Shown in pieces: positions 1 to 64,000 of a stretch of DNA of 64,000 nt. The DNA comes from a virus (Duplodnaviria > Caudoviricetes). The translations under genes were made by a program, and so were the position numbers. The DNA lies in IMG/VR virus record IMGVR_UViG_3300034095_001474, positions 32,001 through 96,000 of that record. One strand, given 5' to 3'. Under the pieces are notes generated by a model that did no database searches, had not been told where the DNA came from, and saw only the letters and a list, made by a program, of their open reading frames with translations. How positions within the stretch are numbered: the stretch's first letter is position 1; the number at the start of each line of letters is the position of its first letter.

Positions 1-130
1 ATGAAGATACACTCGCTAATGGTTTGTTTTTTTCAGTTAAGAAAATTGCTTTGTAATACTGTCCCATAATATATTGTTTTTATTTGTTTTAACAAAGATA
101 AGTAATTTATTTCAATCTACCAAATTTATT

Positions 131-358
131 TTAATCTTTTTTCAAAATAATTTCGTGTAGATAAACTTGTGCCTCACTTCCAAAATCATTGTATTGGATA
201 AGGATTGGATACATACTAAAATCGTCATTATCAAATTCCTCATCAATGTCTTCAATAAAGTTGATAGTGTAATCGTTTCCTTTGATTGGGTCGGGGTCAT
301 TCCAAACCAATTGCTTATTTTCTGCTACTGCTTGTTTTAATTCTGCTAAACTTTTCAT
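131..358 (-). CDS. hypothetical protein
   Basis: ORF with own upstream promoter repeat. Confidence 0.75.
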   Translation of the reverse strand: MKSLAELKQAVAENKQLVWNDPDPIKGNDYTINFIEDIDEEFDNDDFSMYPILIQYNDFGSEAQVYLHEIILKKD

Positions 359-414
359 AGTATTTGTTTTTGTTTTAACAAAGATAAGTAATTTATTTCA
401 ATCCACCAAATTAT

Positions 415-699
415 TTACAATATTTTTTCAATAAATTTTGAGTGCATAAAAATATCACCAATAGTTACTACATCATTCGGTGTAACTTTACCTAAACGAT
501 ATTCAAGTATTTCTTGTCTATGTGTTTTAGATATGTTTTCTTCGGTATCTGTTAATTCATATATAAAACGTCTACCTTTTGCAACATTCTCATTTGCAAC
601 AAATTTTTGTAATCTATTGCTATACCATATATCAAACGTGTTATCGTTGATAGTGTTATCAGATAATTCAATGTCTTGTAATATTAATTCTAATGCCAT
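415..699 (-). CDS. hypothetical protein
   Basis: ORF with own promoter repeat. Confidence 0.75.
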   Translation of the reverse strand: MALELILQDIELSDNTINDNTFDIWYSNRLQKFVANENVAKGRRFIYELTDTEENISKTHRQEILEYRLGKVTPNDVVTIGDIFMHSKFIEKIL

Positions 700-771
700 A
701 AGTTCTATTTTTTAGTGTGAAACAAAGATAAGGATAATATTTCAATTATCCAAATCTTTTTATAATTATTT

Positions 772-900
772 TTAATAACCACCAGTGAATGTTATTAAGA
801 TTCCACCATTTTTTTCTTCCGACTCAAATGTTATTCCCGTTATAATTAAGTCCATTAACATTTCAGTAAAAGTTTCTGTTGATACAAATAAAGTTCTCAT
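772..900 (-). CDS. small hypothetical protein (42 aa, MRTLFVSTETF...)
   Basis: hand-translated ATG..TAA filling the gap between two promoter repeats; below ORF-track cutoff. Confidence 0.65.
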   Translation of the reverse strand: MRTLFVSTETFTEMLMDLIITGITFESEEKNGGILITFTGGY

Positions 901-974
901 AATATATTGTTTTAGTTTGTTTCAACAAAGATAAGCATAATCTTTCGATTATGCAAATCTTTTTGTAATTATTT

Positions 975-1622
975 TTAGTGAACCAATTCAACAATTCTTT
1001 GTTGTGTGTATTTATGACTTTGTACCAATTCATCCAATGTCATAAATGTTTTACAACTTTCTCTATCTCTATGTAACCATTCGTTGGTATTATAAGTCAA
1101 ACCAACAATTTTAAATGCTCTAACTTCTTTACCACTTTCAAGTATTACTTTAACAATCTCACGTTTAAAATCAACATAGACTTTGTGGTATTTTTTACCA
1201 AAATAATCGTAGCGACTATCACTATCAGTATATTTTTTGTTTTTGCTAACAAAAAATAATTCGGTTTCATTACTATAATTGTTCTCTAGGGGTTTTTCTT
1301 TGTTTCGTTCCACCATTTTATCCAATGTATGGTGGTCTTCATTAGTATTAGGATATCTAAAACCTAACTCAACGTCAATAACTTTACCAAACTCTTTACC
1401 AAACTCTTTGATATCGTTCTTTATTTGACCAACAAAGACTTTCATCATTGTAAGGTTATGTTTCGCAATAGTTTCTTTAAACCTTTCTTCCTCTTTCAAA
1501 CACTCGTTGATAGTTTCAAAACCAAAACGTGTTGCACCATTGCTAGGTTTAGGGTTTATCTTTGTAAACTCTTTAATTAAACTATTAACTAAACCTTGTT
1601 GTAAACTTGTTAAATTTTCCAT
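975..1622 (-). CDS. hypothetical protein
   Basis: 215-aa ORF, own promoter. Confidence 0.8.
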   Translation of the reverse strand: MENLTSLQQGLVNSLIKEFTKINPKPSNGATRFGFETINECLKEEERFKETIAKHNLTMMKVFVGQIKNDIKEFGKEFGKVIDVELGFRYPNTNEDHHTLDKMVERNKEKPLENNYSNETELFFVSKNKKYTDSDSRYDYFGKKYHKVYVDFKREIVKVILESGKEVRAFKIVGLTYNTNEWLHRDRESCKTFMTLDELVQSHKYTQQRIVELVH

Positions 1623-1679
1623 TTGTTTTTGTTTTTATTTGTTTATGTAAAGATAAGTATAATATTTCAATCTACCAAA

Positions 1680-1955
1680 TTATTGCCAACCTTTTTTTGT
1701 AATAGTTGGTTTTCCGTTGATTAATGCCCATTTCTCAAACCATTCTCCCCATTCTCCACGTCTACTGCGTGTTACAAAAACTTCGTCTTCACCAATATGA
1801 TTATGCAATATATAATCTTTCAATGCTTTTTTTAATTCAGCATAATTTTTGAATGATTTTGTAATGTTAGGACTTGATACTCGGTATCTGTCCATTCTGT
1901 AATCGTGTAGACTTTCACTTGTCATATACGTTACTTGTGGTTTAAAATTGCTCAT
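1680..1955 (-). CDS. hypothetical protein
   Basis: ORF, own promoter. Confidence 0.75.
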   Translation of the reverse strand: MSNFKPQVTYMTSESLHDYRMDRYRVSSPNITKSFKNYAELKKALKDYILHNHIGEDEVFVTRSRRGEWGEWFEKWALINGKPTITKKGWQ

Positions 1956-2118
1956 CTTATCTATGTATTAATTGGTTATAACAAAGATAATAAATATATT
2001 CCATACTACAAAATAATATGGGATATATTTTTAAAATTCTTTTATCCTTAAATATTGCTCATAAGCATCATCATAAGAATTTGCCCATATACGATAGCCA
2101 TCAATCGTAAATAATTGT

Positions 2119-2460
2119 TTAGTTTCCATATAAAATAGTTATAAATTGTTTACTATACTCTATTGCTTTTTCAAAAGACGTTACTTCTCTAATGTAACAA
2201 TCGTATTCTCCATATAAAAGACTTGCTTTGAATAAATCTGGAGTTGGTCTTTCCATTTCCAACATTCTAGTAAAACAAATTGGTTGCACAACTGCTCTAT
2301 CTCCATTGGGTAACATTACAAATAATCTCACAACTTTTTCAGTACCATAAGTACCAATACCCATTTCTTTCAATAAAAATCTTTGGGATAACGTTTTGAT
2401 AACTGCACTACGATTTCCCTCGTTAGTGTTTAAATCTACTACTTTAAATTCAATTGACAT
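2119..2460 (-). CDS. hypothetical protein
   Basis: ORF, own promoter. Confidence 0.75.
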   Translation of the reverse strand: MSIEFKVVDLNTNEGNRSAVIKTLSQRFLLKEMGIGTYGTEKVVRLFVMLPNGDRAVVQPICFTRMLEMERPTPDLFKASLLYGEYDCYIREVTSFEKAIEYSKQFITILYGN

Positions 2461-2521
2461 AATTTCTAAGTATTAATTGGTTATAACAAAGATAAGTATA
2501 ATGTTTTGATTGTGCAAGTTT

Positions 2522-2743
2522 TTACCAATATTTTTTTAATCCATTTGCAATATCAGTTACAGAAAATAAAATCAATATAATTAATATTCCTACGAATGAA
2601 AATGGTGGTATCAATAACACTCGATTCAACCATTTAGGAATATTATCCACTGAGTCTATTATTGTTTTATATATCGCTATATTCATCATTATTAGTGTTA
2701 TACTAATTAATATCACGCAAAAAATTATTAAAAAAGTTTCCAT
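2522..2743 (-). CDS. small membrane protein
   Basis: two hydrophobic segments, own promoter. Confidence 0.7.
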   Translation of the reverse strand: METFLIIFCVILISITLIMMNIAIYKTIIDSVDNIPKWLNRVLLIPPFSFVGILIILILFSVTDIANGLKKYW

Positions 2744-2833
2744 AATTTATAGTTTTAATTGGTTTATATTTCCTTTGTGTAAAGATAAGTATAATATCCC
2801 AATAAACCTAACATTTATTGGGATATTTTTAAT

Positions 2834-3082
2834 TTATATTGGACTAACTTCATCTAATAAAATACATAAATTTTCTTTATGCGAAAGTAAATTTTGATAA
2901 TTTTCTTGGTAGTTCATTAACGTATCGTAATCAACATTTGCATTCTCTGAAACATAAGTAACAAAGTCGTGAAATAAATCACAAGTATCTATATCTCCAT
3001 TGTCAATAGCATTCATAATAATTAAGTCATCTTCTACTGACAATAAATCTTTTTTAAGTAAAGTTAAAATTTCTTTTTCCAT
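2834..3082 (-). CDS. hypothetical protein
   Basis: ORF, own promoter. Confidence 0.75.
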   Translation of the reverse strand: MEKEILTLLKKDLLSVEDDLIIMNAIDNGDIDTCDLFHDFVTYVSENANVDYDTLMNYQENYQNLLSHKENLCILLDEVSPI

Positions 3083-3139
3083 AATTTCTAGTTTTTTTGT
3101 TGGTTTATAATTTCTTTGTGTAAAGATAAGTATAATGTT

Positions 3140-3361
3140 TTAAATATGCAAATTTTTTATTGGTAATTTGCATTCTTTTATAATATCTTTAATATCATCG
3201 ATATTAAAATCAGTAATAAGTAAATTACCTATTGACCATAAATTTCCCTTATCAGTCAATCCAAAACTCAATCCTTTAAAATCAATTCTCCAATATGGTG
3301 CGTCCTCATACCCATTATAGGTTTTCTCATTCCAACACTCTCTTTTTATTTGATAACTCAT
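3140..3361 (-). CDS. hypothetical protein
   Basis: ORF, own promoter. Confidence 0.7.
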   Translation of the reverse strand: MSYQIKRECWNEKTYNGYEDAPYWRIDFKGLSFGLTDKGNLWSIGNLLITDFNIDDIKDIIKECKLPIKNLHI

Positions 3362-3423
3362 AATTTCTATTATTTATTTGTTTCTCCAAAGATAAGTATA
3401 ATATTTCAATCTACCAAATATTT

Positions 3424-3867
3424 TTATATTTTTATTACAATACTATTTTTATTATTATGTCCCGATACAAATTTTCTAGGTCTACCACTTTTATCGTATT
3501 TATTAAATTCAGTAAAACAACCACAAGCACATTTAATTATATCATTTTTTTCACCATAGTTTCTTCTATGGTCTTGCCCTCTATCAACCGTTCTGTTTAA
3601 ACTCATTAATTCGTGTTTACTATTTAATATAAGTAAATTATCTAAATCACAATTTAATGTGTCTTTATCTTTAAAAGTAACGATTTCGTTTGGTAATAGT
3701 TTTCTACCTAATTTAATTTCAGCATTTACTCTATGTAAATAACCATATGTATTCATAACACATAAATGATGACCTTTACCAACAATAGTTAATTGATAAA
3801 CTTTTTTTCCAGCTTTATGTATTGGATTACCACCTTTCCACATAAAATTATCATTTCCAAATTTCAT
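3424..3867 (-). CDS. HNH homing-endonuclease-like protein, apparently degenerate active site
   Basis: LHR..AE.KLGRKLLPNEIV-TF-KDKDTLN.DLDNL motif (usual HH replaced by TF); C-terminal CACGC...GRPRKFVSGHN; ATG at 3867, the upstream TTG lies in the promoter repeat. Confidence 0.7.
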   Translation of the reverse strand: MKFGNDNFMWKGGNPIHKAGKKVYQLTIVGKGHHLCVMNTYGYLHRVNAEIKLGRKLLPNEIVTFKDKDTLNCDLDNLLILNSKHELMSLNRTVDRGQDHRRNYGEKNDIIKCACGCFTEFNKYDKSGRPRKFVSGHNNKNSIVIKI

Positions 3868-3920
3868 AGTTTTTTTTATTTGTTTCTCCAAAGATAAGTA
3901 TAATATTTCAATCTACCAAA

Positions 3921-4406
3921 TTATACTGCAAATATTTTTACATTATTATATTTGTATATTGGTGTACCTTGTGTTTCTAATATATCAATCTTGTTCTTAA
4001 ATCGTTTGTTCATAGTATCTGCAATAGTATATATACCACTTTTCTTTCCAGCTCCAACTATTCTAACTTTTTGTCCATATACCAATTTACCACCATTAAT
4101 TTTTAGTAAATCTCTTGATACTGCAATCCATTTATGCTCACTCGCTTTTTGTGGGTCTATCTTATACATACAAGCCGTAACAAAAGGGTCTGCATCACAT
4201 TGTCCCTCTACTGCATTGTACATAGTCGCCACAACTCTATATACTTCTTTTTTAACGAGTTTTATTCTATTAGCAATAGTCTTTATTGTTTTAGGTTGTT
4301 CAGCTTCATTAGACACGCTAAAATCGTGTGTTAATAAAAACTTGAAAAAACACATAGTTAAAAACACTACCATAAAATTTTTGAATTCTTTAATTTCCAT
4401 AATCAT
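3921..4406 (-). CDS. 3D-domain (MltA-like) protein with N-terminal hydrophobic anchor
   Basis: ATMYNA..QCD.DP..TA, IAVSRDLL, DTMN.RF..KIDIL motifs. Confidence 0.75.
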   Translation of the reverse strand: MIMEIKEFKNFMVVFLTMCFFKFLLTHDFSVSNEAEQPKTIKTIANRIKLVKKEVYRVVATMYNAVEGQCDADPFVTACMYKIDPQKASEHKWIAVSRDLLKINGGKLVYGQKVRIVGAGKKSGIYTIADTMNKRFKNKIDILETQGTPIYKYNNVKIFAV

Positions 4407-4533
4407 TTCGTTTTAATGTTCTACAAAGTTAATAACAATTTTCCAATATTCCTAATTTATTTTGTTGAAAAATAAAATAAAAATAAATGCTATTTTATTT
4501 GGTAGATTGAAATAAGTTTCTTATCTTTGTTAT

Positions 4534-4604
4534 GTCAATGAGAAATCAAGACGGGTTCACTTCAACAAAGTGCATAGGGTAGACTCCAACACATCTATAC
4601 TTTT
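4534..4604 (+). ncRNA. unannotated small RNA family, copy 1
   Basis: plus-strand TTTG(4498)-N20-TATCTTTG(4522) promoter; ACGGGT, hairpin, AGACTCCAAC, T-run. Confidence 0.7.
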
Positions 4605-4618
4605 AAAAACCGCTGCAA

Positions 4619-4648
4619 ATAAAAAAAGAGGGACACAACTCCCTCTTT
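4619..4648 (-). terminator. intrinsic terminator
   Basis: AAAGAGGGA-CACAAC-TCCCTCTTT stem with A-run (U-tract on minus strand). Confidence 0.7.
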
Positions 4649-4708
4649 CCAATCAAACAAACAAACAAACGAACAATTTGTATTTTAAATGTTTTATAAT
4701 ATTTTATT

Positions 4709-4921
4709 TTAAACTTCTTGTTCTCTTATCTTATCCAAAGTTTCGTGGGATAATCCCACAAACAATGTTATTGATTCTTCTCCGTCTTCCCATAACTCTA
4801 GCATATCAAAACGGATATCAGTTTCTTCGTCATCGGGGTTTGCTACGTTTCCTAATAAAGTAATCTCTGCATCTTGGTTTTTGATTGCTTCTAACTGCTT
4901 GATTAAATCTTTTACTTTCAT
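4709..4921 (-). CDS. hypothetical protein (MKVKDLIKQL family)
   Basis: ORF; start trimmed to first ATG after promoter. Confidence 0.7.
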   Translation of the reverse strand: MKVKDLIKQLEAIKNQDAEITLLGNVANPDDEETDIRFDMLELWEDGEESITLFVGLSHETLDKIREQEV

Positions 4922-4966
4922 ATCTTTTAGTATTTGTTTTAACAAAGGTAAGTAATTTATTTCAAT

Positions 4967-5170
4967 CTACCAAATTTTTTCACTAGTATTTTTATATTTT
5001 TTTACAACGTTTTGATACTTGTCCATCAAGTCGTCATATAATCCATCGTTGATATCTTTCAACTTGTTCAAATATTTTCCAACATTTGCTTCGTGAGGTG
5101 TTTTGGTTTTTAATTTTATCGCTCTAATTCCACACTCAATGAATTTAACGTATGTTTGTTCTATAGTCAT
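4967..5170 (-). CDS. hypothetical protein
   Basis: ORF. Confidence 0.7.
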   Translation of the reverse strand: MTIEQTYVKFIECGIRAIKLKTKTPHEANVGKYLNKLKDINDGLYDDLMDKYQNVVKKYKNTSEKIW

Positions 5171-5185
5171 CTTTTCGAATTTAGG

Positions 5186-5473
5186 TTATTGAGCACATAG
5201 GCTCCACGCTTCTAGTTTGTTGATATTTCTTCCATTCAAATTTAATTCTTTGCAAATAAACTTCGCTAACTTTCTGTTGCCAATAGTTCCTTGGTCAATT
5301 ACGTTTGTACCAATTTGTTCTACAATATGGTACGTGTCCATTCCCAACACTCTACTGCAAAACTTTACATCTTGTCCTAGATAAAACTCTTTAGTAGTTT
5401 TTGGTGTTGATACTACTAGTGTCCAATTATGGTCAAATCCGTAGTTGCTGCTAATTTTAATTTCTGCTTGCAT
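5186..5473 (-). CDS. hypothetical protein
   Basis: ORF; start trimmed to ATG after promoter. Confidence 0.7.
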   Translation of the reverse strand: MQAEIKISSNYGFDHNWTLVVSTPKTTKEFYLGQDVKFCSRVLGMDTYHIVEQIGTNVIDQGTIGNRKLAKFICKELNLNGRNINKLEAWSLCAQ

Positions 5474-5556
5474 ATCGTTCTGTTTTAGTTTGTTTAACAA
5501 AGGTAAGTAAAATAATCCAATCTACCAAATATAAACTGGATTATTTTTATTTTTTT

Positions 5557-5823
5557 TTAAATTAATCCATTAACATTGTCAAAGATTGTATTACCTTTGT
5601 CGTTGATAACTTCAATAGTTGCATTGTGGTCATTTTCTTCAATACTCATTTGTTGATTAACATCAGTAAGAATACCCTCGTGAAAACAATCATCTCCAAA
5701 CATTTCAATCAAGTCATCAGCATTGGTGATTTCTTCGTTTTGAATCGCTTTGATTACTTCTTGTTCCAATTCTTGTGGTATAGTAATTCGTTCCCACGCT
5801 GTAATTTTAAAATCTATTTGCAT
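5557..5823 (-). CDS. hypothetical protein
   Basis: ORF, own promoter. Confidence 0.75.
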   Translation of the reverse strand: MQIDFKITAWERITIPQELEQEVIKAIQNEEITNADDLIEMFGDDCFHEGILTDVNQQMSIEENDHNATIEVINDKGNTIFDNVNGLI

Positions 5824-5906
5824 AATTTCTAGTATTTATTTGTTTATGTAAAGATAAGTAAAATAATTCAATCTACCAAATATAAATTGAATTATTTTTA
5901 ATTTAT

Positions 5907-6155
5907 TTATAGGTGTGTCATTTCGCCACAACCCAAACATTCCATATAAGGTTTACCACCTTGTGAAACTGCTACTTGTTCATCTGCCAGCAACATCCAA
6001 TGATTACCACCACACTCACCACATTTTGCGTCTTGACTTCCCATACGTTCTGTCATTGTCAATTGGTTCGCACCTTTAAAGTGTGGGTACACGTGGTCTA
6101 ACACATTTCCTTTCACCTCAACTAATACTGCTTGAAAAAATTTTGGTTTGCTCAT
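5907..6155 (-). CDS. hypothetical zinc-ribbon protein
   Basis: CGECGG...CLGCG. Confidence 0.7.
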   Translation of the reverse strand: MSKPKFFQAVLVEVKGNVLDHVYPHFKGANQLTMTERMGSQDAKCGECGGNHWMLLADEQVAVSQGGKPYMECLGCGEMTHL

Positions 6156-6199
6156 AAGTTCTATGTTTTATTTGTTATAACAAAGATAAGTAAAATATT

Positions 6200-6439
6200 T
6201 CAATTATAAAAATATTTTGTGGTATTTTTTGTTAAAATTTTACACAATTCTTCATAGTCATTATTTCGCTCTTCTTCCGTAGCATAAGAGTAACTTGTAT
6301 CTTCCACATCAATAAGATAAGGAAAATCTAAATTAAAATCCTCTTCTTTTGATATAGCCATTTTAGTTATATCATTCTCAATTGATTCTTGATTCCATTT
6401 GATTTTATCAAGGTCAAAGTTTAAATCTCCGTTTGTCAT
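6200..6439 (-). CDS. hypothetical protein
   Basis: ORF, own promoter. Confidence 0.7.
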   Translation of the reverse strand: MTNGDLNFDLDKIKWNQESIENDITKMAISKEEDFNLDFPYLIDVEDTSYSYATEEERNNDYEELCKILTKNTTKYFYN

Positions 6440-6518
6440 AAGTTCTATGTTTTATTTGTTATATCAAAGATAGTAAATAATAATGACACTACCAAATGAT
6501 AGTGTCATTATTTTTAAA

Positions 6519-7361
6519 TTATTTTTCTACTTTCTCTAATTCTTTTTGTATTACAACAACCATTTCATAATTCTCATCAGCCATTGCTTTTTCTTTGAAT
6601 CTCTCCAATACAAGTTTGTGCCAATCGCAATCCTCAAATGGTTCAACTTTATTGTCATACGCAATATCAATCATATTGATAACAAACTCATTTATTTCAT
6701 CATCGTACAAATCATTGAATACATCATCAAAATCATACTCATCAGCACCACCATAATGAATTTCCATTGCCAACTCCAATGCTTCTCGACTACCACCTTC
6801 GGGTATATTTTCTTCAATTTCTTCACCATTTATCAAAGTGAATGTACCTACATTGTGTCCAAAGTCTTCATCAGCAAATTGTATTTCAAATTTTGCTTCG
6901 GGATATTTTTCAGATAGTTTTGTGAATAGATTGAATGGTGTACTCCACGCAGTATTAAAACTTACATACTCACTATCATCACTCCAATACACTTCACTTG
7001 CATTCCATTTTGTACCCCAATTTTCATTCTGCCACCCATACCAATCGCTATGTCCAAATCTTTGTCTATATTCATCAGCCAACTCTTGCGTTAACCCTCT
7101 TGTTACCCCAAACTTTTTTTCACCCTCTGTCAATTCATCTTTAGCAATTCTTTCTTCTTGCTTGTCAAATTCTTCTTGACTAATAATTCTTGTAGGACTT
7201 GTTGTTCCTTGTAACTCTGTTGGTATAGGTGCAATTTGATTAAAATCAAAATCTCTATCTTCACCATTGCTATATGGTGTACCTTTCACTTCTTCTCTAA
7301 TTTTTGCTAACAATGTTTCATCAGCGAAAATACTTACTTTGTTTGCTACCCAGTTTGGCAT
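6519..7361 (-). CDS. DUF1281/YubB ferredoxin-like domain protein
   Basis: MPNWV.N, WYGWQNENWGTKWN, F.TAWSTP, FADEDFG motifs. Confidence 0.7.
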   Translation of the reverse strand: MPNWVANKVSIFADETLLAKIREEVKGTPYSNGEDRDFDFNQIAPIPTELQGTTSPTRIISQEEFDKQEERIAKDELTEGEKKFGVTRGLTQELADEYRQRFGHSDWYGWQNENWGTKWNASEVYWSDDSEYVSFNTAWSTPFNLFTKLSEKYPEAKFEIQFADEDFGHNVGTFTLINGEEIEENIPEGGSREALELAMEIHYGGADEYDFDDVFNDLYDDEINEFVINMIDIAYDNKVEPFEDCDWHKLVLERFKEKAMADENYEMVVVIQKELEKVEK

Positions 7362-7435
7362 AATTTCTAAGTTTTAGTTTGTTTAACAAAGATAAGCATA
7401 ATCTTTTGATTATGCAAATCTTTTTGTAATTATTT

Positions 7436-7813
7436 TTAGTTTATTTTATATAAACCAAAATCAACACTCGCAATAGTAGTTATAAACTTATTATCAACTA
7501 TCTCACCATTCAACAACCAATTAGGTTGTACCCTTGGATTGTATTTAAATCTGTCGCAAATCTTGTCAAATTGTGTAAACGTATGGTTAATAATCGTTAT
7601 GTCTTCACATAGCACCCACGCACATATAACTTTCTCACCACCATTGAATATCTTTTTAGCAACTCCTTTGTGGTTTTTCAACTGACAACTTTTCATTATC
7701 AATTGTACATCACTTGGTCTATGATATTCAACGTGTCCGTTGGGATATACGATTTTCCATTTCATAAAGTTATTACCTCTTCCTAAATTGAACCTCACTT
7801 TTATCTTTCTCAT
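7436..7813 (-). CDS. hypothetical protein
   Basis: ORF; start at MRKIKV. Confidence 0.75.
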   Translation of the reverse strand: MRKIKVRFNLGRGNNFMKWKIVYPNGHVEYHRPSDVQLIMKSCQLKNHKGVAKKIFNGGEKVICAWVLCEDITIINHTFTQFDKICDRFKYNPRVQPNWLLNGEIVDNKFITTIASVDFGLYKIN

Positions 7814-7947
7814 AATATCTATGTTTGTTTGTCTATACAAAGATAAGCATAATATTCCGTTCTACCAAATAAAATAGCAAAATAAATAAAAAAAAAATAA
7901 TTGCAAATAAATTAGGAATATCGAAATAAGTTTCTTATCTTTGTTAT

Positions 7948-8019
7948 GTAGATGATTGATATCGATACGGGTTCACCGCAAGGTGCATAGGCTAGACTCC
8001 AACACGTCTATACTTTTTT
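7948..8019 (+). ncRNA. unannotated small RNA family, copy 2
   Basis: plus-strand promoter; ACGGGTT-CACC-GCAA-GGTG hairpin; AGACTCCAAC; T6. Confidence 0.7.
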
Positions 8020-8028
8020 ATATAAAAC

Positions 8029-8050
8029 AAAAAAAAGGGTTTCCCCTTTT
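8029..8050. terminator. bidirectional intrinsic terminator
   Basis: AAAAGGG-TTTC-CCCTTTT between convergent sRNA and ORF. Confidence 0.6.
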
Positions 8051-8054
8051 CTCC

Positions 8055-8381
8055 CTATCCTAATTTTCTATAAGATATTGGATATCCCGTATCACCCCAT
8101 TTTATGTTTCCATAGGCAAATTCGTTTATGTCTTGGTCTTCAAAGATACTCAAATAATATTGATATGCTATTTCAAGACTTTCTTTTTTTGTCGTCCTTG
8201 GTGGATAAAAACCAAATAGATTTTCTTTTGGTAAACCACAATAAACAATATAGATTTTGTTGCTTCTGCTACCATATTGGTGAGCATCTGCATATTGTTT
8301 AAACTTGTTGAACGATATTGGTTTCCTTTGTACTGCTAAACCAATCAATTCCATTTTCTGCATTAATTCTATTGTTGTCAT
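8055..8381 (-). CDS. hypothetical protein
   Basis: ORF; start at MTTIEL. Confidence 0.75.
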   Translation of the reverse strand: MTTIELMQKMELIGLAVQRKPISFNKFKQYADAHQYGSRSNKIYIVYCGLPKENLFGFYPPRTTKKESLEIAYQYYLSIFEDQDINEFAYGNIKWGDTGYPISYRKLG

Positions 8382-8454
8382 AAGTTCTGTTTGTTTTAAC
8401 AAAGATAATAAATATATTCCATACTACCAAATAATATGGAATATATTTTTAAAA

Positions 8455-8667
8455 TTAATTTACATCATAATCACCAACAATTTCCAATTGTTCATCAGTT
8501 AAAACATCATCTGCAATCATTTCAACATAATACTTTGTATAAGGTATTTCATTTTCAAATTCCTCAACTTGTTCTTTGAAACTTTCTTTGGTGTTAGCAA
8601 CTATACCTCTACCAATGTTCTCGTTGCTATTTTTATCAAAAGCAATAATTTGTACATATACATTCAT
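8455..8667 (-). CDS. hypothetical protein
   Basis: ORF, own promoter. Confidence 0.7.
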   Translation of the reverse strand: MNVYVQIIAFDKNSNENIGRGIVANTKESFKEQVEEFENEIPYTKYYVEMIADDVLTDEQLEIVGDYDVN

Positions 8668-8743
8668 AACTTCTATTGTTTAGTGTGAAACAAAGATAAG
8701 CATAATCTTTCGATTATGCAAATCTTTTTGTATTTATTTTTAA

Positions 8744-8992
8744 TTATTTTTCAATTACAAAGTAACCATACTTAAACGGTTGATTTCCATAATCAACTTC
8801 ACCCATATCAACAAATTCCTCTCCGTCCTCTGTTTCGTGTACGGATACAACTTGATATTCTTCCGTATCAAATTCTTTTACCCTATCAATTTCTTCGGGA
8901 TGCAAAAATAGGAAATCCCCATACTCTACACTATCTTCTTCTGCTACTACCAATCCACCACCATATTGTGCGAAAAATTCTGTCTTTGTCAT
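8744..8992 (-). CDS. hypothetical acidic protein
   Basis: ORF, own promoter. Confidence 0.7.
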   Translation of the reverse strand: MTKTEFFAQYGGGLVVAEEDSVEYGDFLFLHPEEIDRVKEFDTEEYQVVSVHETEDGEEFVDMGEVDYGNQPFKYGYFVIEK

Positions 8993-9069
8993 AATCTTTA
9001 TATTTAATTTGTTTGTGAAACAAAGATAAGCATAATCTTTTGATTATGCAAATCTTTTTACAATTATTT

Positions 9070-9318
9070 TCAATAATTTATTAAAACAATAATATTACAC
9101 AAATCATTCATATAGCGTTCTACATTTTGATAGTGTATTTCCGTTTCATTTATTGCTTCTATTTCAGCATATAAATCACTTGGTAAGTCGTCAGCATCTA
9201 AAAAGTGTTTACCCTCCTTAAACACGCTAATTTCACGTTCAAATGTTCCACGTGGGTTTATTTGACTATAAACGTAATCTTTGATTAGTTTTTTCTGTTT
9301 GCTTGTTAACTTTCTCAT
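9070..9318 (-). CDS. hypothetical protein
   Basis: ORF; start at MRKLTS. Confidence 0.7.
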   Translation of the reverse strand: MRKLTSKQKKLIKDYVYSQINPRGTFEREISVFKEGKHFLDADDLPSDLYAEIEAINETEIHYQNVERYMNDLCNIIVLINY

Positions 9319-9396
9319 AGTATTTGTTTTTAATTGTGTATACAAATATAAATAAAAAAATCCATACTACCAAATGTAATATGGATTATTTTTAAA

Positions 9397-9864
9397 TTAT
9401 TTTATAGATTGTGAACTACAATTATATAACAAGTTTTCTACAATCAAATCCCACGTTGCTGTTGGGTCTTGCTCTACCTCATTAGGATAATATTTCAATA
9501 CTTCGTTGATTTCTGCAATAGTTGGATTCAATTTTAAATCAATTGCAACTTGTACCACGTCCTCAATGCTTGGTAGTATAAAAAATTCACTACTTGATAT
9601 AGGTTCGTCAAACTCCATATTTTCAATACAACCCTCATACCATAAGTCTGGACAATCGCATAATTCCATTTTAGTATTACAACCAAAACATTCTATACTA
9701 TTATCATCATCTTTAAATGATATAAATTCAATATCACTAATTGATTTCATTTCGTGTAATAAAATTGTACCACAATTTCCACACGTTACAATGTTGATAT
9801 TAGATTTTCCTCTAATGTCGTCCATTAGGTCTAATTGTTTCTGTGCTAATTCTCTTGTTGTCAT
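9397..9864 (-). CDS. hypothetical zinc-finger protein
   Basis: CGNCG...CFGC...CDC. Confidence 0.75.
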   Translation of the reverse strand: MTTRELAQKQLDLMDDIRGKSNINIVTCGNCGTILLHEMKSISDIEFISFKDDDNSIECFGCNTKMELCDCPDLWYEGCIENMEFDEPISSSEFFILPSIEDVVQVAIDLKLNPTIAEINEVLKYYPNEVEQDPTATWDLIVENLLYNCSSQSIK

Positions 9865-9947
9865 AATGTTTGTTTTTGATTACATTACAAAGATAAACAA
9901 AATAATTCAATCTACCAAATGTAAATTGAATTATTTTTAAATTATTT

Positions 9948-10382
9948 TTAATTTCTTCTTCTCCTTTCAAAAAAACCTTGGTCGGGGTCACCTAAACTAC
10001 AAGTTTCTAAATCTTCATACGTACCTTTGAATGATACCGATACCAATTTCAAAGGATATTTAAGTTTTAGTATGTCTTCATCATAACAACCAATATCAAT
10101 TCCTTTACCTCTATTGCTATCAGTATGTTCATCAATTTCTTTCATAAGAGGAAATTCACCATTGTATTTTACATCTGCTTTGTTCCAAAATGCTAAAATT
10201 TCGTGCATATCGTATTTAGGTTCACCATTTTCGTTTGTACCTAAATAACCATAATCTTGGTAGTAATCTTTGATAAACCCACCACCAAATTCTTTTGGTA
10301 TTAAAAATTTAAAAGGTCTATCATAAGCAACATTTTCAGTGCTTGTTAATTTGTCTGCTTTGTTCCAACTAAAACTTCCCAT
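9948..10382 (-). CDS. hypothetical protein
   Basis: 144-aa ORF, own promoter. Confidence 0.8.
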   Translation of the reverse strand: MGSFSWNKADKLTSTENVAYDRPFKFLIPKEFGGGFIKDYYQDYGYLGTNENGEPKYDMHEILAFWNKADVKYNGEFPLMKEIDEHTDSNRGKGIDIGCYDEDILKLKYPLKLVSVSFKGTYEDLETCSLGDPDQGFFERRRRN

Positions 10383-10471
10383 AATCTTTATATTTAATTT
10401 GTTTGTTTAACAAAGATAAGCATAATCTTTTGATTATGCAAATCTTTTTTGATTTATTTTTAAATTATTTT

Positions 10472-10702
10472 TTACAAATGTCCACCGTCATTATTGGTGG
10501 GGTCTTGATACTCATAGATAGTATCATCATCAAACAAAGTAGCCTCGGATAATTCGTCCTCCAACAAATCATTTATTACATCATCGTTTGTTAAAAATGT
10601 TTGTAATTCCTCATCAACAAGGTTCTCATCAACTTCAACTTCAATAGTTGCTTGTTTTGAGTAATGTCTTTCGATTGTAACCGATACGATTTTTGTTCCC
10701 AT
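10472..10702 (-). CDS. hypothetical protein
   Basis: ORF, own promoter. Confidence 0.7.
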   Translation of the reverse strand: MGTKIVSVTIERHYSKQATIEVEVDENLVDEELQTFLTNDDVINDLLEDELSEATLFDDDTIYEYQDPTNNDGGHL

Positions 10703-10746
10703 AATTTCTAGTTTTTATTTGTTTATGTAAAGATAAGTATAATATT

Positions 10747-10956
10747 TCAATCCTCCAAATAAATTTTAACTTTATTTGTTTTTTTTAATGTAAATTTATA
10801 CTTGGATAATGTTAAACCTTGATACATCATTAATCTTTTTACTCGCACCATTGCTTCGTCCCTATCTTTGCAATTCTCAATTAGTGTACTATCAATAAAA
10901 CTCTTTCCTTGGTAGATAGTATTTTTGTCATATAGACATAATTCGTAATTTTTCAT
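10747..10956 (-). CDS. hypothetical protein
   Basis: ORF, own promoter. Confidence 0.7.
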   Translation of the reverse strand: MKNYELCLYDKNTIYQGKSFIDSTLIENCKDRDEAMVRVKRLMMYQGLTLSKYKFTLKKTNKVKIYLED

Positions 10957-11040
10957 AAGTTCTATTTATTTGTCTATAACAAAGATAAGTAAAATAAACC
11001 ATACTACCAAATATAATATGGTTTATTTTTAAATTATTTT

Positions 11041-11565
11041 TTAACCTTGAAAATATTTTTTCAATACCAACTGCCTATGCATCTGTTCGTCCATTCCAAC
11101 TTGTTCCAATATATACTGCATCGTTTCTCCATCAACATCAATAACTTTCAACTTTGCAATAATATCTTTTACAAATTCGTGTGTCTGTGGTGTTTTACAT
11201 AAATCTGTTGGTGGTTCTTCTTCTTCTTCTTTGGGTTCTTCAAACAAGTCATACCAATTATTATCAATACATTCAGTATCTTTTAAATCCAATGCAATAT
11301 CAACATCGTGAACACTTCTCTCTAATGTTTCAAATTCTCCATAATTAATAAATTCTTCTAATTTACCCTCATCTTGAAATGAATTTGCTAACTTCAATAT
11401 AAGTACCTCATTGTCATTGTTACTGCGAATAGCACATTCCATACGTTTTTCAACTTCTGTAATCTTATCATCCAAAGATTTCAATGCAACCCCAACTTCA
11501 TCATCTTTTTGATATAAGTCGTAACGATTCATTAATTCTACCAAATTGTTAAATTCCTTTCTCAT
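11041..11565 (-). CDS. hypothetical protein
   Basis: ORF; start at MRKEFN. Confidence 0.75.
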   Translation of the reverse strand: MRKEFNNLVELMNRYDLYQKDDEVGVALKSLDDKITEVEKRMECAIRSNNDNEVLILKLANSFQDEGKLEEFINYGEFETLERSVHDVDIALDLKDTECIDNNWYDLFEEPKEEEEEPPTDLCKTPQTHEFVKDIIAKLKVIDVDGETMQYILEQVGMDEQMHRQLVLKKYFQG

Positions 11566-11648
11566 AATGTTTGTTTTAAATTGTTTTAACAAAGATAAGT
11601 ATAATGTTTTAATCTACCAAATTTTTAACCAACTTTTTTCAATTATTT

Positions 11649-11879
11649 TTAATCGTTGATATGTTCCCAACCTTCCAATTGTTCCAATTCCATATTAATA
11701 GGTCTTAAACCAAATGGTTCTGCTTGTAAATAATAATCAAAAATGTAACCCAATGGTTCAATCTCACTCAATATTCTATCTAACTCATAATAACTATTAT
11801 CAGCATCCTCATCAAAGGTTTCTAATATTGCTTGTACTTCACTTGGTATCAACTCTGGCGTTTCAAATAAATCTTTCAT
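11649..11879 (-). CDS. hypothetical protein
   Basis: ORF; start at MKDLFE. Confidence 0.75.
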   Translation of the reverse strand: MKDLFETPELIPSEVQAILETFDEDADNSYYELDRILSEIEPLGYIFDYYLQAEPFGLRPINMELEQLEGWEHIND

Positions 11880-12011
11880 AATGTTTGTTTTAAATTGTTT
11901 TAACAAAGATAAGTATAATATTCCAATCCACCAAATTTTTAATGAAAATAAATAATAAATTATTTTACATAAAAATTAGGATATGTCATTTATTATTCTT
12001 ACCTTTGTTTT

Positions 12012-12087
12012 GTTGGTGGTAGTAACCGAAACGGGTCGAGGGAAATCTTTGAGAGAGTAGACTCCAACCTACCTTATATTTTTTTTT
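12012..12087 (+). ncRNA. unannotated small RNA family, copy 3
   Basis: plus-strand TACCTTTG promoter; ACGGGTC, GAAA-capped hairpin, GAGAGAGTAGACTCCAACCTAC, T9. Confidence 0.7.
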
Positions 12088-12150
12088 ACCATATAGCAAA
12101 AAATTTGCAAAGGTACGAAATTAAATCGACCCTTGCAAATAAAGTTATGA

Positions 12151-12180
12151 ACAAAGGGACTGTTGATAAGTCCCCTTGTA
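12151..12180 (-). terminator. putative terminator downstream of DUF932 gene
   Basis: GGGACT-N7-AGTCCC stem. Confidence 0.45.
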
Positions 12181-12186
12181 ACTTTG

Positions 12187-13074
12187 TTAGTAATTCAATG
12201 CAAATTCTAAACTTGCTTGGTTCATATTGTAACCCGTTCCTTGTAACAAAGTTTCAATTTTACCATTGTCACGTTTTGGTGCTGACAATTCGTGTGTAGT
12301 GTAATATGTAATCCCACTATGTAAACCCCACAAAGTATCACCTTTGCTATTCATTTCACGTTCAATTGCGTTATACAAAGCATCCATTTTGTTTATGCTA
12401 CGTGTAGACTTATCTGCTAAATCATTTACACTAGTATAAACCTTGTCAAACCCAATAATGTGTTTAACCATTTTGTGAGCCAAATCACGTGAAATTTTTG
12501 TACTTGCAAATTGATTGTAAATTTCAATCTGTCTTAAACTTTCTGACAATGCAGTTTCAATCAAAAATGGAATTTCTTTTATTCTACGTTCCAAACTTGC
12601 AGTATGTCTAAATTTAGATTGTCCACTTTTATAGAACTTGAAAAATTGATTAGAACAACTCATAGTCAAATCACCAATACCAACAGACAATCCCGTACTT
12701 CCGTCATTGCTATCAATGATTGTAATGTACTTTTTGATAGTGTCATTACCTACCTTGCCGTCACCATTGATAGCCAATTGTAAAAATACTCTACGACCAC
12801 CATTCAATGCACCACCTTTGGTAACTTGAACATCATTTCCAAATGGTTCAATACCTCTCAATACCAAATCAACAACTTCCTCATTTTGGGAAACTGTGTA
12901 CCCTTCTTTTACAGTATTAATCACTTCATTTGTGCTTGAATTAATCAAACCAAAATACTCACTTGGTACATAGATACCATTAGAATTTAAAGCCATTAAA
13001 GGTGCTTTCTCGATTGTAAAATCTAAACCATTAGATTTTAAAATTTCTTGTAACTTTGTGTTTTGCATACTCAT
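12187..13074 (-). CDS. DUF932 (phage/plasmid-like) domain protein
   Basis: Y.VSQNEE, GGALNGGRRVF, DSNDGSTG, CSNQF, RHT, TLWGL.SG.T motifs. Confidence 0.8.
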   Translation of the reverse strand: MSMQNTKLQEILKSNGLDFTIEKAPLMALNSNGIYVPSEYFGLINSSTNEVINTVKEGYTVSQNEEVVDLVLRGIEPFGNDVQVTKGGALNGGRRVFLQLAINGDGKVGNDTIKKYITIIDSNDGSTGLSVGIGDLTMSCSNQFFKFYKSGQSKFRHTASLERRIKEIPFLIETALSESLRQIEIYNQFASTKISRDLAHKMVKHIIGFDKVYTSVNDLADKSTRSINKMDALYNAIEREMNSKGDTLWGLHSGITYYTTHELSAPKRDNGKIETLLQGTGYNMNQASLEFALNY

Positions 13075-13242
13075 AATATATATGTTTTTTTGTTCCCTAC
13101 AAAGATACATATTCTTTTTTAATCTGCAATGAAAAAAATCATTTATTTTCATTCAAGTTATTAACAATTTTATTTTTACAATTGTTAATAACTTTGACCT
13201 AAAAAATTTGGTGCATTGAAATAAAATGCTTATCTTTGTAGT

Positions 13243-13313
13243 GTAGGTACGAGAGTGATACGGGTCGCTGACAAAGTGAGAGAGTAGACTCCAACCTACC
13301 TTATATTTTTTTT
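13243..13313 (+). ncRNA. unannotated small RNA family, copy 4
   Basis: plus-strand TTTG-N20-TATCTTTG promoter; same conserved core; T8. Confidence 0.7.
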
Positions 13314-13382
13314 ATATAAAAAAAAAAGAAAATAAAATTTCCTACCAAATTAATGGTAGGAAATAAAGTTATTAACAAGTTA

Positions 13383-13742
13383 TTAACATTCTGCTTCAAA
13401 ACTGCATTCACCATTTTCGATGATACAATCTCTAATTTGTTTACCCAATCCCAAATCGGCATACTCTCTCAATTCGTCTTGTGTAATATTAGCATCTGCT
13501 AACATTGTGTCATTGTAACCATTGTTAGTTTCAAAAAAATCATCGATGATTTTTACCTTGTCACCTAAACTTTCCTCAATACGTGCAATTTCTTGTTCCA
13601 CACCCTCAAGGTCTTCATCACCAAAGTAATAGTTCAATGTTTCGGGTTGAGTACCTTGCACCCCAAATCTATCAGCACAATCACTGCTTTGTAGTGCAAA
13701 CCAAAATTTTCCTTCAATATCACCACTAAAATAACGTCCCAT
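13383..13742 (-). CDS. hypothetical protein
   Basis: 119-aa ORF, own promoter. Confidence 0.8.
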   Translation of the reverse strand: MGRYFSGDIEGKFWFALQSSDCADRFGVQGTQPETLNYYFGDEDLEGVEQEIARIEESLGDKVKIIDDFFETNNGYNDTMLADANITQDELREYADLGLGKQIRDCIIENGECSFEAEC

Positions 13743-13851
13743 AATTTTTAAATTTTAAATTGTTTGTATTAATTAACTTTAACAAAGATAAGTATAATAT
13801 TCTAATCTACCAAATTTTTCTCCAGGTTTTTTTAATTTATTTTTTTAGTAA

Positions 13852-13891
13852 TGTTTCACGTGAAACATTTTGTATTGTTCCACGTGAAACA
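13852..13891. promoter_or_regulatory. two tandem parS sites
   Basis: TGTTTCACGTGAAACA (13852-13867) and TGTTCCACGTGAAACA (13876-13891) match the bacterial ParB parS consensus. Confidence 0.85.
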
Positions 13892-13898
13892 TTTTATA

Positions 13899-14615
13899 TT
13901 AGTGTAGTATAATTTCTATACTTTTATCTGTTTTGGTTCCTAAAGTACCACTACATAAACCACATTTAGAACAAGTTGCTTTGTACCCACTTTCTTTTGA
14001 AGCGGGACAACTAACAAAATCTAATTTTTTATCAGTAGCAACAAAACTACGATAACCTTGTAATTTCGCAATTTTTTCTTCTTCTATAGTGTGAGTACTT
14101 GACATAAAATATTCACCTAAATTTTCTTTGTTCCATTGGTGGGTGTAGCCAGTCCAATTGTCGCAAACATTCACCATTGATTTAATCATTTCTATGGGGT
14201 GTAAACTAGGTTCACCATACGAGCCAAAACGTACATAAGTATCTTTTGACATTTTGATTAAATCAATTAACATTGATTTATCAAAGTTAGGTATATTTTC
14301 TATACTACCAAACTTTTTTGCTATAGAACGTAATGATGATGTAAAACCACAATATTGATTAAATTTGTGAGTATAACACTTTCCAAACGAATTGAAAGGA
14401 CAATCCAAACAATTTGTATCAGCAACACTAAAAAAGTTCGCCATACCTATTGATAAACCACTTTCAAGGCTATCTAAAACCAATTGGTATTGTTTTTCAC
14501 TATAGGTGTACGTTTGTACAATTTTACGTTTTTTGTTCCCCTCAATTTTATCATTTGAAGTTGTTCCCAATGTAACCACGTGTAGGGCATTTCTGTGTCT
14601 AAATACTACTTTCAT
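13899..14615 (-). CDS. Cys-rich phage protein (Gp88-like)
   Basis: CLDCPF..CY, VRFGSYGEP, WTGYTHQW, CPAS..TCSKCGLC. Confidence 0.55.
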   Translation of the reverse strand: MKVVFRHRNALHVVTLGTTSNDKIEGNKKRKIVQTYTYSEKQYQLVLDSLESGLSIGMANFFSVADTNCLDCPFNSFGKCYTHKFNQYCGFTSSLRSIAKKFGSIENIPNFDKSMLIDLIKMSKDTYVRFGSYGEPSLHPIEMIKSMVNVCDNWTGYTHQWNKENLGEYFMSSTHTIEEEKIAKLQGYRSFVATDKKLDFVSCPASKESGYKATCSKCGLCSGTLGTKTDKSIEIILH

Positions 14616-14833
14616 AATTTGCTTGTTTTAAATTGTTTTGACAAAGATAAGTATAATGTTTTAATCTACCAAATTTTTTTGCAATTATTTTTAAATTATT
14701 TTTCATTGCTTAAATTCGATATGCAAATATAGTAATATTATTTTAATATACAACTATTATATAAGAAAAAAAATAAATAAAAATAATTGCAAAAAAATTA
14801 GGAATAACGAAATAAGTTTCTTATCTTTGTTAT

Positions 14834-14896
14834 GTAGATGCAAACAGCGATACGGGTCGGATAAAAAAAATCTGAGAGAGTAGACTCCAACCTACG
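14834..14896 (+). ncRNA. unannotated small RNA family, copy 5
   Basis: plus-strand promoter; ACGGGTC-GGA..TCTGA hairpin; GAGAGAGTAGACTCCAACCTAC; no T-run. Confidence 0.65.
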
Positions 14897-14906
14897 ATAA
14901 ATTCTC

Positions 14907-15066
14907 CTTATTTAGAATGAATATAAATAACGAAAAAATTTGGTATACTCGATTTAATTCACTACCTTTGTATTCTAATTAATTTTAATCTTATTTAGAA
15001 TGAATATAAATAACAAAAAAAGTGAAAATAAATTTGGTAGTTCGGAATTAATTCACTACCTTTGTA
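14907..15066 (+). repeat. tandem imperfect duplication carrying two plus-strand promoters
   Basis: 25-bp CTTATTTAGAATGAATATAAATAAC at 14907 and 14990, each followed by TTTGGTA..TTAATTCACTACCTTTGTA. Confidence 0.75.
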
Positions 15067-15219
15067 ATATGAATATTTTTAATCTTTAAATAGTATGCCT
15101 ATGTAATATGCCCTTTATGACATATCAAATTTTTACGCCCTTTCCTATGGAAGTGGGGGAAGTACTTATACCCGTACTTTTATAGTATGGGGCAAACTTG
15201 CGTTCATAAAATTATGGAA

Positions 15220-15235
15220 TGTTCCACGTGAAACA
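15220..15235. promoter_or_regulatory. parS site
   Basis: TGTTCCACGTGAAACA. Confidence 0.85.
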
Positions 15236-15512
15236 TTGTGTCCAAAAATTTGGGCTGAAAAATGCTCGTGTGTTTGCGTGAAGCATAAAGTATATGTATG
15301 TATTCTTATGGGATAAATCTATGGTATTTCTATATACCATATCTGTATAATTATGCCCTATCACGCCCTATTATTACTATTTACCATTTTATGGTACTAA
15401 TTATTTACACTTTATCCCACTTTTTACCACAAAACCCGTTTTTTAGCCCAAAAACGCAAAATAATAAAACTTTGCTAATATGGGTACAAAAAGGAAGTGG
15501 TTTGTAACTGCC

Positions 15513-15532
15513 ATGTACACAATTGTGTACAT
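15513..15532. repeat. 20-bp perfect palindrome (identical copy at 15978; variant at 34357)
   Basis: ATGTACACAATTGTGTACAT. Confidence 0.7.
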
Positions 15533-15652
15533 TTCGGAAAGGGTGTTTTATGCAATAATGTTCATTAGTTATCTGGTGTTCATCTGGTGGTATATTGTGG
15601 TAACACACTGCGTGTGTTTACTAGATTTGTTATATTCTATATTATAGTTTCT

Positions 15653-15904
15653 CTATTGTATGGTATTGTCATTGTCTTGTTTATTATCGAAGTATTTGTG
15701 TCCATTTTCTCTTAGGAGGATATGTCCAAGTGCTGCTGCGTATTCGTCTTTTGTTATAAAGTCGGATATGATTACATTGTTATCATTAATTCTTGTTTTG
15801 GTATATGTACCATTGTGTAGTTCTGCGTACATGGTAGGATATTTCATATTTCCAAACATTACTTTAAATTTTCTTTTTATATAGTTGTTTATGTTATGGC
15901 TCAT
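15653..15904 (-). CDS. hypothetical protein
   Basis: ORF coupled to upstream gene. Confidence 0.65.
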   Translation of the reverse strand: MSHNINNYIKRKFKVMFGNMKYPTMYAELHNGTYTKTRINDNNVIISDFITKDEYAAALGHILLRENGHKYFDNKQDNDNTIQ

Positions 15905-16275
15905 ATAAGATTATAATTTATTAGTATTTGTTTTTTTATAAATTCCTTTATGTATTGTATTGCATTGTTGTTGTTGTATGTACACAATTGTGTACATGTA
16001 TCGTTGTCTATTGTATATGTTTTAGCTTTATAATAGTTAATTTCTTCTTGTGTTAATTTACGTAAGATATTTTCTTGTTTATGTAAAGATAAGTATAGTT
16101 CATATTTATCTTTTACATCATAGAAATATTTTACTTCACAATCAATATTGTTCTTATATATTATTCTATTGTTATTATCATAGTGAATTTCTTCTATAAG
16201 GATATTATCTACATAATCTTTTGTTATGTGTATATTGTATGTATCTTCGTATAGGATTGTTTCTTGTTTAATCAT
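15901..16275 (-). CDS. hypothetical protein with YD-like repeat
   Basis: HYDNNNRIIY motif; resembles 23615-23965. Confidence 0.65.
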   Translation of the reverse strand: MIKQETILYEDTYNIHITKDYVDNILIEEIHYDNNNRIIYKNNIDCEVKYFYDVKDKYELYLSLHKQENILRKLTQEEINYYKAKTYTIDNDTCTQLCTYNNNNAIQYIKEFIKKQILINYNLI

Positions 16276-16324
16276 TATGTTTACGTTGAATGGGGTTTAT
16301 GTAGTTGTGTTTGTATAATGTGGG

Positions 16325-16561
16325 TTATCTGGGTGTTATTGTATATTCACCACACATTATTATTTCATCATTATTTTCATCATATGCTTTAATACAATTC
16401 TCGTTTATCTTTTTATATGATATTACACTATAAGAATTTCCGTTAGAGTTAATGATTGTATATTTACAATTTTCATATTGTTTTGTGTGTATGTATACAA
16501 CTGTAAAACACACTGCGAATATGCTTATGTATATAAGCATAAATGTTAAAAATCTTTTCAT
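16325..16561 (-). CDS. membrane-anchored hypothetical protein
   Basis: N-terminal TM. Confidence 0.65.
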   Translation of the reverse strand: MKRFLTFMLIYISIFAVCFTVVYIHTKQYENCKYTIINSNGNSYSVISYKKINENCIKAYDENNDEIIMCGEYTITPR

Positions 16562-16582
16562 CTTGTTTTATTTAAAGGTTAA

Positions 16583-16780
16583 TTATTCTTCTTCAATATC
16601 TTCAATGTTTACAATTATTGTTTTATCAATTGGATAGCAAGCCACGAGTGTTTTTTCATCAAAGAAAGAATAGAATCCACTGCTTGTGCTATTGTTTGTT
16701 GTTGTATGGAAATTTTTAGCATATATGCTAACTTCATGGACATATGTATATGTCAATACCATTAAATTATATTTTTTCAT
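16583..16780 (-). CDS. hypothetical protein
   Basis: ORF in operon. Confidence 0.65.
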   Translation of the reverse strand: MKKYNLMVLTYTYVHEVSIYAKNFHTTTNNSTSSGFYSFFDEKTLVACYPIDKTIIVNIEDIEEE

Positions 16781-16781
16781 A

Positions 16782-17543
16782 CTATTTCTTTTTATGGAAT
16801 TGATTAAACCATTGTTCTAGGTCTACTTTAACTAATGCTGATTGTAATGCTTCTGAAATTATAAACTTAACTTCTTCTTCACTATATAATTTGTTGTCTT
16901 GTCCTTGTTGCCATTCAGCACCTTTGATAAATGAATGTCTATCTGATGGAATACAATTTATATAATGTATTTCAGCTGCTGCTTGTAATTCCACTTGTTT
17001 CTCTATTTTAGGGTCACCATGTTTGTCTAACCAATTGGTAATCATTTTTCCTTCTTCTTCTTCTTCTTCTGGAATGTTTTTATTAGCCAAAGGCATTACA
17101 ACCATGCTCATATCACGTTTGAACCTTTCTTCTAGGTTATCTAATGGTTTAGGTTCTGACTCATCACACATTCTTTCTTTACATTCTGTATAACCACGTT
17201 TAAAAGCAATTCTTTCCATTAATTCCCATTTTTCATCTGGATAAAAATCTATCGCTAATTCTTCTAATGTTTCTTGTTTATGTTCTTCTTGTTTTTTATC
17301 AGCAATTTCCTTTTTAAGGTCCATTATAAGTTTACTACCATAGCTAATTAATATAAGGTCATTAGAAAAATAACTACTAACTCTTTCTTCTTCACCATAA
17401 GGTTTAAAATAGAGTTGACCATCTTCTTTTCTATATACTTTATGTATTCCACTGTCTTGAACGTCAACATAATAACCATTTTGTATAACTCTATCAATCT
17501 TATCACGACATATAACTTGTTTAGGTTCTTCTTCTGGTTTCAT
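16782..17543 (-). CDS. hypothetical mosaic protein
   Basis: 253-aa ORF with phage motifs AF..G..WQ and LYSEEEV. Confidence 0.75.
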   Translation of the reverse strand: MKPEEEPKQVICRDKIDRVIQNGYYVDVQDSGIHKVYRKEDGQLYFKPYGEEERVSSYFSNDLILISYGSKLIMDLKKEIADKKQEEHKQETLEELAIDFYPDEKWELMERIAFKRGYTECKERMCDESEPKPLDNLEERFKRDMSMVVMPLANKNIPEEEEEEGKMITNWLDKHGDPKIEKQVELQAAAEIHYINCIPSDRHSFIKGAEWQQGQDNKLYSEEEVKFIISEALQSALVKVDLEQWFNQFHKKK

Positions 17544-17552
17544 AATATTTAA

Positions 17553-17726
17553 TTATTTAAGTTTTGACTTCTTTTCTTTATAATATTCAACTATATTTTT
17601 AATCATCCAACCAATACAAATTAATGCAATTGGAAACCCAAGGATTAAAAAGAATGTAAAAAACTCATCAGATGGAGTTGCTTTATGATTGTTTAATCTT
17701 TCTAATAGTTCGCTAAATTCTTTCAT
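17553..17726 (-). CDS. small membrane protein
   Basis: hand-translated 57 aa, one TM. Confidence 0.6.
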   Translation of the reverse strand: MKEFSELLERLNNHKATPSDEFFTFFLILGFPIALICIGWMIKNIVEYYKEKKSKLK

Positions 17727-17772
17727 AATTTATTATAATGTAAATGTACAAATATTATTTTGATAAAACAAA

Positions 17773-17988
17773 TTATTTCATAATCATTTGTGAATTATGT
17801 TTTCTCACACAAGATTCAAGTGTTGCACAAACATATTCATCGGTTAGATGACCTTGGCTATTGTATATTCCCATACAATATCCGTCATGGACATAATTAG
17901 GAATAATCACCATTTTGTTCTCAGCACCTATTTCGTTATTTAACTTATTCAATAGGTGTTCTAGTTGTATATAGTCTTCTGGAGTCAT
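17773..17988 (-). CDS. hypothetical protein
   Basis: start at MTPEDY. Confidence 0.65.
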   Translation of the reverse strand: MTPEDYIQLEHLLNKLNNEIGAENKMVIIPNYVHDGYCMGIYNSQGHLTDEYVCATLESCVRKHNSQMIMK

Positions 17989-18167
17989 GGTAAAAAAGTT
18001 ATACAAAAAACAATACACGAAATAAAAACATAAAATGCTGACATCCCCAATGCGAGTGTCCAAAGTTTCATATCTTCATCAAAGATATTATAGTTACCAT
18101 AAAGGTTTTTAAATCTTCTGAATCCGAAGAATGTGTATAGTACACATATAAAAAATAATGTTATCAT
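17985..18167 (-). CDS. small membrane protein
   Basis: two TM segments. Confidence 0.6.
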   Translation of the reverse strand: MITLFFICVLYTFFGFRRFKNLYGNYNIFDEDMKLWTLALGMSAFYVFISCIVFCITFLP

Positions 18168-18394
18168 AGTTTTCCGTTTAATAATAATTGTTCAAATTCC
18201 CAAGGTGTATATTTCTCATGTAGTTCAATAAAAGTTTTAAACTTCATATTTCCATGCAGTGTATCTTTCACATCATCATATTCTGATAGTTCTTCTTCCA
18301 GATTATTTACTTGTGATTCCAAGTAATCTATTTCGCTATCTGAATCAGATGTATCATATTCACCACCCAATCGTTCAAGTGTTTCTTTTTTCAT
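18164..18394 (-). CDS. hypothetical protein
   Basis: coupled ORF. Confidence 0.65.
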   Translation of the reverse strand: MKKETLERLGGEYDTSDSDSEIDYLESQVNNLEEELSEYDDVKDTLHGNMKFKTFIELHEKYTPWEFEQLLLNGKL

Positions 18395-18623
18395 TTTTAT
18401 TTATTTTAAATTTGTTATTGTAATAATTTAAAGCTGTATCATGACTGCATTTACCATTTTTCCAAGTTTGTTTTGTAAACTCATCTTGTATAGTAAACTT
18501 AATAGCATTCATTAATTGCTGCTTTTCCATTTCTTTGGCTTTAGCAAATGCTAAACTTATTATTCCTTCTGACTTTTGGCTGCCATTATTCATAAATTCT
18601 TCTAACCACTCTACTGCTGTCAT
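18375..18623 (-). CDS. hypothetical protein (MTAVEWL family)
   Basis: common phage motif AKEMEKQQ. Confidence 0.7.
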   Translation of the reverse strand: MTAVEWLEEFMNNGSQKSEGIISLAFAKAKEMEKQQLMNAIKFTIQDEFTKQTWKNGKCSHDTALNYYNNKFKINKNEKRNT

Positions 18624-18624
18624 C

Positions 18625-18999
18625 TTATTTATTTTTAACTATTTCTATTAGTTTATCTATACATTTTGCTTCTAATTCTTCAACAGTTTTACAATTATCT
18701 AAACTTGCAAGTGAACTATATCTACCTAATTGATGTATGCTACCTTGATAGTCATACTCTCTCATTTCATCATAATAATCTGGTCTAAACCATAAATCAT
18801 ACTTATCTCTAAACCACTTAAAGACTTGCTGTTTGAGTGGTGCATAAATTTCAGATTCATTTATATTTTCGCACCATACATTACTCCAATTAATACTTAA
18901 TAATAATCTATTTGATGTATATTTAGCAAAACAAGCTTCATCAAACCCTAATTCTTTAAGAGCTAAGGCTTGTTCATATGTTGTAAATAATTCTTCCAT
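18625..18999 (-). CDS. hypothetical protein
   Basis: TYEQALALKELGFDE..APL.QQVFKWFR phage family. Confidence 0.75.
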   Translation of the reverse strand: MEELFTTYEQALALKELGFDEACFAKYTSNRLLLSINWSNVWCENINESEIYAPLKQQVFKWFRDKYDLWFRPDYYDEMREYDYQGSIHQLGRYSSLASLDNCKTVEELEAKCIDKLIEIVKNK

Positions 19000-19000
19000 A

Positions 19001-19576
19001 TTATAATTTATTTAGTATAATACAATCATTGTCATCTTTTAAAGGATAAACTGGAGTGCATATGATACATTGAGCCATTGTTAACTTATCACATCGACCA
19101 GCACTGCTATAACAATCTTTATCATAAAGCACCTCAACATCAATTTCTGATTTGATATGTAACCATTTCTCAAATAGTTGTTCTTCGTCCATAGTGAACA
19201 AACCTTGATGTTCACCATTTTTTGACCATACAGAGACTCTTTGAGCTGGAGTTAATTTATTCATCCAAGTAGCAAATTCAATCATGTCAGTGACTTTAAA
19301 CTTATATGCTTCAGCTACATGACATGCAGTAAAACCATCAATAAAAGATTGTTTCGCAACTTTATGGTTTGATAGTCCTTTACCTTGTGCGTATAGCCAT
19401 GCATATTCACTTCCCAATTCATTTATATCTGTAAAATCAAATATTTCATTGCAGTTATTTCTACAAAGTTTATGTTTCTTTGGTGATGCTTTTATTATTG
19501 ATTCATCAGTTGTTGCTATTAGATTTCTAGATGAATCTATCAGCATGTATTCGTTATTGTCTTTAAGTAGTTTCAT
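19001..19576 (-). CDS. hypothetical protein
   Basis: 191-aa ORF. Confidence 0.75.
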   Translation of the reverse strand: MKLLKDNNEYMLIDSSRNLIATTDESIIKASPKKHKLCRNNCNEIFDFTDINELGSEYAWLYAQGKGLSNHKVAKQSFIDGFTACHVAEAYKFKVTDMIEFATWMNKLTPAQRVSVWSKNGEHQGLFTMDEEQLFEKWLHIKSEIDVEVLYDKDCYSSAGRCDKLTMAQCIICTPVYPLKDDNDCIILNKL

Positions 19577-19577
19577 A

Positions 19578-19802
19578 TTATCTCCAGATATTTCTAATGG
19601 TTTCCATTATAGCCACTGTAATGACTACTATAATAACTAAACCAAATGTTATTGCACCAATTGGTGGTATAAGACATATTCGATAAAATGTTGTGTTATC
19701 AAAGATAGTTTCACTTAACATCTCTGTTAGTTCTTTAGTTGTAAAGATATTGACTATCGTTACCAACGATACTGCAAAAATTATTATTCCCATAGTTCCC
19801 AT
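19578..19802 (-). CDS. small membrane protein
   Basis: two TM segments, LIPP motif like 2522-2743. Confidence 0.65.
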   Translation of the reverse strand: MGTMGIIIFAVSLVTIVNIFTTKELTEMLSETIFDNTTFYRICLIPPIGAITFGLVIIVVITVAIMETIRNIWR

Positions 19803-19859
19803 AATTTATAATTGTTTTAACAAAGGTACATAATCTTTTTCGATATTCCTAATATAAAA

Positions 19860-20243
19860 CTATTTTTTATTAGGAATTTTTGCAACACCATGTGTAATGT
19901 TCAGAGTAATGATTTGTTTTGGTACACTTGTTGCTTGATTGATAACCAAATGTTGGAATCTCTCGTAAAATTTCACATCAGCAGCTTCAAACGTATGGAT
20001 ATAGTATCCATGTTCTTGCAATCTAATGATATCAACCAATGGAAACCACTGATAAAGTGTTTCAAGACTATCTGTTGCTGACAACCACCCAACAATTTCA
20101 TCATCAAAGTCCATTTCCAACTTGTTGTGTGTACAAAAATCAAATTCATTATGGATATATCCAGTGAAAAGTCCTTTATAGTCATACCATAAACCTTGTA
20201 GTGTATCTTTGTGACACACTCTATAAAATAATTTCTTCTCCAT
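19860..20243 (-). CDS. hypothetical protein
   Basis: start at MEKKLF. Confidence 0.75.
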   Translation of the reverse strand: MEKKLFYRVCHKDTLQGLWYDYKGLFTGYIHNEFDFCTHNKLEMDFDDEIVGWLSATDSLETLYQWFPLVDIIRLQEHGYYIHTFEAADVKFYERFQHLVINQATSVPKQIITLNITHGVAKIPNKK

Positions 20244-20248
20244 AGTTT

Positions 20249-20431
20249 TTAAGATTGCAAGATACATTCAACACCCAGAGGTTTTAATTTTTCTAGGATA
20301 ACATAGTTTTTTTCTTCTGCTTCCTTCATTTGACCATAACTATCGATGTATCTATAATAGACATCATACCCTCTAGCCAAGTCTTTAATTTCTTGGGTTA
20401 CTTCGAACCCTTCTTTCATTACAATTTCCAT
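20249..20431 (-). CDS. hypothetical protein
   Basis: ORF in operon. Confidence 0.6.
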   Translation of the reverse strand: MEIVMKEGFEVTQEIKDLARGYDVYYRYIDSYGQMKEAEEKNYVILEKLKPLGVECILQS

Positions 20432-20436
20432 AATTT

Positions 20437-20670
20437 CTATTTTCTTATTATTACTGTATCACCTACTTTCAACCCTTGATTTGTTTTGGTTATTGATTTA
20501 CCACAATCTGTATATATAATAAATTTCTTTTCAATATCGATTGATGATTGTTCAAGTTGTTCTATATTATGTATCACACATTTATGATATACATTGCCGA
20601 CATCATTTGATTTATTGTTACAAGATACAAGTAACACACAAACAAACATAATTTTCAAAAATCTTTCCAT
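20437..20670 (-). CDS. putative lipoprotein
   Basis: LLVSC lipobox. Confidence 0.65.
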   Translation of the reverse strand: MERFLKIMFVCVLLVSCNNKSNDVGNVYHKCVIHNIEQLEQSSIDIEKKFIIYTDCGKSITKTNQGLKVGDTVIIRK

Positions 20671-20671
20671 A

Positions 20672-20872
20672 TTATAATTTTTCTATTTTTACACTTATTG
20701 TTATTTTTACTTTTTCATCAATGTAATCTCTCAACATTCCGTCAACGAAATCTATTGGTGATGATAAACTAACAGAATTGTCATCTATCCTTGTCTCAAT
20801 AACAAAATTATCTTTTGCCTCATATACTCTACCAATATAATTATTTTCTTTAAAACTATTTACAATACCCAT
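20672..20872 (-). CDS. hypothetical protein
   Basis: ORF, promoter upstream. Confidence 0.65.
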   Translation of the reverse strand: MGIVNSFKENNYIGRVYEAKDNFVIETRIDDNSVSLSSPIDFVDGMLRDYIDEKVKITISVKIEKL

Positions 20873-20930
20873 TTTGTTTAAATTTACTTATCTTTAACAA
20901 AGGTACATAATCTTTTTCAATCCACCAAAT

Positions 20931-21371
20931 TTAATCCCATAATTTTTCACCTATGTTAGGTTCATCGGTATCTAAAAAGTAGTCCAAGTCTATTCCTATC
21001 ATTTCAATTTGGTCAACGGTAATCATAGTAAGCATATTGAATGCTACTTGTTCGTTGCTATCTCCATTGTCGATTGACTCTTGTATTCTTTTGATGAAAT
21101 GGTTCTTTACTGATTTATCACCATGACCTTTAAATTCACCCAAATAAGCTACGATAGTTAATAACATATCTTGAACGTCTGGAAATGATTCAACCATTTT
21201 TTCAACCATCCATTTTTTACATTCAACACGTTCTATATCGAATTGTTTACACCATTTTATATAATGCTGCCACTCACGTGATTCAATCCAACGATTGAAT
21301 ATAAATGTTAGTTCATCAAATCTTTCTTCTGAAAGTTTTTTGTAAGGTTTAAAAAGTGTGAGAAATATCAT
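20931..21371 (-). CDS. hypothetical protein
   Basis: start uncertain. Confidence 0.65.
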   Translation of the reverse strand: MIFLTLFKPYKKLSEERFDELTFIFNRWIESREWQHYIKWCKQFDIERVECKKWMVEKMVESFPDVQDMLLTIVAYLGEFKGHGDKSVKNHFIKRIQESIDNGDSNEQVAFNMLTMITVDQIEMIGIDLDYFLDTDEPNIGEKLWD

Positions 21372-21372
21372 A

Positions 21373-21783
21373 TCAAGTAATTTTACGTTCAATAATAGGT
21401 TTTTCATTAATACCACCACAAATAGTCCACGTCAAACGATACATTATTCCGTCAACATCAAAGTCAGAATGGTGACAATGCAAACTATTTCCATAATCTA
21501 TTGGTTCAAGTTCTTGTGTTTTATATAAAACGGTAGAATATTCTTCAGTGTCCCAATCAATTTGTTTCCAATGTCCTTTGGTTATTAAATGTGGAAATAC
21601 ACATTCAACCATTTCGTTCATAACATTGTTAAGTTCGTGGCTATCATCCCATTCGTCTATGGCTTTTATTCTTTCATCAATATCTTTAGTTATAAATTTA
21701 AGATTAAAAGCTATACCCTCACCATTCTCGGCAGATTGTATTTCAGATTTGATGTATTTGAGGAATTCTAGTTCTGTTTTCAT
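21373..21783 (-). CDS. hypothetical protein
   Basis: 136-aa ORF. Confidence 0.7.
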   Translation of the reverse strand: MKTELEFLKYIKSEIQSAENGEGIAFNLKFITKDIDERIKAIDEWDDSHELNNVMNEMVECVFPHLITKGHWKQIDWDTEEYSTVLYKTQELEPIDYGNSLHCHHSDFDVDGIMYRLTWTICGGINEKPIIERKIT

Positions 21784-22031
21784 TTTAATCTATTTTTACG
21801 TAATTCATCTAATAATGTATCAGCACAATTAACTGCGTTTCTTACTGATGAAGCATATGAATCACCTTTGGCTATATATGCTGAACACAAGTGCATTGCT
21901 ATTGTTTCTCGTTTGGTTAACCCATCTCTATAATAAGCACTATTTGCTAATGGGTTGGCTGGTTCGTTGCCATTTTGAATAGATTGTTCTCTATTCATTT
22001 TTTCTAAATGTTCATCTAATTTCTCTTCCAT
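21780..22031 (-). CDS. hypothetical protein (GLTKRE family)
   Basis: GLTKRE.IA..A..L phage motif. Confidence 0.7.
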   Translation of the reverse strand: MEEKLDEHLEKMNREQSIQNGNEPANPLANSAYYRDGLTKRETIAMHLCSAYIAKGDSYASSVRNAVNCADTLLDELRKNRLK

Positions 22032-22079
22032 AATTAAAGTTTTTTACAAATATACGTATAATATTTCAATCTACAAAAT

Positions 22080-22415
22080 TTATATGTAAATTTGTGATGT
22101 TTTTTCACAATCTTTTAAAAACCCAATATATTTTTGTGTGTCTTCTATGGTGTCGAAATTAATTTGTGCAACACCACTTTTCATTCTTTTATAAATTTTT
22201 GGACTATCATTTCCATATCTATACCAAGAATATTCCAACATACGATATTCACCATTGGCTAATTTAATTAGATATGCTTTGTATGTGTCTTTGATTATAT
22301 TCAGAACATAACCCAAACATTCAGCACCATCTATTTCGTTTATTGATACTCTGGCAAATTGTTTTATATATGCTGACGATAATTTCTTTTTGGTTGTTAC
22401 GATTTCGATTTCCAT
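22080..22415 (-). CDS. hypothetical protein
   Basis: ORF. Confidence 0.7.
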   Translation of the reverse strand: MEIEIVTTKKKLSSAYIKQFARVSINEIDGAECLGYVLNIIKDTYKAYLIKLANGEYRMLEYSWYRYGNDSPKIYKRMKSGVAQINFDTIEDTQKYIGFLKDCEKTSQIYI

Positions 22416-22417
22416 AA

Positions 22418-22588
22418 CTATTGAGTCTTTTCAGTAAATGTTCTTTCTGATTGGTCAACTTTAAGTGCTTGTAACTTTTTCATGATGTCATCGTTAGCAC
22501 TTTGTGGTAATCCTTTACCAGTTACAAATATTGTTTCGATTTCATCGATAATTTGTAATTTTTCTTCGATACTTAATAATCTGTTCAT
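22418..22588 (-). CDS. hypothetical protein
   Basis: start at MNRLLS. Confidence 0.6.
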   Translation of the reverse strand: MNRLLSIEEKLQIIDEIETIFVTGKGLPQSANDDIMKKLQALKVDQSERTFTEKTQ

Positions 22589-22631
22589 AACCTTAATATT
22601 TAATTGTTTTAACAAAGGTAAGTATTCTTTT

Positions 22632-22856
22632 TCAATCTACCAAACTTTTATTAATAAAATTCATAAAAGAACTAAAGTTTTTTCTGATAAACATAACTCT
22701 ATCACTAAAAGACCCAGTATATTCCTTGGATTTGGTATAGTCATAGACAAACTTCTTGGTCAAAACCATGGATTTATTATAAGTTATTCCTTTTTTGTCT
22801 ATTAGGTAGTTGATTATGTGACCATACGTACCATTCCATTCACCACACCTACTCAT
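22632..22856 (-). CDS. hypothetical protein
   Basis: ORF. Confidence 0.65.
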   Translation of the reverse strand: MSRCGEWNGTYGHIINYLIDKKGITYNKSMVLTKKFVYDYTKSKEYTGSFSDRVMFIRKNFSSFMNFINKSLVD

Positions 22857-23209
22857 TTTAATAGTTTCAACCCTTCGAATAAACCTAACTCAATTGATTT
22901 TTCATATGTTTTAACACCAGTTTTAACATACTCCATTTTATCAGCAGTATGCAACACTGCTGCATATGTTTTATCACCATCATAAGTTGTTGGAATAGCA
23001 TATACATCGATACCTTTTTTCCTTAACCATGCTTGTAATTCAGATTGAGTACATTGTTGGAATGTTTTCTCATTTTTGGATATACCACCATCAACATTGG
23101 TACTATACCATGCACCATATTCTTTTGAATAGTATGTCCATCTGTTGCTACCATCACGATATCCTAACTCTTTTGCTAACATACCAACTTTCATTGTTAT
23201 TTTCTTCAT
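22853..23209 (-). CDS. hypothetical protein
   Basis: AKELG..TQSELQAWLR..TYE..E.GL family. Confidence 0.7.
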   Translation of the reverse strand: MKKITMKVGMLAKELGYRDGSNRWTYYSKEYGAWYSTNVDGGISKNEKTFQQCTQSELQAWLRKKGIDVYAIPTTYDGDKTYAAVLHTADKMEYVKTGVKTYEKSIELGLFEGLKLLK

Positions 23210-23231
23210 AGTATTTTAAATTAATGTGTTT

Positions 23232-23573
23232 TTATCTTTCCTCTATTGCCATTAAATCTTTATAATTTGCTCTACCTAAAATAGTGATTTTATTATCTTC
23301 AACTTGTTTAATAATTGTTACTTTTCTATTTATCACCATATTTTTATCAACAAAATATTCACGATAATAACCATAAAACCCACTGTTATAAACTTTTATA
23401 ATTTTACCCTTATATATTATTGTACCTACAACAGTAGTCTCTTTTTCACTATAATCAATTTTAATTATAGTAACATTAGTGTTGATTATTTCTACAACAG
23501 ATTCTTTAAATGATTGTGAGTAACAACCAAAAGATAAAAAGATAAACGATAATACTATTAAGATATTTTTCAT
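23232..23573 (-). CDS. secreted hypothetical protein
   Basis: signal-peptide-like N-terminus. Confidence 0.65.
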   Translation of the reverse strand: MKNILIVLSFIFLSFGCYSQSFKESVVEIINTNVTIIKIDYSEKETTVVGTIIYKGKIIKVYNSGFYGYYREYFVDKNMVINRKVTIIKQVEDNKITILGRANYKDLMAIEER

Positions 23574-23614
23574 ATTACAAATGTACAAATAATAATTCAA
23601 TCTACCAAATAAAA

Positions 23615-23965
23615 CTATAGAAATTTATCAAAAATCATAACTCGTGCACCATTTTCTTCTGGTCCAAATACCATTTTATGTATTTGTGGTGGGTTTCCTT
23701 CCCTTCTATGTAGAATTGTCATGTTATCTTTTGAATAAGAGTATGTTTTCCATCTAATATTACCAACTTTATCACGATTATAAGTTCGTTTTATACGATT
23801 CTTTTTATCATATTCAAATTTAGTAATCTCACCATCAATATTTTCATAAAGAATACGATTACCTTGCTCATTAAATTCTTCATAACACACCAAAACACCT
23901 TCATTATATTGTGAAGATGTTTTAATGTTATAATTTTCGTAAAATGTTGCTTCTTGTGTTATCAT
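23615..23965 (-). CDS. hypothetical protein with YD-like repeats
   Basis: EFNEQGNRI..EYDKKNRI. Confidence 0.7.
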   Translation of the reverse strand: MITQEATFYENYNIKTSSQYNEGVLVCYEEFNEQGNRILYENIDGEITKFEYDKKNRIKRTYNRDKVGNIRWKTYSYSKDNMTILHRREGNPPQIHKMVFGPEENGARVMIFDKFL

Positions 23966-23966
23966 A

Positions 23967-24272
23967 TTAATTGATTAGAGAAATCAATCCTTTGCGTTTA
24001 AACTCTCTGGCTGGAGCCATGTCTATTGGTGCGAATAACAAGAAATCGACTTTTTCTTCAGTATTGATTGGTAATCGCATAATGCTATCCAATGGATATA
24101 TTGTCTCATTTGTTGTTTCAATCACTTTTAAATCGGCTAGATATGGTTTTCTATTCAGCGACCACTCGTACTCAATCATTTTAATTTTCAATATGAATGT
24201 TTCATTCTCATCAATAATTTGAATATTGTGTTCGTCATTGAATTTGTAATCTTCCCAATTTATCATAATCAT
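23967..24272 (-). CDS. hypothetical protein
   Basis: ORF in operon. Confidence 0.65.
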   Translation of the reverse strand: MIMINWEDYKFNDEHNIQIIDENETFILKIKMIEYEWSLNRKPYLADLKVIETTNETIYPLDSIMRLPINTEEKVDFLLFAPIDMAPAREFKRKGLISLIN

Positions 24273-24589
24273 TATTCGTTACCAATTTGCCATTTGACAA
24301 TCTTTGGATTGACATATTTAGGCATGTTATTTTTGATAAGGTTTATGATATCTTCGTTGGCTGAATCTGATATTGTCATATCCAATACTTCAACTTCTAC
24401 CAATTGGTCGTACACTTCAATTATCCTTACCTTTATAAATATGTTATGTTTTATAATATCGGATGCTTCGTTGTAAGTATAGAAAGCCAATTTGTCTTGA
24501 TATACTCCTAATTGTCCTTTATACAATGTAATTTTTTTCTTAAAAAAACTTCCAATAGAAAATTTTAATCCTTCTTCTTTTTTTTCCAT
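24272..24589 (-). CDS. hypothetical protein
   Basis: ORF in operon. Confidence 0.7.
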   Translation of the reverse strand: MEKKEEGLKFSIGSFFKKKITLYKGQLGVYQDKLAFYTYNEASDIIKHNIFIKVRIIEVYDQLVEVEVLDMTISDSANEDIINLIKNNMPKYVNPKIVKWQIGNE

Positions 24590-24592
24590 ATT

Positions 24593-24865
24593 TTATTTGT
24601 AGTCTAAATCGTGTGAATCATATGTGTTATCATCGTAATCATCTTTGTGTCTGGTTTTAAAACTATCTTCATTCATTGCTTTATGATTAGCCAATTCAAT
24701 AGATAATCTTTTAACTTCATCGTTAGCAATTTTCAAGTCATCTCTCTTTTCTTCAAACAACTCAAAAGATTTTTCAATAAGAGTTTTCTCGTTATCAGTC
24801 AAATCTTCAAGTGATACTGAAATTGATGTTATCAGTAGTTTCGTGTATTCTTTCTTTAAGTCCAT
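24593..24865 (-). CDS. hypothetical protein
   Basis: ORF in operon. Confidence 0.7.
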   Translation of the reverse strand: MDLKKEYTKLLITSISVSLEDLTDNEKTLIEKSFELFEEKRDDLKIANDEVKRLSIELANHKAMNEDSFKTRHKDDYDDNTYDSHDLDYK

Positions 24866-25146
24866 AATCCACCTCTTATTGTTATTAATTTAACCAATTG
24901 GATTGTATCTTTTTCGTATTGCTCATCATCCAAAGAATCTTCTTTTTTTGAACGAATTTCCCACCAATCGTATAATTCTTTTGCTGTTTTACCACTGCCA
25001 GATTGTGCGTAACTATCTGAATGATTGAATAGGTCTTCCTTTTCAACACAATCTTTTAGAATCTGGAATGATGCGTGTAACAAAACAATATCAGCATCGC
25101 ACCATTGTTTTCTTTTTAGTGTTTTAATTTTTAATTTTATAGCCAT
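24856..25146 (-). CDS. hypothetical protein
   Basis: W.D.D..LLHA.FQIL..VEKE..ELY.WW family. Confidence 0.7.
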   Translation of the reverse strand: MAIKLKIKTLKRKQWCDADIVLLHASFQILKDCVEKEDLFNHSDSYAQSGSGKTAKELYDWWEIRSKKEDSLDDEQYEKDTIQLVKLITIRGGLWT

Positions 25147-25152
25147 TTTATT

Positions 25153-25446
25153 TTAAATTATTTCACCTCTTATAATTTCATCTTCCCTATTCAATAAATC
25201 AACTTCGTATTGAATCCAATCTCTCACTTCTTTTTTTGTGTGTTTTTTACTTTCAATGTTTCTCCAAATAGTAAAAACTTTTTTGGGTTTAATTGTAGTT
25301 ATTTCTTTACCGAAAAGCCAATATTTTTTATGGGTTTCTGTAATAGTACCTTCATAAAACTCAGTCCATTCAGATTCACCATATTCAGATGAATGCCAGA
25401 ATAATTTATATTCTAATTTTCTATTGTTTATTGTAAGTGTCTTCAT
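25153..25446 (-). CDS. hypothetical protein
   Basis: start at MKTLTI. Confidence 0.7.
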   Translation of the reverse strand: MKTLTINNRKLEYKLFWHSSEYGESEWTEFYEGTITETHKKYWLFGKEITTIKPKKVFTIWRNIESKKHTKKEVRDWIQYEVDLLNREDEIIRGEII

Positions 25447-25447
25447 A

Positions 25448-25702
25448 TTAATAATAACCTCCATAAGTTTTGCGTTCATACCAATATTCATTCAATGTAG
25501 GTTGGTGAACCCATCCATCTTTGAAATAGTGTTTATACATGTAGTATTCAGCTTCACCCATAGAACCAAATGTTAGTTCTTTTGAACGATTATTTTCAAT
25601 TACATGTATTTTCCTCCAACCCCAGAACTTTTTGCGTTGAATGTACCATTCAATTTTGGTAACATCACTAGGGTTTTTAGATATTAATCTATATTTTTCC
25701 AT
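25448..25702 (-). CDS. hypothetical protein
   Basis: IQRKKFWGW motif. Confidence 0.7.
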   Translation of the reverse strand: MEKYRLISKNPSDVTKIEWYIQRKKFWGWRKIHVIENNRSKELTFGSMGEAEYYMYKHYFKDGWVHQPTLNEYWYERKTYGGYY

Positions 25703-25866
25703 TAGTCTATATCAAAAAAATCCATAACACTAAAAAATAATTCAACAAACACATCAACGAAAAAAAATTGCATTATGTTTTCTTTGAATGTTGGTCTACG
25801 ATTTACCAACACTCTTATTAGTCCAATACCAAATACTATTGCTAATATTATTAAGATTGTTTCCAT
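25702..25866 (-). CDS. small membrane protein
   Basis: hand-translated 54 aa. Confidence 0.55.
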   Translation of the reverse strand: METILIILAIVFGIGLIRVLVNRRPTFKENIMQFFFVDVFVELFFSVMDFFDID

Positions 25867-26021
25867 GGCATTTTATCAAATGGTTTAACATATGCTAAAA
25901 CCAAAGCTATTATAATTCTAACTGGAATAAAACCACTAAGACCAGTTAAAATCCATACAATTGCCATTCCAATTGAAAGCAATACATACCAAATTGCTGC
26001 GTTAATTAAAAATTTTTTCAT
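25851..26021 (-). CDS. small membrane protein
   Basis: hand-translated 56 aa, two TM. Confidence 0.55.
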   Translation of the reverse strand: MKKFLINAAIWYVLLSIGMAIVWILTGLSGFIPVRIIIALVLAYVKPFDKMPWKQS

Positions 26022-26044
26022 CTTTTTTATTTTTATTTATTTTT

Positions 26045-26149
26045 GTAGTTAAAACTGGATTCGAACCAGTGATAATATCCATCAGCACATTGATTAAAGC
26101 AGACACTATATCAATGTTTCGGGGCGTGTTCCTCTCGCCTTTTAACTAT
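26045..26149 (-). ncRNA. tRNA-like RNA A with extended, non-canonical anticodon arm
   Basis: acceptor AGTTAAA/TTTAACT, D-arm GCG-AGAGGAACA-CGC, T-arm ACTGG-TTCGAAT-CCAGT; anticodon arm replaced by ACATTGAT/ATCAATGT stem with 15-nt loop. Confidence 0.7.
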
Positions 26150-26271
26150 AATGGTAAAGATTTGACATTGGTACTTTACCTTACAAGAGTTTCTTAACTT
26201 GCACCACCATTCATCAGTATTCCACTACCGCAATGATTGTTGCTCTACTATTGGAAGTCAAACAACTGGTG

Positions 26272-26370
26272 TGATAATGGTAGGAATCGAACCTACTCTT
26301 AGAATCTCGACTACGGGTGTTATCGCCACCCATAGTCACTGTTTCTCGTGCTTCCAAACACTGCATTACC
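26272..26370 (-). ncRNA. tRNA-like RNA B with extended anticodon arm
   Basis: acceptor GGTAATG/CATTATC, D-arm GTGT-TTGGAA-GCAC, T-arm GTAGG-TTCGATT-CCTAC; AGAA/TTCT stem, internal loop, 11-bp stem capped by GCGATAA. Confidence 0.75.
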
Positions 26371-26491
26371 ATTTGGCTAGTTATCCCTCCCACTAGCCGT
26401 GGCTCACCTAAATCAAAACCTTTGAAATGAGGTTTTTGATATTCTTATGTAAAGGTACATAATCTTTTTTGATTATGCAAGAACTTTATGA

Positions 26492-26764
26492 TTATTTTTT
26501 TAAAATTTGTTCAACATCATTCACAAACTTAGCAATCATCATTTGCAACGCAATATTTTGTTCAATTGATAACTGAGTGTCTTCTTTTTCAGACATTGCT
26601 CTATTGTTTACTCTTTGTAATGCATTCTTTACAGTCAATGTCGCTAACTGAGTTCTCTCGTTTTCAGAGATACCACCTTTAAATTGTGCCATAGACAAAA
26701 TGTAAGTTTTGTTAGGTCTTTTTTTACTAGATGTTTTTACTGGTGTTGCGTTTTTAGTTTCCAT
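26492..26764 (-). CDS. hypothetical protein
   Basis: start at METKNA. Confidence 0.7.
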   Translation of the reverse strand: METKNATPVKTSSKKRPNKTYILSMAQFKGGISENERTQLATLTVKNALQRVNNRAMSEKEDTQLSIEQNIALQMMIAKFVNDVEQILKK

Positions 26765-26840
26765 AACATTTATTGTTTTAAGTTTATAATACAAATGTAA
26801 CCATTCTTTTTTAATCTACCAAATTTTTTTGCAATTATTT

Positions 26841-27056
26841 TTAAAATTTTTCGTGATTTTTACAATTTCCCTTGTGTGTCAACGAGTAAACAGCTGTATT
26901 ACCATTACCTCTTCTATATTCTAGATACTCACAACCATCAATAACTACGATTGAGAAACTACCAATCTCACCAACTACATTTGAGCCTTCAATTGGTGTC
27001 TGAACACATGAAACCATGGCAATCGATAAACCTACAAATAATAATACTTTTTTCAT
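26841..27056 (-). CDS. putative lipoprotein (IDGCEY family)
   Basis: MVSC lipobox; IDGCEY..LTHKGNCKN. Confidence 0.75.
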   Translation of the reverse strand: MKKVLLFVGLSIAMVSCVQTPIEGSNVVGEIGSFSIVVIDGCEYLEYRRGNGNTAVYSLTHKGNCKNHEKF

Positions 27057-27067
27057 AATTTCCTTTT

Positions 27068-27532
27068 TTAATTAAACCATTCTGGCGTTTCTCTGTTTTT
27101 CCACACTGCAAACCCACGTTTCTCTACCATATAGTATACTCTGTATGATGCAACAGCATCACCTACCTTGCATTCATCTGGCATAGCCAATGCAAATGGT
27201 GTGATATCACCTTTCTCTGGTATGTTTGGTACATTCAACAAACACCATTCGATGATGTCTTGTGACTTGTGACGTTTACCATATCGGTATGTATACTCAT
27301 TACATAACTCTAAACCTAAATCACATAACCAAATGTAGTTCTCTACACATTCACGAGTCCAAATTGCTGATGGATGGTTCTTATGTGATAGTTTATATGG
27401 TGCTTCACCACCTTCTACCCAATGAACACCACATAAAAGTTGTGCTGTTTCTAAAATCATCTTTACAACGTGTTTATCATTGTGATAAACAGCACAAGTT
27501 TTAGGGTCTTTATCTAATACAAATATATTCAT
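27068..27532 (-). CDS. pyrimidine-dimer DNA glycosylase / DenV-related protein
   Basis: MNIF.LD.DP..A.YH.DKHVVKMILE.AQLL, HKNHPSAIW.R, EY.YRYGK.HKS. Confidence 0.8.
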   Translation of the reverse strand: MNIFVLDKDPKTCAVYHNDKHVVKMILETAQLLCGVHWVEGGEAPYKLSHKNHPSAIWTRECVENYIWLCDLGLELCNEYTYRYGKRHKSQDIIEWCLLNVPNIPEKGDITPFALAMPDECKVGDAVASYRVYYMVEKRGFAVWKNRETPEWFN

Positions 27533-27575
27533 AGTACAAATGTAAATAATTTATTTCATTTTACCAAACTTATCT

Positions 27576-27779
27576 TTATTTTTTTTCATTTAACTTTTGA
27601 TTCATTAATTTTTCAGCATTTCTGCTATTCTGCATATTGAGTCCAGTTGTCAATAAAAACAACCCCCAACATACACCCCAACCTAAATAGTGGTATATAA
27701 TTAACATGCCACTCAATTGGAAAATCAATTCAATAATAATCAATATAAATCTTGTACGTTTTTCACTTTTCGTTTCCAT
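27576..27779 (-). CDS. small membrane protein
   Basis: two TM. Confidence 0.65.
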   Translation of the reverse strand: METKSEKRTRFILIIIELIFQLSGMLIIYHYLGWGVCWGLFLLTTGLNMQNSRNAEKLMNQKLNEKK

Positions 27780-27781
27780 AA

Positions 27782-28150
27782 TTAAACCAATATTTCGTTA
27801 ATAACTTCAACAACTCTATAACTTTCTCTATCCAACATAATATCAGATGTTTTATGTTCAAAGTTCAATAAGATTCTCAAGTAAAGAAATTTTGAATAAT
27901 CTAATTTCTTTAATTTTCTATCAAACTTAACACCATTTCCATTGTCAGTCATTCTCATCATCAACTCACCTCTAACAATACTATTCCATTGTTCACCATT
28001 TGATAAGTACAATGAAATTTCTTTACCTTCATCATTATATACAACTGTTAAATCGTATTCATGTGTTCCATTATGGTCCAACACCATATATGTTTTCTTT
28101 TCGTTTGAAACACTAACTGAATGTGTTTCTGTGCTACCACTACTGCTCAT
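27782..28150 (-). CDS. hypothetical protein
   Basis: ORF in operon. Confidence 0.7.
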   Translation of the reverse strand: MSSSGSTETHSVSVSNEKKTYMVLDHNGTHEYDLTVVYNDEGKEISLYLSNGEQWNSIVRGELMMRMTDNGNGVKFDRKLKKLDYSKFLYLRILLNFEHKTSDIMLDRESYRVVEVINEILV

Positions 28151-28376
28151 TTTCTTCTATTTTAGTTTCGATTAATTCTAATAATAACTCATAGTCATTA
28201 TCTCTTTCAGCATCTTTGTCATAATAGACATAACTACTTTGTGAGTCTGTTGATTTTTCTGTGATTTCTATTGAATAACCACTAACATCACCTTTTGATA
28301 TTTCAAACCCAGTGATGTTGTTAGTAATATCTTTCAAATCTCTCTGTAACACGACATTTATAAAACTTTTGCTCAT
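28140..28376 (-). CDS. hypothetical protein
   Basis: ORF in operon. Confidence 0.65.
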   Translation of the reverse strand: MSKSFINVVLQRDLKDITNNITGFEISKGDVSGYSIEITEKSTDSQSSYVYYDKDAERDNDYELLLELIETKIEENEQ

Positions 28377-28386
28377 AATAATAAAT

Positions 28387-28704
28387 TTAATCGATTAAAC
28401 ATTCAAATTCAAATTCAATAGGTTCTTCAGTTATAAGATACCCTATTCTATTTACATGGTGTAAACCACTAGTGTAATACATGTTTGGTATTACGTAACC
28501 CTCATCATCAACTTCATCACCACCAGCCTCTATGATTGTGATTACTTTGTTTTGTTTTGACATTTCAATAACAAAAGCTAATTCTTCACCATATGTTTCA
28601 AACATTTTACCATCAAATGCAGCATTGTTGTCAAGGTGATTATCAACCAAATTAAATTTTTCATCAAATTGTTCTTCTGAATAATATTCTATAATCGTTT
28701 CCAT
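28387..28704 (-). CDS. hypothetical protein
   Basis: MFETYGEEL..G.HHVNRIGYLIT family. Confidence 0.75.
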   Translation of the reverse strand: METIIEYYSEEQFDEKFNLVDNHLDNNAAFDGKMFETYGEELAFVIEMSKQNKVITIIEAGGDEVDDEGYVIPNMYYTSGLHHVNRIGYLITEEPIEFEFECLID

Positions 28705-28776
28705 ATCTATGATTTTTATTTATAATACAAAGGTATATAATCTTTTCCAATCTACCAAATAATTTTACAATTATTT

Positions 28777-29082
28777 TTAATAATATCTTACAGCATGTCT
28801 ACTTCCACGATATTTGCTATCTGGTGTTCCGTAGATAAACAATTTCTTTTCTTCCCAAATTTCGGTTTCTTTACCAATAGTTCTCCATTGTTGCCAACCA
28901 ATCTCGTTCCAATACAAATGGTTAAACCCATTGTAGTTACCAGTGCGATGCAACACTTCTCCCAAAGCGACAGACAAACCACTTTTAAAGTCTTCTGTTG
29001 CGTGTTCATCTGTTCTCGCAAGTTGATTGTTCACATATTCTTTAAATGCTAATACATCAAATGTTTTTTTCTTTCTTGACAT
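28777..29082 (-). CDS. hypothetical protein
   Basis: VLH.TGNYNGF motif, own promoter. Confidence 0.75.
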   Translation of the reverse strand: MSRKKKTFDVLAFKEYVNNQLARTDEHATEDFKSGLSVALGEVLHRTGNYNGFNHLYWNEIGWQQWRTIGKETEIWEEKKLFIYGTPDSKYRGSRHAVRYY

Positions 29083-29370
29083 GGTATAAAGTTTTTATTT
29101 GTTTAGACAAAGGTAATAAACTTATTTCGATATTCCTAATTTAAAATAAACAAATTTCAATTTTTTCTAAAATAAAACATTCATTAACTTTTAAAACACT
29201 AATTTTAAGTGTTTTAGAATTAATTCTTTTTGAGTTTATCAAATATACAATTGAACCTAAATGATATTTTGGTTTTAATTCTTTAATATTAAAAGATTTC
29301 TTTCTAATCTGACAATTGATGCCGACCTTATATTAAATAATTCTAGATGAATTTATGTAGTTGACACGAT

Positions 29371-29868
29371 TTAAACTATCTTAAAATATCCTCTAGTATC
29401 AATACTACCAACTTCGTCTGATGCAAAGTCTCCTACACCTATTGGTTTCAAATTCGTATTACCACCCAACCTAGCATCTTTTTCGTTTTGGGAATCAAGA
29501 GAATATTTTAGCATATTATTTTCAGCTTTTGATAGAAGTTGGGAATTGCTTTTGTATATCTTCATCTTATAGAATTCACTATCATTATCTCTACCAGCCT
29601 TTTGACCTTTATCATCGTACATGCGAGTATCTCTTCTATAAATAGCAATTGGTTCGGCACCTACTGTTAATTCTATAGTATTGTCTCTACTTAGAAGACT
29701 CATACCAGCCTCATCACCACCCGAATAAGTAGGTCGTTTGATATTCATAGCCTCCCAGAATTTTGGCAACACCTCTAATTTGTATGACTTTGGTGATTCC
29801 AATGATTCATTCAAGGTTGGTTTCCAATTCTTTACTTTATTTATTTGTTCTCGAATCTCTTTTGACAT
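29371..29868 (-). CDS. hypothetical protein (MSKEIREQINKVKNW leader)
   Basis: 165-aa ORF. Confidence 0.75.
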   Translation of the reverse strand: MSKEIREQINKVKNWKPTLNESLESPKSYKLEVLPKFWEAMNIKRPTYSGGDEAGMSLLSRDNTIELTVGAEPIAIYRRDTRMYDDKGQKAGRDNDSEFYKMKIYKSNSQLLSKAENNMLKYSLDSQNEKDARLGGNTNLKPIGVGDFASDEVGSIDTRGYFKIV

Positions 29869-29995
29869 AATATTTACTTTATATATAAATATCTAAATAA
29901 AAAAAAAAACACCACACATTTTTAAAAGTTTTTGTTTAGACAAAGGTAATAAACTTATTTCGATATTCCTAATAAAAATGAAAAAAAAATAATAT

Positions 29996-30349
29996 TTAAT
30001 CAATATTTTCCCATAAATTACAAAAAAAAGAATAATCGCAAGTAAGTTCTTCACCTATTTCGATATCTTTAATAGCAATACACATACCATTTTTTGCGTC
30101 AATACAATTTGGATAATCTGAATGATTCATAAAACGCATGTTGTCAAAATATGTTTGATAACAATCTTTTTCAACACCAAAATAAAACTCAAACATTTCA
30201 ATATGTTTTTGTGGAACATCATCTTTTTTGATTTTAATATCAAATTCACTCAATTCAGCAATGACTTGTCCTTTTTCTATTTTTTCTAATGTAAATAAAC
30301 CAATCCCATGGATTGATGATTTATCTAATTTGGTTTTTATTATTAACAT
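29996..30349 (-). CDS. SET-domain protein (lysine methyltransferase-like)
   Basis: S.IHG.GLF, RFMNHSD.PN, A.KDI..GEELT.DY. Confidence 0.9.
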   Translation of the reverse strand: MLIIKTKLDKSSIHGIGLFTLEKIEKGQVIAELSEFDIKIKKDDVPQKHIEMFEFYFGVEKDCYQTYFDNMRFMNHSDYPNCIDAKNGMCIAIKDIEIGEELTCDYSFFCNLWENID

Positions 30350-30392
30350 ACATTGTTTGTTTTATAATAAATATTATAAAACAAACAATAAT

Positions 30393-30911
30393 TTAACCAA
30401 ATGAAAAAATTCTTTTACCATGCATTTTTTCTTCTTGCATAAGATATTCTTCAACAACTTTCCAATTAGGAAACTCTGGTGTATCAAAGTGAATATGCTC
30501 ACCTAAGAAGTTTTCTGACCCATTGGCAAGTCTATCATCAACTAGATATGCACCCAAGTTTAAATCCTTTCTATGTGATAGGATAAGACGTTTGTAGCAC
30601 ATTTCACCAAAGTGTTCTTCCAACCAATGTCGTTTGTCCATAAAAGACTCTGGCACTTCCCAAAAAGGTGTTGAAAGGAAATATATCTCAAAGTGTTGAG
30701 ATAATCTCTTTACACTATCAATAGCACCTTCAATTGGTTCTAGGTCACGAAACATTCTAGGTGACTTCATCATACAATCTTCTATGATTACACCATTCTC
30801 GTAAGATTCTTCTTCGTTGAAGATAGGTGCTGTAAATGGAAATAACTCAACCATTCTTTTTTCAAAGTTTGCAACGGTCTCATCCATATCTACATAAAGT
30901 ATTTTTTTCAT
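30393..30911 (-). CDS. 5'(3')-deoxyribonucleotidase (HAD)
   Basis: YVDMDETV, F.DLEPIEGA, K..WL.EHF, LVDDR. Confidence 0.85.
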   Translation of the reverse strand: MKKILYVDMDETVANFEKRMVELFPFTAPIFNEEESYENGVIIEDCMMKSPRMFRDLEPIEGAIDSVKRLSQHFEIYFLSTPFWEVPESFMDKRHWLEEHFGEMCYKRLILSHRKDLNLGAYLVDDRLANGSENFLGEHIHFDTPEFPNWKVVEEYLMQEEKMHGKRIFSFG

Positions 30912-30916
30912 ATTGA

Positions 30917-31222
30917 TTAATTTAAACAAAAAATACCTAAATCACCCATTGTTGTTCTTTTCTCAAAAATCTTTGTTTCAAAACACATCAGTGCATTCTC
31001 GAATGTTCTAATGTTTTTATTGATAAAAATTAATTGAATATCAATTTCTGATACTTCATCAACAAATTCTCCAAATTCACTTGCATCGTTGATATACTCA
31101 TTTCTTAATTCAACTAAATCTTCTTTGATTTCTTTTAAATCAATAGTAATACCCCAAGCAGTACTGTGTGTCATAGATTCATATATAACATCTAATTCAA
31201 ATAAAGTAGTATCTAATTTCAT
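30917..31222 (-). CDS. hypothetical protein
   Basis: ORF. Confidence 0.7.
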   Translation of the reverse strand: MKLDTTLFELDVIYESMTHSTAWGITIDLKEIKEDLVELRNEYINDASEFGEFVDEVSEIDIQLIFINKNIRTFENALMCFETKIFEKRTTMGDLGIFCLN

Positions 31223-31274
31223 AATTTCTAATTTTTTTATAAAGGTACGGATTTTTTTTTACTTACGCAAACTT

Positions 31275-31550
31275 TTAACCAATTATTTTTGGTTCTATTT
31301 CATACATTGGATAATCAACCTTGTTTATTGAAGTAAAATGTTCATGTTGTGCTTCATTCAATACCACATTAACCTTGTATGCTAACATTTTCTTCAACAC
31401 AAGTATATCAAATAACTCATGATGTATGTTTTCTAGGTCCAATCCATCATAAATCTTTAAATCTTTATGTAATTGTATCTCTCTCAACGTCAATGCGTGT
31501 AAGATAATGTCTTTTTGACCTTTTGGTAACTCTTGTACTATAGTTTTCAT
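31275..31550 (-). CDS. hypothetical protein
   Basis: ORF, own promoter. Confidence 0.7.
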   Translation of the reverse strand: MKTIVQELPKGQKDIILHALTLREIQLHKDLKIYDGLDLENIHHELFDILVLKKMLAYKVNVVLNEAQHEHFTSINKVDYPMYEIEPKIIG

Positions 31551-31633
31551 ATTATTTGTTTTTGATTATGATACAAATGTAAGTATTATATATTGATTAT
31601 CCAAATAAAAATCCAGGTTTTTTTAAAAAATAA

Positions 31634-32188
31634 TTAAATATGACCTAATTCTTTGTGTATTTTAGTCAAACCTAACCCCTCTACATTCATATGTCCACTT
31701 GCAACAATCCATGATATGATAAAAATTATAATCATTGCACAAAAAAAGATAGCATATCTATTAAAAACATCATCAGTAGCAGCATTTATTACGTTTATTA
31801 TAAATTTACCAAATAATGTCATCACTACTATAACAGAAATGCATGCCATATGCATACAAACCAATGAAACCAAGGTATCTGCTTCGATAAAAAAGTTAAG
31901 TATTAAACTCATTATCCAACCATTGGTACAATCATATATAAAATAACCACTCAATATTGGAATGGCTAAGTATATAAAGTTGAACTTACCAGTAAAATGT
32001 GCCATTAACATCACAAGTATAATAGGTGATGCGATAGCACAAAATAACCCACCAATAATCAAATAACCACCTAGACTAAACAATTGCAATGTTGCAAATG
32101 TATCAAAATCATATTCGTTGGCTGTGAAACTTTTGCCGTCAGACGTTTCACCTTTTATTACGTTTTTTGGAAAAATATTGAAACTCAT
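31634..32188 (-). CDS. multi-pass membrane protein
   Basis: about 5 hydrophobic segments. Confidence 0.7.
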   Translation of the reverse strand: MSFNIFPKNVIKGETSDGKSFTANEYDFDTFATLQLFSLGGYLIIGGLFCAIASPIILVMLMAHFTGKFNFIYLAIPILSGYFIYDCTNGWIMSLILNFFIEADTLVSLVCMHMACISVIVVMTLFGKFIINVINAATDDVFNRYAIFFCAMIIIFIISWIVASGHMNVEGLGLTKIHKELGHI

Positions 32189-32204
32189 AATTTTAGTTTT
32201 AGTT

Positions 32205-32432
32205 TTATTTGTCTTTAAATAATTCACTCAATGTTTTAACATCATAAATAATGCTTTTATTATTTTCTTCATCAATCAAAGGTAAGATACCTTTCATTAA
32301 TTCATCTTTAGTTGCCCTTACATGGTCTTTGATACATTTTTCAATGTAACTCTCAATCAATATCCCTAAAGGATTGTTTTCGTCTCTTAACGATGATAAA
32401 ATATCACTCGTCATTTCTTTTGCTGTCTTCAT
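32205..32432 (-). CDS. hypothetical protein
   Basis: ORF. Confidence 0.65.
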   Translation of the reverse strand: MKTAKEMTSDILSSLRDENNPLGILIESYIEKCIKDHVRATKDELMKGILPLIDEENNKSIIYDVKTLSELFKDK

Positions 32433-32445
32433 AACTCTTAGATTT

Positions 32446-32712
32446 TTAATTATATTTAACTGTTACAATACCTTCTGTCATTAATCTCCAACTAACACAT
32501 GTGTAAATTCTATTTTTAAATTCAAAATTAGCAACATAATCAATAGTATGTGGTTCTTTTTTAAAAGATTTTAATACGACTTCTTCTGCTTGTAAGCTAA
32601 AATCACCCCATTCATTTTTAACTCTAAATTTAAAAATAAATTTATCATTTACATTTGGTATTAATTTATAACCACTATCAATCAATTCTGTTAAATTAAC
32701 TATTCTTTTCAT
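32446..32712 (-). CDS. hypothetical protein
   Basis: ORF, own promoter. Confidence 0.65.
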   Translation of the reverse strand: MKRIVNLTELIDSGYKLIPNVNDKFIFKFRVKNEWGDFSLQAEEVVLKSFKKEPHTIDYVANFEFKNRIYTCVSWRLMTEGIVTVKYN

Positions 32713-32771
32713 AACTCTTAGTTTTTAATTATAATACAAATGTAAGTAATTTCCTGGACTTGTGCAAATTT

Positions 32772-33053
32772 TTATGCAACTTTTTTTGGTGTTTCTAAAA
32801 ATTTACCAAACATATCACTTCTTTTAACTGCATAGATGCATGCTTCTGTGATTTCAATGTCTTTCATTATCTCATTACCATTATCACCCCATGCTTGATA
32901 AAAGTAATCTCTAATATAACTTGCTGATATTGTTTTACCCATGCTCTCAAACATATCAATGACTTGTTTTTGAGATGATGCCATAATATAGTATTGAGTT
33001 CCTTTATCTGAACCAAATTGGCTCCAATAACTAAATTGTTTTAATTTTTTCAT
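32772..33053 (-). CDS. hypothetical protein
   Basis: ORF, own promoter. Confidence 0.7.
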   Translation of the reverse strand: MKKLKQFSYWSQFGSDKGTQYYIMASSQKQVIDMFESMGKTISASYIRDYFYQAWGDNGNEIMKDIEITEACIYAVKRSDMFGKFLETPKKVA

Positions 33054-33121
33054 AATTCTTTTGTTTTTGATTATGATACAAATGTAAGTAATTTCCTGGA
33101 CTTGTGCAAATTTATTTGCAA

Positions 33122-33775
33122 TTATTTTTTTCTTTTTAATATATCTTCCAATTGTCTTTCAGCAATCGTAATGACAGATACGATTTTTCTACAATCTTCA
33201 TCAGATAACAAACCAGCATCACCTAACATATCTTTGATACCTCTTGCTGATAAGTTGACATAGATATTCTTTAAATCGTTTACCTTTAACATAGCACGTT
33301 GTACTGGAGTTGCAGCACCTTGTCTTTTCACATCTTCAATTATTTTCTCTTTACCATATCTTCTTGGTAATTCTTTGCCAGTCTTTTCTTTTTTAACTAT
33401 TGTCTTTTTAGGTGTAACAACAACTGGTTTCACTGGTACTATAGAATCTTCCTCATTATCGATTTCCTCTTCTTGTTCAACCTCTATCTCCAATTCTTTA
33501 GTCTGGTTTATCTCGACACCTTTAGTGTCAGCAAATTGCAGATATTTATTAATTAATTCTTTTTTGGTTAGAATTAACTTTTCAAAGATAATAGCTAATA
33601 GTTCTTTTGTTCTATCATTCAACGTACCTTCTTCTGATAGTTTATACAATATATTAAAAGGTAGTTTAATATCATCTGTAAAGATTGCTTTCAAATCAGC
33701 ATCTTGTTCGATTACACCCAATGTAATTGTAGTGTTGTAATCCATTTCTTTTAATTTTGCTACTTCTATTGCCAT
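33122..33775 (-). CDS. hypothetical protein
   Basis: 217-aa ORF, own promoter. Confidence 0.8.
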   Translation of the reverse strand: MAIEVAKLKEMDYNTTITLGVIEQDADLKAIFTDDIKLPFNILYKLSEEGTLNDRTKELLAIIFEKLILTKKELINKYLQFADTKGVEINQTKELEIEVEQEEEIDNEEDSIVPVKPVVVTPKKTIVKKEKTGKELPRRYGKEKIIEDVKRQGAATPVQRAMLKVNDLKNIYVNLSARGIKDMLGDAGLLSDEDCRKIVSVITIAERQLEDILKRKK

Positions 33776-33881
33776 AATATTTAATTTTATATTACAAAGG
33801 TATAAAATTAATATTTAATTTCCAAATAAAAAAGTATAAAAAAAATTTGTTTATTAAAAAAGTTATTCTTACCTTTGCTAA

Positions 33882-33963
33882 ACTGAAAGCAACACAATAG
33901 AAAATTGTGTTGCTATCGCTATTGTATGTAAATCAAAAAACCCAGCTGGATGGCTGGGCTTTA
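33882..33963 (+). ncRNA. candidate plus-strand small RNA
   Basis: TTTG(33846)-N20-TACCTTTG(33870) promoter, 11-bp perfect hairpin, terminator hairpin; no ORF. Confidence 0.5.
33935..33962. terminator. bidirectional intrinsic terminator
   Basis: A6-CCCAGC-TGGATG-GCTGGG-CTTT. Confidence 0.7.
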
Positions 33964-33983
33964 ATGTATTTATATGCTATTAA

Positions 33984-34298
33984 TTATTTTTTTGCAGTAT
34001 TGATTGCTTTTATAATCAATGCTCTCTCTTCATCATTGAATTGATAAAGACCACCTTCATCGTTGGATTTTCTTCTTAACTTTTTACTGAATAAAGATTC
34101 TGCGGTTTTATCACCCACTTCACCTAACCCAGCTAACTTCATAATATCAGCTTGCGATGGTGCACCTACACCTTTTAGAGCATTTCTAATTTCAGCGTAT
34201 TCAGCTTTTATTTGCTTACGTTTTGCTTTGTGGGTATTAGCCTCAAGTATCAATAAATTTTCTCGAATTAATTGTTTTATATTTTCCTTATTCATATT
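33984..34298 (-). CDS. hypothetical protein (IKQLIRE leader)
   Basis: start at MNKENI. Confidence 0.75.
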   Translation of the reverse strand, partial: NMNKENIKQLIRENLLILEANTHKAKRKQIKAEYAEIRNALKGVGAPSQADIMKLAGLGEVGDKTAESLFSKKLRRKSNDEGGLYQFNDEERALIIKAINTAKK

Positions 34299-34416
34299 TA
34301 TTTCTTTTATTATAAATATGTGGAAAATCAATAAAATTCCTTAAATTATTAATAACATGTACACTAATGTGTACATGGTTTGTTAAGTAGTAATGTACTT
34401 AACAAACCATTAAACA

Positions 34417-35283
34417 TTATAATTGATTATATGCAATTTTGATTGCATCATTCTTGCTTAATTTAATAAGTGTTTTGTTTTTAATTTGTCTAACCATTTC
34501 ACGACTCATATCAACAATCTCACTAACCTCTTGCAAAGTTCTTGGTTCACTTCCATCCAAACCAAACAATAGAATCATAATATCTTTATCTTTCTCTCTC
34601 AAAGAATCTAAACTAGTCATCAATGTTTTTTTATTGTCCAAGTCACTTACCAAATGGTCTGTTGGTTTGAATGAGTTATCATCAGACAATAAATCCAATA
34701 GAGTTGATGTATCACCATCATCACCGCCAAATTGTTTATCCAATGAATCCATACGATATGTTGTCAACACATCGAAAAACTCAAACTCATCAGTTTCTAA
34801 TTCATGTGATAATTCTTCGATGTCAACATGATATCCATTCTTTTGTTCATGTTCAGAAATCAACCTTTCCAACTTAGCCAATGAACTTACTTTATTCGAT
34901 GGTAAACGTACCATACGATTGTATTTAGTGATATGTTCAATGATTAATTTCTTTATCCACCATACACCATATGATATAAACTTCACATTGTTGTCTGGAC
35001 TAAATCTTTCAGCAGCCATTATCAAACCTAAATTACCCTCGTTAACTAAATCAGACAATGGTGAATTAGTTGTAACATATTGTTTAGCTACAGTTACAAC
35101 AAATCTAAGATTTCTAGTTACTAATTCTTCTCTAGCTATTAAATCACCTTTGCTAGCTTTAATAGCACATTCTCTTTCTTCATCAGCTGTGAAAGGTGTG
35201 ATTTTAGAGATATCTTTAAGATATTTGTTAAATGATTCACTCTCTCTACTTGTAATACTAGAATTAATTCCGATTTGTTTCAT
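34417..35283 (-). CDS. rpoD: RNA polymerase sigma-70 factor, Bacteroidota primary-sigma type
   Basis: NLRFVVTVAKQY, DLVNEGNLGL.AAERF, KFISYGVWWI, VRLPSNK, region 4 TLQEVS..MSREMVRQI; 288 aa, no region 1.1. Confidence 0.9.
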   Translation of the reverse strand: MKQIGINSSITSRESESFNKYLKDISKITPFTADEERECAIKASKGDLIAREELVTRNLRFVVTVAKQYVTTNSPLSDLVNEGNLGLIMAAERFSPDNNVKFISYGVWWIKKLIIEHITKYNRMVRLPSNKVSSLAKLERLISEHEQKNGYHVDIEELSHELETDEFEFFDVLTTYRMDSLDKQFGGDDGDTSTLLDLLSDDNSFKPTDHLVSDLDNKKTLMTSLDSLREKDKDIMILLFGLDGSEPRTLQEVSEIVDMSREMVRQIKNKTLIKLSKNDAIKIAYNQL

Positions 35284-35358
35284 AATAATTTTATTTTTAG
35301 TTAATTAAATAATTAATAGTTCAAAGGTAATGATAATATTTCAATTATCCAAATATTT

Positions 35359-35799
35359 TTAAATATTTCTTTCGATTTCTCTTTTTAAATCTTTTTCTTT
35401 AAGAGAATTTCTTTTGTCGTACAAATTCTTTCCCTTTGCCAACCCAATTTCTAATTTTAGGAAGCCAGTGTTAGTTAATATAACCTCTAAAGGTATAATA
35501 GTCAACCCTTTTTGTGAAATATTTTCTCTTAATTTGATAATTTCTTTCTTCTTCATAAGAAGTTTTCTATCCCTAGTTGGATTGTGGTTATTGTATTTAC
35601 CACCTTCTTTATGTTCAGTTACATGCATACCTTTTATGAAGATTTCATCATTGACAATAAAACAATAAGCTTCAACAATAGAAACCTTTCCAGCTCTGAT
35701 AGATTTAACTTCAGAACCTTGCAATTTAATACCAGCAGTATACTTATCAAGTATTTGATACTCAAAATATGCTTTCTTATTTTTTGTTATTGATGTCAT
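35359..35799 (-). CDS. smpB: SsrA-binding protein SmpB
   Basis: NKKAYFEY..AGI.L.GSEVKSIR.GK, RDRKLLM.KKEI, GLTIIPL, LAKGKNLYDKR. Confidence 0.95.
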   Translation of the reverse strand: MTSITKNKKAYFEYQILDKYTAGIKLQGSEVKSIRAGKVSIVEAYCFIVNDEIFIKGMHVTEHKEGGKYNNHNPTRDRKLLMKKKEIIKLRENISQKGLTIIPLEVILTNTGFLKLEIGLAKGKNLYDKRNSLKEKDLKREIERNI

Positions 35800-35962
35800 C
35801 GTTCCATTTTTTAATTTGAATTAATTCTTTTTCTTTGTCTCTCACATAAGCAGCAGCTTCATATTGTTGTAGATATAACGCTACTATCTTTAATGCACGT
35901 AATACATCAGCACTCTTTTGACCTTTATTAATTAGATGTTCCAATGCTTCTTTTGTTTCCAT
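35777..35962 (-). CDS. small protein with UVR-like motif
   Basis: start at METKEA; YEAAAYVRDKEK. Confidence 0.6.
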   Translation of the reverse strand: METKEALEHLINKGQKSADVLRALKIVALYLQQYEAAAYVRDKEKELIQIKKWNDDINNKK

Positions 35963-35966
35963 AAGT

Positions 35967-36200
35967 TTAGTTTTTAGATTTTGGCCACATACCTTCACAT
36001 GGTGCATCACACCATCTAACTGTTCTGGCAACGATAACGTTTGTGGTGTGTATTTCACAACCATCTTCCATAAGTTTAGCAAATTCTCGGCTAGTTGCTC
36101 TGTTAATATATTTACTGACAGCAACCTTTACTGCACCACCACATTTAGAACATGTAGCTAGTTGCACTTTTACCAATCTTAAATCTTCTCCCTCTGCCAT
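35967..36200 (-). CDS. hypothetical zinc-ribbon protein
   Basis: CSKCGG; start at MAEGED. Confidence 0.6.
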   Translation of the reverse strand: MAEGEDLRLVKVQLATCSKCGGAVKVAVSKYINRATSREFAKLMEDGCEIHTTNVIVARTVRWCDAPCEGMWPKSKN

Positions 36201-36237
36201 AATACAAATGTAAACATAATAAATTAATAAACCTAAT

Positions 36238-36936
36238 TTATTTTGATGATTTTGCGATATTATTTTCAATAATCAAGTATTCACCAGTAACACCCAACGT
36301 ATCAATCCCAATCATTCTATCAGTAATCGTTAGTTCTTTGAGTGTACTATGACCAACCACAAATGTATAGTCATCCAAACCATCTTGAAACAATGAAGGT
36401 AGTCTAACCCATAACGGAGATTGGGTGATATCATCACCACTTTGACTATAGTTATGACCCATCTGGAAATAGAAAGGCATTTTATTACTATAAAATAAAT
36501 CATTGATTGAATCTTGCAGCTTGTTTGGTAATCTGTTTACGTTATATGTAAGACACCATGTATTTGTAACACCAGCATGCGTAAATACATACTTATCGTG
36601 TACAAAACACATCTGCAAAGACTTATCAGATAGAGCATCTTCCAATATTTCGTTTATTTCTTTTACATTATGGTATTGGAAATTAGAATACGTCTCATTT
36701 ACACCATTCATATAGTGGAAATCATGATTACCTATAATAAGAACTACCTTATCTGGGTTACTACGTTTGAATTCTAGTATCTCTTTGAAGTTTGATACTT
36801 GGTCTTCTGGTGAAATACGTTCACGACTATCAAAATAGTCACCATTAAACACTATTTTATCAGCATCTGTTTCTTTTGATACAATATCTTTCCATATTGT
36901 ACGACCATGTGTATCACCTAGTGCTATTATTTTCAT
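36238..36936 (-). CDS. calcineurin-like metallophosphoesterase
   Basis: GDTHG, GDYFD, GNHD, THAG, GHS. Confidence 0.9.
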   Translation of the reverse strand: MKIIALGDTHGRTIWKDIVSKETDADKIVFNGDYFDSRERISPEDQVSNFKEILEFKRSNPDKVVLIIGNHDFHYMNGVNETYSNFQYHNVKEINEILEDALSDKSLQMCFVHDKYVFTHAGVTNTWCLTYNVNRLPNKLQDSINDLFYSNKMPFYFQMGHNYSQSGDDITQSPLWVRLPSLFQDGLDDYTFVVGHSTLKELTITDRMIGIDTLGVTGEYLIIENNIAKSSK

Positions 36937-36937
36937 A

Positions 36938-37135
36938 TTATTTAGTATAAGTCTTTGTTATATCCCTCTCATTAAACGTTTTTTCCAGTTCAATACAATC
37001 AGTTACTGGTTTCCATTCGTTTCTACGAAATATTTCCCATGTAATTGCATTGATTCTTCTATATACGTTATAGTTTTCCTTATCATTTATATAAATGATG
37101 CTGTAATTATGTTCTTCAACCTTCAATAATTTCAT
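36938..37135 (-). CDS. hypothetical protein
   Basis: ORF in operon. Confidence 0.6.
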   Translation of the reverse strand: MKLLKVEEHNYSIIYINDKENYNVYRRINAITWEIFRRNEWKPVTDCIELEKTFNERDITKTYTK

Positions 37136-38183
37136 TTTCTTTATTTAATATATTAAAAATCTCGTCATTACTATGTTTAGCTGTCAATGATTTAACAAAA
37201 AACACTCTATCTGTTGTCATATTCTCAGTCATTTCAGCCAATTCTATGTCACCATCTAGTATATCTAATCTATTTTCATAGTTAGGACCAGTTATTTCAG
37301 TAACAAACTTCATTCTTGATGGTCTATCTTTAATAGAAGCATCGATTTTATCAATATCATTGCATGTCATGAAGAAAACTACTTGGTTATACTCATTATA
37401 AACACCATCCAACACACTCAATAATGAATCAAACGTGAATTTAACCTCATTGTTCTTCATTATACACTCTCTTTTATTGAAATAGTTATCGAAATCCTCA
37501 AACAATACAATACATTTCTCTGGAATATCATTAAACATCACTAGTATGTCCAAGTTATTATACTCTGGGTTCAAGAATATAGAGTATATAGGTAGATTAT
37601 ACTTCAAAGAGAAGTATTTTACTAGCCTAGTCTTACCAGTACCTGGTTTTCCATATAGCAGTGCACTTGTTTTACCTTTGCCAGTACCCAATATGTTTAC
37701 TATATCTTCTTCTATATGCTCATATTGGTCCTTGTTTATATATACCTTGGGTTTTTCACTAGTAGAAAGTTGTCCTAGCTTATCAGAACCCCATGGTGCC
37801 AATGCCATTACGTTTACATATTCTTTGGCATTTACTATATTACCAATGAAAGACTTTATTCTTTCACGATGCCATCTGAAATAATACAACTCAGATATAG
37901 TTTCTTTTGATTGCCAACCAGCGGTAAGTAATCTTTCACTTCTAGTAAAATAAACTATAGTACCATTAAGCATAGCAAATGAAGAGTAAGTTGATGGATA
38001 CTTTTTATTCACACTTATTTCATTATTAATCTCAAACTTATACTTCGCATTAATTATAGCTGGAATCAAACTCTTGCTCAAGTTATCATCCAATCTCATA
38101 CTTTGCGATATAATATACTTTAGAAAAGCCCATATTGACACTAGCAATCCACCAATAATTCCAATTAAACTCCAAACTCCCAT
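37116..38183 (-). CDS. membrane-anchored AAA+ ATPase (BCS1-like)
   Basis: N-terminal TM; GKPGTGKT; LFEDFD; LLSVLDG; RPSR. Confidence 0.85.
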   Translation of the reverse strand: MGVWSLIGIIGGLLVSIWAFLKYIISQSMRLDDNLSKSLIPAIINAKYKFEINNEISVNKKYPSTYSSFAMLNGTIVYFTRSERLLTAGWQSKETISELYYFRWHRERIKSFIGNIVNAKEYVNVMALAPWGSDKLGQLSTSEKPKVYINKDQYEHIEEDIVNILGTGKGKTSALLYGKPGTGKTRLVKYFSLKYNLPIYSIFLNPEYNNLDILVMFNDIPEKCIVLFEDFDNYFNKRECIMKNNEVKFTFDSLLSVLDGVYNEYNQVVFFMTCNDIDKIDASIKDRPSRMKFVTEITGPNYENRLDILDGDIELAEMTENMTTDRVFFVKSLTAKHSNDEIFNILNKENEIIEG

Positions 38184-38207
38184 AATTATAAATTTTATGT
38201 ATTACTT

Positions 38208-38396
38208 TTATTTATCTTCTTTCTCTTTTAACTCTTTTATTTCTAAATGAGCTCCCAATGCACCAGCCGATAATCCAGCCGCTATCAACCAAACAAACCC
38301 TACATCACCATGACCATCACTATATGCAAAGTATGCGTTAAAAAAACAAGAAAGACTTCCTAAGAAATATACCCAAATTGAAATTTTATTTTTCAT
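38208..38396 (-). CDS. small membrane protein
   Basis: two TM. Confidence 0.6.
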   Translation of the reverse strand: MKNKISIWVYFLGSLSCFFNAYFAYSDGHGDVGFVWLIAAGLSAGALGAHLEIKELKEKEDK

Positions 38397-38397
38397 C

Positions 38398-38595
38398 TTA
38401 ATCAAATTTATATACATAAACGGTATCAACGGTCTTTCCGTCTGTTACCAACTTTATTTGTGGTTTTATGGGTTCGGATACTTCGAATGTATCATCGATA
38501 AATACATAATCAATAAGATTATACAATCCTACCATAAGCAATAAACCAAATGATACCAACCCCAAAATCAGTGCTGTTCCTATTCCTTCACCCAT
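38398..38595 (-). CDS. small membrane protein
   Basis: one TM. Confidence 0.65.
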   Translation of the reverse strand: MGEGIGTALILGLVSFGLLLMVGLYNLIDYVFIDDTFEVSEPIKPQIKLVTDGKTVDTVYVYKFD

Positions 38596-38825
38596 TATTC
38601 TTTAGTTACGTTTCTGAACATTAAATAATGCACCAATAATGCGATAAAACTACCAGCAGCTGCAAAAGCACCTAAAAATATAAATATTCCATCTCCTTCA
38701 ACAGAATCTTGGATTATACTTGGCAATGAAGTCCAAAATGCAATATTAATAACTCCACTGAATATAAACCCACCTAAGTAGATTAAATTCTCTTTTCTCT
38801 TATTTACTTTAAATCTATCTTCCAT
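38595..38825 (-). CDS. small membrane protein
   Basis: two TM. Confidence 0.65.
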   Translation of the reverse strand: MEDRFKVNKRKENLIYLGGFIFSGVINIAFWTSLPSIIQDSVEGDGIFIFLGAFAAAGSFIALLVHYLMFRNVTKE

Positions 38826-38830
38826 AATTA

Positions 38831-39184
38831 TTATTTTTTATTAAAATATTTATCAACTCTTACCATTACAAAACCGTATGTAATAGCCAACGCCAACGAA
38901 CCCAACAACCAGATTGGACTATTAGTGATTGCAGCAATTATTGATGGTACTACAATGATAGTCAATAATGCTGTAATAACAACAACATTGAAAGGTTTCT
39001 TTTCTGTTCTCTCTACCCACACAAGACGTTCCAACGCATCTTCCATATCTTTACCATACGCTGGCATTACGTTTGTTGTACCATCTAACTCTAGGATAGT
39101 GAATTGATATTTAAAATACCCAGGTGATGTCTTGCTCTCACCAATTAATTTTGCATCAATTGCTTTTCTTCTGTCTTTACTCAT
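38831..39184 (-). CDS. membrane protein
   Basis: PAYGKDM.DAL.R plus two TM. Confidence 0.7.
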   Translation of the reverse strand: MSKDRRKAIDAKLIGESKTSPGYFKYQFTILELDGTTNVMPAYGKDMEDALERLVWVERTEKKPFNVVVITALLTIIVVPSIIAAITNSPIWLLGSLALAITYGFVMVRVDKYFNKK

Positions 39185-39420
39185 CTTATTATTCTTTTAT
39201 AGTTTTTATTTTTACTTTTCCTTTTTCTATTCTTTGGACTCGCAGCTTTTCTAGTTTTAATCATGGCTTTCTTCATTCTAGCATCTTCTTTATGAACAAT
39301 CTTCATTCTAAGGTCTCTAGATTCATTATGTGTTCTACCTTGATTATAATTAGGACCCACTATGTGAGGGGTACATGTTGCTAATACTAAGAAACACATC
39401 ACTAAGATAAAATTACTCAT
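39181..39420 (-). CDS. putative lipoprotein, basic C-terminus
   Basis: ORF in operon. Confidence 0.6.
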   Translation of the reverse strand: MSNFILVMCFLVLATCTPHIVGPNYNQGRTHNESRDLRMKIVHKEDARMKKAMIKTRKAASPKNRKRKSKNKNYKRIIR

Positions 39421-39435
39421 ATTTTTATCTATTTT

Positions 39436-39678
39436 TTAACAACGCATAATACCATCTTTATCTGTATCCAAATATGAACTTGGGAAACTAGGTTTAGGTT
39501 TATGTATTTCATTTAATATTTGTTGATGTTTATCATCACCCATAGATGGGTCAATCTCATGTTTGAACACCAAAGCTAAATGACTCTTTATCATTTCTGT
39601 TTGTGCAATGGTAATTTCAATTGGGTCTGCTACTTCAAAGAAGCCTTGCAGCCAAAATGCAAAATCTCTACTTGTCAT
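39436..39678 (-). CDS. hypothetical protein (F.FWLQGFFE family)
   Basis: common phage motif. Confidence 0.75.
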   Translation of the reverse strand: MTSRDFAFWLQGFFEVADPIEITIAQTEMIKSHLALVFKHEIDPSMGDDKHQQILNEIHKPKPSFPSSYLDTDKDGIMRC

Positions 39679-39680
39679 AA

Positions 39681-39845
39681 TTATTGTTTTATATAGTTTT
39701 CATTTGAATCCAACACATACTCAATTAGAGTACCGCCATTTTTTAATATCAAAGTTGGTTTTTTTATGTATGGACCTAAAAATTGTTCACCTCTATCAAC
39801 GTAGTATAGTTTTTTAGGTAATTGATATTGATATTGTCCTCTCAT
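39681..39845 (-). CDS. small hypothetical protein
   Basis: hand-translated 54 aa filling the operon gap. Confidence 0.55.
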   Translation of the reverse strand: MRGQYQYQLPKKLYYVDRGEQFLGPYIKKPTLILKNGGTLIEYVLDSNENYIKQ

Positions 39846-40123
39846 TATTGTTTTTTACCGTAAATAAACTCTTCTATCATTTCAATGCTAGGTCTCATAC
39901 CTTCACTATACGTTGGATAGTCAAATACTTCACCTTCTGAATTGGTTAGCTTACTATAACCGTTTACAAAGTCAACAATTTCAGATTCAACCAAAACATC
40001 AATGGTTTTTTTAAATTCATCTACCATATAAAACTCGTCAACATTTTTATATGCTGTTAATATGTTACCTTCTGAGTTCAACAACACAAGAGTAGGTAAT
40101 TTTTTTAATTCTTTAATTTTCAT
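39845..40123 (-). CDS. hypothetical protein
   Basis: ORF in operon. Confidence 0.7.
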   Translation of the reverse strand: MKIKELKKLPTLVLLNSEGNILTAYKNVDEFYMVDEFKKTIDVLVESEIVDFVNGYSKLTNSEGEVFDYPTYSEGMRPSIEMIEEFIYGKKQ

Positions 40124-40127
40124 ATTT

Positions 40128-40388
40128 TTATTTTTTTAGTTCTAAAAATGTTATCACCACGATAGCCCCCAATAAATATCCTAATCCAGATATTAACGCC
40201 ATTTTAAATCTTTCATTCCAAGTTTTACTTTCAACCATATACCCAACAAAAGGTAAACCTAAAAATGGTCCAATAAAAGCAAAAAATAACATTCCAGAAT
40301 AATTTTTATCTGCTACTGATGTTATGTAAAAAGTGCTGGCTATTTCAATAATAAATGTTGATATACCGATAACAAAATATTTTTTCAT
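40128..40388 (-). CDS. small membrane protein
   Basis: three TM. Confidence 0.7.
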   Translation of the reverse strand: MKKYFVIGISTFIIEIASTFYITSVADKNYSGMLFFAFIGPFLGLPFVGYMVESKTWNERFKMALISGLGYLLGAIVVITFLELKK

Positions 40389-40400
40389 ATCACAAATGTA

Positions 40401-41087
40401 CTACTTTTTTGTTATATATCCAAGTTCTAACGAAGAAATATTTTCATATTCCATAGTAATTGGTTTATTTTGCATCTCATATCGTCTATTCAACACACTA
40501 GCATTCAAAAATAATTGACCATCAGCAAACTCATGACTACCATATGCCTCGTGGATATGTCCACATGAATGAATCTTTAAATCTGTGAACTCTGGTAGTT
40601 TGGCTCTCAAAAACTCACAACCAGTTCTATCACCTTCTACTGTCATATCCAAATAACCGAATATAGGACCATGTGTTATTAGAATATTTGTATCTAAAGG
40701 TATCTTATCCCAATGCTCATTGATAGTTTCACCTATTCGATTAAAAGCCCAATTATGGAAGTATGGTTGTACTGGACTACCCCATATCTTTATACCCTCT
40801 ATCTCTACCCCACTATCATTTAGGTATGTAATCTCTGGATACATTGCCATCTTAGCAGCAACTATGTGTTTTGATGAAGTCTCAAAGAAGAAATCATGAT
40901 TTCCAGCTATAAGAATTTTATGTGTATATGGTAATTTACTATACCAATTCAAGAAAGCATCGATTTCATACTCCATACCTCTAGATGAAACATCACCAGA
41001 GTGTATAATTACATCACCACCTTGTAAATAATCGGTAGGAATTAGATTATGCTTATTATGTGTGTCACTTAGAAATGTTAAATTCAT
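40401..41087 (-). CDS. metallophosphoesterase (MPPED/239FB-like)
   Basis: SDTH, HSGD, AGNHD, ITHGP, CGHIHE. Confidence 0.9.
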   Translation of the reverse strand: MNLTFLSDTHNKHNLIPTDYLQGGDVIIHSGDVSSRGMEYEIDAFLNWYSKLPYTHKILIAGNHDFFFETSSKHIVAAKMAMYPEITYLNDSGVEIEGIKIWGSPVQPYFHNWAFNRIGETINEHWDKIPLDTNILITHGPIFGYLDMTVEGDRTGCEFLRAKLPEFTDLKIHSCGHIHEAYGSHEFADGQLFLNASVLNRRYEMQNKPITMEYENISSLELGYITKK

Positions 41088-41943
41088 CTTTTTTTGGTTT
41101 TTCTAGTTCAAATAAGAACTGTCCGCAGCTGGAACCTATGTCGTTCCCTGGTGGTTTATAATATTCTACAATTTTTCCTTCACTTCTTAACCATTTCATA
41201 TATTTTTCCAATTCTTCTTCATCAGCTTTTACTGCATCCAATGATTCTTTCTCAGAAAACATCATAAATTTAATTGTAGTATGTCCATCAATCCATTCAT
41301 TTAAGGAATCTATATGATAATCACTATCATTTACGTCTTTCATAATGGTATAATGCACTTCAATTGGGTTTCCAGTCAATGAACGATACAATTTTAACAT
41401 GTTCATTGATGATTCTAAGTCCAAAGCAGACGGCATCCACTCTTTTCTTTGCTCATCATCAACAAAATGCATTGATAAATGTACTTTCACTGGTAAATTC
41501 ATAGACTTAACTCGTTCAATCAATGTGAAAAACGCAGCATAGTGCTTTTTAGGTAGCATAGTTGCTAACCCAAACCTAATATTAGGTTCTTTTAACATAA
41601 CCATACTATCAATAACGTTGTTTATGTTAGCCAAAGCTTCACCACAACCCATATATGATATAAGAATAGTTCTATAACCCAACCTTAAATCACATATGAT
41701 GTATTCTATACCCTCCACTATGTCCTTGTAGTCCATATCTTTTGTTGGTATCTTACCAATATGGTCAGTCAAGTGGCAGAAGGTGCACTTCATGTTGCAC
41801 ATAGTCTGGCATGGAACACATATGATATCTTTATCAGTACCATTGTCAATGTATGAGAACTCCACCATTTGTCCATCTACATCAAATATAAATTTAATAG
41901 TAGCATCCTCATTAGATGCTACCTTTTTATTAAATGTTATCAT
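41065..41943 (-). CDS. rlmN: RlmN/Cfr-family radical SAM RNA methyltransferase-like protein
   Basis: CNMKCTFC (CxxxCxxC), MGCGEAL (cf. MGMGEPL), HLSMH, DIGSSCGQF (cf. DIDAACGQL). Confidence 0.75.
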   Translation of the reverse strand: MITFNKKVASNEDATIKFIFDVDGQMVEFSYIDNGTDKDIICVPCQTMCNMKCTFCHLTDHIGKIPTKDMDYKDIVEGIEYIICDLRLGYRTILISYMGCGEALANINNVIDSMVMLKEPNIRFGLATMLPKKHYAAFFTLIERVKSMNLPVKVHLSMHFVDDEQRKEWMPSALDLESSMNMLKLYRSLTGNPIEVHYTIMKDVNDSDYHIDSLNEWIDGHTTIKFMMFSEKESLDAVKADEEELEKYMKWLRSEGKIVEYYKPPGNDIGSSCGQFLFELEKPKKDEFNISK

Positions 41944-41946
41944 TGT

Positions 41947-42501
41947 TTAAAAGTTTTTAAAAACCTCAAATGATTTACCACTAGTGTCACCACCATAGTT
42001 ATCCACTTCTTCTCCGTCATAGAAGACACCAGATACTGTATCAGTAAAAGAGTAGTCACAAGCCACAATATCTGTATCAATAGTTATTTTTAATTTAGTT
42101 AAATCAAATTCTTCAGCCTCAAAATCACCCATGAAGAAACTACCTTTTTCTTGTGCAAGACTAACAAATAAATCTAAATCTTGGTTGATTTGTTCGTATA
42201 TATCTATAGACTCAACTAATTCAAATTCTTCTGTATCGTGGTCATACAAACCTTTTTCAGTAACTTCAAAAACTACATTACCATCCTCATCTTCAATAGT
42301 AATAGTATAACTGTCAGTCGCTCCCCATCTATGGTATTGATTATCAATTTCATGATAACCGCCATAATCGTCTAAATCTTCATTGGCAATATCAACCAAT
42401 TCTTTTTCTTCGTTATTAAGAATTTCTTTTTGTTCATCGGTTACTGAACCAATTGTAATCTCATGTCCATATCCTTGTATGGAAACTGTGTATTTTTTCA
42501 T
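41947..42501 (-). CDS. hypothetical acidic protein
   Basis: 184-aa ORF. Confidence 0.75.
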   Translation of the reverse strand: MKKYTVSIQGYGHEITIGSVTDEQKEILNNEEKELVDIANEDLDDYGGYHEIDNQYHRWGATDSYTITIEDEDGNVVFEVTEKGLYDHDTEEFELVESIDIYEQINQDLDLFVSLAQEKGSFFMGDFEAEEFDLTKLKITIDTDIVACDYSFTDTVSGVFYDGEEVDNYGGDTSGKSFEVFKNF

Positions 42502-42578
42502 AATATATTTATTTTATACAAATGTACTAACAATATTTCTATTAAACAAATTTTAATCACCAAAAGTTAAAATATTAT

Positions 42579-42947
42579 TCATATTAACTTTTTGATTGTT
42601 ACTTTTATTTTACCTTGCTTATGATTAGCTATCTTTCCAAATGCTTTCTTACTTAAATCAATATGATTAGGTCCAGCCAAACATTTATCAGTTGCTTCAA
42701 CAGTATCAACCTTATTGTTCGATAAGTTAGCTACTATTAATAATGTACCTTTTTGGTTTTTATTTGCTATTTTTATACCTAAGTGTTGTATTAAGTTTTT
42801 ACTAATAGCCGCTGTTGAATGTTCTCTATGAACAATAGGGTGTGGTGTTGTATCATACCATGTTGCAGTACAATTGTGTGTTTTTTTTATTTCATCACTA
42901 ACAAAGCTAGAACAAGTAATTAAAATTACTAATAATTTTTTAATCAT
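42579..42947 (-). CDS. RlpA-like double-psi beta-barrel protein
   Basis: ATWY, TAA, V.NL.N.K, V..TDK, IDLSKKAF.KIA..QG.IKV. Confidence 0.75.
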   Translation of the reverse strand: MIKKLLVILITCSSFVSDEIKKTHNCTATWYDTTPHPIVHREHSTAAISKNLIQHLGIKIANKNQKGTLLIVANLSNNKVDTVEATDKCLAGPNHIDLSKKAFGKIANHKQGKIKVTIKKLI

Positions 42948-42956
42948 ATTTTTGAT

Positions 42957-43745
42957 TTATTGGTTCGTTAGTCTCCAGTTCGGTGTTGGATTTCTAATAA
43001 CCCTATCAGAAGCTTCCATTACTGCTTCTTCATACCATTTGTCGTACATGTTTAATATAAACTGGTGGTGAAACTCACTTTCAGTTATAAAGTTCTTCAA
43101 CAATGTTGCTTTACTTAATGGTCCATGACCAATCCATGTAACGACCCAATTTCTTGGACCTAACGTTATTACTAGTTGAGATAGCATATCTTTTATTTTA
43201 CCACCTATAACTGTTTCTGAATACCAGTTGTTTAAGTATTCTTTTGCAAATGTAATTAATTGTTGATGTTCCAAAATAAACTCATCTTGGAAATCATCAA
43301 CCAATCTTTTACTACCTAATTCAGCTTTAAATAATTTAATATGGTTATCTAATTTAGGTGTTATAATTTTATCTTTATAATAATCTAAAAAGAAAGATGT
43401 TATAAAATCTTCATGATATTGATTCTCGTATTTTTCCTTACAAGTTTTTAATACTTCCGTCAAATTCTTTTGACTACGTTCAGCATTATCTAAATTATCA
43501 AACACATCATATAAAACTTTTGTTAATATTCTTTTTTTAGAAGAGAACCAAATCTGTAATATAGTAGTGGATGAATTATCATTATCTATGTTGAAGTCAC
43601 CAAATATTTTTAGAAAGTGTAAATTAAAATCTCTAGGTGCAAACGTCTTCTCATCACTCTTATCAAAAAAGATAAAGGATTGTCTATCAGTCTTCACATC
43701 ATAGTTTTTATCTAAAAAATTTAGTATCAGTTTTTCATCTGTCAT
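42957..43745 (-). CDS. hypothetical protein
   Basis: 262-aa ORF; N-domain paralogous to 47224 and 47686 genes. Confidence 0.75.
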   Translation of the reverse strand: MTDEKLILNFLDKNYDVKTDRQSFIFFDKSDEKTFAPRDFNLHFLKIFGDFNIDNDNSSTTILQIWFSSKKRILTKVLYDVFDNLDNAERSQKNLTEVLKTCKEKYENQYHEDFITSFFLDYYKDKIITPKLDNHIKLFKAELGSKRLVDDFQDEFILEHQQLITFAKEYLNNWYSETVIGGKIKDMLSQLVITLGPRNWVVTWIGHGPLSKATLLKNFITESEFHHQFILNMYDKWYEEAVMEASDRVIRNPTPNWRLTNQ

Positions 43746-43790
43746 ATTGTTTTTTAATAAATATACAACTTATTTTATAAAAAATAAAGT

Positions 43791-45746
43791 TTACAAACTA
43801 ATTAAACTCAAATTTATGTTCTTTTTCTCTATATCAACTGACGAAATAACTACATGTACCACGTCACCTAAACGTATGATATTCCCAGTGTTATGACCTT
43901 TTACTCTGTAGTTTTCAGCATCAGCAACATATGTATCACCAATGATTTCACTCAACCTTACAAGACCATCACAACCATTATCTTCCATAGTAATAAACAA
44001 ACCGTAATCAGTTACACTAGTAACCATACCCTTGAATATTTTACCCACCTTATCAGACATATAGATACATTGCATGTATTTGATACTATCTCTCTCAGCT
44101 TTTTGTGCTTTCTTCTCTCTTTCAGACAAGTGACCACACTTAGCATCTAGTTTTGCTATGTTAGGCAAAGATTTAGATGTACCATCTAAGTACATACCTA
44201 ACAATCTATGTACGATTACATCTGGATAACGTCTGATTGGACTAGTAAAGTGAGCATAGTTCTTGAACCCTAACCCATAGTGACCAATATTTTTGGTCAT
44301 GTAGTTAGCTTTTTGCATTGTACGTACAACCAAGTTGCTAATCATATCCTCTTCAGCGGTACCTCTAACATCCATTAGTAGTTTATTCAACGTACTTGTT
44401 GTTTCTTCTGGTGTACTTATCTTGATATCATAACCAAATTGTATTATAAAGTCTTTAAGTTGTTCTAACTTTTCTTCGTTAGGTTTCTCGTGTGCTCTGT
44501 TTACCATTGGAAACTGACGACTATTAACATATTGTGCAACATGTTTGTTTGCTAGCAGCATGTATTCCTCAATAAGTTTGTTAGAATCTTTACCAACCTT
44601 GAATATAATATCAACTGGTTTGTTATTTTTATCCAATTTGAACTTGATTTCATGTTTGTCGAATGATAAAGAACCTTTTTGTAAACGTACCTTACGCATT
44701 TTCTTAGCAATCTTATCAAGTGTTTTGATTGGTTGATGAAAAGGATATGCATATGCAACCTCTTCATGTGTTGATGTTGCTAGATATGGTATACCTAACA
44801 CATTTCCATGTTCTATTATGTTCTGTGCTTCTTCATATGTAAATCTCATATCAGAATTGATAACAGTTCTACCGAACCACTCATCCAACACATGACCATT
44901 GTGGTCAATTTTAAACACCACTGAGAAGCAAAGTTTATCTTCGTTAGGTCTTAGTGAACAAAGTCCGTTAGATAAGTTCTCTGGAAGCATAGGTACACAT
45001 CTATCTACAAGATAAACACTAGTTCCTCTACCATAAGCTTCTCTATCCAATTCTGTTTCTGGACGCAAATAATGTGATACATCAGCAATGTGAACACCAA
45101 CAAACAACTCACCGTTTACCCATTCAACACTCAGAGCATCATCGAAGTCTTTTGCATCATGTGGGTCAATAGTAAATGTAAGCACATTACGCATATCTCT
45201 ACGTTTTTCTATTTCTTCTTGAGTTATTTCAGTTGAGATTGCATCAGCTTCTGCGATTACATCTTCTGGGAAATCATATGGTAATCCATATTCTTCAAGG
45301 ATACTATGTATCTCTGTTTCGTGTTCACCAGCATCACCTATGATTCTAACTATTTTACCGTTAGGGTTCTTTGCGTTATCTTTCCAATCAGCCAATTGTG
45401 CAACAACCTTTTGTCCATGAGTTGCACCATTTAATTTATTCAAAGGAATAAAGAAATCGATTGCTAATTTGTTTGAGTCTGGGATAAAGAATGCAAACTT
45501 CTCGCTAATCTCAATTGTACCAACAAATTCTGTTCTGAATCGTTCGATTATCTCAATAACTTTACCTTCGATTGACCTTCCTTGTCCAGCAATTACCTCA
45601 ATTCTAACTGTGTCTAAATGTAACGCTTTGTTCGTTTTAGACTTATGTAAATAAATATCTTTTGGTAAGTCTACGCTAACCAAATATGCTGAACCACTTG
45701 CGTTCATACTTATTTTACCTTCTAATATGTCTCCTATTTTAATCAT
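43791..45746 (-). CDS. rnr: ribonuclease R
   Basis: TIDPHDAKDFDDA, VHIADVSHY, RGTSVY, IEEYML.AN, HFTSPIRRYPD, C-terminal S1 domain. Confidence 0.95.
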   Translation of the reverse strand: MIKIGDILEGKISMNASGSAYLVSVDLPKDIYLHKSKTNKALHLDTVRIEVIAGQGRSIEGKVIEIIERFRTEFVGTIEISEKFAFFIPDSNKLAIDFFIPLNKLNGATHGQKVVAQLADWKDNAKNPNGKIVRIIGDAGEHETEIHSILEEYGLPYDFPEDVIAEADAISTEITQEEIEKRRDMRNVLTFTIDPHDAKDFDDALSVEWVNGELFVGVHIADVSHYLRPETELDREAYGRGTSVYLVDRCVPMLPENLSNGLCSLRPNEDKLCFSVVFKIDHNGHVLDEWFGRTVINSDMRFTYEEAQNIIEHGNVLGIPYLATSTHEEVAYAYPFHQPIKTLDKIAKKMRKVRLQKGSLSFDKHEIKFKLDKNNKPVDIIFKVGKDSNKLIEEYMLLANKHVAQYVNSRQFPMVNRAHEKPNEEKLEQLKDFIIQFGYDIKISTPEETTSTLNKLLMDVRGTAEEDMISNLVVRTMQKANYMTKNIGHYGLGFKNYAHFTSPIRRYPDVIVHRLLGMYLDGTSKSLPNIAKLDAKCGHLSEREKKAQKAERDSIKYMQCIYMSDKVGKIFKGMVTSVTDYGLFITMEDNGCDGLVRLSEIIGDTYVADAENYRVKGHNTGNIIRLGDVVHVVISSVDIEKKNINLSLISL

Positions 45747-45747
45747 T

Positions 45748-46263
45748 TTAATATTTTTTAATTATGAATTGTTCAAACAATTCTTTGTATTTTTTTTCAC
45801 TGTTTTGTATTCTACCAAAAAACCCTCTGGCTGTTTGTCTATACTTTATTTTGTTATATTCTAAATGTAATTGTTGAGTCATCACACTAGGATAAATATC
45901 TTTGTTTAATTTTTGATAAATATAACAACCATATCTATCAGCAATTTGTTCTTCATGAAGAACATGTTCAAAAAATTCATCAAAACTATCCAAAGATAGG
46001 TTTCTTAATATTTCTTGTTTGCCAAGTTTCTTCATTCTTTTGATATGGGCTGTTTCATGTAGTATAATAAAAAACATTAGTTGTGGGTTCAATACCCTAC
46101 TAAAATCTAAATACACACCTTCAAAAGTTGCCATCGCTAATGGACCCATTAAATCTGCTCTATAAAAAGGTACATTAATTTCTTCCATATAAGAAATTAA
46201 TGATTCCACATTATATCCAGATAAATTTTCTCTAATTTTTTCTTTTAATTCTTCATTTAACAT
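45748..46263 (-). CDS. HExxH metallopeptidase (IrrE/ImmA-like)
   Basis: FFIILHETAH..EQIADRY. Confidence 0.65.
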   Translation of the reverse strand: MLNEELKEKIRENLSGYNVESLISYMEEINVPFYRADLMGPLAMATFEGVYLDFSRVLNPQLMFFIILHETAHIKRMKKLGKQEILRNLSLDSFDEFFEHVLHEEQIADRYGCYIYQKLNKDIYPSVMTQQLHLEYNKIKYRQTARGFFGRIQNSEKKYKELFEQFIIKKY

Positions 46264-46298
46264 TAAATGAAGATAAAGAAATAATCAGCTAAGTAAAC

Positions 46299-46324
46299 AA
46301 AAACCCACTAATATTAGTGGGTTT
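46299..46324. terminator. palindromic terminator
   Basis: AAACCCACTAAT/ATTAGTGGGTTT. Confidence 0.65.
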
Positions 46325-46328
46325 ATTA

Positions 46329-46850
46329 TTAATGTCTATCTTGTGGTACGTGGTTAATTTTAAAAGATTCTAACCTTCCTTCTTTTACTTTGGTATCACC
46401 CCAAGCTTGGAAAATCGGCAAATGTTCCTCTCTATCATCCCACATCTCTACACTTGTAACGTTTGTGTATTTCTCCATCAAACTATCAAGTGTTTTTATT
46501 TTTGCTTCATCAGTTGTACCACCTCTATTGTAGTGGTATTCATGGAATGTTAATGCTTTGTCATCCAAAATGTTTTTAACTAATTCTCCTAGTCTTGACA
46601 TTCGACCAGTCAACATAATCATTCCAGTTTCTGGTTTAAGTTTCTCTTTTTCGTATGCAGTCATTACCATGGGTACTGTTGGCATATCAAATATTTCCAT
46701 ATCCAAACTCAATGGTTTACTCCACCAACCAGTATGTGGCCATTCTTTGCCAGTTTTATTTTTGTATTCTTGTTTACCAAATTCTGGTAGTGGTGTATCG
46801 ACAAGTGTTCCGTCAAAGTCCCAAATCGCTAGTTTTGTTATTTTCTCCAT
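46329..46850 (-). CDS. HAD phosphatase, Swiss-Army-Knife RNA-repair type (HAD_SAK_1-like)
   Basis: WDFDGTL..P, WWSKP.SL, LTGR, K..L, WDDREEH. Confidence 0.75.
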   Translation of the reverse strand: MEKITKLAIWDFDGTLVDTPLPEFGKQEYKNKTGKEWPHTGWWSKPLSLDMEIFDMPTVPMVMTAYEKEKLKPETGMIMLTGRMSRLGELVKNILDDKALTFHEYHYNRGGTTDEAKIKTLDSLMEKYTNVTSVEMWDDREEHLPIFQAWGDTKVKEGRLESFKINHVPQDRH

Positions 46851-47179
46851 AATTTTTTAAATAATCTTGTTATTAAGTTTTCTTGTTTCATGTTACTCAA
46901 AAGTGCACCATGTATTCTTTTGGTTGCACTTCCAATGAATTGTTTAGTTATTGGACCATGTGCGTTGAGAGTTTGTTTCAATGCACCACTAATCCGTTTA
47001 GTTTCTAGATGTCTTTCTCTTTTTAGTTTCCCTATCGTATCTAAATTAGCTTTTTGATATTCATCAAAAGCTATCATCAAGAAATCCAATTCAGTTTCAG
47101 TCGGTTCTATTCTTTGTAATATAAACTCTAGGTCTTTTCTAAGTTTATTTTTTCTTGTTTTAAAAATTTGTATTTCCAT
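46838..47179 (-). CDS. hypothetical protein
   Basis: I.GAL.QT.NAHGPITK..IGSA.KRI family. Confidence 0.75.
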   Translation of the reverse strand: MEIQIFKTRKNKLRKDLEFILQRIEPTETELDFLMIAFDEYQKANLDTIGKLKRERHLETKRISGALKQTLNAHGPITKQFIGSATKRIHGALLSNMKQENLITRLFKKLWRK

Positions 47180-47223
47180 ATTATATTTGCAAATGTACGT
47201 AAAGTTTTTTAATTAACCAAATA

Positions 47224-47649
47224 TTAATCTTCTTTTTTTATTTCTATTTGTGGTGTAGTTGTTTCTGGAATGAAATCACCATAAACATAATCCGTATATA
47301 ACAACTCACCTCTAGGTGCACTCAATGGTGTTACTGAAACTATATCCGTACCCATAGTTCGTGCTGCTACTGCTAGGGCTATCGGAAATCCAATAAGGTT
47401 TTCTAATGTAGTCCAATAGAATTCTAAATCAACATTTGGTTTTTCTGAAACAGCCCAATCATTTATAATTAATTTGATTAGCACTTCTTCTATACCAAAA
47501 ACTGTGTTTATCTCCTTTAATAGTAGACTATAGTTATGTGGTGATTTCCATTTGTTTTGATTTAGTTTGTAATATATTCCATCGTTACCAATTTCGCTAG
47601 TGTCAATGTAATAGTATTCAAACAAATATTGTTGTACAAGTTTTTCCAT
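47224..47649 (-). CDS. hypothetical protein with gp23-like C-terminal segment
   Basis: FPIA..VAART...DIVSVTPLSAPRG.L.Y.DY.Y. Confidence 0.65.
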   Translation of the reverse strand: MEKLVQQYLFEYYYIDTSEIGNDGIYYKLNQNKWKSPHNYSLLLKEINTVFGIEEVLIKLIINDWAVSEKPNVDLEFYWTTLENLIGFPIALAVAARTMGTDIVSVTPLSAPRGELLYTDYVYGDFIPETTTPQIEIKKED

Positions 47650-47685
47650 GCACAACAATAGATATTTTTTTTGGTTTAGTAAACA

Positions 47686-47994
47686 CTAAACTCCACCACC
47701 AATTGCTATTGTATAATTACCAGTTGCTATCGAATTATAACCCATTGCAACGGAATAGTTTCCACTGGGTCTTATTCTTTTCATTTCAACATATGTTGAA
47801 ATATCAAAGATAGCCCATTCATGTATGTATTGGTTAATTAAATCCTCACCAACACCAAAAATGGTTTTTAAATCATCAACCAAATCATCATAAAATTGAA
47901 AACATTGATTTGAATAATCGTAGATAACATCAACGTTATTTTCTAACCTAGTATTATAATGCCTATTCAAAAAGTGAAAGACAATCTCTCTCAC
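47686..47994 (-). CDS. hypothetical protein with YadA-head-like tail
   Basis: GNYSVAMGYNSIATGNYTIAIG. Confidence 0.65.
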   Translation of the reverse strand: MREIVFHFLNRHYNTRLENNVDVIYDYSNQCFQFYDDLVDDLKTIFGVGEDLINQYIHEWAIFDISTYVEMKRIRPSGNYSVAMGYNSIATGNYTIAIGGGV

Positions 47995-48494
47995 TTTTTA
48001 GGTTTTGGTTTTAAAGTTACAGACATTTTCTTACCCTCTAATTTAGGTAAAGACTCTGCTGTTCCATGTTCCTCAACTTCCAAAATTAGTTTCAACAACA
48101 ATTCTTGTCCCTTGTCAACATGATTCATTTGACGACCTTTGAACTGCATACTTATTTTAACTTTGTGTCCTTTATCTAAAAACTCAATGATGTGTTTAAT
48201 ACGATACTCAACATCATTATCAGAAGTATTTGGTCCCAACTTAATCTCTTTTAATTCAGCTGATTTCACTTTGTTCTTTAATTTCTTCTTTTGTTCATAG
48301 AGAAACTTTTCATAGTTTACTATTTTACAAATAGGTGGTGTTGTTGTAGTATTCACACAAACCAAATCCATTTCATCGGCTTGGGCCATTTTCAACGCTT
48401 CAGTTGTTTTAACGATACCTTCTGGTAGTCTAACAGAGTATTCTCTAATTTCTTCGTTTATAAAGTGTTCTCTTTTGTTATTAAATTTTTTCAT
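47991..48494 (-). CDS. infC: translation initiation factor IF-3
   Basis: INEEIR..VRL, AL.MA..DLV.V..PP.CKI.NYEKFLYE, KEIKL.PN..D, FL.KGHKVK..F.GR. Confidence 0.95.
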   Translation of the reverse strand: MKKFNNKREHFINEEIREYSVRLPEGIVKTTEALKMAQADEMDLVCVNTTTTPPICKIVNYEKFLYEQKKKLKNKVKSAELKEIKLGPNTSDNDVEYRIKHIIEFLDKGHKVKISMQFKGRQMNHVDKGQELLLKLILEVEEHGTAESLPKLEGKKMSVTLKPKPKK

Positions 48495-48942
48495 AAATGT
48501 ATTCAACTAATTCATAAATATCATTAACTTGTTTTATATTGTATTTCTCACAAACAATATCCACGTTTCCTTTTCTCCAAAAACCTTCTGGACAAATAAC
48601 TACCATCTTTTCACTACTCGCATGCAAACCCAATTCCAATAAAGAGATTGGTGATTTTGTGTTAGGGTCAAATACCATAACAATTATATCAGCTACTTCC
48701 AATCCGTTGAGTTCCCATTCTACTTGTTCTCTAAACTGTGGGTTTGTTATTTCTTGAGTCCATGAAGAATCCCAATCACTACGTCTAGGATTTAAAAATG
48801 TAATCATTTCATCTTTTAATCTTTCGATTAAATCTTTTTGCCAATCTATGGCTTTACCCATTTCTATTGAACCACCTAAAAATATTTTAGTGTTGGTCTT
48901 AACGTTGGGTATTTCGTTAGGTGCTTGTATTTCAATTGCCAT
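48481..48942 (-). CDS. nucleoside 2-deoxyribosyltransferase-like protein
   Basis: IFLGGSI, DWQ, NPRR.DW, QVEWEL..L..AD, PISLLELG. Confidence 0.85.
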   Translation of the reverse strand: MAIEIQAPNEIPNVKTNTKIFLGGSIEMGKAIDWQKDLIERLKDEMITFLNPRRSDWDSSWTQEITNPQFREQVEWELNGLEVADIIVMVFDPNTKSPISLLELGLHASSEKMVVICPEGFWRKGNVDIVCEKYNIKQVNDIYELVEYIYEKI

Positions 48943-49174
48943 TAATCAAATTTATTTTTTCTTTTCTTGTTAGTTTTTTAATTCTATATTCTTCTTTAGC
49001 AGCTGTGCTCTTATCAAAACCATCAAAAGAAGCTCGTAGAACAACTGGAAGACGAGTCTTCGAATACTTTGCCCCTTTGCCTTTATTGTGTGTTTCTATA
49101 CGCTTATTTACGTCTGTTGTTATACCAGTATATAAAGTTCCATCAGAACACTCTACTATATATACATACCACAT
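48932..49174 (-). CDS. GIY-YIG nuclease (YhbQ-like)
   Basis: WYVYIVEC.DGTLYTGITTD..RI..HN.GKGAKY. Confidence 0.9.
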   Translation of the reverse strand: MWYVYIVECSDGTLYTGITTDVNKRIETHNKGKGAKYSKTRLPVVLRASFDGFDKSTAAKEEYRIKKLTRKEKINLINGN

Positions 49175-49392
49175 TAAACCAAAGTTATTATAATTGACCC
49201 CCAATTCACGAAACCTTCGGAACAAACAAACCCATAATCATTTACGCAATCACGTACAATATTCTTCATTTGTTCTGAGTTCCCAGTAACAATTTCTATT
49301 TGCGGTATTTTTCTCAGCATGGCCTCCCAAATGAATCTATCGACTTCATTTGAAACATTCTCATGCTTAATTCCATGTAAATCTAGTTTCAT
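49174..49392 (-). CDS. stand-alone Smr-domain protein
   Basis: LDLHG..V..F..A..IEIVTG..N.GS. Confidence 0.7.
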   Translation of the reverse strand: MKLDLHGIKHENVSNEVDRFIWEAMLRKIPQIEIVTGNSEQMKNIVRDCVNDYGFVCSEGFVNWGSIIITLV

Positions 49393-49410
49393 AATCTTAT
49401 TTTTTAAATT

Positions 49411-49863
49411 TTATCTTGAAAATAATTGTTTTACTTTATCTAAACAAGCTACTTGTGTTTCATGTAACAATAATCTAGCGTCATCTACTGTCACCCATTT
49501 GTATTCATCCATTTCTGGAAAGCCACCTCTTTCCTCTGGTACATTTGAATTACATTGAATGGTAATCAACGATAAATCCAAGTACTCACATTCAGTCTCA
49601 AACAATACGAAAGGAATAAGCATTTTCTTTCTATGAGAATAGTTAACTGAATCCAACATAATCATTTTATCTTTATAATCAGATATGTCTATGTTAGTTT
49701 CTTCAAATGTTTCACGAATACAAGCATTAGCAAACGTTTCTAATGCTTCCACCTTACCTTTTGGAATACTCCAAACATTTGATGGGTGTTGTGTTGGGTG
49801 ACAAATCAATAATTTGTTTGATTTGTTAATTAAAAACACTCCAGCTGCCGTTATTTTACTCAT
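49411..49863 (-). CDS. NUDIX hydrolase
   Basis: WSIPKG..E..A.RE..EETN; PEMD..W. Confidence 0.9.
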   Translation of the reverse strand: MSKITAAGVFLINKSNKLLICHPTQHPSNVWSIPKGKVEALETFANACIRETFEETNIDISDYKDKMIMLDSVNYSHRKKMLIPFVLFETECEYLDLSLITIQCNSNVPEERGGFPEMDEYKWVTVDDARLLLHETQVACLDKVKQLFSR

Positions 49864-50030
49864 TTTACATAAAATTTGTTTGTTATTATTTCTATTTGTT
49901 TTTCATTCTCATCTATAACAACATCAAACTCATCTGTTTCTCCTTCCGCACCAATCATTTTTAATAATTGATTTGACTTAACCAAAGCATCTTTGAATGC
50001 TTTTAGGTGTTCTATCGATACTTTATACAT
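49860..50030 (-). CDS. small hypothetical protein
   Basis: hand-translated 56 aa, ATGA-coupled to NUDIX gene. Confidence 0.55.
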   Translation of the reverse strand: MYKVSIEHLKAFKDALVKSNQLLKMIGAEGETDEFDVVIDENEKQIEIITNKFYVK

Positions 50031-50466
50031 CTTCGTTTATTAATTTCATTTCTTTTAATATTCCTTCTATCTTCGCCCAATCAACAAATGGTCGGTTACT
50101 ATACACTGGATTAAAAATCAATGGACAACCCAACGCTGTATCATCTATCATAAATTGAGCATAACTTTTTGGTGATGATGTCCATAAATGTTGTGTTGGG
50201 TTCGATTGAATCCCATATAACGGTATATCATTTTCTTTAAACCAGTTAACAGCTTCAGTCAAATAAGTAACACCCTTGGTTACTATTTCAAAATGTTCAT
50301 TGAGTACATCATCAGAATCATTTCTCATAGTAAACAAGATAAGTTGGTGTCCGTTTTGTACCAATCTATTTAATACTCTTGCAGCACCAATATCTTTTCC
50401 AACTCTAGGAAAGTCATGTGTGGTACAAGTACCGTCAAAATCAATATTAAATGTTATCTTTTCCAT
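50023..50466 (-). CDS. HAD-like hydrolase (BT0820-like)
   Basis: IDFDGT, LILFTMR, WFKEN.IP, IDD. Confidence 0.8.
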   Translation of the reverse strand: MEKITFNIDFDGTCTTHDFPRVGKDIGAARVLNRLVQNGHQLILFTMRNDSDDVLNEHFEIVTKGVTYLTEAVNWFKENDIPLYGIQSNPTQHLWTSSPKSYAQFMIDDTALGCPLIFNPVYSNRPFVDWAKIEGILKEMKLINEDV

Positions 50467-50514
50467 ATTACAAATGTACAATTATTTTTTTATTAAAACA
50501 ATATCAAACATACT

Positions 50515-51294
50515 TTATTTTAATTTATTTTTTCCTTTTACCATATGTTTGCTACATTCTTCAAGCCATCCGTTTCTTAATGCAGAATTATATGATGATT
50601 TACTAATTTTAACCCAGTCATTGTATGAATTACATTTTAATGCAATTTCAAGGCTACGTTCTTTAGTCCAATATCCACGTGGTTTTACTAACTGCACCAT
50701 ATGAGTAGTTGCTTCTTCAAACCAACCATTTTTTCTAGCATTTGCACATGATGTTGAATTATTTTTTAACCATTCGGTCACAGTAGAAAATTGTTTTGCA
50801 TGTTCAATACAATTTTCTTTGTTCCAGTAACCCATAGGTTTTTGGTTTTCAACCATATGAGCAGCACATTCATCAATCCATCCGTTTTTTAATGCAGAAT
50901 TATAACATGGTTTGTTATTTCTTAAAAATTGAGTTCTCGTTTTATATTTCAGTGCTTCTTCTATACATTTTTCTTTATCCCAATACCCTCTAGGTTTGCG
51001 ACCTTTATCAATATGTGCTGTGCACTCAATAACCCAATCGTTATAATAAGCTATTTTATACGACATTTGATTAAATTCTCGCCATTCTTTAATTGAATTA
51101 TATTTAAGTGCTTCTTCTATACATTTTTCTTTGGACCAATACCCTTTTGGTTTTCTATTGGTTGGGGGAATTTTAAATTTCCAACCAAACATATCACAAA
51201 TTTCTTTTGTAAGTTTTAATCTTACAGCACGGTCATAAGCTTTAGGGTCATTTTTACCCCATTCAGTTAATGAATTATATTTACTTTTATACAT
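50515..51294 (-). CDS. tandem-repeat protein (about 4 x 65-aa GYW..E.C.EEA.KY repeats)
   Basis: repeats visible in translation. Confidence 0.8.
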   Translation of the reverse strand: MYKSKYNSLTEWGKNDPKAYDRAVRLKLTKEICDMFGWKFKIPPTNRKPKGYWSKEKCIEEALKYNSIKEWREFNQMSYKIAYYNDWVIECTAHIDKGRKPRGYWDKEKCIEEALKYKTRTQFLRNNKPCYNSALKNGWIDECAAHMVENQKPMGYWNKENCIEHAKQFSTVTEWLKNNSTSCANARKNGWFEEATTHMVQLVKPRGYWTKERSLEIALKCNSYNDWVKISKSSYNSALRNGWLEECSKHMVKGKNKLK

Positions 51295-53362
51295 TATAAG
51301 ACATTTTTGTTGTTGTCTTTTTCATATGTGCACTGCATTCATCTAACCACCCATTTTTTCTAGCTTCTTTCATAGAACCATTACTTTTTTCTTGCCATTC
51401 AACTTTATTTTTATATTTTAAAGCTTCAGCTAAGACATGTTCTTTAACTTTCCAATAACCCATAGGTTTTCTATCTTGTTTCATATGTGCAATACACTCA
51501 TCATAACAACCTAAAGGTTTAGCTCTGGAGAACCCTTCACCCAATTCTCTCCATTCTTTAGGTGTGTTCCATTTTCTAGCTTCTGCAATTAATAGTTCTC
51601 TGGTCCAAGTACCATTAGGTCTAACTAAATAGACCATATGTGCTGTACATTCATCATGCCAACCGTTTTTCTTAGCTGATTTATATGAACTTGAACTATT
51701 TTTAGACCATTCACTTCTTGTTTTATATTTCAAAGCTTCAATCAAAACAGTTTCTTTTGAATCCCAATAACCTTTTTTGGTTGATAATTCCATATGTGCT
51801 GTACATTCATCATGCCAACCATTTCTACGTGAAACTTCTAATGAAGCACCTCCATTCAAACGCCAATCTTTTATGTTATTATATTTCAACGCTTCAACCA
51901 ACACATTTTCTTTTATTTGCCAATACCCCATAGGTTTTTGGTTTTCATCCATGTGTGCTGTACATTCATCATACCAACCATTTCTAATTGCTGATTTTTT
52001 AGCCGCAGAACTTTTTTTCTGCCATTCAGTTTTGCTTTTATATTTTAAAGCATCTTCTAAACATTTTTCTTTATCATTCCAATACATTGGTGGTTTTTTT
52101 AATAATTCCATATGTTCTAAACATTCATCTAACCACCCATTTGTTCTTGCAGCCCATACTGATTTTTCATCAGCTTTAACCCAATCTAATCTATTATCAT
52201 ATTTTTTAGCAATGGATAACACTTTTTCTTTGGTCCAAAAACCAGCTGGGGTGTGTCCTTCAGCATATTCCATATGAGCTATACATTCATCATACCAACC
52301 ATTTTGGTTAGCTGAATGATATGCACCAGACGAGTTTTTACTAAAATCACTTCTTGTTTTATATTTCAAAGCTTCAGTCAACACATTTTCTTTTATTTTC
52401 CAATGACCATTCCTAGCAGTTGAAAAAATCATATGACTTGTACATTTGTCTATTAAATTTTGCTTTTTCGCTGCTTGATAAGCTCCTTGTTCATCTTTAA
52501 GCCAATCACTATAATATTTGTATTTTTTAGCAGTTTCAAGTAATACTTCTTTGGTCCAATACCCAACTGGTTTATTAATTTCAATCATATGAGCTGTAGC
52601 CTCTTCAAACCAACCATTTTTTTTGGCTGAATTATATGAAGCACCATGAGAATTTGGTCCAGTACCCCATTCACTTCTTGTTTTATATTTAAATGCTTCA
52701 GCCAATACGTTTTCTTTAATTTGCCAATAACCAAGTTTTTTATAGTTTTCAACACCCATCTCTGCCAAACATTTAGCGTATAACCCTTCAATTTTAAAGG
52801 CCGTAGAATATGAAGTGGATGAATTATTTTTCCATTCTTTAGGGTTATTATATTTTTTTGATTCTTCAAAAATTGTTTCAGCGTTCCAATAACCAGCTGG
52901 TTTAGCCTTAATATAACCCATTTCATCTGTACATTTATCATATAATCCTTCAATTTTAAAAGACATAGAATATGAAGTTGATGAACCCTTTTTCCATTCA
53001 GTAGGTGTTTTATATTTTTTTGATTCTTCAAAAATTGTTTCAGCATTCCAGTAACCATTTGGTTTAATTAAAAAGCTCATATGAGCTGTTGCTTCCTCAA
53101 ACCAACCATATTTACGAGCAGCAGCATAAGCTGTTGCATTATTTTTAGTCCATTCAGTAGGTGTTTTATATTTCAACGCATCACATAATACGTTTTCTTT
53201 AATTTGCCAGTAGCCATTTCGGTGTAATTTAGTTTTTTCTTTTGGTAAATCCCAACCAAAAATTTCACAAATATCTGGTATAATACCAGATTTTTTAGCT
53301 GATTGATAAGCACTAGGATTACTTTTACACCATTCTGCTATCGATTTATACTTGCTGTCCAT
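51287..53362 (-). CDS. tandem-repeat protein (about 10 x 65-aa repeats)
   Basis: GYW..KE.VL.EALKYKT.SEW..S..AY..A.KNGW.DECTAHM repeated; no catalytic domain seen. Confidence 0.85.
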   Translation of the reverse strand: MDSKYKSIAEWCKSNPSAYQSAKKSGIIPDICEIFGWDLPKEKTKLHRNGYWQIKENVLCDALKYKTPTEWTKNNATAYAAARKYGWFEEATAHMSFLIKPNGYWNAETIFEESKKYKTPTEWKKGSSTSYSMSFKIEGLYDKCTDEMGYIKAKPAGYWNAETIFEESKKYNNPKEWKNNSSTSYSTAFKIEGLYAKCLAEMGVENYKKLGYWQIKENVLAEAFKYKTRSEWGTGPNSHGASYNSAKKNGWFEEATAHMIEINKPVGYWTKEVLLETAKKYKYYSDWLKDEQGAYQAAKKQNLIDKCTSHMIFSTARNGHWKIKENVLTEALKYKTRSDFSKNSSGAYHSANQNGWYDECIAHMEYAEGHTPAGFWTKEKVLSIAKKYDNRLDWVKADEKSVWAARTNGWLDECLEHMELLKKPPMYWNDKEKCLEDALKYKSKTEWQKKSSAAKKSAIRNGWYDECTAHMDENQKPMGYWQIKENVLVEALKYNNIKDWRLNGGASLEVSRRNGWHDECTAHMELSTKKGYWDSKETVLIEALKYKTRSEWSKNSSSSYKSAKKNGWHDECTAHMVYLVRPNGTWTRELLIAEARKWNTPKEWRELGEGFSRAKPLGCYDECIAHMKQDRKPMGYWKVKEHVLAEALKYKNKVEWQEKSNGSMKEARKNGWLDECSAHMKKTTTKMSYNV

Positions 53363-54860
53363 CTCTTATTGTTAAATATTCTTCTAAACTAACTCCCATT
53401 GCTGATGCAAAAATTTTATCATCAGTCCATGTTAAAACTCTACCATGACCTAACATTTTTTTAACGTCATTGATTGTTGTCATCTTATAGATACTAACTG
53501 GATTACTTAAATTATGTAATATATCTTTGAACAAATCAATAACGTCAAAAGTAAATTCTGGTAATATATTCTGATTTTTTTTATTGCTACTACCACTAGA
53601 AGTACCACCACTTCCAGTACTGGTTCTTTTACCTTTGATAACTGGAATCTCTAAATTATTAAAGTTTTTACCATCAAATAATAACAAATAATTTTTGTCA
53701 GTTAACATTAGAGCACCACACATAGATAAATGTGTCAAAGACATGTTGTGTAATTCTTTTGGTGTAAGTTTCAAATAGAATTTTTGAGTTTCTGGTCCAC
53801 CTCTAAGTACTCGACTAAACATTTGATAGATAACATCTGGGTTATGTGTTCCAGACATATCTATAATATTCATCAAATTAACATCATTGTAACCTAATTT
53901 ACCTCTGTTAACAACAACCAATACATCATACATGTTGTTTTTAAATTCAGTTATTATATCCCCATTTACATCACATTCAGAATGTGATACAGCAGAATTA
54001 ACACCCATTTCTAAAAGGATTTTGTTAACCATTTCAGCTTGTTCTTGTCGTTTACAAACAATCATTGTTTTACCTATAGTTTTATAAGTAAAAGCCCAAG
54101 TTTTTATTTTTGTTAAAAATGAAGGATGATTAAATTGTTCGGCTTTTAACCCGTATTTAATCCTAGCCATTAATTTTTCCATAACAACTTCTAAAGTTGA
54201 TTTGGTATCATCGTAGGTGAATCTAAACTTTTTAGTCACCTCATTATTAGAATCGTAGAAACCACTCCATTTATAATCAGATGCAACCAATTCAACATTT
54301 AATTTTGCAAACCATTCAGAACTAATTTCGTTTGATGCAATTACATATATATCAAATAACGGTTCAATATTTGGTTTATTCTCTCTTTTGTTTTTAGCTA
54401 CATGTTCTTTATTTTTAAGAATAAATTTAGATGGTGTTCCAGTAAGTAATAACTGTTTTGATGGTTTTACTTTATCGATAATTCTTTGAACACGTGGTGC
54501 TAAATAATTCTCATGTGCTTCATCAATTACAACAAAATCATAATGACCTTTTATTTTATGTTCGATATTAGGTAAACATAAATGCACTTGTACGTTTTCA
54601 TCTAAATTTGTTGAGTAAGTAAATGATACTTTAATCTCTTTTAACCTATCAACAAAGTTATCCAACAACACATTCGTTGAATGGGTTAAGATTAAAACTT
54701 TAGCTTTTGTAAAAAGTTTTAAATACTTTTCAACAACATCTATTGTTATTTCTGTTTTACCACCACCTGGAGCAATTGCTAAAACACATTTTTTAGACCC
54801 CAACACATAATTAGATGCTGGTTCTTGATAATCCCTTAATATTAACGTTCTTTTATTCAT
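53346..54860 (-). CDS. superfamily 2 DEAH helicase (Res-subunit-like)
   Basis: APGGGKT, DEAH, LTGTP, QMFSRVLR. Confidence 0.85.
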   Translation of the reverse strand: MNKRTLILRDYQEPASNYVLGSKKCVLAIAPGGGKTEITIDVVEKYLKLFTKAKVLILTHSTNVLLDNFVDRLKEIKVSFTYSTNLDENVQVHLCLPNIEHKIKGHYDFVVIDEAHENYLAPRVQRIIDKVKPSKQLLLTGTPSKFILKNKEHVAKNKRENKPNIEPLFDIYVIASNEISSEWFAKLNVELVASDYKWSGFYDSNNEVTKKFRFTYDDTKSTLEVVMEKLMARIKYGLKAEQFNHPSFLTKIKTWAFTYKTIGKTMIVCKRQEQAEMVNKILLEMGVNSAVSHSECDVNGDIITEFKNNMYDVLVVVNRGKLGYNDVNLMNIIDMSGTHNPDVIYQMFSRVLRGGPETQKFYLKLTPKELHNMSLTHLSMCGALMLTDKNYLLLFDGKNFNNLEIPVIKGKRTSTGSGGTSSGSSNKKNQNILPEFTFDVIDLFKDILHNLSNPVSIYKMTTINDVKKMLGHGRVLTWTDDKIFASAMGVSLEEYLTIRDGQQV

Positions 54861-54907
54861 AATTTTTTATTTATAATACAAAGGTATATATTATTTTTTA
54901 ATAAACC

Positions 54908-54942
54908 AAAAAAAATCCGATAAATTATCGGATTTTTTTTTT
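54908..54942. terminator. bidirectional terminator
   Basis: A8-TCCGATA-AAT-TATCGGA-T10. Confidence 0.7.
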
Positions 54943-56506
54943 ATTTGAACGTAGTGTACTCACCATTTTGAAAATTTATATGTTGGGCTCTACCATCTTC
55001 ATGTATTATAACATGTGATTGTAACCATGAACTTGGTCCTATATTGTAACCTACACGTAGTTTTGTAGATGTACCTACTGCTAATCCACCATCTTTTCTT
55101 CCAGGTGAGTGATAATGTCCTACTACACATTTAGTATTTAGTTTTCTAAACTGTAACAATGACCCACGACTTCCGTTAGCACCAACATCACCATGTTGTC
55201 CCAACTCCCAATCTTTAACTTTGAATGAAGTACTTCTATCCAACGTTGTCATCTTAGGGAAATTCTTCTCAATCAAATAAGGAATTATACCTTTAGGTGC
55301 ATCACCTTTCAAAATAGCATGTGAATATTCAATATACTCCAACGCATTTTTGATGTTCTTCTTCCAATCATTGTTAATAAGCCATCTATCGATAAAGTCA
55401 TCGTGGTTACTTCTAACGATAGTTACGTTGTATTTCTCAACTTTCTTCAACCACTCCAACATGTTTTCAACCTCACGTTTTACAGAGTTTGTACCATCTT
55501 GTTCTCTACGATATAATTGGAACGCATCTTTTGATTCGTGGTGACTAATAGAATGACCATCAAATACATCATGCAATACAACGTTTGCTGGTTTTAAGTT
55601 CTTTAACAACACATTAAGAGTTACATCAATAACTTCATCATCATGATGACCTAAGTGTAAATCACCCAACACAACTGCTGCAATTGTTTTTACTCTAGAA
55701 ACGTTACCTTTGGATACATTATGATACAAATCAGTAAACTCACCAGTTTTGTCATCAGCTGTTACTTGTCTGATAAAGAAAACTTCATCATCTTTAATCT
55801 CAACGATACAAAATCCGAATGTGTGGTGAAAATCACCTACCTTTCCAGACTTTGAATCAGTATAATTCTTTTCTGTAATCGAACCAGTGGTAAGCATTAT
55901 TTTAGGTACGTTACCATCTAGTACTGGAATCATTTCCATTTGTACTTTAGGTGCACCGAAAATACATGAATTCATACCACTTAAAGCATTCATACCAGTC
56001 ATTGGATTAACCGCAGTAGGTTGTACCTTGATATCACTCATGATACTAACGTATTTGTGTATGTCATGTCTGTTCGCATCCAAGTATTTTAAGATACTTT
56101 GGTCCCAAAATTCATTGTCTTCTTGCTCTGTAGTCCATGTACTAGTAGGGTTTTTGTATCTACCAGCGATAACATGTACAGATGCATTGATATATTCAGC
56201 GTATGCCTCTATGTTTTTAAGTAATCCAGAGTTAACTGGTGTGTTGTTTTGAGCCCATGTAACGATAAAACGCTTTTTATTGGTATCAAACTCCTTATTT
56301 TGAGCTAAAGTATATTGTTCTGGTACAACTTCATCTCTTTCTTTAAGTTTTAGCTTCTCTGAAACCCATTTTCTAATGGTTCTTTGTGTTACACCGAACT
56401 CAACAGCTAAATTATCAGCCCTTTTATCCCAAGATGTATTACCTTTGTCATTATAAACAGCAGTAATGTAATCTATTTGCAATTCTGTTAACTTTTTAAA
56501 CTTCAT
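54941..56506 (-). CDS. HTH plus calcineurin-like phosphoesterase protein
   Basis: N-terminal HTH (LAVEFGVTQRTIRKW); GDLH, LHDVFD, SNHD, HGD, GHYHS. Confidence 0.75.
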   Translation of the reverse strand: MKFKKLTELQIDYITAVYNDKGNTSWDKRADNLAVEFGVTQRTIRKWVSEKLKLKERDEVVPEQYTLAQNKEFDTNKKRFIVTWAQNNTPVNSGLLKNIEAYAEYINASVHVIAGRYKNPTSTWTTEQEDNEFWDQSILKYLDANRHDIHKYVSIMSDIKVQPTAVNPMTGMNALSGMNSCIFGAPKVQMEMIPVLDGNVPKIMLTTGSITEKNYTDSKSGKVGDFHHTFGFCIVEIKDDEVFFIRQVTADDKTGEFTDLYHNVSKGNVSRVKTIAAVVLGDLHLGHHDDEVIDVTLNVLLKNLKPANVVLHDVFDGHSISHHESKDAFQLYRREQDGTNSVKREVENMLEWLKKVEKYNVTIVRSNHDDFIDRWLINNDWKKNIKNALEYIEYSHAILKGDAPKGIIPYLIEKNFPKMTTLDRSTSFKVKDWELGQHGDVGANGSRGSLLQFRKLNTKCVVGHYHSPGRKDGGLAVGTSTKLRVGYNIGPSSWLQSHVIIHEDGRAQHINFQNGEYTTFK

Positions 56507-56534
56507 ATTTTTAAATTTATGTAAATATACAATT

Positions 56535-57071
56535 TTATATTGAAGGATACAACTTTGAAAGTGTTTTTTTCATCTTTATTTTACTTCTAAGTAGGTTTGT
56601 CTTAGATGAACTAACACTAATACCCAAAATTTTAGCTATTTCTTGATGGGATTTCTCTTCCAAGTAATACAAAGTAACAACTTTCTTATATTGAGGTGAT
56701 AAACTATCAATCAAAGTGGATATGTCGTTTATGAATATATCATAAAACGATTCTTGTTCATAATAATTAAACAAACCATCATGTATTTCAACCATGTTTA
56801 TATTCTTTTTCTTTCTATATAAGTCTATAGTTCTATTTTTAACGATTACTCGCATCCAAGCCTCTAGACTAGCTGTAGTGTTACCATTAAATCTATATAT
56901 GTTTTCATATATACTAATAAATGATTCTTGTACTAGGTCTTGCACATCGCTACCACCGTTAGAATATTTGTAAGCAACACTTAACATCTTTTGATAAAAG
57001 AGTTTATGTAACATATATTGAGCTCTAGAGTTGTTATCTTTGCAACCTTGAACAATTTTATCCAGTTCCAT
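56535..57071 (-). CDS. ECF-type RNA polymerase sigma factor
   Basis: AQ..L..Y, DLVQE.F, W...I..N..ID, L.YLE..SH.EIA..LGIS..SK..L.R. Confidence 0.9.
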   Translation of the reverse strand: MELDKIVQGCKDNNSRAQYMLHKLFYQKMLSVAYKYSNGGSDVQDLVQESFISIYENIYRFNGNTTASLEAWMRVIVKNRTIDLYRKKKNINMVEIHDGLFNYYEQESFYDIFINDISTLIDSLSPQYKKVVTLYYLEEKSHQEIAKILGISVSSSKTNLLRSKIKMKKTLSKLYPSI

Positions 57072-57085
57072 TATTTTGTTTTTAG

Positions 57086-57328
57086 TTACCAACTACCAAC
57101 ATCAGTCAAATCCAATTTAGTACCATCAGCACATTTAACCACTTCTATCACACCTAAACCAGTAGGTGTGAAACAGAATGTGTATGCACCACCAATAGCA
57201 CCAACATTAACTTCACCCTTTGCCTTGTTCTTTTCAATACGCCATGTATCGAATTTTTTCATTTGCTCTGCTGTTAGAGTAAATGTACGGTCTTCATAGA
57301 CCTTTTCTTTTTTATCGCTCACTATCAA
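57086..57328 (-). CDS. hypothetical protein
   Basis: GAIGG.Y.F.FTPTGLG family. Confidence 0.75.
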   Translation of the reverse strand: MIVSDKKEKVYEDRTFTLTAEQMKKFDTWRIEKNKAKGEVNVGAIGGAYTFCFTPTGLGVIEVVKCADGTKLDLTDVGSW

Positions 57329-57436
57329 TAGTTATAAATAAAATAAATACTAACCAACCCCAACCTTCTGTTCCGTTAGAGGCTAGATATACAATACCAC
57401 CTATCATGGCCAATTGTAGTAATCTCATTGATGACA

Positions 57437-58483
57437 TCATACTGTTTCTAATTTTTTACCTTTTAATACTTCGTAACTCAAATTATTATTGATAGCGGCA
57501 ATTGCCAAACCAATTTGTTCTGCAACACTAATAACAATTGTTTTTTCACAACCTTTGATAATGTTATAACATTTTGTTTCATTAAATTCTTTATTACATA
57601 ACTCATTAGCAGTCTTCAATGCTAATGAATCACTAATAATAAGCGATTCTAATTTGCTTTCACCAATTCGTTCCATCGCTGGACCAGACAATACACCATG
57701 ACTGATTATTGCTCTAACTGATTTAGCACCAGCATCTTTCAACACTTCAGCAGCTTTACACAATGTTCCAGCTGTATCAACCATGTCATCCAAGATGATA
57801 ACGTGTTTATCTTTAACATCACCGATTATAACCATTTCATCAATTACATTGGCTTTGCTACGAGTTTTGTCTAACATAACATAATTAAGATTGATATTGT
57901 GTCTTTTCATCAATTGGTCTTTCATACGTTTTACACGTTTACCAGAACCAGCATCTGGTCCACATAAAATTGTTTCACCATCAAAAAATTTAGTCATTTC
58001 AGCTATGTGTTTATCAAACACGTTTTTACCTTCGATGTGTGTTAGTGGTATGTTGAAGAATCCTTGTATTTGGTCAGCATGTAAATCAAATGTAATTACA
58101 GATGTTGAACCACGATGTTCTAGCATTTCAGCTATAATTTTAGCACCGATTGGTCCTCTACTTTGGTCTTTCTTATCTTGACGAGCATAAGGAAAATATG
58201 GTAAAATCGGTATGATTTCTTTAGCCGCACCACGTTTAGCTGCATCTATTGCTAAATTCAATTTCATTATTTCATCAGAGTTATTTGGACTTGATAAAAT
58301 ATAAACACGTTTACCTCTAACCGAATCAGTAAAATCAACACATAACTCTCCATCAGAGAATTTTTGAGTTCTTAATTTACCCAACCCTAATTCTTCGTCA
58401 CGCATAAGAATATTTGTTTCTTCTAAAATAGCGTTTGTTAGTTCATCTCCAACATTTAATGAGAATAATAATGAATTATACAT
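57437..58483 (-). CDS. prs: ribose-phosphate pyrophosphokinase (PRS family)
   Basis: FSDGE, PYFPYARQDK, DLHADQIQGFF, PDAG, DDMVDTAGT. Confidence 0.9.
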   Translation of the reverse strand: MYNSLLFSLNVGDELTNAILEETNILMRDEELGLGKLRTQKFSDGELCVDFTDSVRGKRVYILSSPNNSDEIMKLNLAIDAAKRGAAKEIIPILPYFPYARQDKKDQSRGPIGAKIIAEMLEHRGSTSVITFDLHADQIQGFFNIPLTHIEGKNVFDKHIAEMTKFFDGETILCGPDAGSGKRVKRMKDQLMKRHNINLNYVMLDKTRSKANVIDEMVIIGDVKDKHVIILDDMVDTAGTLCKAAEVLKDAGAKSVRAIISHGVLSGPAMERIGESKLESLIISDSLALKTANELCNKEFNETKCYNIIKGCEKTIVISVAEQIGLAIAAINNNLSYEVLKGKKLETV

Positions 58484-58503
58484 ATTTTTAATTTTAAAGA
58501 TTT

Positions 58504-58671
58504 TTATATTCTGTCAGCCATGCTTATCAACATAGTAGCAGCCATTATCATAAGAAATTGAATGAAACCTATTTGGGTAAATAAGCTATATCTTTCACTT
58601 TCAACTCTACCCATATCTATCGATTTGAATATTAGGAAATATCCTAAGAAATATATTAAAAATTGTATCAT
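58504..58671 (-). CDS. small membrane protein
   Basis: two TM. Confidence 0.55.
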   Translation of the reverse strand: MIQFLIYFLGYFLIFKSIDMGRVESERYSLFTQIGFIQFLMIMAATMLISMADRI

Positions 58672-58672
58672 T

Positions 58673-58864
58673 TTATATTTCTTTAACAATGTATTCCCAA
58701 CCAGAATCAGAGTTCTCAGTCAATATATTGGCCCAGTTTTGAGCTTCTGTGTTATCCTCAAATTCTAACACCTCATGGCTAGAATCCAATAAAACAACGT
58801 TTAATGTTTTACCATTTGCTTGTACTATCTTCTTGATAATACAAAAACTTTTTACAATTTTCAT
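58673..58864 (-). CDS. hypothetical protein
   Basis: ORF, own promoter. Confidence 0.7.
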   Translation of the reverse strand: MKIVKSFCIIKKIVQANGKTLNVVLLDSSHEVLEFEDNTEAQNWANILTENSDSGWEYIVKEI

Positions 58865-58930
58865 ATTTTATATTTTTTTAATTAATACAAAGGTATAAAT
58901 AATATTTTGAATAAACAAGAAAAAGGTGAG

Positions 58931-59287
58931 TTATTTCACCTTTTTCCAGTTTCTATCGTGATATTTTGTTTTGTAACCACCTAATTGAAAACTTTGGTTA
59001 TGTAATATGACATCCAAAGCAACTGGCAACTCACCATATAGTTTGTCCCATTCCTCTTTTTGTTCATCACTATATTCAGCATAATCCTCAGTTTCAAATG
59101 GGTTAACATCTTCTGGTCTACCATTAAGAATTAAATCGATAGCTTCATAGATGTTATTTTCACCGAAAGGTAAAGACTCTTCTTCATCATCTATCCCAAC
59201 AATAAGATTGTTTTTGTCTTTGCTCCAACGCAAATGTTTTAACAATTTTATATGTTCTTCTTTTAATTCAAACTTTAATACACTCAT
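58931..59287 (-). CDS. hypothetical protein
   Basis: FELKEEHIKLL family. Confidence 0.75.
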   Translation of the reverse strand: MSVLKFELKEEHIKLLKHLRWSKDKNNLIVGIDDEEESLPFGENNIYEAIDLILNGRPEDVNPFETEDYAEYSDEQKEEWDKLYGELPVALDVILHNQSFQLGGYKTKYHDRNWKKVK

Positions 59288-59289
59288 AG

Positions 59290-59652
59290 TTAAAACGGTA
59301 AATCATCATCGCTTGGAGCGTTATTGAAAACAGCTGACTTAGTTTTCGTTTTTGTCTCCGTTTTACCGTTGACTGTTTCACTTACAATACCAGCAATCGC
59401 AATCGCTCTGTTGCTAGTGTAATACTTTCCTTGGTATTCATTACCCATCAACTTAAAGATGATAGTTACAGCTTCACCTTCAATAAAATTGTCTAGTGCG
59501 TTGATGCCATTTTCATCAGCAAATTCAAATTTGATGTCTTGTGGGTATTCATCATCTGAAACCACGACAAATTCTCTCTTTTTGAAATTGTTCTTAAACT
59601 CTTGGGTGTCAAATACCAATTTGATAGTCCCATTAAACTTGTGATAATCCAT
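59290..59652 (-). CDS. DUF3127 protein (Bacteroidota SSB-like)
   Basis: F.KREFVV..YPQ.I.F, F.L.G.E..G.YY, acidic DDDLPF tail. Confidence 0.85.
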   Translation of the reverse strand: MDYHKFNGTIKLVFDTQEFKNNFKKREFVVVSDDEYPQDIKFEFADENGINALDNFIEGEAVTIIFKLMGNEYQGKYYTSNRAIAIAGIVSETVNGKTETKTKTKSAVFNNAPSDDDLPF

Positions 59653-59664
59653 ATTCTTTTTTTT

Positions 59665-60387
59665 TTATTTTGTTATTAATTCATTTACTATTTCTGTTAT
59701 GCCTTCAACAGCATTTTTTCTAATGTACTCTACTTTAAGTCCGTAGTTAGACAAATAGTTCATTGGCTCTGGGTCAACGTAGATGATTCTACACGCATCA
59801 TTTTTGTCAGATACTTTTTGTCTAACGTTTGTAAGTACGTCCAATGTATAACCAATTTGTAAACTAGTTCCAACAACTATAAGAATATCTGCGTTGTAAA
59901 CTGCATCATAAGCTTCATCAACTCTATGTGGCATTTCTCCAAACCAAACTATGTCTGGTCTTAATTGAGAACCATTTTCTGGACACTTTGTACCCAATTC
60001 AATATCGTTGTAACCAACATGATATTTATTTTTTTTGGTCATACTATCACATGCCATGTTCAAAGCACCATGCAAATGAACAACATTGTGACAATTTGCT
60101 CTTTCTAACAAGTCAGATACATTTTGAGTTAAATGAATCACTTCATAGTCTTCTTCTAACTTACTCAAAGCCAAGTGAGCACCATTGGGTTCAACCTCTG
60201 GCATTTGTCTTCTACGTTCATTGTAGAAATTTAAAACTGTTTCACGTGATTGTCTCCAACCATTTGGTGTTGCTACATCATCAATCTTATGATTATTCCA
60301 CAACCCATCTATACAATCACGAAACGTTAGGACTCCAGACTCTCTATCTAATCCAGCACCGCTGAATATTACTATTTTCTTTTTCAT
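59665..60387 (-). CDS. cobB: Sir2-family NAD-dependent deacylase
   Basis: GAG..ESG..TFRD, PN.AH, TQNV.DL.ERA, HLHG, LRPDIVWFGE, GTSL. Confidence 0.9.
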   Translation of the reverse strand: MKKKIVIFSGAGLDRESGVLTFRDCIDGLWNNHKIDDVATPNGWRQSRETVLNFYNERRRQMPEVEPNGAHLALSKLEEDYEVIHLTQNVSDLLERANCHNVVHLHGALNMACDSMTKKNKYHVGYNDIELGTKCPENGSQLRPDIVWFGEMPHRVDEAYDAVYNADILIVVGTSLQIGYTLDVLTNVRQKVSDKNDACRIIYVDPEPMNYLSNYGLKVEYIRKNAVEGITEIVNELITK

Positions 60388-60707
60388 GATAATCTTTGTT
60401 TAGCCTTTATTCCTCTTATTGTGTAACCAATAATTTTAATCATGAAGAAAAATCCACCTACATAACCAAAATTATACCAACCACCATTGTTATTCACCGC
60501 ATATACAGCAACATCATTCCATATAAGACTACCTATAAACGATGGAACCATAATTATTCCATGCCATGTCCCCCCCCAGAAACCATATGTGTGTTCTGTT
60601 GATGGTAAACATGCTTGTACATGTGATACATCAGCACAACTTGTTAGTGTGAAAATTGCAACAACTATTGCAATTATAATCAATCCTACTGTTCTTTTTT
60701 TTCTCAT
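60384..60707 (-). CDS. membrane lipoprotein
   Basis: LTSC lipobox; GFW.G.WHG..NNG.WY.FG. Confidence 0.75.
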   Translation of the reverse strand: MRKKRTVGLIIIAIVVAIFTLTSCADVSHVQACLPSTEHTYGFWGGTWHGIIMVPSFIGSLIWNDVAVYAVNNNGGWYNFGYVGGFFFMIKIIGYTIRGIKAKQRLS

Positions 60708-61141
60708 TGTTCTTTTTTAATTGTTAAATATTCATTAACCAATATCCAATCAGTATCGCCATTGAAGCCAGCTTTGTCTTCAAACAATACATTCATGTAA
60801 GGTTTTTTATCGTAGTTACCATAACCTTCAAGGTTGGTTGCTATCTCTGGATTCTCATTGATGTAATCAAAATGAATGTTATTCTCTTTGAAATACTCAA
60901 TGTATTGTTCAATCTCGTGTGGATGTGAACATGTGTAAAGAATCATTACAACATCTTCCATCTCGCTAATCATCTGAAGTGTTTCTTTAGCAAATGGGTA
61001 GAACTCTTTTGGAATATTACCATACTCGTAATTGGGTTTTAGAATTGTACCATGGATGTCAAACACCCAATATGTTTTATCCCAATTTCTATTGAACATG
61101 TGTTCATAATGATTAATTTCTATTGACCTTACTATACTCAT
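60704..61141 (-). CDS. HAD-like hydrolase
   Basis: FDIHGTI, LYTCS, YINENP, KPY..DKAGF. Confidence 0.75.
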   Translation of the reverse strand: MSIVRSIEINHYEHMFNRNWDKTYWVFDIHGTILKPNYEYGNIPKEFYPFAKETLQMISEMEDVVMILYTCSHPHEIEQYIEYFKENNIHFDYINENPEIATNLEGYGNYDKKPYMNVLFEDKAGFNGDTDWILVNEYLTIKKEQ

Positions 61142-61144
61142 ATT

Positions 61145-61324
61145 TTATAAATTAAAAATTTTTTTGAAATCTTCCCTTTTCATTGAAAAATACGCATCTT
61201 CATTTTTAAAAAAAACTGTATCACCCATATATGTTAAATTTGTTGGTGTCCATTTAGAAACATCATCAATCTTTAATATTTTAGAACCCTCATTGGCAAA
61301 ACCAACATTTACATCTGTATCCAT
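61145..61324 (-). CDS. small hypothetical protein
   Basis: hand-translated 59 aa, coupled to dCMP deaminase. Confidence 0.55.
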   Translation of the reverse strand: MDTDVNVGFANEGSKILKIDDVSKWTPTNLTYMGDTVFFKNEDAYFSMKREDFKKIFNL

Positions 61325-61758
61325 TAAAATAAAAGTATTTCGATATTAGCTTCCTTCATCATTTGAATCGCAGCTTTGAAGTGTTCACCCCATACTTCGT
61401 GGCTCAAATTTGGTTCTGGTGCTATTAGTTTTGTTATTCCAGATTGAATCATTGCTCTCGCACAATCAGCACATGGAAATAAAGTTACATACATTTTACA
61501 ACCTTTCAATGATACACCGTGTCTTGCTGAATGATATATTGCGTTTCTTTCAGCATGTTCTGTAAAAAAATACTTTGTTGGTCTTTCATATCTAGATTCA
61601 TCTGTATCATCACAACCTCTAGGTATACCGTTATACCCCATAGACAACACTATATTATCGCTATCAACAATTACTGCACCTACTTTTTTGTTTTTATCTT
61701 TACTCCAAACTGATATGTGCTTAGACAATTTGATAAACTTTTTATCCCATTTTTCCAT
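61324..61758 (-). CDS. dCMP deaminase
   Basis: KVGAVIV, GYNG.PRG, HAERNAI, PCADC. Confidence 0.9.
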   Translation of the reverse strand: MEKWDKKFIKLSKHISVWSKDKNKKVGAVIVDSDNIVLSMGYNGIPRGCDDTDESRYERPTKYFFTEHAERNAIYHSARHGVSLKGCKMYVTLFPCADCARAMIQSGITKLIAPEPNLSHEVWGEHFKAAIQMMKEANIEILLF

Positions 61759-62224
61759 TTAACTTTTCAATTATTGTTTCACGTATTCCTTTACGTTTTA
61801 TTCCATCTTGATGATTAGGGCAGAGTACAAAGTTTGGGTGTAACCACTCATCCATATTCAAATCGTCAACTGCAACCCACTTTACATCATTCTTCCATGC
61901 ATGCAATTCTAACCAAGCTTTAATCTCATCTGCCCGACCACCTTCAAGGTTCGTACCAGTGTATGTTTTCATTGATGGTGTAAACCCAATTGGTCCTTTC
62001 AACACACAGTTATGTGCGAAGATTTCACGCATCTCTTGTAATGTGTAAGTATTTCTCCAATCAGATGACAATATAATCTCAGCTCCAGTTTCTTGGAGTA
62101 TAAAATTAAATGCTGCAACACACTTAACATCAAACATATATGAACCCCATTTGTTTTTTGTTCCAACACCATATGTTGAATTTGTTGCTAAAACGCCATC
62201 AATATCTAAAAATATATATTTCAT
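61742..62224 (-). CDS. HAD phosphatase, Swiss-Army-Knife RNA-repair type (HAD_SAK_2-like)
   Basis: FLDIDGVL, IILSSDWR, R..EI..WL, WVAVDD. Confidence 0.85.
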   Translation of the reverse strand: MKYIFLDIDGVLATNSTYGVGTKNKWGSYMFDVKCVAAFNFILQETGAEIILSSDWRNTYTLQEMREIFAHNCVLKGPIGFTPSMKTYTGTNLEGGRADEIKAWLELHAWKNDVKWVAVDDLNMDEWLHPNFVLCPNHQDGIKRKGIRETIIEKLNGKMG

Positions 62225-62254
62225 ATTACAAAGGTACTAAAAATAATCTAAAAA

Positions 62255-62554
62255 TCAAATGTTTTCTTCTTTTTTCTTTAAAAAAGCATATCTAATAATC
62301 ATACCACCATGTGTTACCCCTTCATAAGGTATAGAAACAAGGGGTTGCATATCATAAATTAAAAGACCTTCAACAGAACTATAATTAGGATGTGTGTTGA
62401 TTCTTTCTTCCTTTCTAATCAACCATTCCCTAAAAGTTTCCTCTGATTTCATACACTCACTAGTCACACACCAATAAACTACTCTACCATCAATTAATTG
62501 TGGTTCAACAGTGTTTTCGTTTTGTAATACTTTATCAACAAAGATTACTTTCAT
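62255..62554 (-). CDS. hypothetical protein
   Basis: ORF in operon. Confidence 0.65.
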   Translation of the reverse strand: MKVIFVDKVLQNENTVEPQLIDGRVVYWCVTSECMKSEETFREWLIRKEERINTHPNYSSVEGLLIYDMQPLVSIPYEGVTHGGMIIRYAFLKKKEENI

Positions 62555-63006
62555 GGTACGTATTGAACAATCGTTACATACTCACCAATCATTTCATCCT
62601 CAATGATTTTCTCAATGATATCCCAATCACCACCAGCCAAACCAGCACCAATCATTGGCAATCCAAATGTTTTACCAGAGAACTTTTCTTTCATTTCTTT
62701 CAAACCAGAACGCAAAGCATCATAGTCTAAATCCATATTACCACTACGTCTACCTTTGGTATCGTATTGTGAATAAATGTTTACAATTGTTGGTTTACTG
62801 TAAACAGTATGAGAAATAGTCCCCATCTTTGATTCATCACCAGCAACTGTCTCACAGTCAGCTTCAAATGCTTCTGGAAACGCATTTTTAATTTGTGGTG
62901 CGATACCAGCACCCATAGCACAGAAACAGTTACAACCATGTGCTATTACATCGAATTTCCCTTCTTTGGCCATTTTCACTAAATCGCCTTCTACATATCT
63001 AATCAT
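62551..63006 (-). CDS. macrodomain protein (ADP-ribose binding/hydrolase)
   Basis: GDL, HGCNC..MGAGIA, N.YSQ, PMIGAGLAGGDW. Confidence 0.9.
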   Translation of the reverse strand: MIRYVEGDLVKMAKEGKFDVIAHGCNCFCAMGAGIAPQIKNAFPEAFEADCETVAGDESKMGTISHTVYSKPTIVNIYSQYDTKGRRSGNMDLDYDALRSGLKEMKEKFSGKTFGLPMIGAGLAGGDWDIIEKIIEDEMIGEYVTIVQYVP

Positions 63007-64000
63007 TATACTAATTGTTTATTTAATGTTATTATTCTTGCTCTATAACGTATATCTTCAAATGGTGTTTCAGTTAATAGTTTACCATTTTCAAAAACTG
63101 TTCTTAATTCATCACGTGATTCAACATACGTATCTTCCAATGATGTCACAGTGTAGTATTTACCAGTTGTATAGTGTTTAACCAATTTCAAACGACCTTG
63201 TTTAGATTTTTTGAATGATGGTTTCAAATCTCCATTCTCATCAACCTCTGTTGGTGATTTAACCAAATCACGGTGTTCACCATTTACTACTGCGAAACAT
63301 GCTTTTGTTGCAAAGTTTTGTGTATCTCTGTTGATATCAGCTTGTAACAATTTACCACCCATACCAAACACAATGTTTTCAGCAGAAATACCCAAAGAAG
63401 TCAACTCTTCGTAAATTTCAATAATTGAATTGATGTTTACACCATCACCTTGAATTACACGTACTTGTGGAGGTAAAACTTTGAAACCTTTATCGTTTAC
63501 GGTGTAACCAAATTTGTCAAACAAGATTGCAAACACTTCTTTTAATGTGTTGATAACGTGACCAGAATCTGGACGGATAACTAGTTGATTACCTGGAGTT
63601 GCTGGACGAGATAAAATCAAATCACGTAACTCAGTTCCCCATTTCTCAGAACATGCACGCAAGATATGGTAAGAGTCAGATACACACGCTACAATACCAG
63701 TAGGATATTGTTCCAACACACGTTTCATCATTTCAACTTCACCTTCTTCACCTTTCATAGTCATGATAGAGTGTTCAGTTGCTGGAACTGATTTACCAAA
63801 TACTGTGTTGGTATTGTAGTATTCACATATGCGTTTAGATGCAACAGTTGTATCAGAACCCATAAAGTTAATCAAGTGTGCTGAACCACCAATACCAGCT
63901 GATTGAACAGAAGATACACCTCTGAAACCGAAATCATTCAATACGAACTCAACAGCTACTCTCATGATATCTCCAGGCAACGAAACTGTTTTGTCGTAAT
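63006..64000 (-). CDS. nadV: nicotinamide phosphoribosyltransferase family protein (5' end beyond window)
   Basis: DFGFRG, SVPATEHS, VSDSY, IRPDSG, IQGDG, FGMGG; frame open to window edge. Confidence 0.9.
   Translation of the reverse strand, partial: YDKTVSLPGDIMRVAVEFVLNDFGFRGVSSVQSAGIGGSAHLINFMGSDTTVASKRICEYYNTNTVFGKSVPATEHSIMTMKGEEGEVEMMKRVLEQYPTGIVACVSDSYHILRACSEKWGTELRDLILSRPATPGNQLVIRPDSGHVINTLKEVFAILFDKFGYTVNDKGFKVLPPQVRVIQGDGVNINSIIEIYEELTSLGISAENIVFGMGGKLLQADINRDTQNFATKACFAVVNGEHRDLVKSPTEVDENGDLKPSFKKSKQGRLKLVKHYTTGKYYTVTSLEDTYVESRDELRTVFENGKLLTETPFEDIRYRARIITLNKQLV

Follow-up and report, generated by a model that had tools for sequence, protein, structure and literature searches.

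Pseudo-ToxI and other type III antitoxin RNAs, encoded by phages or their hosts, are small and pseudoknotted, occur in multiple repeats per locus and neutralise a protein stoichiometrically; in ToxI itself, tandem repeats of 34-40 nt lie adjacent to the toxin gene and are cut by the toxin from one transcript. The put RNAs of phage HK022 are hairpin RNAs of about 70 nt that begin at or just after a phage early promoter and act in cis on the transcribing polymerase, which then reads through terminators into the downstream genes. The species 1 and 2 RNAs of phage T4, whose function is unknown, are small, stable and phage-encoded, have host-type promoters and lie in the tRNA cluster, being processed together with the tRNAs. 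The PeSL (promoter-early stem-loop) modules of T4-like phages, reportedly described by Arbiol et al. in 2010, are said to be repeated units of promoter and hairpin which punctuate small early genes at junctions of variable content, at the DNA level, in gene orientation and without a conserved RNA product. Moreover, phage RNA decoys have precedents in the Racrs, which are solitary repeat units (PMC10651486), and in the sgRNA mimic rAcrIIA1 (bioRxiv 10.64898/2026.06.03.729762).

Within the window, i.e., the whole 64,000-nt stretch of phage DNA analysed here, a small RNA (sRNA) of about 67 nt is encoded five times, always on the plus strand, and nowhere else (Table 1). The pattern ACGGGT-N10-30-AGACTCC was observed five times against an expectation of 0 from 100 shuffles, AGACTCCAAC has five exact occurrences, and R1, a covariance model built from the five copies, scored them at 74-82 bits over the 64 kb, with the next best site at 11 bits. 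These results bear out the initial annotation, which had placed five plus-strand copies at these positions; the central hairpins it had quoted are correct, a T-run lies downstream of four of the five (copy 5 has an AU-rich hairpin instead), and none of the five lies inside a credible ORF, in line with its non-coding claim. Directly before the first G of each copy stands a consensus Bacteroidota promoter, TT(T/A)G-N20-TAYCTTTG-N4 (5/5), with 4 nt between the -7 box and this G. From this geometry, a host sigma factor would initiate at the conserved G, 4 nt past the TAnnTTTG box. The same promoter class serves about 30 minus-strand genes in bases 1-20000, and the copies are located among arrays of tiny genes with one promoter per gene. 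A minus-strand promoter back-to-back with every copy had also been claimed; one of the consensus type was found for copies 1, 2, 3 and 5 (4431, 7845, 11911 and 14649) and none was found for copy 4.

Table 1. Coordinates of the sRNA copies, their promoters and adjacent features in the window.
Feature	Position	Strand	Details
Promoter, copy 1	4498..4529	+	-33 TTTG, 20-nt spacer, -7 TATCTTTG
sRNA copy 1	4534..4600	+	R1 74.2 bits; P1 GUC..GAC, GGG, P2 CACUU/AAGUG; 3' part: invariant AGGGUAGACUCCAAC, 3' strand UCUA, then T4
Promoter, copy 2	7912..7943	+	-33 TTAG, -7 TATCTTTG
sRNA copy 2	7948..8013	+	R1 74.4 bits; P1 7948-7968, GGG 7969-7971, P2 7972-7987, core 7989-8003, P3 3' strand 8006-8013; T6 downstream
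Promoter, copy 3	11976..12007	+	-33 TTAG, -7 TACCTTTG
sRNA copy 3	12012..12079	+	R1 81.9 bits; P1 GUU..AAC, P2 CGAGG/UCUUUG; core AGAGUAGACUCCAAC, CUACCUU, then T8
Convergent promoter facing copy 3	12095..12122 (position 12115)	-	TTTG-N20-TACCTTTG
DUF932 gene between copies 3 and 4 (neighbouring gene, not part of the sRNA)	12187..13152	-	Pfam PF06067, E = 9.6e-22
Promoter, copy 4	13207..13238	+	-33 TTTG, -7 TATCTTTG
sRNA copy 4	13243..13306	+	R1 74.9 bits; P1 GUA..UAC, GAGA tetraloop, P2 CGCU/AGUG; core AGAGUAGACUCCAAC, CUACCUU, then T8
Promoter, copy 5	14798..14829	+	-33 TTAG, -7 TATCTTTG
sRNA copy 5	14834..14902 (3' end uncertain)	+	R1 77.7 bits; P1 GUA..UAC, P2 CGGAU/AUCUG; core AGAGUAGACUCCAAC, CUAC; no T-run; AU hairpin 14908-14932

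The search for homologues by covariance model, as proposed in the initial annotation, led to 206 matches at E <= 0.001, of which 176 are distinct, in about 130 loci of IMG/VR, JGI/ENA/TARA metagenomes and binned contigs. The carriers comprise more than 100 sequences of uncultured aquatic phages and a single phage in culture, Tenacibaculum phage Larrie (ON950054), whose three copies, with predicted RNA starts near 16916, 18767 and 19396, are all unannotated in its record. Larrie is a 77-kb Cbastvirus which has only two proteins in common with the phage of the window in the parts compared, and by this comparison the family appears to be spread across phage lineages. Copies are clustered (12, 8, 6, 3 or 2 per record), the maximum of 12 being reached in one phage contig. 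A -7 box lies 2-6 nt upstream of the RNA start in 130 of 165 copies, in 62 of 173 a run of at least five T begins no more than 3 nt downstream, and a second promoter type, TGTGATTTTTAAGA..GTTGTTATATT, leads to an RNA start at the same G. The own -7 box, the second promoter type with its identical start and the T-runs downstream imply that the sRNA is an independent gene. No match to the sRNA was found in Rfam 15, be it a cis-regulatory or terminator family or the tRNA model, ARAGORN gave no tRNA-type match, and the motif was not found in the searchable literature. The sRNA falls outside every catalogued RNA family and is a new small RNA that Bacteroidota phages carry in several copies; that it forms a real structured RNA gene family with a promoter for each copy, as initially proposed, is very probable given the covariation among the homologues.

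The RNA, 55-80 nt long in the family, folds into three consecutive hairpins in the order P1, GGG linker, P2, one purine and P3. P1 starts at nucleotide 1 with the closing pairs G1-C, U2-A and N3-N', and its loop is often a GNRA; P2 is variable with a closing U-A or C-G pair; P3 combines an invariant 5' strand and 8-nt loop (AGRGUAGACUCCRAC) with a variable 3' strand that pairs in two registers. In the family alignment the paired cells make up 86.5%, against 36-50% when the partners are slid. The covariation check on homologues, also suggested in the initial annotation, gave 294 cells with double-sided changes against 88 in shuffles, and not one of 500 shuffles reached 294. Pair 3/58 of P1 is CG in 40, AU in 26 and UA in 25 cases, and position 3 pairs with the base preceding ACGGG in 145 of 146 sequences (C-G 55, A-U 49, U-A 38, G-U 3); double changes occur in all five P2 pairs, and the P2 extension U64-A is replaced by C-G in 16 sequences. 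Compensatory covariation thus demonstrates the P1 and P2 helices, while the support for P3 consists of one-sided compatible changes only. P1 and P3 contain many U-G and G-U pairs; these would become C-A mismatches on the opposite strand, which favours the strand as assigned.

This fold revises two parts of the initial description. The 5' segment of 16-19 nt is indeed variable, but it is the P1 hairpin and not single-stranded; the 3' stem described as GTAG/CTAC-type has two registers, UAGA(C)/(G)UCUA for copies 1-2 and GUAG/CUAC for copies 3-5. Pairing between the 5' and 3' ends, raised as a caveat, reaches a mean longest helix of 3.4 nt, equal to that with shuffled partners. Since the 5' segment is a covarying hairpin without a free stretch and the end pairing is at chance level, the idea of a variable guide on a constant scaffold is unsupported.

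In the P3 loop, 113 of 115 sequences have a purine at position 124 and 103 of 115 an A at position 125, and UCC is invariant. The pentad U-C-C-R-A seems, from sequence only, to carry a T-loop signature, and the GGG linker would pair with CC/CUCC of this loop in a tertiary contact. Such a contact would be similar to the tRNA elbow, in which D-loop and T-loop meet (PMC4810234), and would yield a compact L-shaped or pseudoknotted particle. Linker and loop CC are both invariant, leaving covariation no signal for the contact, and a subclass with ACGUGC in place of ACGGGU and an unaltered loop argues against a simple pseudoknot in those members. Since the loop has 8 nt and UCCRA is placed differently in the two stem registers, P3 is no canonical T-arm. 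A possible T-loop pentad met by a G-rich linker in a compact viral RNA recalls viral tRNA-like structures and tRNA-elbow mimics (PMC4810234), from which the sRNA differs by lacking an acceptor stem, a CCA end and an anticodon arm, and by a loop of 8 rather than 7 nt.

Compared with the other described systems, the sRNA shares with ToxI the small size, a possible pseudoknot, multiple copies and a proposed stoichiometric action, whereas its copies lie kilobases apart, each with its own promoter and terminator, and have no toxin gene or host homologue. It resembles the put RNAs in size, hairpins and promoter-proximal start, but is followed by a terminator-like hairpin, has no downstream gene on its strand and shows no similarity in Rfam. 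Like the T4 species 1 and 2 RNAs it is small, phage-encoded and driven by a host-type promoter; tRNAs, however, are near the sRNA in only 5 of about 130 loci. Its units of promoter and hairpin repeat within arrays of small genes as in PeSLs, but their RNA has a 15-nt core that is invariant and helices that covary, and most of the units run in the opposite direction. Racrs and rAcrIIA1 are, likewise, small phage non-coding RNAs with their own promoter that act as decoys of a host protein, a role that is proposed for the sRNA. Racrs can be recognised by their homology to CRISPR repeats or tracrRNA of the host; the sRNA, for which no host counterpart was found, occurs in up to 12 copies per genome and has three hairpins and a phage-specific invariant core.

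Genes of several families are located near the sRNA, namely DUF932, DUF1281_C/Api92-like and SprT-like genes, all characteristic of anti-defence islands and of the leading regions of plasmids. In 18 loci a DUF932 homologue is found some 100 nt away from a copy of the sRNA, for the most part tail-to-tail, and a TTTGCAAAGGTACGAAAT block is found downstream of DUF932-adjacent copies in the window and in other loci. The phage of the window also encodes the NAD-salvage genes NAMPT and PRPP synthase.

We tentatively favour, at a probability of about 0.4, an abundant early trans-acting RNA that serves as a decoy titrating a host or phage factor. Four other functions have to be weighed against it. The sRNA might be a base-pairing regulator that uses its exposed invariant loop (ACUCCRAC or GUAGACUCC) as a seed against host or phage mRNAs or another RNA, altering their translation or stability. 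As in many trans-acting sRNAs, this invariant single-stranded loop is carried by a stable RNA of three hairpins whose 3' end resembles a terminator, and perfectly complementary antisense RNA would arise from the convergent promoter conserved after DUF932-linked copies (21 of 167 copies), which in the window is placed between the DUF932 stop and copy 3 and whose transcript would be antisense to that copy; read-through mRNAs of upstream genes would include sRNA antisense as well. However, a 15-nt invariant seed across unrelated phages and hosts would require an equally invariant target, and neither a conserved 12-nt host target in 301 Bacteroidota genomes (matches at chance level; shorter seeds of 6-8 nt are conceivable) nor more than two one-mismatch 10-mers complementary to the core in the window, both inside coding regions, were found. 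This makes a base-pairing role unlikely.

The act of transcription, rather than the RNA, might matter if a short, strongly transcribed antisense cassette insulated the one-gene cassettes beside it; such a cassette might run into read-through transcripts or process them, or else boost the back-to-back gene promoter by divergent-transcription supercoiling. Against the local coding strand, 135 of 184 copies are opposite, 27 have the same direction and 22 are mixed, and 56 of 165 have a divergent promoter with -7 boxes mostly 75-82 nt from the RNA start; the opposite orientation and fixed divergent geometry would fit such a role and in this respect count against the decoy. Moreover, in an array comprising about 30 single-gene promoters, the copies are flanked by a terminator and the next promoter. 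The invariant 15-nt core, the two compensating helices and the purine-only position are nevertheless left unexplained, the fixed geometry is present in only a third of the copies, and under the second promoter type the RNA also runs co-directionally with genes, as at the locus examined, where a terminator and the promoter of the next gene flank it. We therefore attach a low probability to this explanation.

A ligand-binding aptamer, soaking up a small signalling molecule (for example a second messenger of immunity), or a small ribozyme with a conserved junction active site would typically show covarying helices around some 20 invariant junction and loop nucleotides and a possible pseudoknot, as seen here, and might account for the many copies and strong promoters in a phage with NAD-salvage genes. 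By analogy this is conceivable but improbable, given that no Rfam riboswitch or ribozyme model matched even at E <= 10 and that the sRNA lacks an expression platform and a downstream gene.

The initial annotation had also considered mimicry of a CRISPR repeat or of ToxI. In Cas13b crRNAs the repeat lies 3' of the spacer, an order which would suit an anti-CRISPR RNA (a Racr or sgRNA mimic of a Bacteroidota CRISPR repeat or tracrRNA, loaded into a Cas effector) or a nuclease-guiding RNA. Besides the precedent of Racrs and rAcrIIA1, the core ends in CCAAC as do the 36-nt CRISPR2 repeats of Riemerella (PMC5006608), and subtype-B cores (AGGGUA..CAAC) are somewhat like Flavobacterium VI-B repeats (PMC5395568). 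Yet local alignment to published VI-B, II-C and V-A repeats, Flavobacterium included, was no better than to shuffled repeats, and Rfam CRISPR-DR models did not match. The core 12-mer and its complement gave 56 matches in the 301 genomes, not above a reversed-pattern control, and since they never exceeded two per genome the core forms no CRISPR-type arrays in this set, outside of which the arrays of the true hosts lie. Across 151 genomes R1 detected no homologue of host origin, its best match lacking the motifs and lying inside an ORF; as no similar host RNA was found among the genomes searched, the sRNA is no sequence mimic of one. With its variable parts being covarying hairpins instead of free spacers, and its copies dispersed instead of tandem, such mimicry or guiding is highly improbable.

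Each copy is a stand-alone gene for a non-coding RNA. If the decoy reading holds, this RNA, made from several strong promoters, would be abundant at the onset of infection, the early timing being suggested by promoter type alone. Acting in trans, it would serve as a decoy or sponge in stoichiometric amounts: the invariant face would bind and titrate a conserved factor of the host, most plausibly a protein of RNA/tRNA metabolism or an RNA-binding immune protein and less likely a small ligand. The variable stems are not guides but would reflect drift permitted under structural constraint, and this drift would keep direct repeats below the length at which recombination could delete the intervening genes.

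We were able to show that unrelated phages carry, in many copies, a conserved sRNA gene that has its own promoter and encodes an RNA of three hairpins. The five plus-strand elements proposed in the initial annotation were borne out by a search of the window for ACGGGT-N10-30-AGACTCC, which gave five matches against none expected from shuffled sequences, and AGACTCCAAC occurs there exactly five times. The five copies were aligned, and a covariance model (R1) was built from them with the first two hairpins, P1 and P2, only; searching the window with R1 returned only the five copies, at 74-82 bits, the next-best place scoring 11 bits. The surrounding sequence is AT-rich phage DNA (~30% GC), found by sequencing-run look-ups in lake-water metagenomes of 17 studies, and all credible genes lie on its minus strand, their products including a T5 A1-like 'DNA transfer protein' (phrog_1745), NAMPT, PRPP synthase and helicases. 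The copies, 1.2-4 kb apart and each with its own promoter, are located in an array of small ORFans where ~30 promoters, all on the minus strand and of a single stereotyped class (TTTGG-N20-TAYCTTTG), amount to roughly one per gene. The plus-strand promoters of the sRNA belong to the same class and place the first G of each RNA 4 nt past the -7 box.

Features of the window and of related phage sequences discussed in the text
Feature	Position	Strand	Remarks
sRNA copy 1	4534-4600	plus	
sRNA copy 2	7948-8013	plus	
sRNA copy 3	12012-12079	plus	
sRNA copy 4	13243-13306	plus	
sRNA copy 5	14834-14902	plus	
Array of small ORFans	1-15000		
Near-identical gene promoters (~30)	1-14700	minus	ATTTGGTAGATTGAAATA..CTTATCTTTGTTAAAACAAA, about one per small ORFan
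Promoter subclass	1-14700	minus	spacer inverted repeat GCATAATC..GATTATGC
161-aa ORFan	3921-4406	minus	adjoins copy 1
Conserved block, convergent promoter	12095-12122 (promoter approximate)	minus	AAAAAATTTGCAAAGGTACGAAAT, facing copy 3
Low-complexity A/T sequence	13306-13350		high read depth
AU-rich hairpin, duplicated	14908-14932; 14990-15014		CTTATTTAGAATGAATATAAATAAC
Consensus promoters after the hairpins	-7 boxes at 14963 and 15057	plus	
ORF-poor block	14990-15650		3' of copy 5; folding z = -2.6 on plus strand
Perfect parS-type palindrome	15220-15235		TGTTCCACGTGAAACA
Rfam tRNA-model match	26272-26370	minus	99 nt, 30.1 bits
sRNA copies in phage Larrie (ON950054)	16916; 18767; 19396	opposite to its genes	unannotated
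Second promoter type in relative L135	7020-7190		TGTGATTTTTAAGA-N8-GTTGTTATAT(T/A)
Counterpart of ORF-poor block in relative L159	2904-3479		65-70% identity

The 5' part, described in the initial annotation as a variable, guide-like segment, turned out to be a hairpin (P1), in which nucleotides 1-3 (GUA/GUC/GUU) pair with UAC/GAC/AAC directly before the linker GGG and the inner stem (U-G/A-N with N'-C/U-G/A) is capped by a loop of the GNRA type or a larger one. The pair made by position 3 is C-G (55), A-U (49), U-A (38) or G-U (3), with one exception in 146. P2 starts directly after the linker, since the U following GGG is paired with the A two bases before the invariant core of the third hairpin (P3), a C-G pair being present instead in 16 sequences. 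In an alignment of 115 sequences, 86.5% of cells have a standard pair at the proposed positions; sliding the partners by 1-3 columns lowers this to 36-50%. Changes on both sides of a pair were counted in 294 cells against 88 +/- 9 after shuffling, and none of 500 shuffles matched the observed value; fitting the alignment to the model introduced some bias toward P1 and P2, but the raw counts are still unambiguous. The homologues therefore show compensatory changes in both P1 and P2, in keeping with the structured family first proposed.

The 5' strand of P3 is invariant, so that only one-sided changes are possible in this helix, and these preserve pairing (U opposite A in 71 or G in 36; G opposite C in 94 or U in 15). 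P3 pairs in either of two registers: 112 sequences are of type i (GUAG/CUAC) and 56 of type ii (UAGAC/GUCUA), both types having an 8-nt loop with CUCCRAC in it. Since U-G and G-U pairs are frequent, the functional strand is the plus strand. Invariant or nearly so are G1, U2, the AC before the linker, GGG, the core A-G-R-G-U-A-G-A-C-U-C-C-R-A-C and a terminal YAUAY, and between the helices only GGG and one purine stay unpaired. Two helices with dozens of compensatory changes are among the clearest comparative signatures possible for an orphan RNA, and ~20 nucleotides are invariant over roughly 130 loci.

Scanning with a strict pattern gave 16 loci in IMG/VR, 7 contigs in GTDB and at least 120 metagenome contigs; a first, loose scan of IMG/VR had given mostly chance loci, of which R1 upheld about 14 of 115. 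With R1 at E <= 0.001, at least 206 matches were obtained, at least 176 of them distinct sequences, with about 130 loci among the matches listed. True copies are held by two of the seven 'genome' contigs, both short MAG-binned contigs of phage-like DNA (one Bacteroidales, one Saccharibacteria). Copies are clustered: one 206-kb contig has 12 of them in a stretch of 26 kb, two other contigs have eight and six, and a complete 353-kb phage has two. The cultured Tenacibaculum phage Larrie (Cbastvirus, 77.5 kb) carries three copies and was the sole true match of short blastn queries; matches in Klebsiella and Serratia jumbo phages were due to chance and lie inside coding regions. A 12-kb megablast query matched none of 50,697 phage records, and the window and Larrie (71 kb compared) have only two proteins in common. 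One of these is the 161-aa ORFan beside copy 1, which shows 48% identity over 104 aa to Larrie UXQ88831, encoded beside thymidylate synthase, and matches no Pfam family. A universal partner gene was rejected, as neighbours encoding DUF932 and a 100-aa ORFan track sub-lineages.

A TAnnTT(T/A)(G/A) box lies 2-6 nt before the start in 130 of 165 copies, and the full promoter is present in 101. In six copies the promoter is another one (TGTGATTTTTAAGA...GTTGTTATATT), but the RNA begins with the same G. The second promoter type listed in the table is repeated before the sRNA and neighbouring genes in L135 and in four further relatives (L186, L232, L238 and L139). On the 3' side, 62 of 173 copies have a T-run within 3 nt and 19 an A-run, which often makes a second AU hairpin; the remaining copies have neither, so that not every copy ends in a classical terminator. 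The AU-rich hairpin duplicated downstream of copy 5, where each repeat is followed by a consensus promoter, is also found 3' of sRNA copies without a T-run in L012, L047, L159 and L226, and may be an alternative terminator or processing signal. The ORF-poor block beyond copy 5 recurs, at 65-70% identity, in the same position in L159 and L047/L062. Besides the palindrome it contains TTTACCAC repeats and a TGTACA..TGTACA inverted repeat, and it resembles a site acting at the DNA level (an origin, a partition site or an injection-stop region) more than an RNA.

Among the sequencing runs listed, no RNA datasets were found for the 10-kb stretch. One marine metatranscriptome had a small share, in which contigs of relatives (85-95% identity) cover the DUF932 gene in part and copy 3 in its 3' portion; such contigs give no information on strand, ends or RNA origin. 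The high depth directly after copy 4 reflects low-complexity sequence.

Rfam 15 gave no match at the five copies, at gathering threshold or E <= 10, cis-regulatory and terminator families included, nor at about 20 homologous copies (five other loci, E <= 0.1). A cis-regulatory leader, riboswitch or attenuator was rejected: all credible genes in 1-20000 are on the minus strand, and of 184 homologues 135 run against the local genes (27 in the same direction, 22 in mixed surroundings). Where the sRNA runs with the genes, as in L135, the locus examined, it lies between a terminator and the fresh promoter of the following gene. A tRNA or tRNA-like gene was discarded because ARAGORN found 0 genes in the window, the only match to the Rfam tRNA model lies off the copies, and the pairing of 5' and 3' ends suggested earlier stands at the level of shuffled sequences (3.4 vs 3.4 +/- 0.05 nt). 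Linkage to tRNAs was also rejected, these being present in only 5 of about 130 loci. The tRNA-model match, just over the gathering threshold and not called by ARAGORN, may represent an RNA of tRNA shape whose anticodon arm is oversized.

The suggested likeness to a type III antitoxin (ToxI-like) or pseudo-antitoxin was abandoned in view of the distances between copies, their separate promoters and the lack of a host homologue: R1 found none in 151 genomes, the best match (E = 3.7e-5 per genome) having no motifs and lying inside a 426-aa ORF. A sarcin-ricin-loop likeness, suggested by GUACGAGAGUGA in P1 of copy 4, was rejected, other members having ordinary covarying pairs or different loops, and so were integron attC-like ends (GTTRRRY / RYYYAAC), which fit some copies only. 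An 11-mer search of the searchable literature found the motif only in papers with a synthetic GAGUA-pentaloop reference hairpin, whose 14 nt in common with the core were treated as coincidence. The sRNA is an orphan, well-supported RNA class, falling outside nearly every class with which it was compared and with no host counterpart found.

A decoy is the best single reading, at a probability of roughly 40%, because Racrs and rAcrIIA1 set a precedent, copies are numerous and the neighbourhood is of the ORFan/DUF932/DUF1281_C/SprT-like kind. The host polymerase would make the sRNA early and abundantly, and the GGG linker might touch the invariant CC of the P3 loop to give a compact particle; GGG is nearly invariant and the CC side is invariant also, which places this contact beyond the reach of covariation. 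The P3 loop carries U-C-C-purine-A, a possible T-loop signature, in an 8-nt loop with two registers; of 115 sequences, 113 have a purine at position 124 and 103 have A at position 125. In the tRNA elbow, the third T-loop base pairs with G19, and G18 stacks between positions 4 and 5 (PMC4810234). The invariant face would bind a conserved factor, which the sRNA would titrate. The variable stems are explained best by drift under structural constraint, which also limits recombination between direct repeats. We suggest more tentatively, as a rather doubtful proposition, a new class of counter-defence or host-takeover RNA. Compact, pseudoknotted and possibly tRNA-elbow-like, it would be transcribed from as many as a dozen strong early promoters, would have passed horizontally between unrelated phages of sea and fresh water, and would neutralise a conserved Bacteroidota protein by shape, not by sequence copy. 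If true, such an RNA would be an analogue of the protein sponges Ocr, Tad and Acb.

Pairing of a loop seed with an RNA is unlikely. The loop sequence is conserved, and the core 12-mer, searched on both strands, has 56 matches in 301 Bacteroidota genomes, which may not include the host, with at most two per genome and no arrays; this is chance level, no commoner than the reversed control, and speaks against a long, conserved host target for antisense pairing. Even less probable is that antisense or divergent transcription is itself the role. A divergent gene promoter lies at nearly fixed distance in 56 of 165 copies, and a convergent one downstream in 21 of 167, including that facing copy 3. 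The conserved block there separates the DUF932 stop from the sRNA 3' end, also in L047, L059, L133, L199, L229 and L116; on the gene strand it reads as a complete promoter directed into the sRNA gene, from which an antisense transcript is expected. An aptamer or ribozyme is similarly improbable; HDV-like and hammerhead-type ribozymes were rejected, as the helix order misfits and no Rfam ribozyme matches. Among about 20 window proteins and 10 neighbour families scanned, no Cas, TnpB or IscB effector was found. CRISPR mimicry or a guide function, among the readings offered by the initial annotation, is very improbable: compensatory changes show both variable parts, 5' and central, to be hairpins, which leaves no free variable segment, host genome and repeat comparisons gave nothing in support of a CRISPR-repeat or tracrRNA mimic of the Racr/rAcrIIA1 kind, Flavobacterium VI-B, II-C and V-A repeats (PMC5395568) align with the sRNA no better than shuffled repeats, and the apparent Cas12a handle TGTAGAT of copies 2 and 5 is a promoter end plus GUAGAU, absent from copies 1, 3 and 4.

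Bacteroidota are a major bacterial group in aquatic carbon turnover, and the sRNA is abundant in their lake and ocean phages, yet absent from Rfam and from the annotation of Larrie. To our knowledge, only a few of the structured RNAs encoded by phages have a known role (tRNAs, pRNA, C4/CI-type antisense RNAs, Racrs and pseudo-ToxI). Since a cultured phage-host pair carries three copies, expression, partner and phenotype are directly testable. Should the sRNA act via transcription or pairing, this would explain the organisation of the one-promoter-per-gene cassette arrays. If it is truly a decoy of an immune or RNA-metabolism protein, RNA counter-defence reaches past CRISPR mimicry, and the sRNA would offer a handle on the defence systems of Bacteroidota.

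Follow-up and report, generated by a model that had tools for sequence, protein, structure and literature searches.

Host-type parS sites clustered at a non-coding hub in a lake-water jumbo phage genome

A non-coding hub in a jumbo phage genome

The DNA analysed here, hereafter the window, is a stretch of 64 kb that is about 90% coding and that carries every gene on the minus strand. Its genes encode an A1-like DNA transfer protein, a helicase, RNase II/R, IF3 and SmpB, together with proteins with Sir2, SET and Macro domains, sigma factors, and a NAPRTase with PRPP synthetase. The window is phage DNA, since it contains the A1-like DNA transfer protein and other phage-type families, has its genes on one strand and has relatives in IMG/VR, and the concern raised in the first-pass annotation, that the contig might be host-derived at this point, is thus largely dispelled. 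In particular, the source is a jumbo phage with a genome of at least 304 kb, as both IF3 and the 238-aa protein of the window are also encoded on a 304,260-bp ENA contig and as the IMG/VR relatives of the window span 128-345 kb. A search for integrase domains in four related records, which are partial or more distant relatives, gave none. The stretch is contained in lake-water metagenomes from about 15 studies, and a megablast search with 24 kb of the window against cultured phages gave no match. Homologues of IF3 are nearly all metagenome or phage proteins and, upon comparison with genome contigs, the phage sigma factor matched only two MAGs, one of Bacilli and one of Spirochaetes, with an identity of 31-33%.

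The nature of the host is suggested by two observations. On the coding strand, 42 copies of the Bacteroidota promoter motif TTTG-N17-21-TAnnTTTG were counted, as compared with 0.9 in shuffles, and the cultured phages with the closest A1-like protein have Maribacter and Flavobacterium as hosts. Thus, the host is probably a freshwater bacterium of the phylum Bacteroidota, whose members do not form endospores.

The locus of interest is organized around a large non-coding stretch, here called the hub (Table 1). Public gene calls are absent from the hub except for a 35-aa call at its edge, and no Rfam family was detected between 13000 and 17000. The hub contains divergent promoters, one parS site, iteron-like repeats and a second palindrome, and it is about 70% identical across several hundred bases to the corresponding region of the 206-kb relative G001. 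It also represents the upstream end of a block of small genes rich in promoters (window 1-14642). Indeed, the interval from 93 to 14642 holds 25 of the 42 promoter motifs and the one from 14643 to 20897 is devoid of them, so that the hub stands at the head of a promoter-dense, early-looking small-gene block.

Table 1. Features of the parS locus, with positions in the window (a dot marks features without strand)
Feature	Position	Strand	Description
DUF932 protein	12187..13152	-	321 aa; second gene downstream of parS1/parS2
119-aa protein gene	13383-13742	-	after the parS1/parS2 spacer
Bacteroidota-type promoter of gene 13383-13742	13783..13814	-	TTTG-N20-TATCTTTG
parS1	13852..13867	.	TGTTTCACGTGAAACA, perfect palindrome; 0 mismatches to TGTTNCACGTGAAACA
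parS2	13876..13891	.	TGTTCCACGTGAAACA; 0 mismatches to TGTTNCACGTGAAACA
Cysteine-rich 238-aa protein	13899..14615	-	phrog_2554; between parS2 and hub
Non-coding hub	14616..15652	.	sole large non-coding stretch in 64 kb
Bacteroidota-type promoter of 238-aa gene	14642..14673	-
Two Bacteroidota-type promoter motifs	14936..15064	+	3' ends 14970 and 15064
parS3	15220..15235	.	TGTTCCACGTGAAACA; 0 mismatches to TGTTNCACGTGAAACA; lineage-conserved copy
Conserved anchor block	15246..15262	+	AAATTTGGGCTGAAAAA; 10 bp past parS3
Iteron-like run	15380..15431	+	TTTACCAC-type words, about 10 bp apart; kept in relatives
Second palindrome	15513..15532	.	ATGTACACAATTGTGTACAT; exact repeat at 15978-15997

Repeated elements are a common trait of the locus. 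The promoter of the 119-aa protein gene falls within an 89-nt repeat whose second copy lies at 14615-14703, and repeat analysis also revealed in the hub an inverted copy of the promoter of the 238-aa gene. The two plus-strand promoter motifs belong to a 94-bp tandem duplication, face parS3 and are oriented opposite to all genes. Past parS3, GTGTTTTT and cATAAAG-like words come after the anchor block in most lineages, and this block may work as a promoter or as a protein-binding module. The iteron-like run, which lies 150-200 bp from parS3 and is conserved, is made of the words TTTACCAT, TTTACAC, TTATCCCAC and TTTACCAC. As for the second palindrome, variants of it are present in the relatives L031, L032, L034 and G001, and a phage regulator probably uses it as its operator; it is distinct from parS.

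Two further candidates were considered at the locus and rejected. A possible link had been considered between the DUF932 neighbour and YfjB/HerB of the plasmid leading region, which is a ParB-like and not a DUF932 protein. A genome end or terminal-repeat boundary had been considered at 15283-15286, where three assemblies stop, but Logan contigs from other lakes bridge this point unchanged.

Sequence and conservation of the parS sites

Each of the three sites is a 16-bp inverted repeat that matches the chromosomal parS consensus exactly, thus confirming them as canonical chromosomal-type parS sequences. The first-pass description of three consensus sites, all intergenic and within 1.4 kb, proved to be exact, and these are the sole copies in the 64-kb window, which contains no other match even when up to two mismatches are allowed. 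Such sites would be expected 0.18 times by chance at up to two mismatches in 64 kb, as estimated from shuffles, and 9.5e-5 times as exact matches given the base composition, as compared with the three observed. By taking into account the flanks, repeat analysis extends the sites to 20-bp palindromes of the form AATGTT[T/C]CACGTGAAACATT. parS1 and parS2, 24 bp apart from centre to centre, occupy the 156-bp spacer that separates the minus-strand genes 13899-14615 and 13383-13742. In particular, parS2 starts 8 bp past the stop codon of the former, and parS1 is placed upstream of the promoter of the latter, at about 38 bp from its -33 element. parS3 is located in the 1-kb non-coding stretch of the hub.

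Whether the sites are conserved in related phages, a point raised by the first-pass annotation, has a different answer for the different copies: parS3 is shared, parS1 and parS2 are specific to the phage of the window and its close kin. A homologue of parS3, inside the conserved block, is present in the relatives G001, G002 and G003 and in 10 metagenome lineages. Upon scanning whole records, parS was found only at the homologous hub, with one copy in G001, one in G002 and two, 38 bp apart, in G003, and it was absent from the complete 345-kb record G004, a more distant relative. The relatives spell the site either as TGTTCCACGTGAAACA or in the fully symmetric form TGTTCCACGTGGAACA. In contrast to parS3, parS1 and parS2 are missing from the homologous spacer of G001, and the two extra sites at 1.35 kb from parS3 are a trait of the window phage and of the 96%-identical scaffold L064, which also carries parS1. 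An exact-match search for the context of parS3 in IMG/VR gave no match. Contigs from four independent lake samples have zero substitutions in the three sites, and the same three sites were recovered in independent assemblies.

Homologous contexts were gathered by means of the anchor block together with the central CACGTG, which was held fixed, leaving the outer ten positions of the site free. The anchored search recovered the viral loci already known as well as 13 metagenome contigs from relatives, and yielded 14 distinct contexts. Among these, positions 1, 2, 4-11, 13, 15 and 16 of parS are invariant, position 12, which mirrors the N of the consensus, is A or G, and positions 3 and 14 are altered in one or two contexts. 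Majority identity ranges from 79 to 100% at the parS positions versus 29-57% at most flanking positions, and the spacing between the anchor block and parS3 varies from 10 to 30 bp. The lineages that keep the site have proteins that are 62-89% identical and flanks that are randomised. Since the ten outer positions are conserved even though the search pattern had left them free, the comparison indicates that selection acts on the 16-bp footprint of parS itself and tracks the known tolerance of ParB.

The lineage also displays gains, losses and variants of the site. A second site has been gained 38-57 bp away in G003, L059 and L066. On the other side, there is no parS in L031 and a half-site in L032, with the anchor block intact in L032 and present only in a diverged form in L031. 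In one sublineage (L056/L067) both half-sites are changed to give TGCTCCACGTGGAGCA, and L068 represents an intermediate with one half changed. Thus, the lineage provides a clean natural experiment, in which the same hub is found with one, two or three sites, with a variant in both halves, with a half-site or with none.

The proteins that would act on these sites appear not to be encoded nearby. The first-pass observation that the window contains no parA or parB gene was borne out by Pfam analysis, as none of the 138 ORFs of at least 55 aa belongs to the ParB_N, ParA or SMC families; in the second half of the window, every one of the 37 families detected is accounted for. Likewise, no ParB_N and no AAA_31/ParA domain was found in G001 (206 kb), G002 (128 kb), G003 (233 kb) and G004 (345 kb), which were searched in six frames alongside control genomes that were positive for both ParB_N and ParA, ParB_N being found, among others, in the Bacteroides control. 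The absence of ParB and ParA hence refers to the 64-kb window of a genome of at least 304 kb and to four related records, a scope within which host-type parS sites occur in a phage devoid of both proteins. No parA-parB operon flanks the sites, whose neighbours are the 238-aa phrog_2554 protein, the 119-aa protein and the DUF932 protein.

A similar situation is also present in other viruses. At least 120 IMG/VR contigs contain the symmetric form of parS, TGTTCCACGTGGAACA, as compared with 3 for a control palindrome, obtained by reversing it so that the composition is matched. Among 50 parS-bearing IMG/VR records, ParB_N is absent from 48, and 14 of the 15 records with a completeness of 90% or more are among these 48.

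Host ParB and the alternatives

Collectively, the canonical sequence of the sites, the lack of ParB and ParA in the DNA in view and the selection on the footprint make the recruitment of host ParB the best reading, and we consider it fairly probable that the three palindromes are working sites for the chromosomal ParB of the host, carried by a jumbo phage of Bacteroidota. The first-pass annotation had proposed that ParB and SMC of the host may be recruited: the ParB part is supported by the orphan canonical sites and by their conservation in 14 contexts, and SMC is retained as one of the possible downstream partners. From an alignment of about 1,800 extant ParB orthologues, the residues with which ParB recognizes parS are reported to be invariant (PMC7383237), and consensus parS clusters were reported near ori in 12 of 12 OMM12 genomes, that of Bacteroides caecimuris among them (PMC10197239).

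Once the phage DNA has been injected, dimers of host ParB would nucleate at the cluster formed by the conserved hub site and by the two sites 1.35 kb off. The dimers would then close as CTP clamps and slide to the adjoining DNA, and one ParB complex per phage genome would form at the head of the early region. Different downstream uses of this complex can be envisaged. The first, which is possible and somewhat short of an even chance, is the positioning or inheritance of phage DNA via host ParA and/or SMC in a delayed infection. In slow-growing lake hosts, such an infection would amount to a carrier state, as the non-sporulating counterpart of the spore entrapment of phi29. The second, control by ParB of the adjacent hub promoters, is rather unlikely, and the third, in which replicated phage DNA would sequester host ParB, is more doubtful still. 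The centromere-like role is favoured because several sites within 1.4 kb resemble a chromosomal nucleation zone; the main argument for a regulatory role is that parS3 and the conserved block are fixed neighbours.

Some observations run against the reading based on host ParB. The site is dispensable in some relatives (L031, L032 and G004). In addition, the change of both halves to TGCTCCACGTGGAGCA could point to a co-evolving binder encoded by the phage, and the constant position of parS3 beside a conserved module would fit a purely regulatory operator too.

Indeed, the most serious alternative is that the palindrome is the operator of a dimeric phage regulator unlike ParB, which would control the hub promoters and whose target would resemble parS by convergence or incidentally. 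All three sites adjoin promoters in a regulatory hub, the promoter-like conserved block is always found 10-30 bp from parS3, and many small proteins near the hub are without known family, as would suit such a regulator. In the same direction, the two half-sites have changed alike in L056/L067, with L068 as a one-half intermediate, as expected if a binder and its site co-evolve. However, a match to parS at 16 of 16 positions in about 10 lineages, with variation mainly where ParB is tolerant, would be a remarkable coincidence for an unrelated operator. Moreover, there are only one to three copies per 128 kb or more, whereas the other palindrome of the hub behaves like a typical phage operator, and the occurrence of the same orphan palindrome in at least 120 unrelated viral contigs is something that a lineage-specific regulator cannot account for. 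All in all, an operator of this kind appears unlikely.

The palindromes could also be envisaged as nucleic-acid structures, in the form of a hairpin or terminator in the RNA past the 238-aa gene, or of a cruciform belonging to an origin. parS1 and parS2 together can form an 18-bp hairpin just past the stop codon of gene 13899-14615 (-24.8 kcal/mol, z = -9.6), the T3C/A14G change in L056 preserves pairing, and iteron-like repeats lie near parS3. Nonetheless, mutual pairing is inevitable for any two copies of a palindrome, and parS3 alone is no more stable than shuffles (z = 0.23 and -1.6). A terminator scan flags none of the three sites; the GC-rich hairpin with U-tract of an intrinsic terminator is not seen at parS1-3, which have no U-tract on the coding strand and have A-rich tails. 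Furthermore, the asymmetric variants correspond to G-U wobbles on opposite strands, minus for the window type and plus for the L068 type, and this mismatches a single transcribed hairpin. The origin version, which the first-pass annotation had put forward by suggesting that the sites mark the replication origin, finds little support, with the conserved iteron-like repeats as the one trait in its favour: the GC-skew analysis recommended there shows no inflection, the hub has no DnaA boxes, and the gene for a B-family DNA polymerase is 113 kb away in G001. As the exact parS sequence would also be left unexplained, a structural role is very improbable.

Finally, the idea that the sites are a passive relic of recently captured host DNA, or that the contig is host-derived here, has nothing in its favour except that the 16-mer is identical to the consensus of the host, and is close to refuted by the phage-specific nature of the adjoining genes and hub, which are syntenic in IMG/VR jumbo-phage contigs, by a parS match that extends for 16-20 bp only, by the survival of the site with randomised flanks across lineages whose proteins are 62-89% identical, and by the recovery of the same three sites in independent assemblies.

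Relation to known centromere systems

In chromosomal ParABS systems, parS clusters near oriC load ParB-CTP clamps and SMC. The phage sites share with these systems the identical 16-bp sequence, the grouping of sites within about 1-2 kb and the tolerance at position 5 of the consensus. In contrast to them, the sites are located on a virus, with no adjacent parAB operon and little sign of an origin. A centromere-like site on a phage genome is also a feature of the plasmid prophages P1, with parABS, and N15, with sopABC, where it serves inheritance without integration. Unlike the phage described here, P1 and N15 encode their own ParA and ParB and rely on a private parS, whereas the site found here is of the host type and neither ParA nor ParB is present in the scanned parts of the lineage.

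The closest functional precedent is represented by the Bacillus phages phi29 and Nf, which also carry several host-type parS sites with no phage ParB, according to the account of Meijer et al. 2005 given in PMC2731898. As described in the same source, these phages are virulent and their genome is placed by the partition protein of the host (PMC2731898). In particular, evidence is reported there that segregation of the phi29 genome into the prespore relies on the use of its five parS sites by the host Spo0J (PMC2731898). The two cases differ in several respects. phi29, whose host forms spores, is a protein-primed podovirus of 19 kb, as opposed to a phage of at least 304 kb, and the sites described here cluster within 1.4 kb at a non-coding hub. 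Spore entrapment is a benefit shown for phi29, whereas the host here is probably a non-sporulating freshwater member of the Bacteroidota. Indeed, nothing points to a sporulating host, as the promoters are of the Bacteroidota type and relatives infect Flavobacteriia. In the lack of sporulation, the benefit must differ from that of phi29, if the mechanism is shared.

The principle is already known from phi29, the only phage for which use of host ParB has been shown so far. The present case is new in its host phylum and in the lack of sporulation, as well as in the jumbo size of the phage genome, in the non-coding hub at which the site is kept and in how widespread such sites appear to be. Our literature search gave no article on sites of this kind in phages that are jumbo or that infect Bacteroidota. 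The abundance of orphan sites in IMG/VR suggests that the phenomenon is far broader than a single textbook case. As a tentative generalisation, which we regard as possible and less than probable, orphan host centromeres may be a widespread and selected phage device, in which many unrelated phages, integrase-less jumbo phages of non-sporulating Bacteroidota among them, would retain from one to a few exact parS sites, and by which ParB-CTP clamps of the host, and through them ParA or SMC, would assemble on the incoming genome. If this is true, phage DNA would gain a chromosome-like positioning and inheritance in delayed infection, or the segregation machinery of the host would be redirected during takeover. 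In case host ParB does load on these sites, the chromosome segregation machinery would be exploited by phages of a phylum that is prominent in both aquatic and gut habitats. This would bear on the persistence of virulent phages in slow-growing natural hosts (carrier state/pseudolysogeny), on the location of phage DNA in the cell and on ParB/SMC as a general target of takeover.

A tandem arrangement comparable to that of parS1 and parS2 was also noticed in phi29-like podoviruses of Clostridium perfringens (phiCP7R, CPS2 and the CPQ series), which differ from the present phage in that phage family and host phylum are unrelated. The pair is not annotated as a feature in the phiCP7R record, and no description of it was found in the literature. 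As in the window, it is intergenic, and it consists of consensus or near-consensus parS sites 25 bp apart, versus 24 bp here.

Putative regulatory elements and repeats around the hub

Besides parS3, the predicted ParB-site copy that is kept across the lineage, the hub (the sole large non-coding stretch of the window) holds one copy of a second perfect palindrome, ATGTACACAATTGTGTACAT, while the other copy lies within the gene at 15901-16275. At the homologous position, the related record G001 and the related loci L031, L032 and L034 carry TGTACA-N-TGTACA variants, and the palindrome is probably an operator for a phage regulator. The run of TTTACCAC-type words is kept in every relative examined, and these words are DnaA box-like, yet they do not match DnaA boxes. 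Within the 89-nt repeat lies a promoter of the Bacteroidota type whose conserved context is extended; many genes of the window phage and its relatives are preceded by copies resembling this repeat, and a match to Elizabethkingia phage TCUEAP1 spans it. The portion of the hub that follows the parS-anchor block (a conserved block next to parS3) is hypervariable; where L034 has the AAGCTATTTTT repeat, L031 has a different tandem array.

The conserved block of about 70 nt that ends in AGAGTAGACTCCAACCTAC is kept in G001 and in a second related record, G002; L031 has two copies of it (1700-1760 and 2880-2940). The block represents a candidate small RNA whose transcription would run opposite to all genes; a search of Rfam returned no family matching the block.

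Features of the window and of L034 (window coordinates unless a locus is named)
Feature	Position	Strand	Remarks
89-nt repeat	13756-13844; 14615-14703		copies 82% identical
Promoter-like -7 box, then conserved ~70-nt block ending AGAGTAGACTCCAACCTAC	14822-14895	+
Iteron-like run of TTTACCAC-type words	15380-15431		spacing ~10 bp
Perfect 20-bp palindrome ATGTACACAATTGTGTACAT	15513-15532; 15978-15997		two copies, spacing 465 bp
11-bp tandem repeat AAGCTATTTTT	L034:3960-4030	minus	~5 copies; after parS-anchor block
RNase II/R	43791-45746		host-like translation/RNA-related gene
IF3	47991-48506		host-like translation/RNA-related gene

Contig ends near parS3

In each of three assemblies made independently, one a TARA scaffold and the others from two JGI samples, phage contigs stop at 15283-15286, about 50 bp past parS3, and one further contig of the window phage stops at 15977, adjoining the second palindrome. 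A genome end at 15283-15286 is less likely than strain variation or repeats, since contigs from other lakes run across 15286.

parS in other phages

The parS palindrome TGTTCCACGTGGAACA is found in at least 120 IMG/VR viral contigs, as against 3 for the reversed control, a composition-matched palindrome. No ParB_N domain was found in 48 of the 50 IMG/VR records with TGTTCCACGTGGAACA that were tested. Clostridium phage phiCP7R carries at 1504-1544 a tandem parS pair, 25 bp apart, one site being perfect and the other having one mismatch; the pair is intergenic, flanked by a hypothetical gene and a tail gene. Fourteen other C. perfringens podoviruses are grouped with phiCP7R for parS, and all of these phages are phi29-like and have a spore-former as host.

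Gene content of 27500-64000

SmpB also belongs to the host-like translation and RNA-related genes of this region. Sir2, SET, Macro and Smr domains are encoded here too, as are two or three sigma factors, and NAPRTase, PRPP synthetase and Nudix make up a set for NAD salvage.

Follow-up and report, generated by a model that had tools for sequence, protein, structure and literature searches.

Three open reading frames were located on the minus strand of the window, i.e., the whole stretch of 64,000 nucleotides of DNA from a huge lake phage analysed here. The helicase gene H (53346-54860) encodes an SF2 (DEAH) motor of 504 aa without a nuclease or methylase domain and is followed by the genes of subunit A (51287-53362; 691 aa) and subunit B (50515-51294; 259 aa). 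The overlaps of 17 nt (H/A) and 8 nt (A/B) described in the first-pass annotation were confirmed, and the three ORFs were separate in four assemblies.

A putative promoter of the Bacteroidota sigma-70 type (TTTG ... TAnnTTTG), recognized as a consensus match, lies immediately 5' of H on the minus strand (54879..54910) and ends 19 nt from the helicase ATG. The pattern scan detected 50 copies in the window versus 5.2 expected. The sigma-70 promoter scan of the window gave matches at the chance level; the Bacteroidota pattern was informative where the sigma-70 scan was not. A 15-bp hairpin with T-runs on either side (54908..54940, no strand assigned) ends the upstream gene and overlaps the upstream box of the promoter.

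The accessory unit extends over 50467..54977 (no strand assigned) and is missing as a block from one related phage contig. This contig of run X5, about 88% identical to the window, continues from position 50466 to 54978 via 36 other letters, and H, A and B were lost together in this single contig.

The SF2 motor encoded by H

H was matched by two Pfam families, ResIII at E 6.5e-15 and Helicase_C at E 5.5e-9. Its two lobes are RecA-like, and the Walker A, DExH and III motifs as well as the arginines of motif VI are all present. The ATPase motif residues G34-K35-T36, D113-E114-A115-H116, T140, Q346, R350 and R353 were invariant across 39 homologues. The structure model (pLDDT 84) was explained by the SF2 core together with a short C-terminal helical part. 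H belongs to the SF2 helicase/translocase family and is predicted to use ATP to translocate on or unwind nucleic acid. The Snf2-type proteins among the top Foldseek matches were rejected as a guide to its subfamily, since identities of 12–17%, level with XPB and RIG-I-like matches, assign none, and the match to HsdR was weak (27 bits against a cut-off of 550).

No helicase relatives were found by a single-sequence scan of viral contigs or by tblastn of 50,697 annotated phage records, and one contig, 4 kb long and from a Cytophagales MAG, was obtained from the GTDB scan. On the PADLOC defence models, H gave generic helicase-lobe matches only and A and B none, and the subunit set of H, A and B matched no anti-phage system model in PADLOC.

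In accordance with the first-pass annotation, Pfam, PHROG and other profile searches found no nuclease domain in H, A or B; a weak HNH-family PHROG match of B (E 0.002) lay over its repeats. Neither A nor B was matched by PF01541 or contained the CapR/DUF723 zinc-finger domain, which occurred only in cargo of relatives. No DNA methyltransferase or TRD subunit was found within 10 kb of the module, and the same was true of further loci. As a nuclease acting in trans, the small downstream genes of the GIY-YIG and Smr types were considered and rejected, as they do not accompany the module in L077, L102 or L090.

Repeat arrays and plugs of A and B

A and B are covered by repeats from end to end. 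The unit is a four-helix repeat of 51–56 aa (about 53 aa), and there are 16 full copies, 12 in tandem in A (51287..53215, minus strand) and four in B, plus one partial unit at the N-terminus of each protein; these measurements replace the earlier estimate of about 14 repeats of ~65 aa. The repeat DNA recurs every 156 nt, one 63-nt family being present in 13 copies, and the repeats, matching phrog_20046 with E 1.5e-139, are far above chance level. The DNA duplicates previously described as near-identical near 52850 and 53020 correspond to a recent internal duplication of 162 nt within 52724..53047 on the minus strand (52724-52885 and 52886-53047) and are 79% identical. All three genes had dN/dS below 1, namely 0.11–0.15 for H and, versus L081, 0.31 for A and 0.48 for the intact B, with 0.021/0.048 for the plug of B (few sites).

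No curated family or paper was matched by the repeat, and no solved structure clearly so. There was no Pfam match of HA (PF03457) to A or B up to E 1, and in a profile comparison with an HA-cargo protein only the plug aligned. The fold search with the plug and first repeat, a short helical query, gave a best Z of 3.4 and no Foldseek match below E 4, and a PDB sequence search with A returned nothing. The structure 2jvw was rejected as a relative of the repeat, as its weak profile match (E 0.005) spans the linker and it was absent from the fold search. The Atlas clusters matching the repeat were unnamed, GIY-YIG, DUF723 or NUMOD only, and matches to DUF8019 were faint. The repeat occurs as a non-catalytic module of GIY-YIG proteins and also with DUF723 and NUMOD domains, and this domain company suggests that it binds DNA. 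The first-pass annotation had set its proposal against the case of a known homing-endonuclease module that does not co-occur with the helicase; the kinship with GIY-YIG proteins stands, but the plug-bearing form does co-occur with the helicase.

The plug is a repeat without helix 1 that has a Gly-Trp end. It comprises residues 1-37 of A (53252..53362, minus strand; 69 bits with the plug profile) and 1-38 of B (51181..51294, minus strand; 66 bits). This N-terminal part-repeat is a conserved module, common to several genes per locus and to unrelated cargo of DNA-binding type, which in relatives comprised DUF723 (E 1e-42), INT_rpt (E 3e-39), HA (E 7e-71), Hc1 (E 2e-11) and repressor-type HTH (E 3e-5) domains, as well as several cargoes of no recognised type (L076, L080, L041 and L090). 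HA and INT_rpt serve in array form as plug cargo in relatives. The plug profile detected 5,275 representative proteins at E <= 0.001, mostly via ordinary repeats. Plug genes at L091 and L095 were located at contig ends.

The plug was essentially absent from 143 GIY-YIG-type proteins using the same repeat. The count was 67 half-start proteins lacking GIY-YIG and 142 proteins combining GIY-YIG with a complete first repeat, with one exception, probably truncated; GIY-YIG was the only nuclease type counted, its status being partly assigned from a simple motif. P0277 was rejected as a plug gene without a helicase, as it has a full repeat at its start and a GIY-YIG-like end.

Helicase tail and arrangement of the loci

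Residues 478-489 in the tail of H (53394..53429, minus strand), which form a helix in the model, correspond to helix 1 of the repeat and are the proposed docking socket. The earlier observation that the helicase ends in a part-repeat and that A and B start with the remainder was borne out, the end of H being the first helix. The best helix-1 profile match lay in the last 40 aa of 93 of the 110 split-size helicases (about 7 expected), and helix 1 was kept as a tail in helicases 50–90% identical. Conservation of the tail tryptophan (51%, against 99% in internal repeats) counts against docking. A complex prediction for full-length H and the plug of A, run without controls, scored 0.29 against a mark of 0.32 and weighs neither for nor against docking. 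Plug identity was modestly higher within a locus (47%) than between loci (37%), a difference equally expected from duplication alone, and this counts against docking.

A plug or repeat gene adjoined the helicase in 32 of the 34 split loci with flanking DNA, often as two to five genes and in some cases upstream; split helicases were flanked by one to five plug-starting genes. Counting against the interpretation given below, split-size helicases without a nearby repeat gene were found at L044 and L049, and repeat genes with a full first repeat occurred at some loci (L101:5520, L029 and L043). When approached from the plug side, P0010, P0263, P0038 and L090 each adjoined a split helicase, and a 122-kb record contained only three plug matches, all of them after its only helicase.

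Fused helicase-array homologues were found among the relatives, in line with the split ancestral fusion suggested earlier. No plug gene was located downstream in any of the six fused loci with at least 1.5 kb of downstream sequence. Two in-frame re-fusions were also identified: in P0164 (one contig) tail and plug are joined almost in repeat register, and in P0121, which is 92% identical to H and present in seven contigs, they are joined via a linker. A tree with split and re-fused rows as one clade was rejected (p-AU 0.001), and fused and split states alternate. The content of cassettes varied among close strains.

A proposed retargetable motor

We consider it moderately probable that the module of these Bacteroidota huge phages is an accessory SF2 motor with no nuclease, guided by separately encoded DNA-recognition subunits that are interchangeable. 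In the fused form the motor carries an array of four-helix repeats (~53 aa each), the unit that GIY-YIG homing-type nucleases have beside their catalytic domain. The split form has its cut within the first repeat, the motor retaining helix 1 and each subunit beginning with helices 2-4, i.e., the plug. Judging from the sequences, the plug very probably docks to the last helix of the motor, so that tail and plug would rebuild one repeat in trans, very probably with one subunit docked at a time, and the cargo behind the plug would pick the DNA sites. The motor at a site may, as its family suggests, translocate, open DNA or strip proteins without cutting. New specificities would arise when the plug is copied to new cargo and when repeats are gained or lost, changes that were observed at the sequence level. 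A and B would be alternative subunits co-transcribed with H from the host-type promoter assigned by consensus. The likeliest use, a guess with about an even chance of being right given docking, would be to act, while the phage infects, on DNA of the host or of competing phages. The part of the first-pass proposal in which a modular array serves a translocase on a phage is supported; defence, anti-defence or exclusion would be candidate roles. More tentatively, the module may be a new kind of programmable phage machine, in which a single motor without a nuclease but with a one-helix socket accepts a library of plug-tagged DNA readers, taken over from nucleoid proteins, regulators and homing endonucleases, each completing the split repeat. 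By adding small genes, the phage could then direct ATP-driven remodelling of DNA to many sites in hosts or competitors.

It is unlikely that the repeat proteins are independent CapR-like DNA-binding regulators, with the plug as a cap or self-association module and the helicase as a non-docking neighbour in the same transcript. CapR provides a precedent, since in it a nuclease-less DNA-binding region of a homing endonuclease acts alone (PMC8096241, PMC10448857); moreover, the plug was modelled with good confidence without a partner, and no GIY-YIG motif was seen in 63 sampled repeat proteins whose first repeat is complete. However, a repeat cap gives no reason for the plug on DUF723, HA, INT_rpt, Hc1 and HTH cargo and leaves helix 1 on the helicase, the clustering of plugs at helicases only and the in-register re-fusion without explanation.

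The plug genes could also be a recombination reservoir, from which cargo is swapped or re-fused at the DNA level, only the fused or first gene being of importance. L033, where two plugs with DNA about 90% identical precede INT_rpt and repeat cargo, respectively, fits such exchange, as do the alternation of fused and split states and the strain-variable cassettes. The split is nevertheless the common and stable state, B is intact in the second position (dN/dS 0.48), each cassette begins with a start codon of its own, neither a recombinase nor inverted sites were found near the module and the tail DNA of H has no homology to the cassettes, which makes this reading quite improbable. Recombination probably generates the cassette diversity, which is compatible with the steered motor.

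Still more doubtful is a selfish or decaying element, made of a helicase and homing-endonuclease debris, that spreads or drifts without benefit to the phages. The module is accessory, was found in differing gene neighbourhoods and includes one plug gene interrupted by a stop (L102:6689-7135), but no integrase or transposase was found for its mobility, a nuclease is likewise absent, H is under purifying selection (weaker on A and B) and the architecture is conserved in helicases down to ~50% identity.

Frameshifting or read-through into one long helicase-array polypeptide, which had been raised earlier, is hardly credible: the two junctions in the window are of the +1 type, the -17 overlap is seen again in the closest relatives and P0121 indicates that a linker of such length is tolerated, but the recurring -17 sequence reflects the plug's own first codons, 30 related junctions use all three frames (offsets of -28 to +35 nt; 13 in +1, 15 in -1 and 2 in frame after a stop; 12 non-overlapping) with no shared motif or slippery site, the A frame is open just one codon upstream of its ATG, some cassettes are located upstream of the helicase, and A offers B no helix-1 tail and ends in a complete repeat, so A-to-B read-through would rebuild none.

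The steered motor resembles several known systems in part. In type I restriction-modification, specificity comes from separate, swappable subunits (HsdR motor, HsdS); the likeness lies in the SF2 motor with a ResIII-type N-terminal lobe, whereas the module lacks nuclease, methyltransferase and TRD domains, is phage-borne and would complete a split repeat by docking. SF2 helicases with C-terminal tandem HA repeats (PF03457) or INT_rpt (PF14882) arrays likewise combine an SF2 motor with an array of small helical domains, but the repeat in the window is non-HA and the array is detached and multiplied into plug-sharing genes. In UL9 of herpes simplex virus, which is one essential polypeptide, an attached recognition domain directs the SF2 motor to particular sites on DNA; homology is claimed for the SF2 core only. 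UL9 is described as an origin-binding helicase in the abstract of PMC13261067. T4 UvsW is a phage SF2 helicase with a small trihelical, potentially DNA-binding partner encoded by a separate gene, UvsW.1 (PMC7824862); it belongs to the core recombination genes and has a single, fixed partner, in contrast to an accessory module with up to five or more variable ones. GIY-YIG/T5orf172 phage homing endonucleases, whose DNA-binding repeats are shuffled, and the repressor CapR derived from them (PMC10448857, PMC8096241) appear to draw on the same pool of modular DNA-binding units; A and B differ in having no nuclease domain, and the nuclease-bearing proteins have no plug. PMC10448857 does not mention a helicase, and the abstract of PMC8096241 connects these domains with none.

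No description of a split motor and plug arrangement was found in the literature covered, subscription journals being outside this coverage. The analysis defines an abundant, so far nameless repeat and suggests a route for the domestication of homing-endonuclease DNA readers, for which natural alleles exist (empty site, split, re-fused and differing cargo). If docking holds, the locus would represent a natural plug-and-socket system made by a gene cut inside a repeat, with a tag of ~37 residues that can be grafted to five or more unrelated types of domain. A common model would also be gained for the many uncharacterised helicase and repeat array proteins (HA, INT_rpt, DUF723), in which exchangeable DNA-targeting cargo would serve one motor class.

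The helicase locus and its setting

The window has a GC content of 30%, with small genes densely packed on one strand. Its proteins were also found on a 304-kb contig, and a close relative was situated on a contig of 350 kb, these sequences coming from lake-water metagenomes of many studies. A Bacteroidota-type promoter pattern occurred 50 times in the window in comparison with 5 expected, and the pattern scan placed one copy directly ahead of H, the split-form SF2 helicase gene. The helicase family was almost absent from prokaryotes, being detected on one 4-kb contig among 185,579 genomes. The window was taken to come from a huge phage infecting a Bacteroidota host.

About 45 near-identical 32-nt promoters of this type were located at 93–35353, mostly on the minus strand and each before one or a few small ORFs, and this part was read as an early-gene region made of promoter–ORF cassettes. 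A weak tRNA-like match was present at 26272–26370 (minus strand; 30.1 bits, cutoff 29), and RNase R (43791–45746), IF3 (47991–48506) and an ECF sigma factor (56535–57092) were phage-encoded. PRPP synthetase, SIR2, Macro and NAMPT-like genes formed an NAD-related cluster (57437–58483, 59665–60387 and 63006–64000; L004:239–7424), alongside a NUDIX gene (49411–49863). Such a cluster possibly sets NAD salvage against NAD-depleting host defences.

H (53346–54860) overlaps by 17 nt the repeat-protein gene A (51287–53362), which overlaps a second one, B (50515–51294), by 8 nt. SF2 motifs are intact in H and its C-terminal helix matched repeat helix 1, while domain searches revealed no nuclease or methylase domain in H, A or B. 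Both A and B open with a partial repeat unit ahead of 12 and 4 full copies, respectively; the unit is 51–56 aa long with a DNA period of 156 nt, and the predicted model gave each full repeat four helices and the partial unit three. The helicase with a repeat array noticed in the first-pass annotation was thus real, as the three ORFs, both overlaps and the tandem repeats were all found. The split half repeat was present as well, but its conserved split design and docking-tag-like behaviour had been only half seen. Keeping helicase and repeats apart is a conserved arrangement, and the half repeat at the N-terminus, termed the plug, appears to behave like a docking tag.

No curated Pfam family matched the repeat and fold searches found no clear solved structural relative; it matched the unannotated phrog_20046. 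Proteins of Vibrio and Rhizobium phages carry the repeat beside GIY-YIG domains, and it was found in protein clusters together with GIY-YIG, DUF723 and NUMOD domains. Because shuffled, repeated DNA-binding units occupy that position in homing-type nucleases (PMC10448857), the repeat likely binds DNA, judging only by its domain company. Two adjoining "hypothetical" genes of Vibrio phage Va3 (L002:2953–5310) consist of repeat arrays surrounding a GIY-YIG-like motif and were read as unannotated homing-type nucleases.

The plug and its cargo

The plug comprises the first ~37 residues as one conserved unit of repeat helices 2–4 with a Gly-Trp end. Complete repeats with helix 1 also end in Gly-Trp, and therefore this end is not a substitute for helix 1. 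Of 34 split loci for which flanking DNA was available, 32 had a plug or repeat gene next to the helicase, often two to five such genes. In a search started from plug proteins, a split helicase was located beside P0010, P0263, P0038 and L090. The three plug matches of a 122-kb record all lay behind its sole helicase. In the 64-kb window, no plug match was found outside this locus. Among sampled repeat proteins, 67 began with the plug and had no GIY-YIG and 142 GIY-YIG proteins began with a full repeat, with one exception, which appears truncated. Close relatives carry, directly ahead of the helicase, a 53-aa gene missing from the window (L076:937–1098, L080:4339–4500); it contains two short fragments like the plug start and is possibly a degenerate or decoy plug.

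Behind the plug, DUF723 (L016, L090), INT_rpt (L033), HA (L035), Hc1 (L038), a repressor-type HTH (P0280) and several further domains matching no recognised type were found. The two plugs of L033 are ~90% identical in DNA and diverge right after Gly-Trp, one continuing into INT_rpt and the other into repeats, which indicates a recent graft. A simple N-cap for the repeat would not be retained on foreign folds, and this argues against A/B-type proteins being independent regulators capped by the plug, an explanation considered unlikely. That plug genes constitute a recombination reservoir seems less probable still. The plug with Bacteroidota histone-like Hc1 (L038:10983–11318, a clear Pfam match; L035:3807–4184, resemblance by eye only) may steer the motor towards DNA or proteins of the nucleoid.

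In P0164, the plug was rejoined to a split-type tail (repeat helix 1 at the helicase C-terminus), giving two residues more than a normal repeat. In P0121, which the tree places as sister to H and which occupies the same genomic slot, the two were joined via a ~17-residue linker. The tail and the plug are thus halves that fit each other.

Turnover and split and fused states

Compared with locus L081, dN/dS was lowest in H (0.11), higher in A (0.31) and highest in B (0.48). Among close strains H was kept, and the number, length and position of cassettes (plug- or repeat-bearing genes) varied. The module is accessory with fast-changing cargo, the pattern expected of conflict genes. In a relative, a single contig connects position 50466 with 54978, the promoter, H, A and B being missing together, and a stop codon interrupts one plug gene in L102; a selfish or decaying element is nonetheless quite improbable. 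The 521-aa protein at 54941–56506 matched phrog_1745 (E 6e-151) and has a metallophosphoesterase region; its gene lies ahead of the module in this clade and is retained in the empty-site allele.

Fused homologues, a possibility raised in the first-pass annotation, proved numerous, with the array behind the same helicase. Helicases ending after helix 1 formed a larger set (470–505 aa, 50–92% identical to H), and the last 40 residues held the best match to helix 1, using a profile built from repeats, in 93 of 110 split helicases (~7 expected). When a distant fused clade served as the root, the trees showed alternation of split and fused states, and a single clade of split and re-fused rows was rejected (p-AU 0.001), indicating switching more than once. 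No plug gene was found at six fused loci with at least 1.5 kb of downstream DNA. One 326-kb contig has a CRISPR-like array (L083:1797–2287; 66-nt period, 8 repeat copies) beside a Cas6 gene, with a fused helicase ~5 kb away.

At 30 junctions, each with a distinct helicase end, the start of the next gene ranged from 28 nt upstream to 35 nt downstream of the helicase stop, in the +1 frame in 13, −1 in 15 and in frame in 2, with no overlap at 12 and no motif common to all. Neither frame offset nor motif being conserved, the suggested programmed frameshift or read-through producing one long helicase–array protein was not supported and is highly improbable; cassettes also precede the helicase in L014, L017, L076 and L080, the frame of A in the window opens just one codon ahead of its ATG, and A terminates in a complete repeat, leaving no helix 1 for B.

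Putative mode of action

The reading leaned towards, on sequence grounds, is that of a nuclease-free SF2 motor with interchangeable plug-docked DNA-recognition subunits. The tail of the motor and the plug of a subunit would dock in trans, with one subunit per motor and A and B as alternatives. The cargo would select DNA sites, and the motor would then use ATP to translocate, open DNA or displace proteins without cutting. That it acts on host or competitor DNA is a guess; it may instead serve the phage's own DNA in an origin-like or transcriptional capacity. Such a mode of working would resemble that of the type I restriction motor, whose specificity subunits can be exchanged, or of T4 UvsW with UvsW.1 (PMC7824862). 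The module falls outside R-M systems, homing endonucleases, HA-repeat helicases and catalogued defence systems, and no description of this design was found in the open literature. A motor with swappable specificity arrays is a known principle, of which this module is a variant, and the idea that it is a programmable phage machine of a new kind is put forward tentatively.
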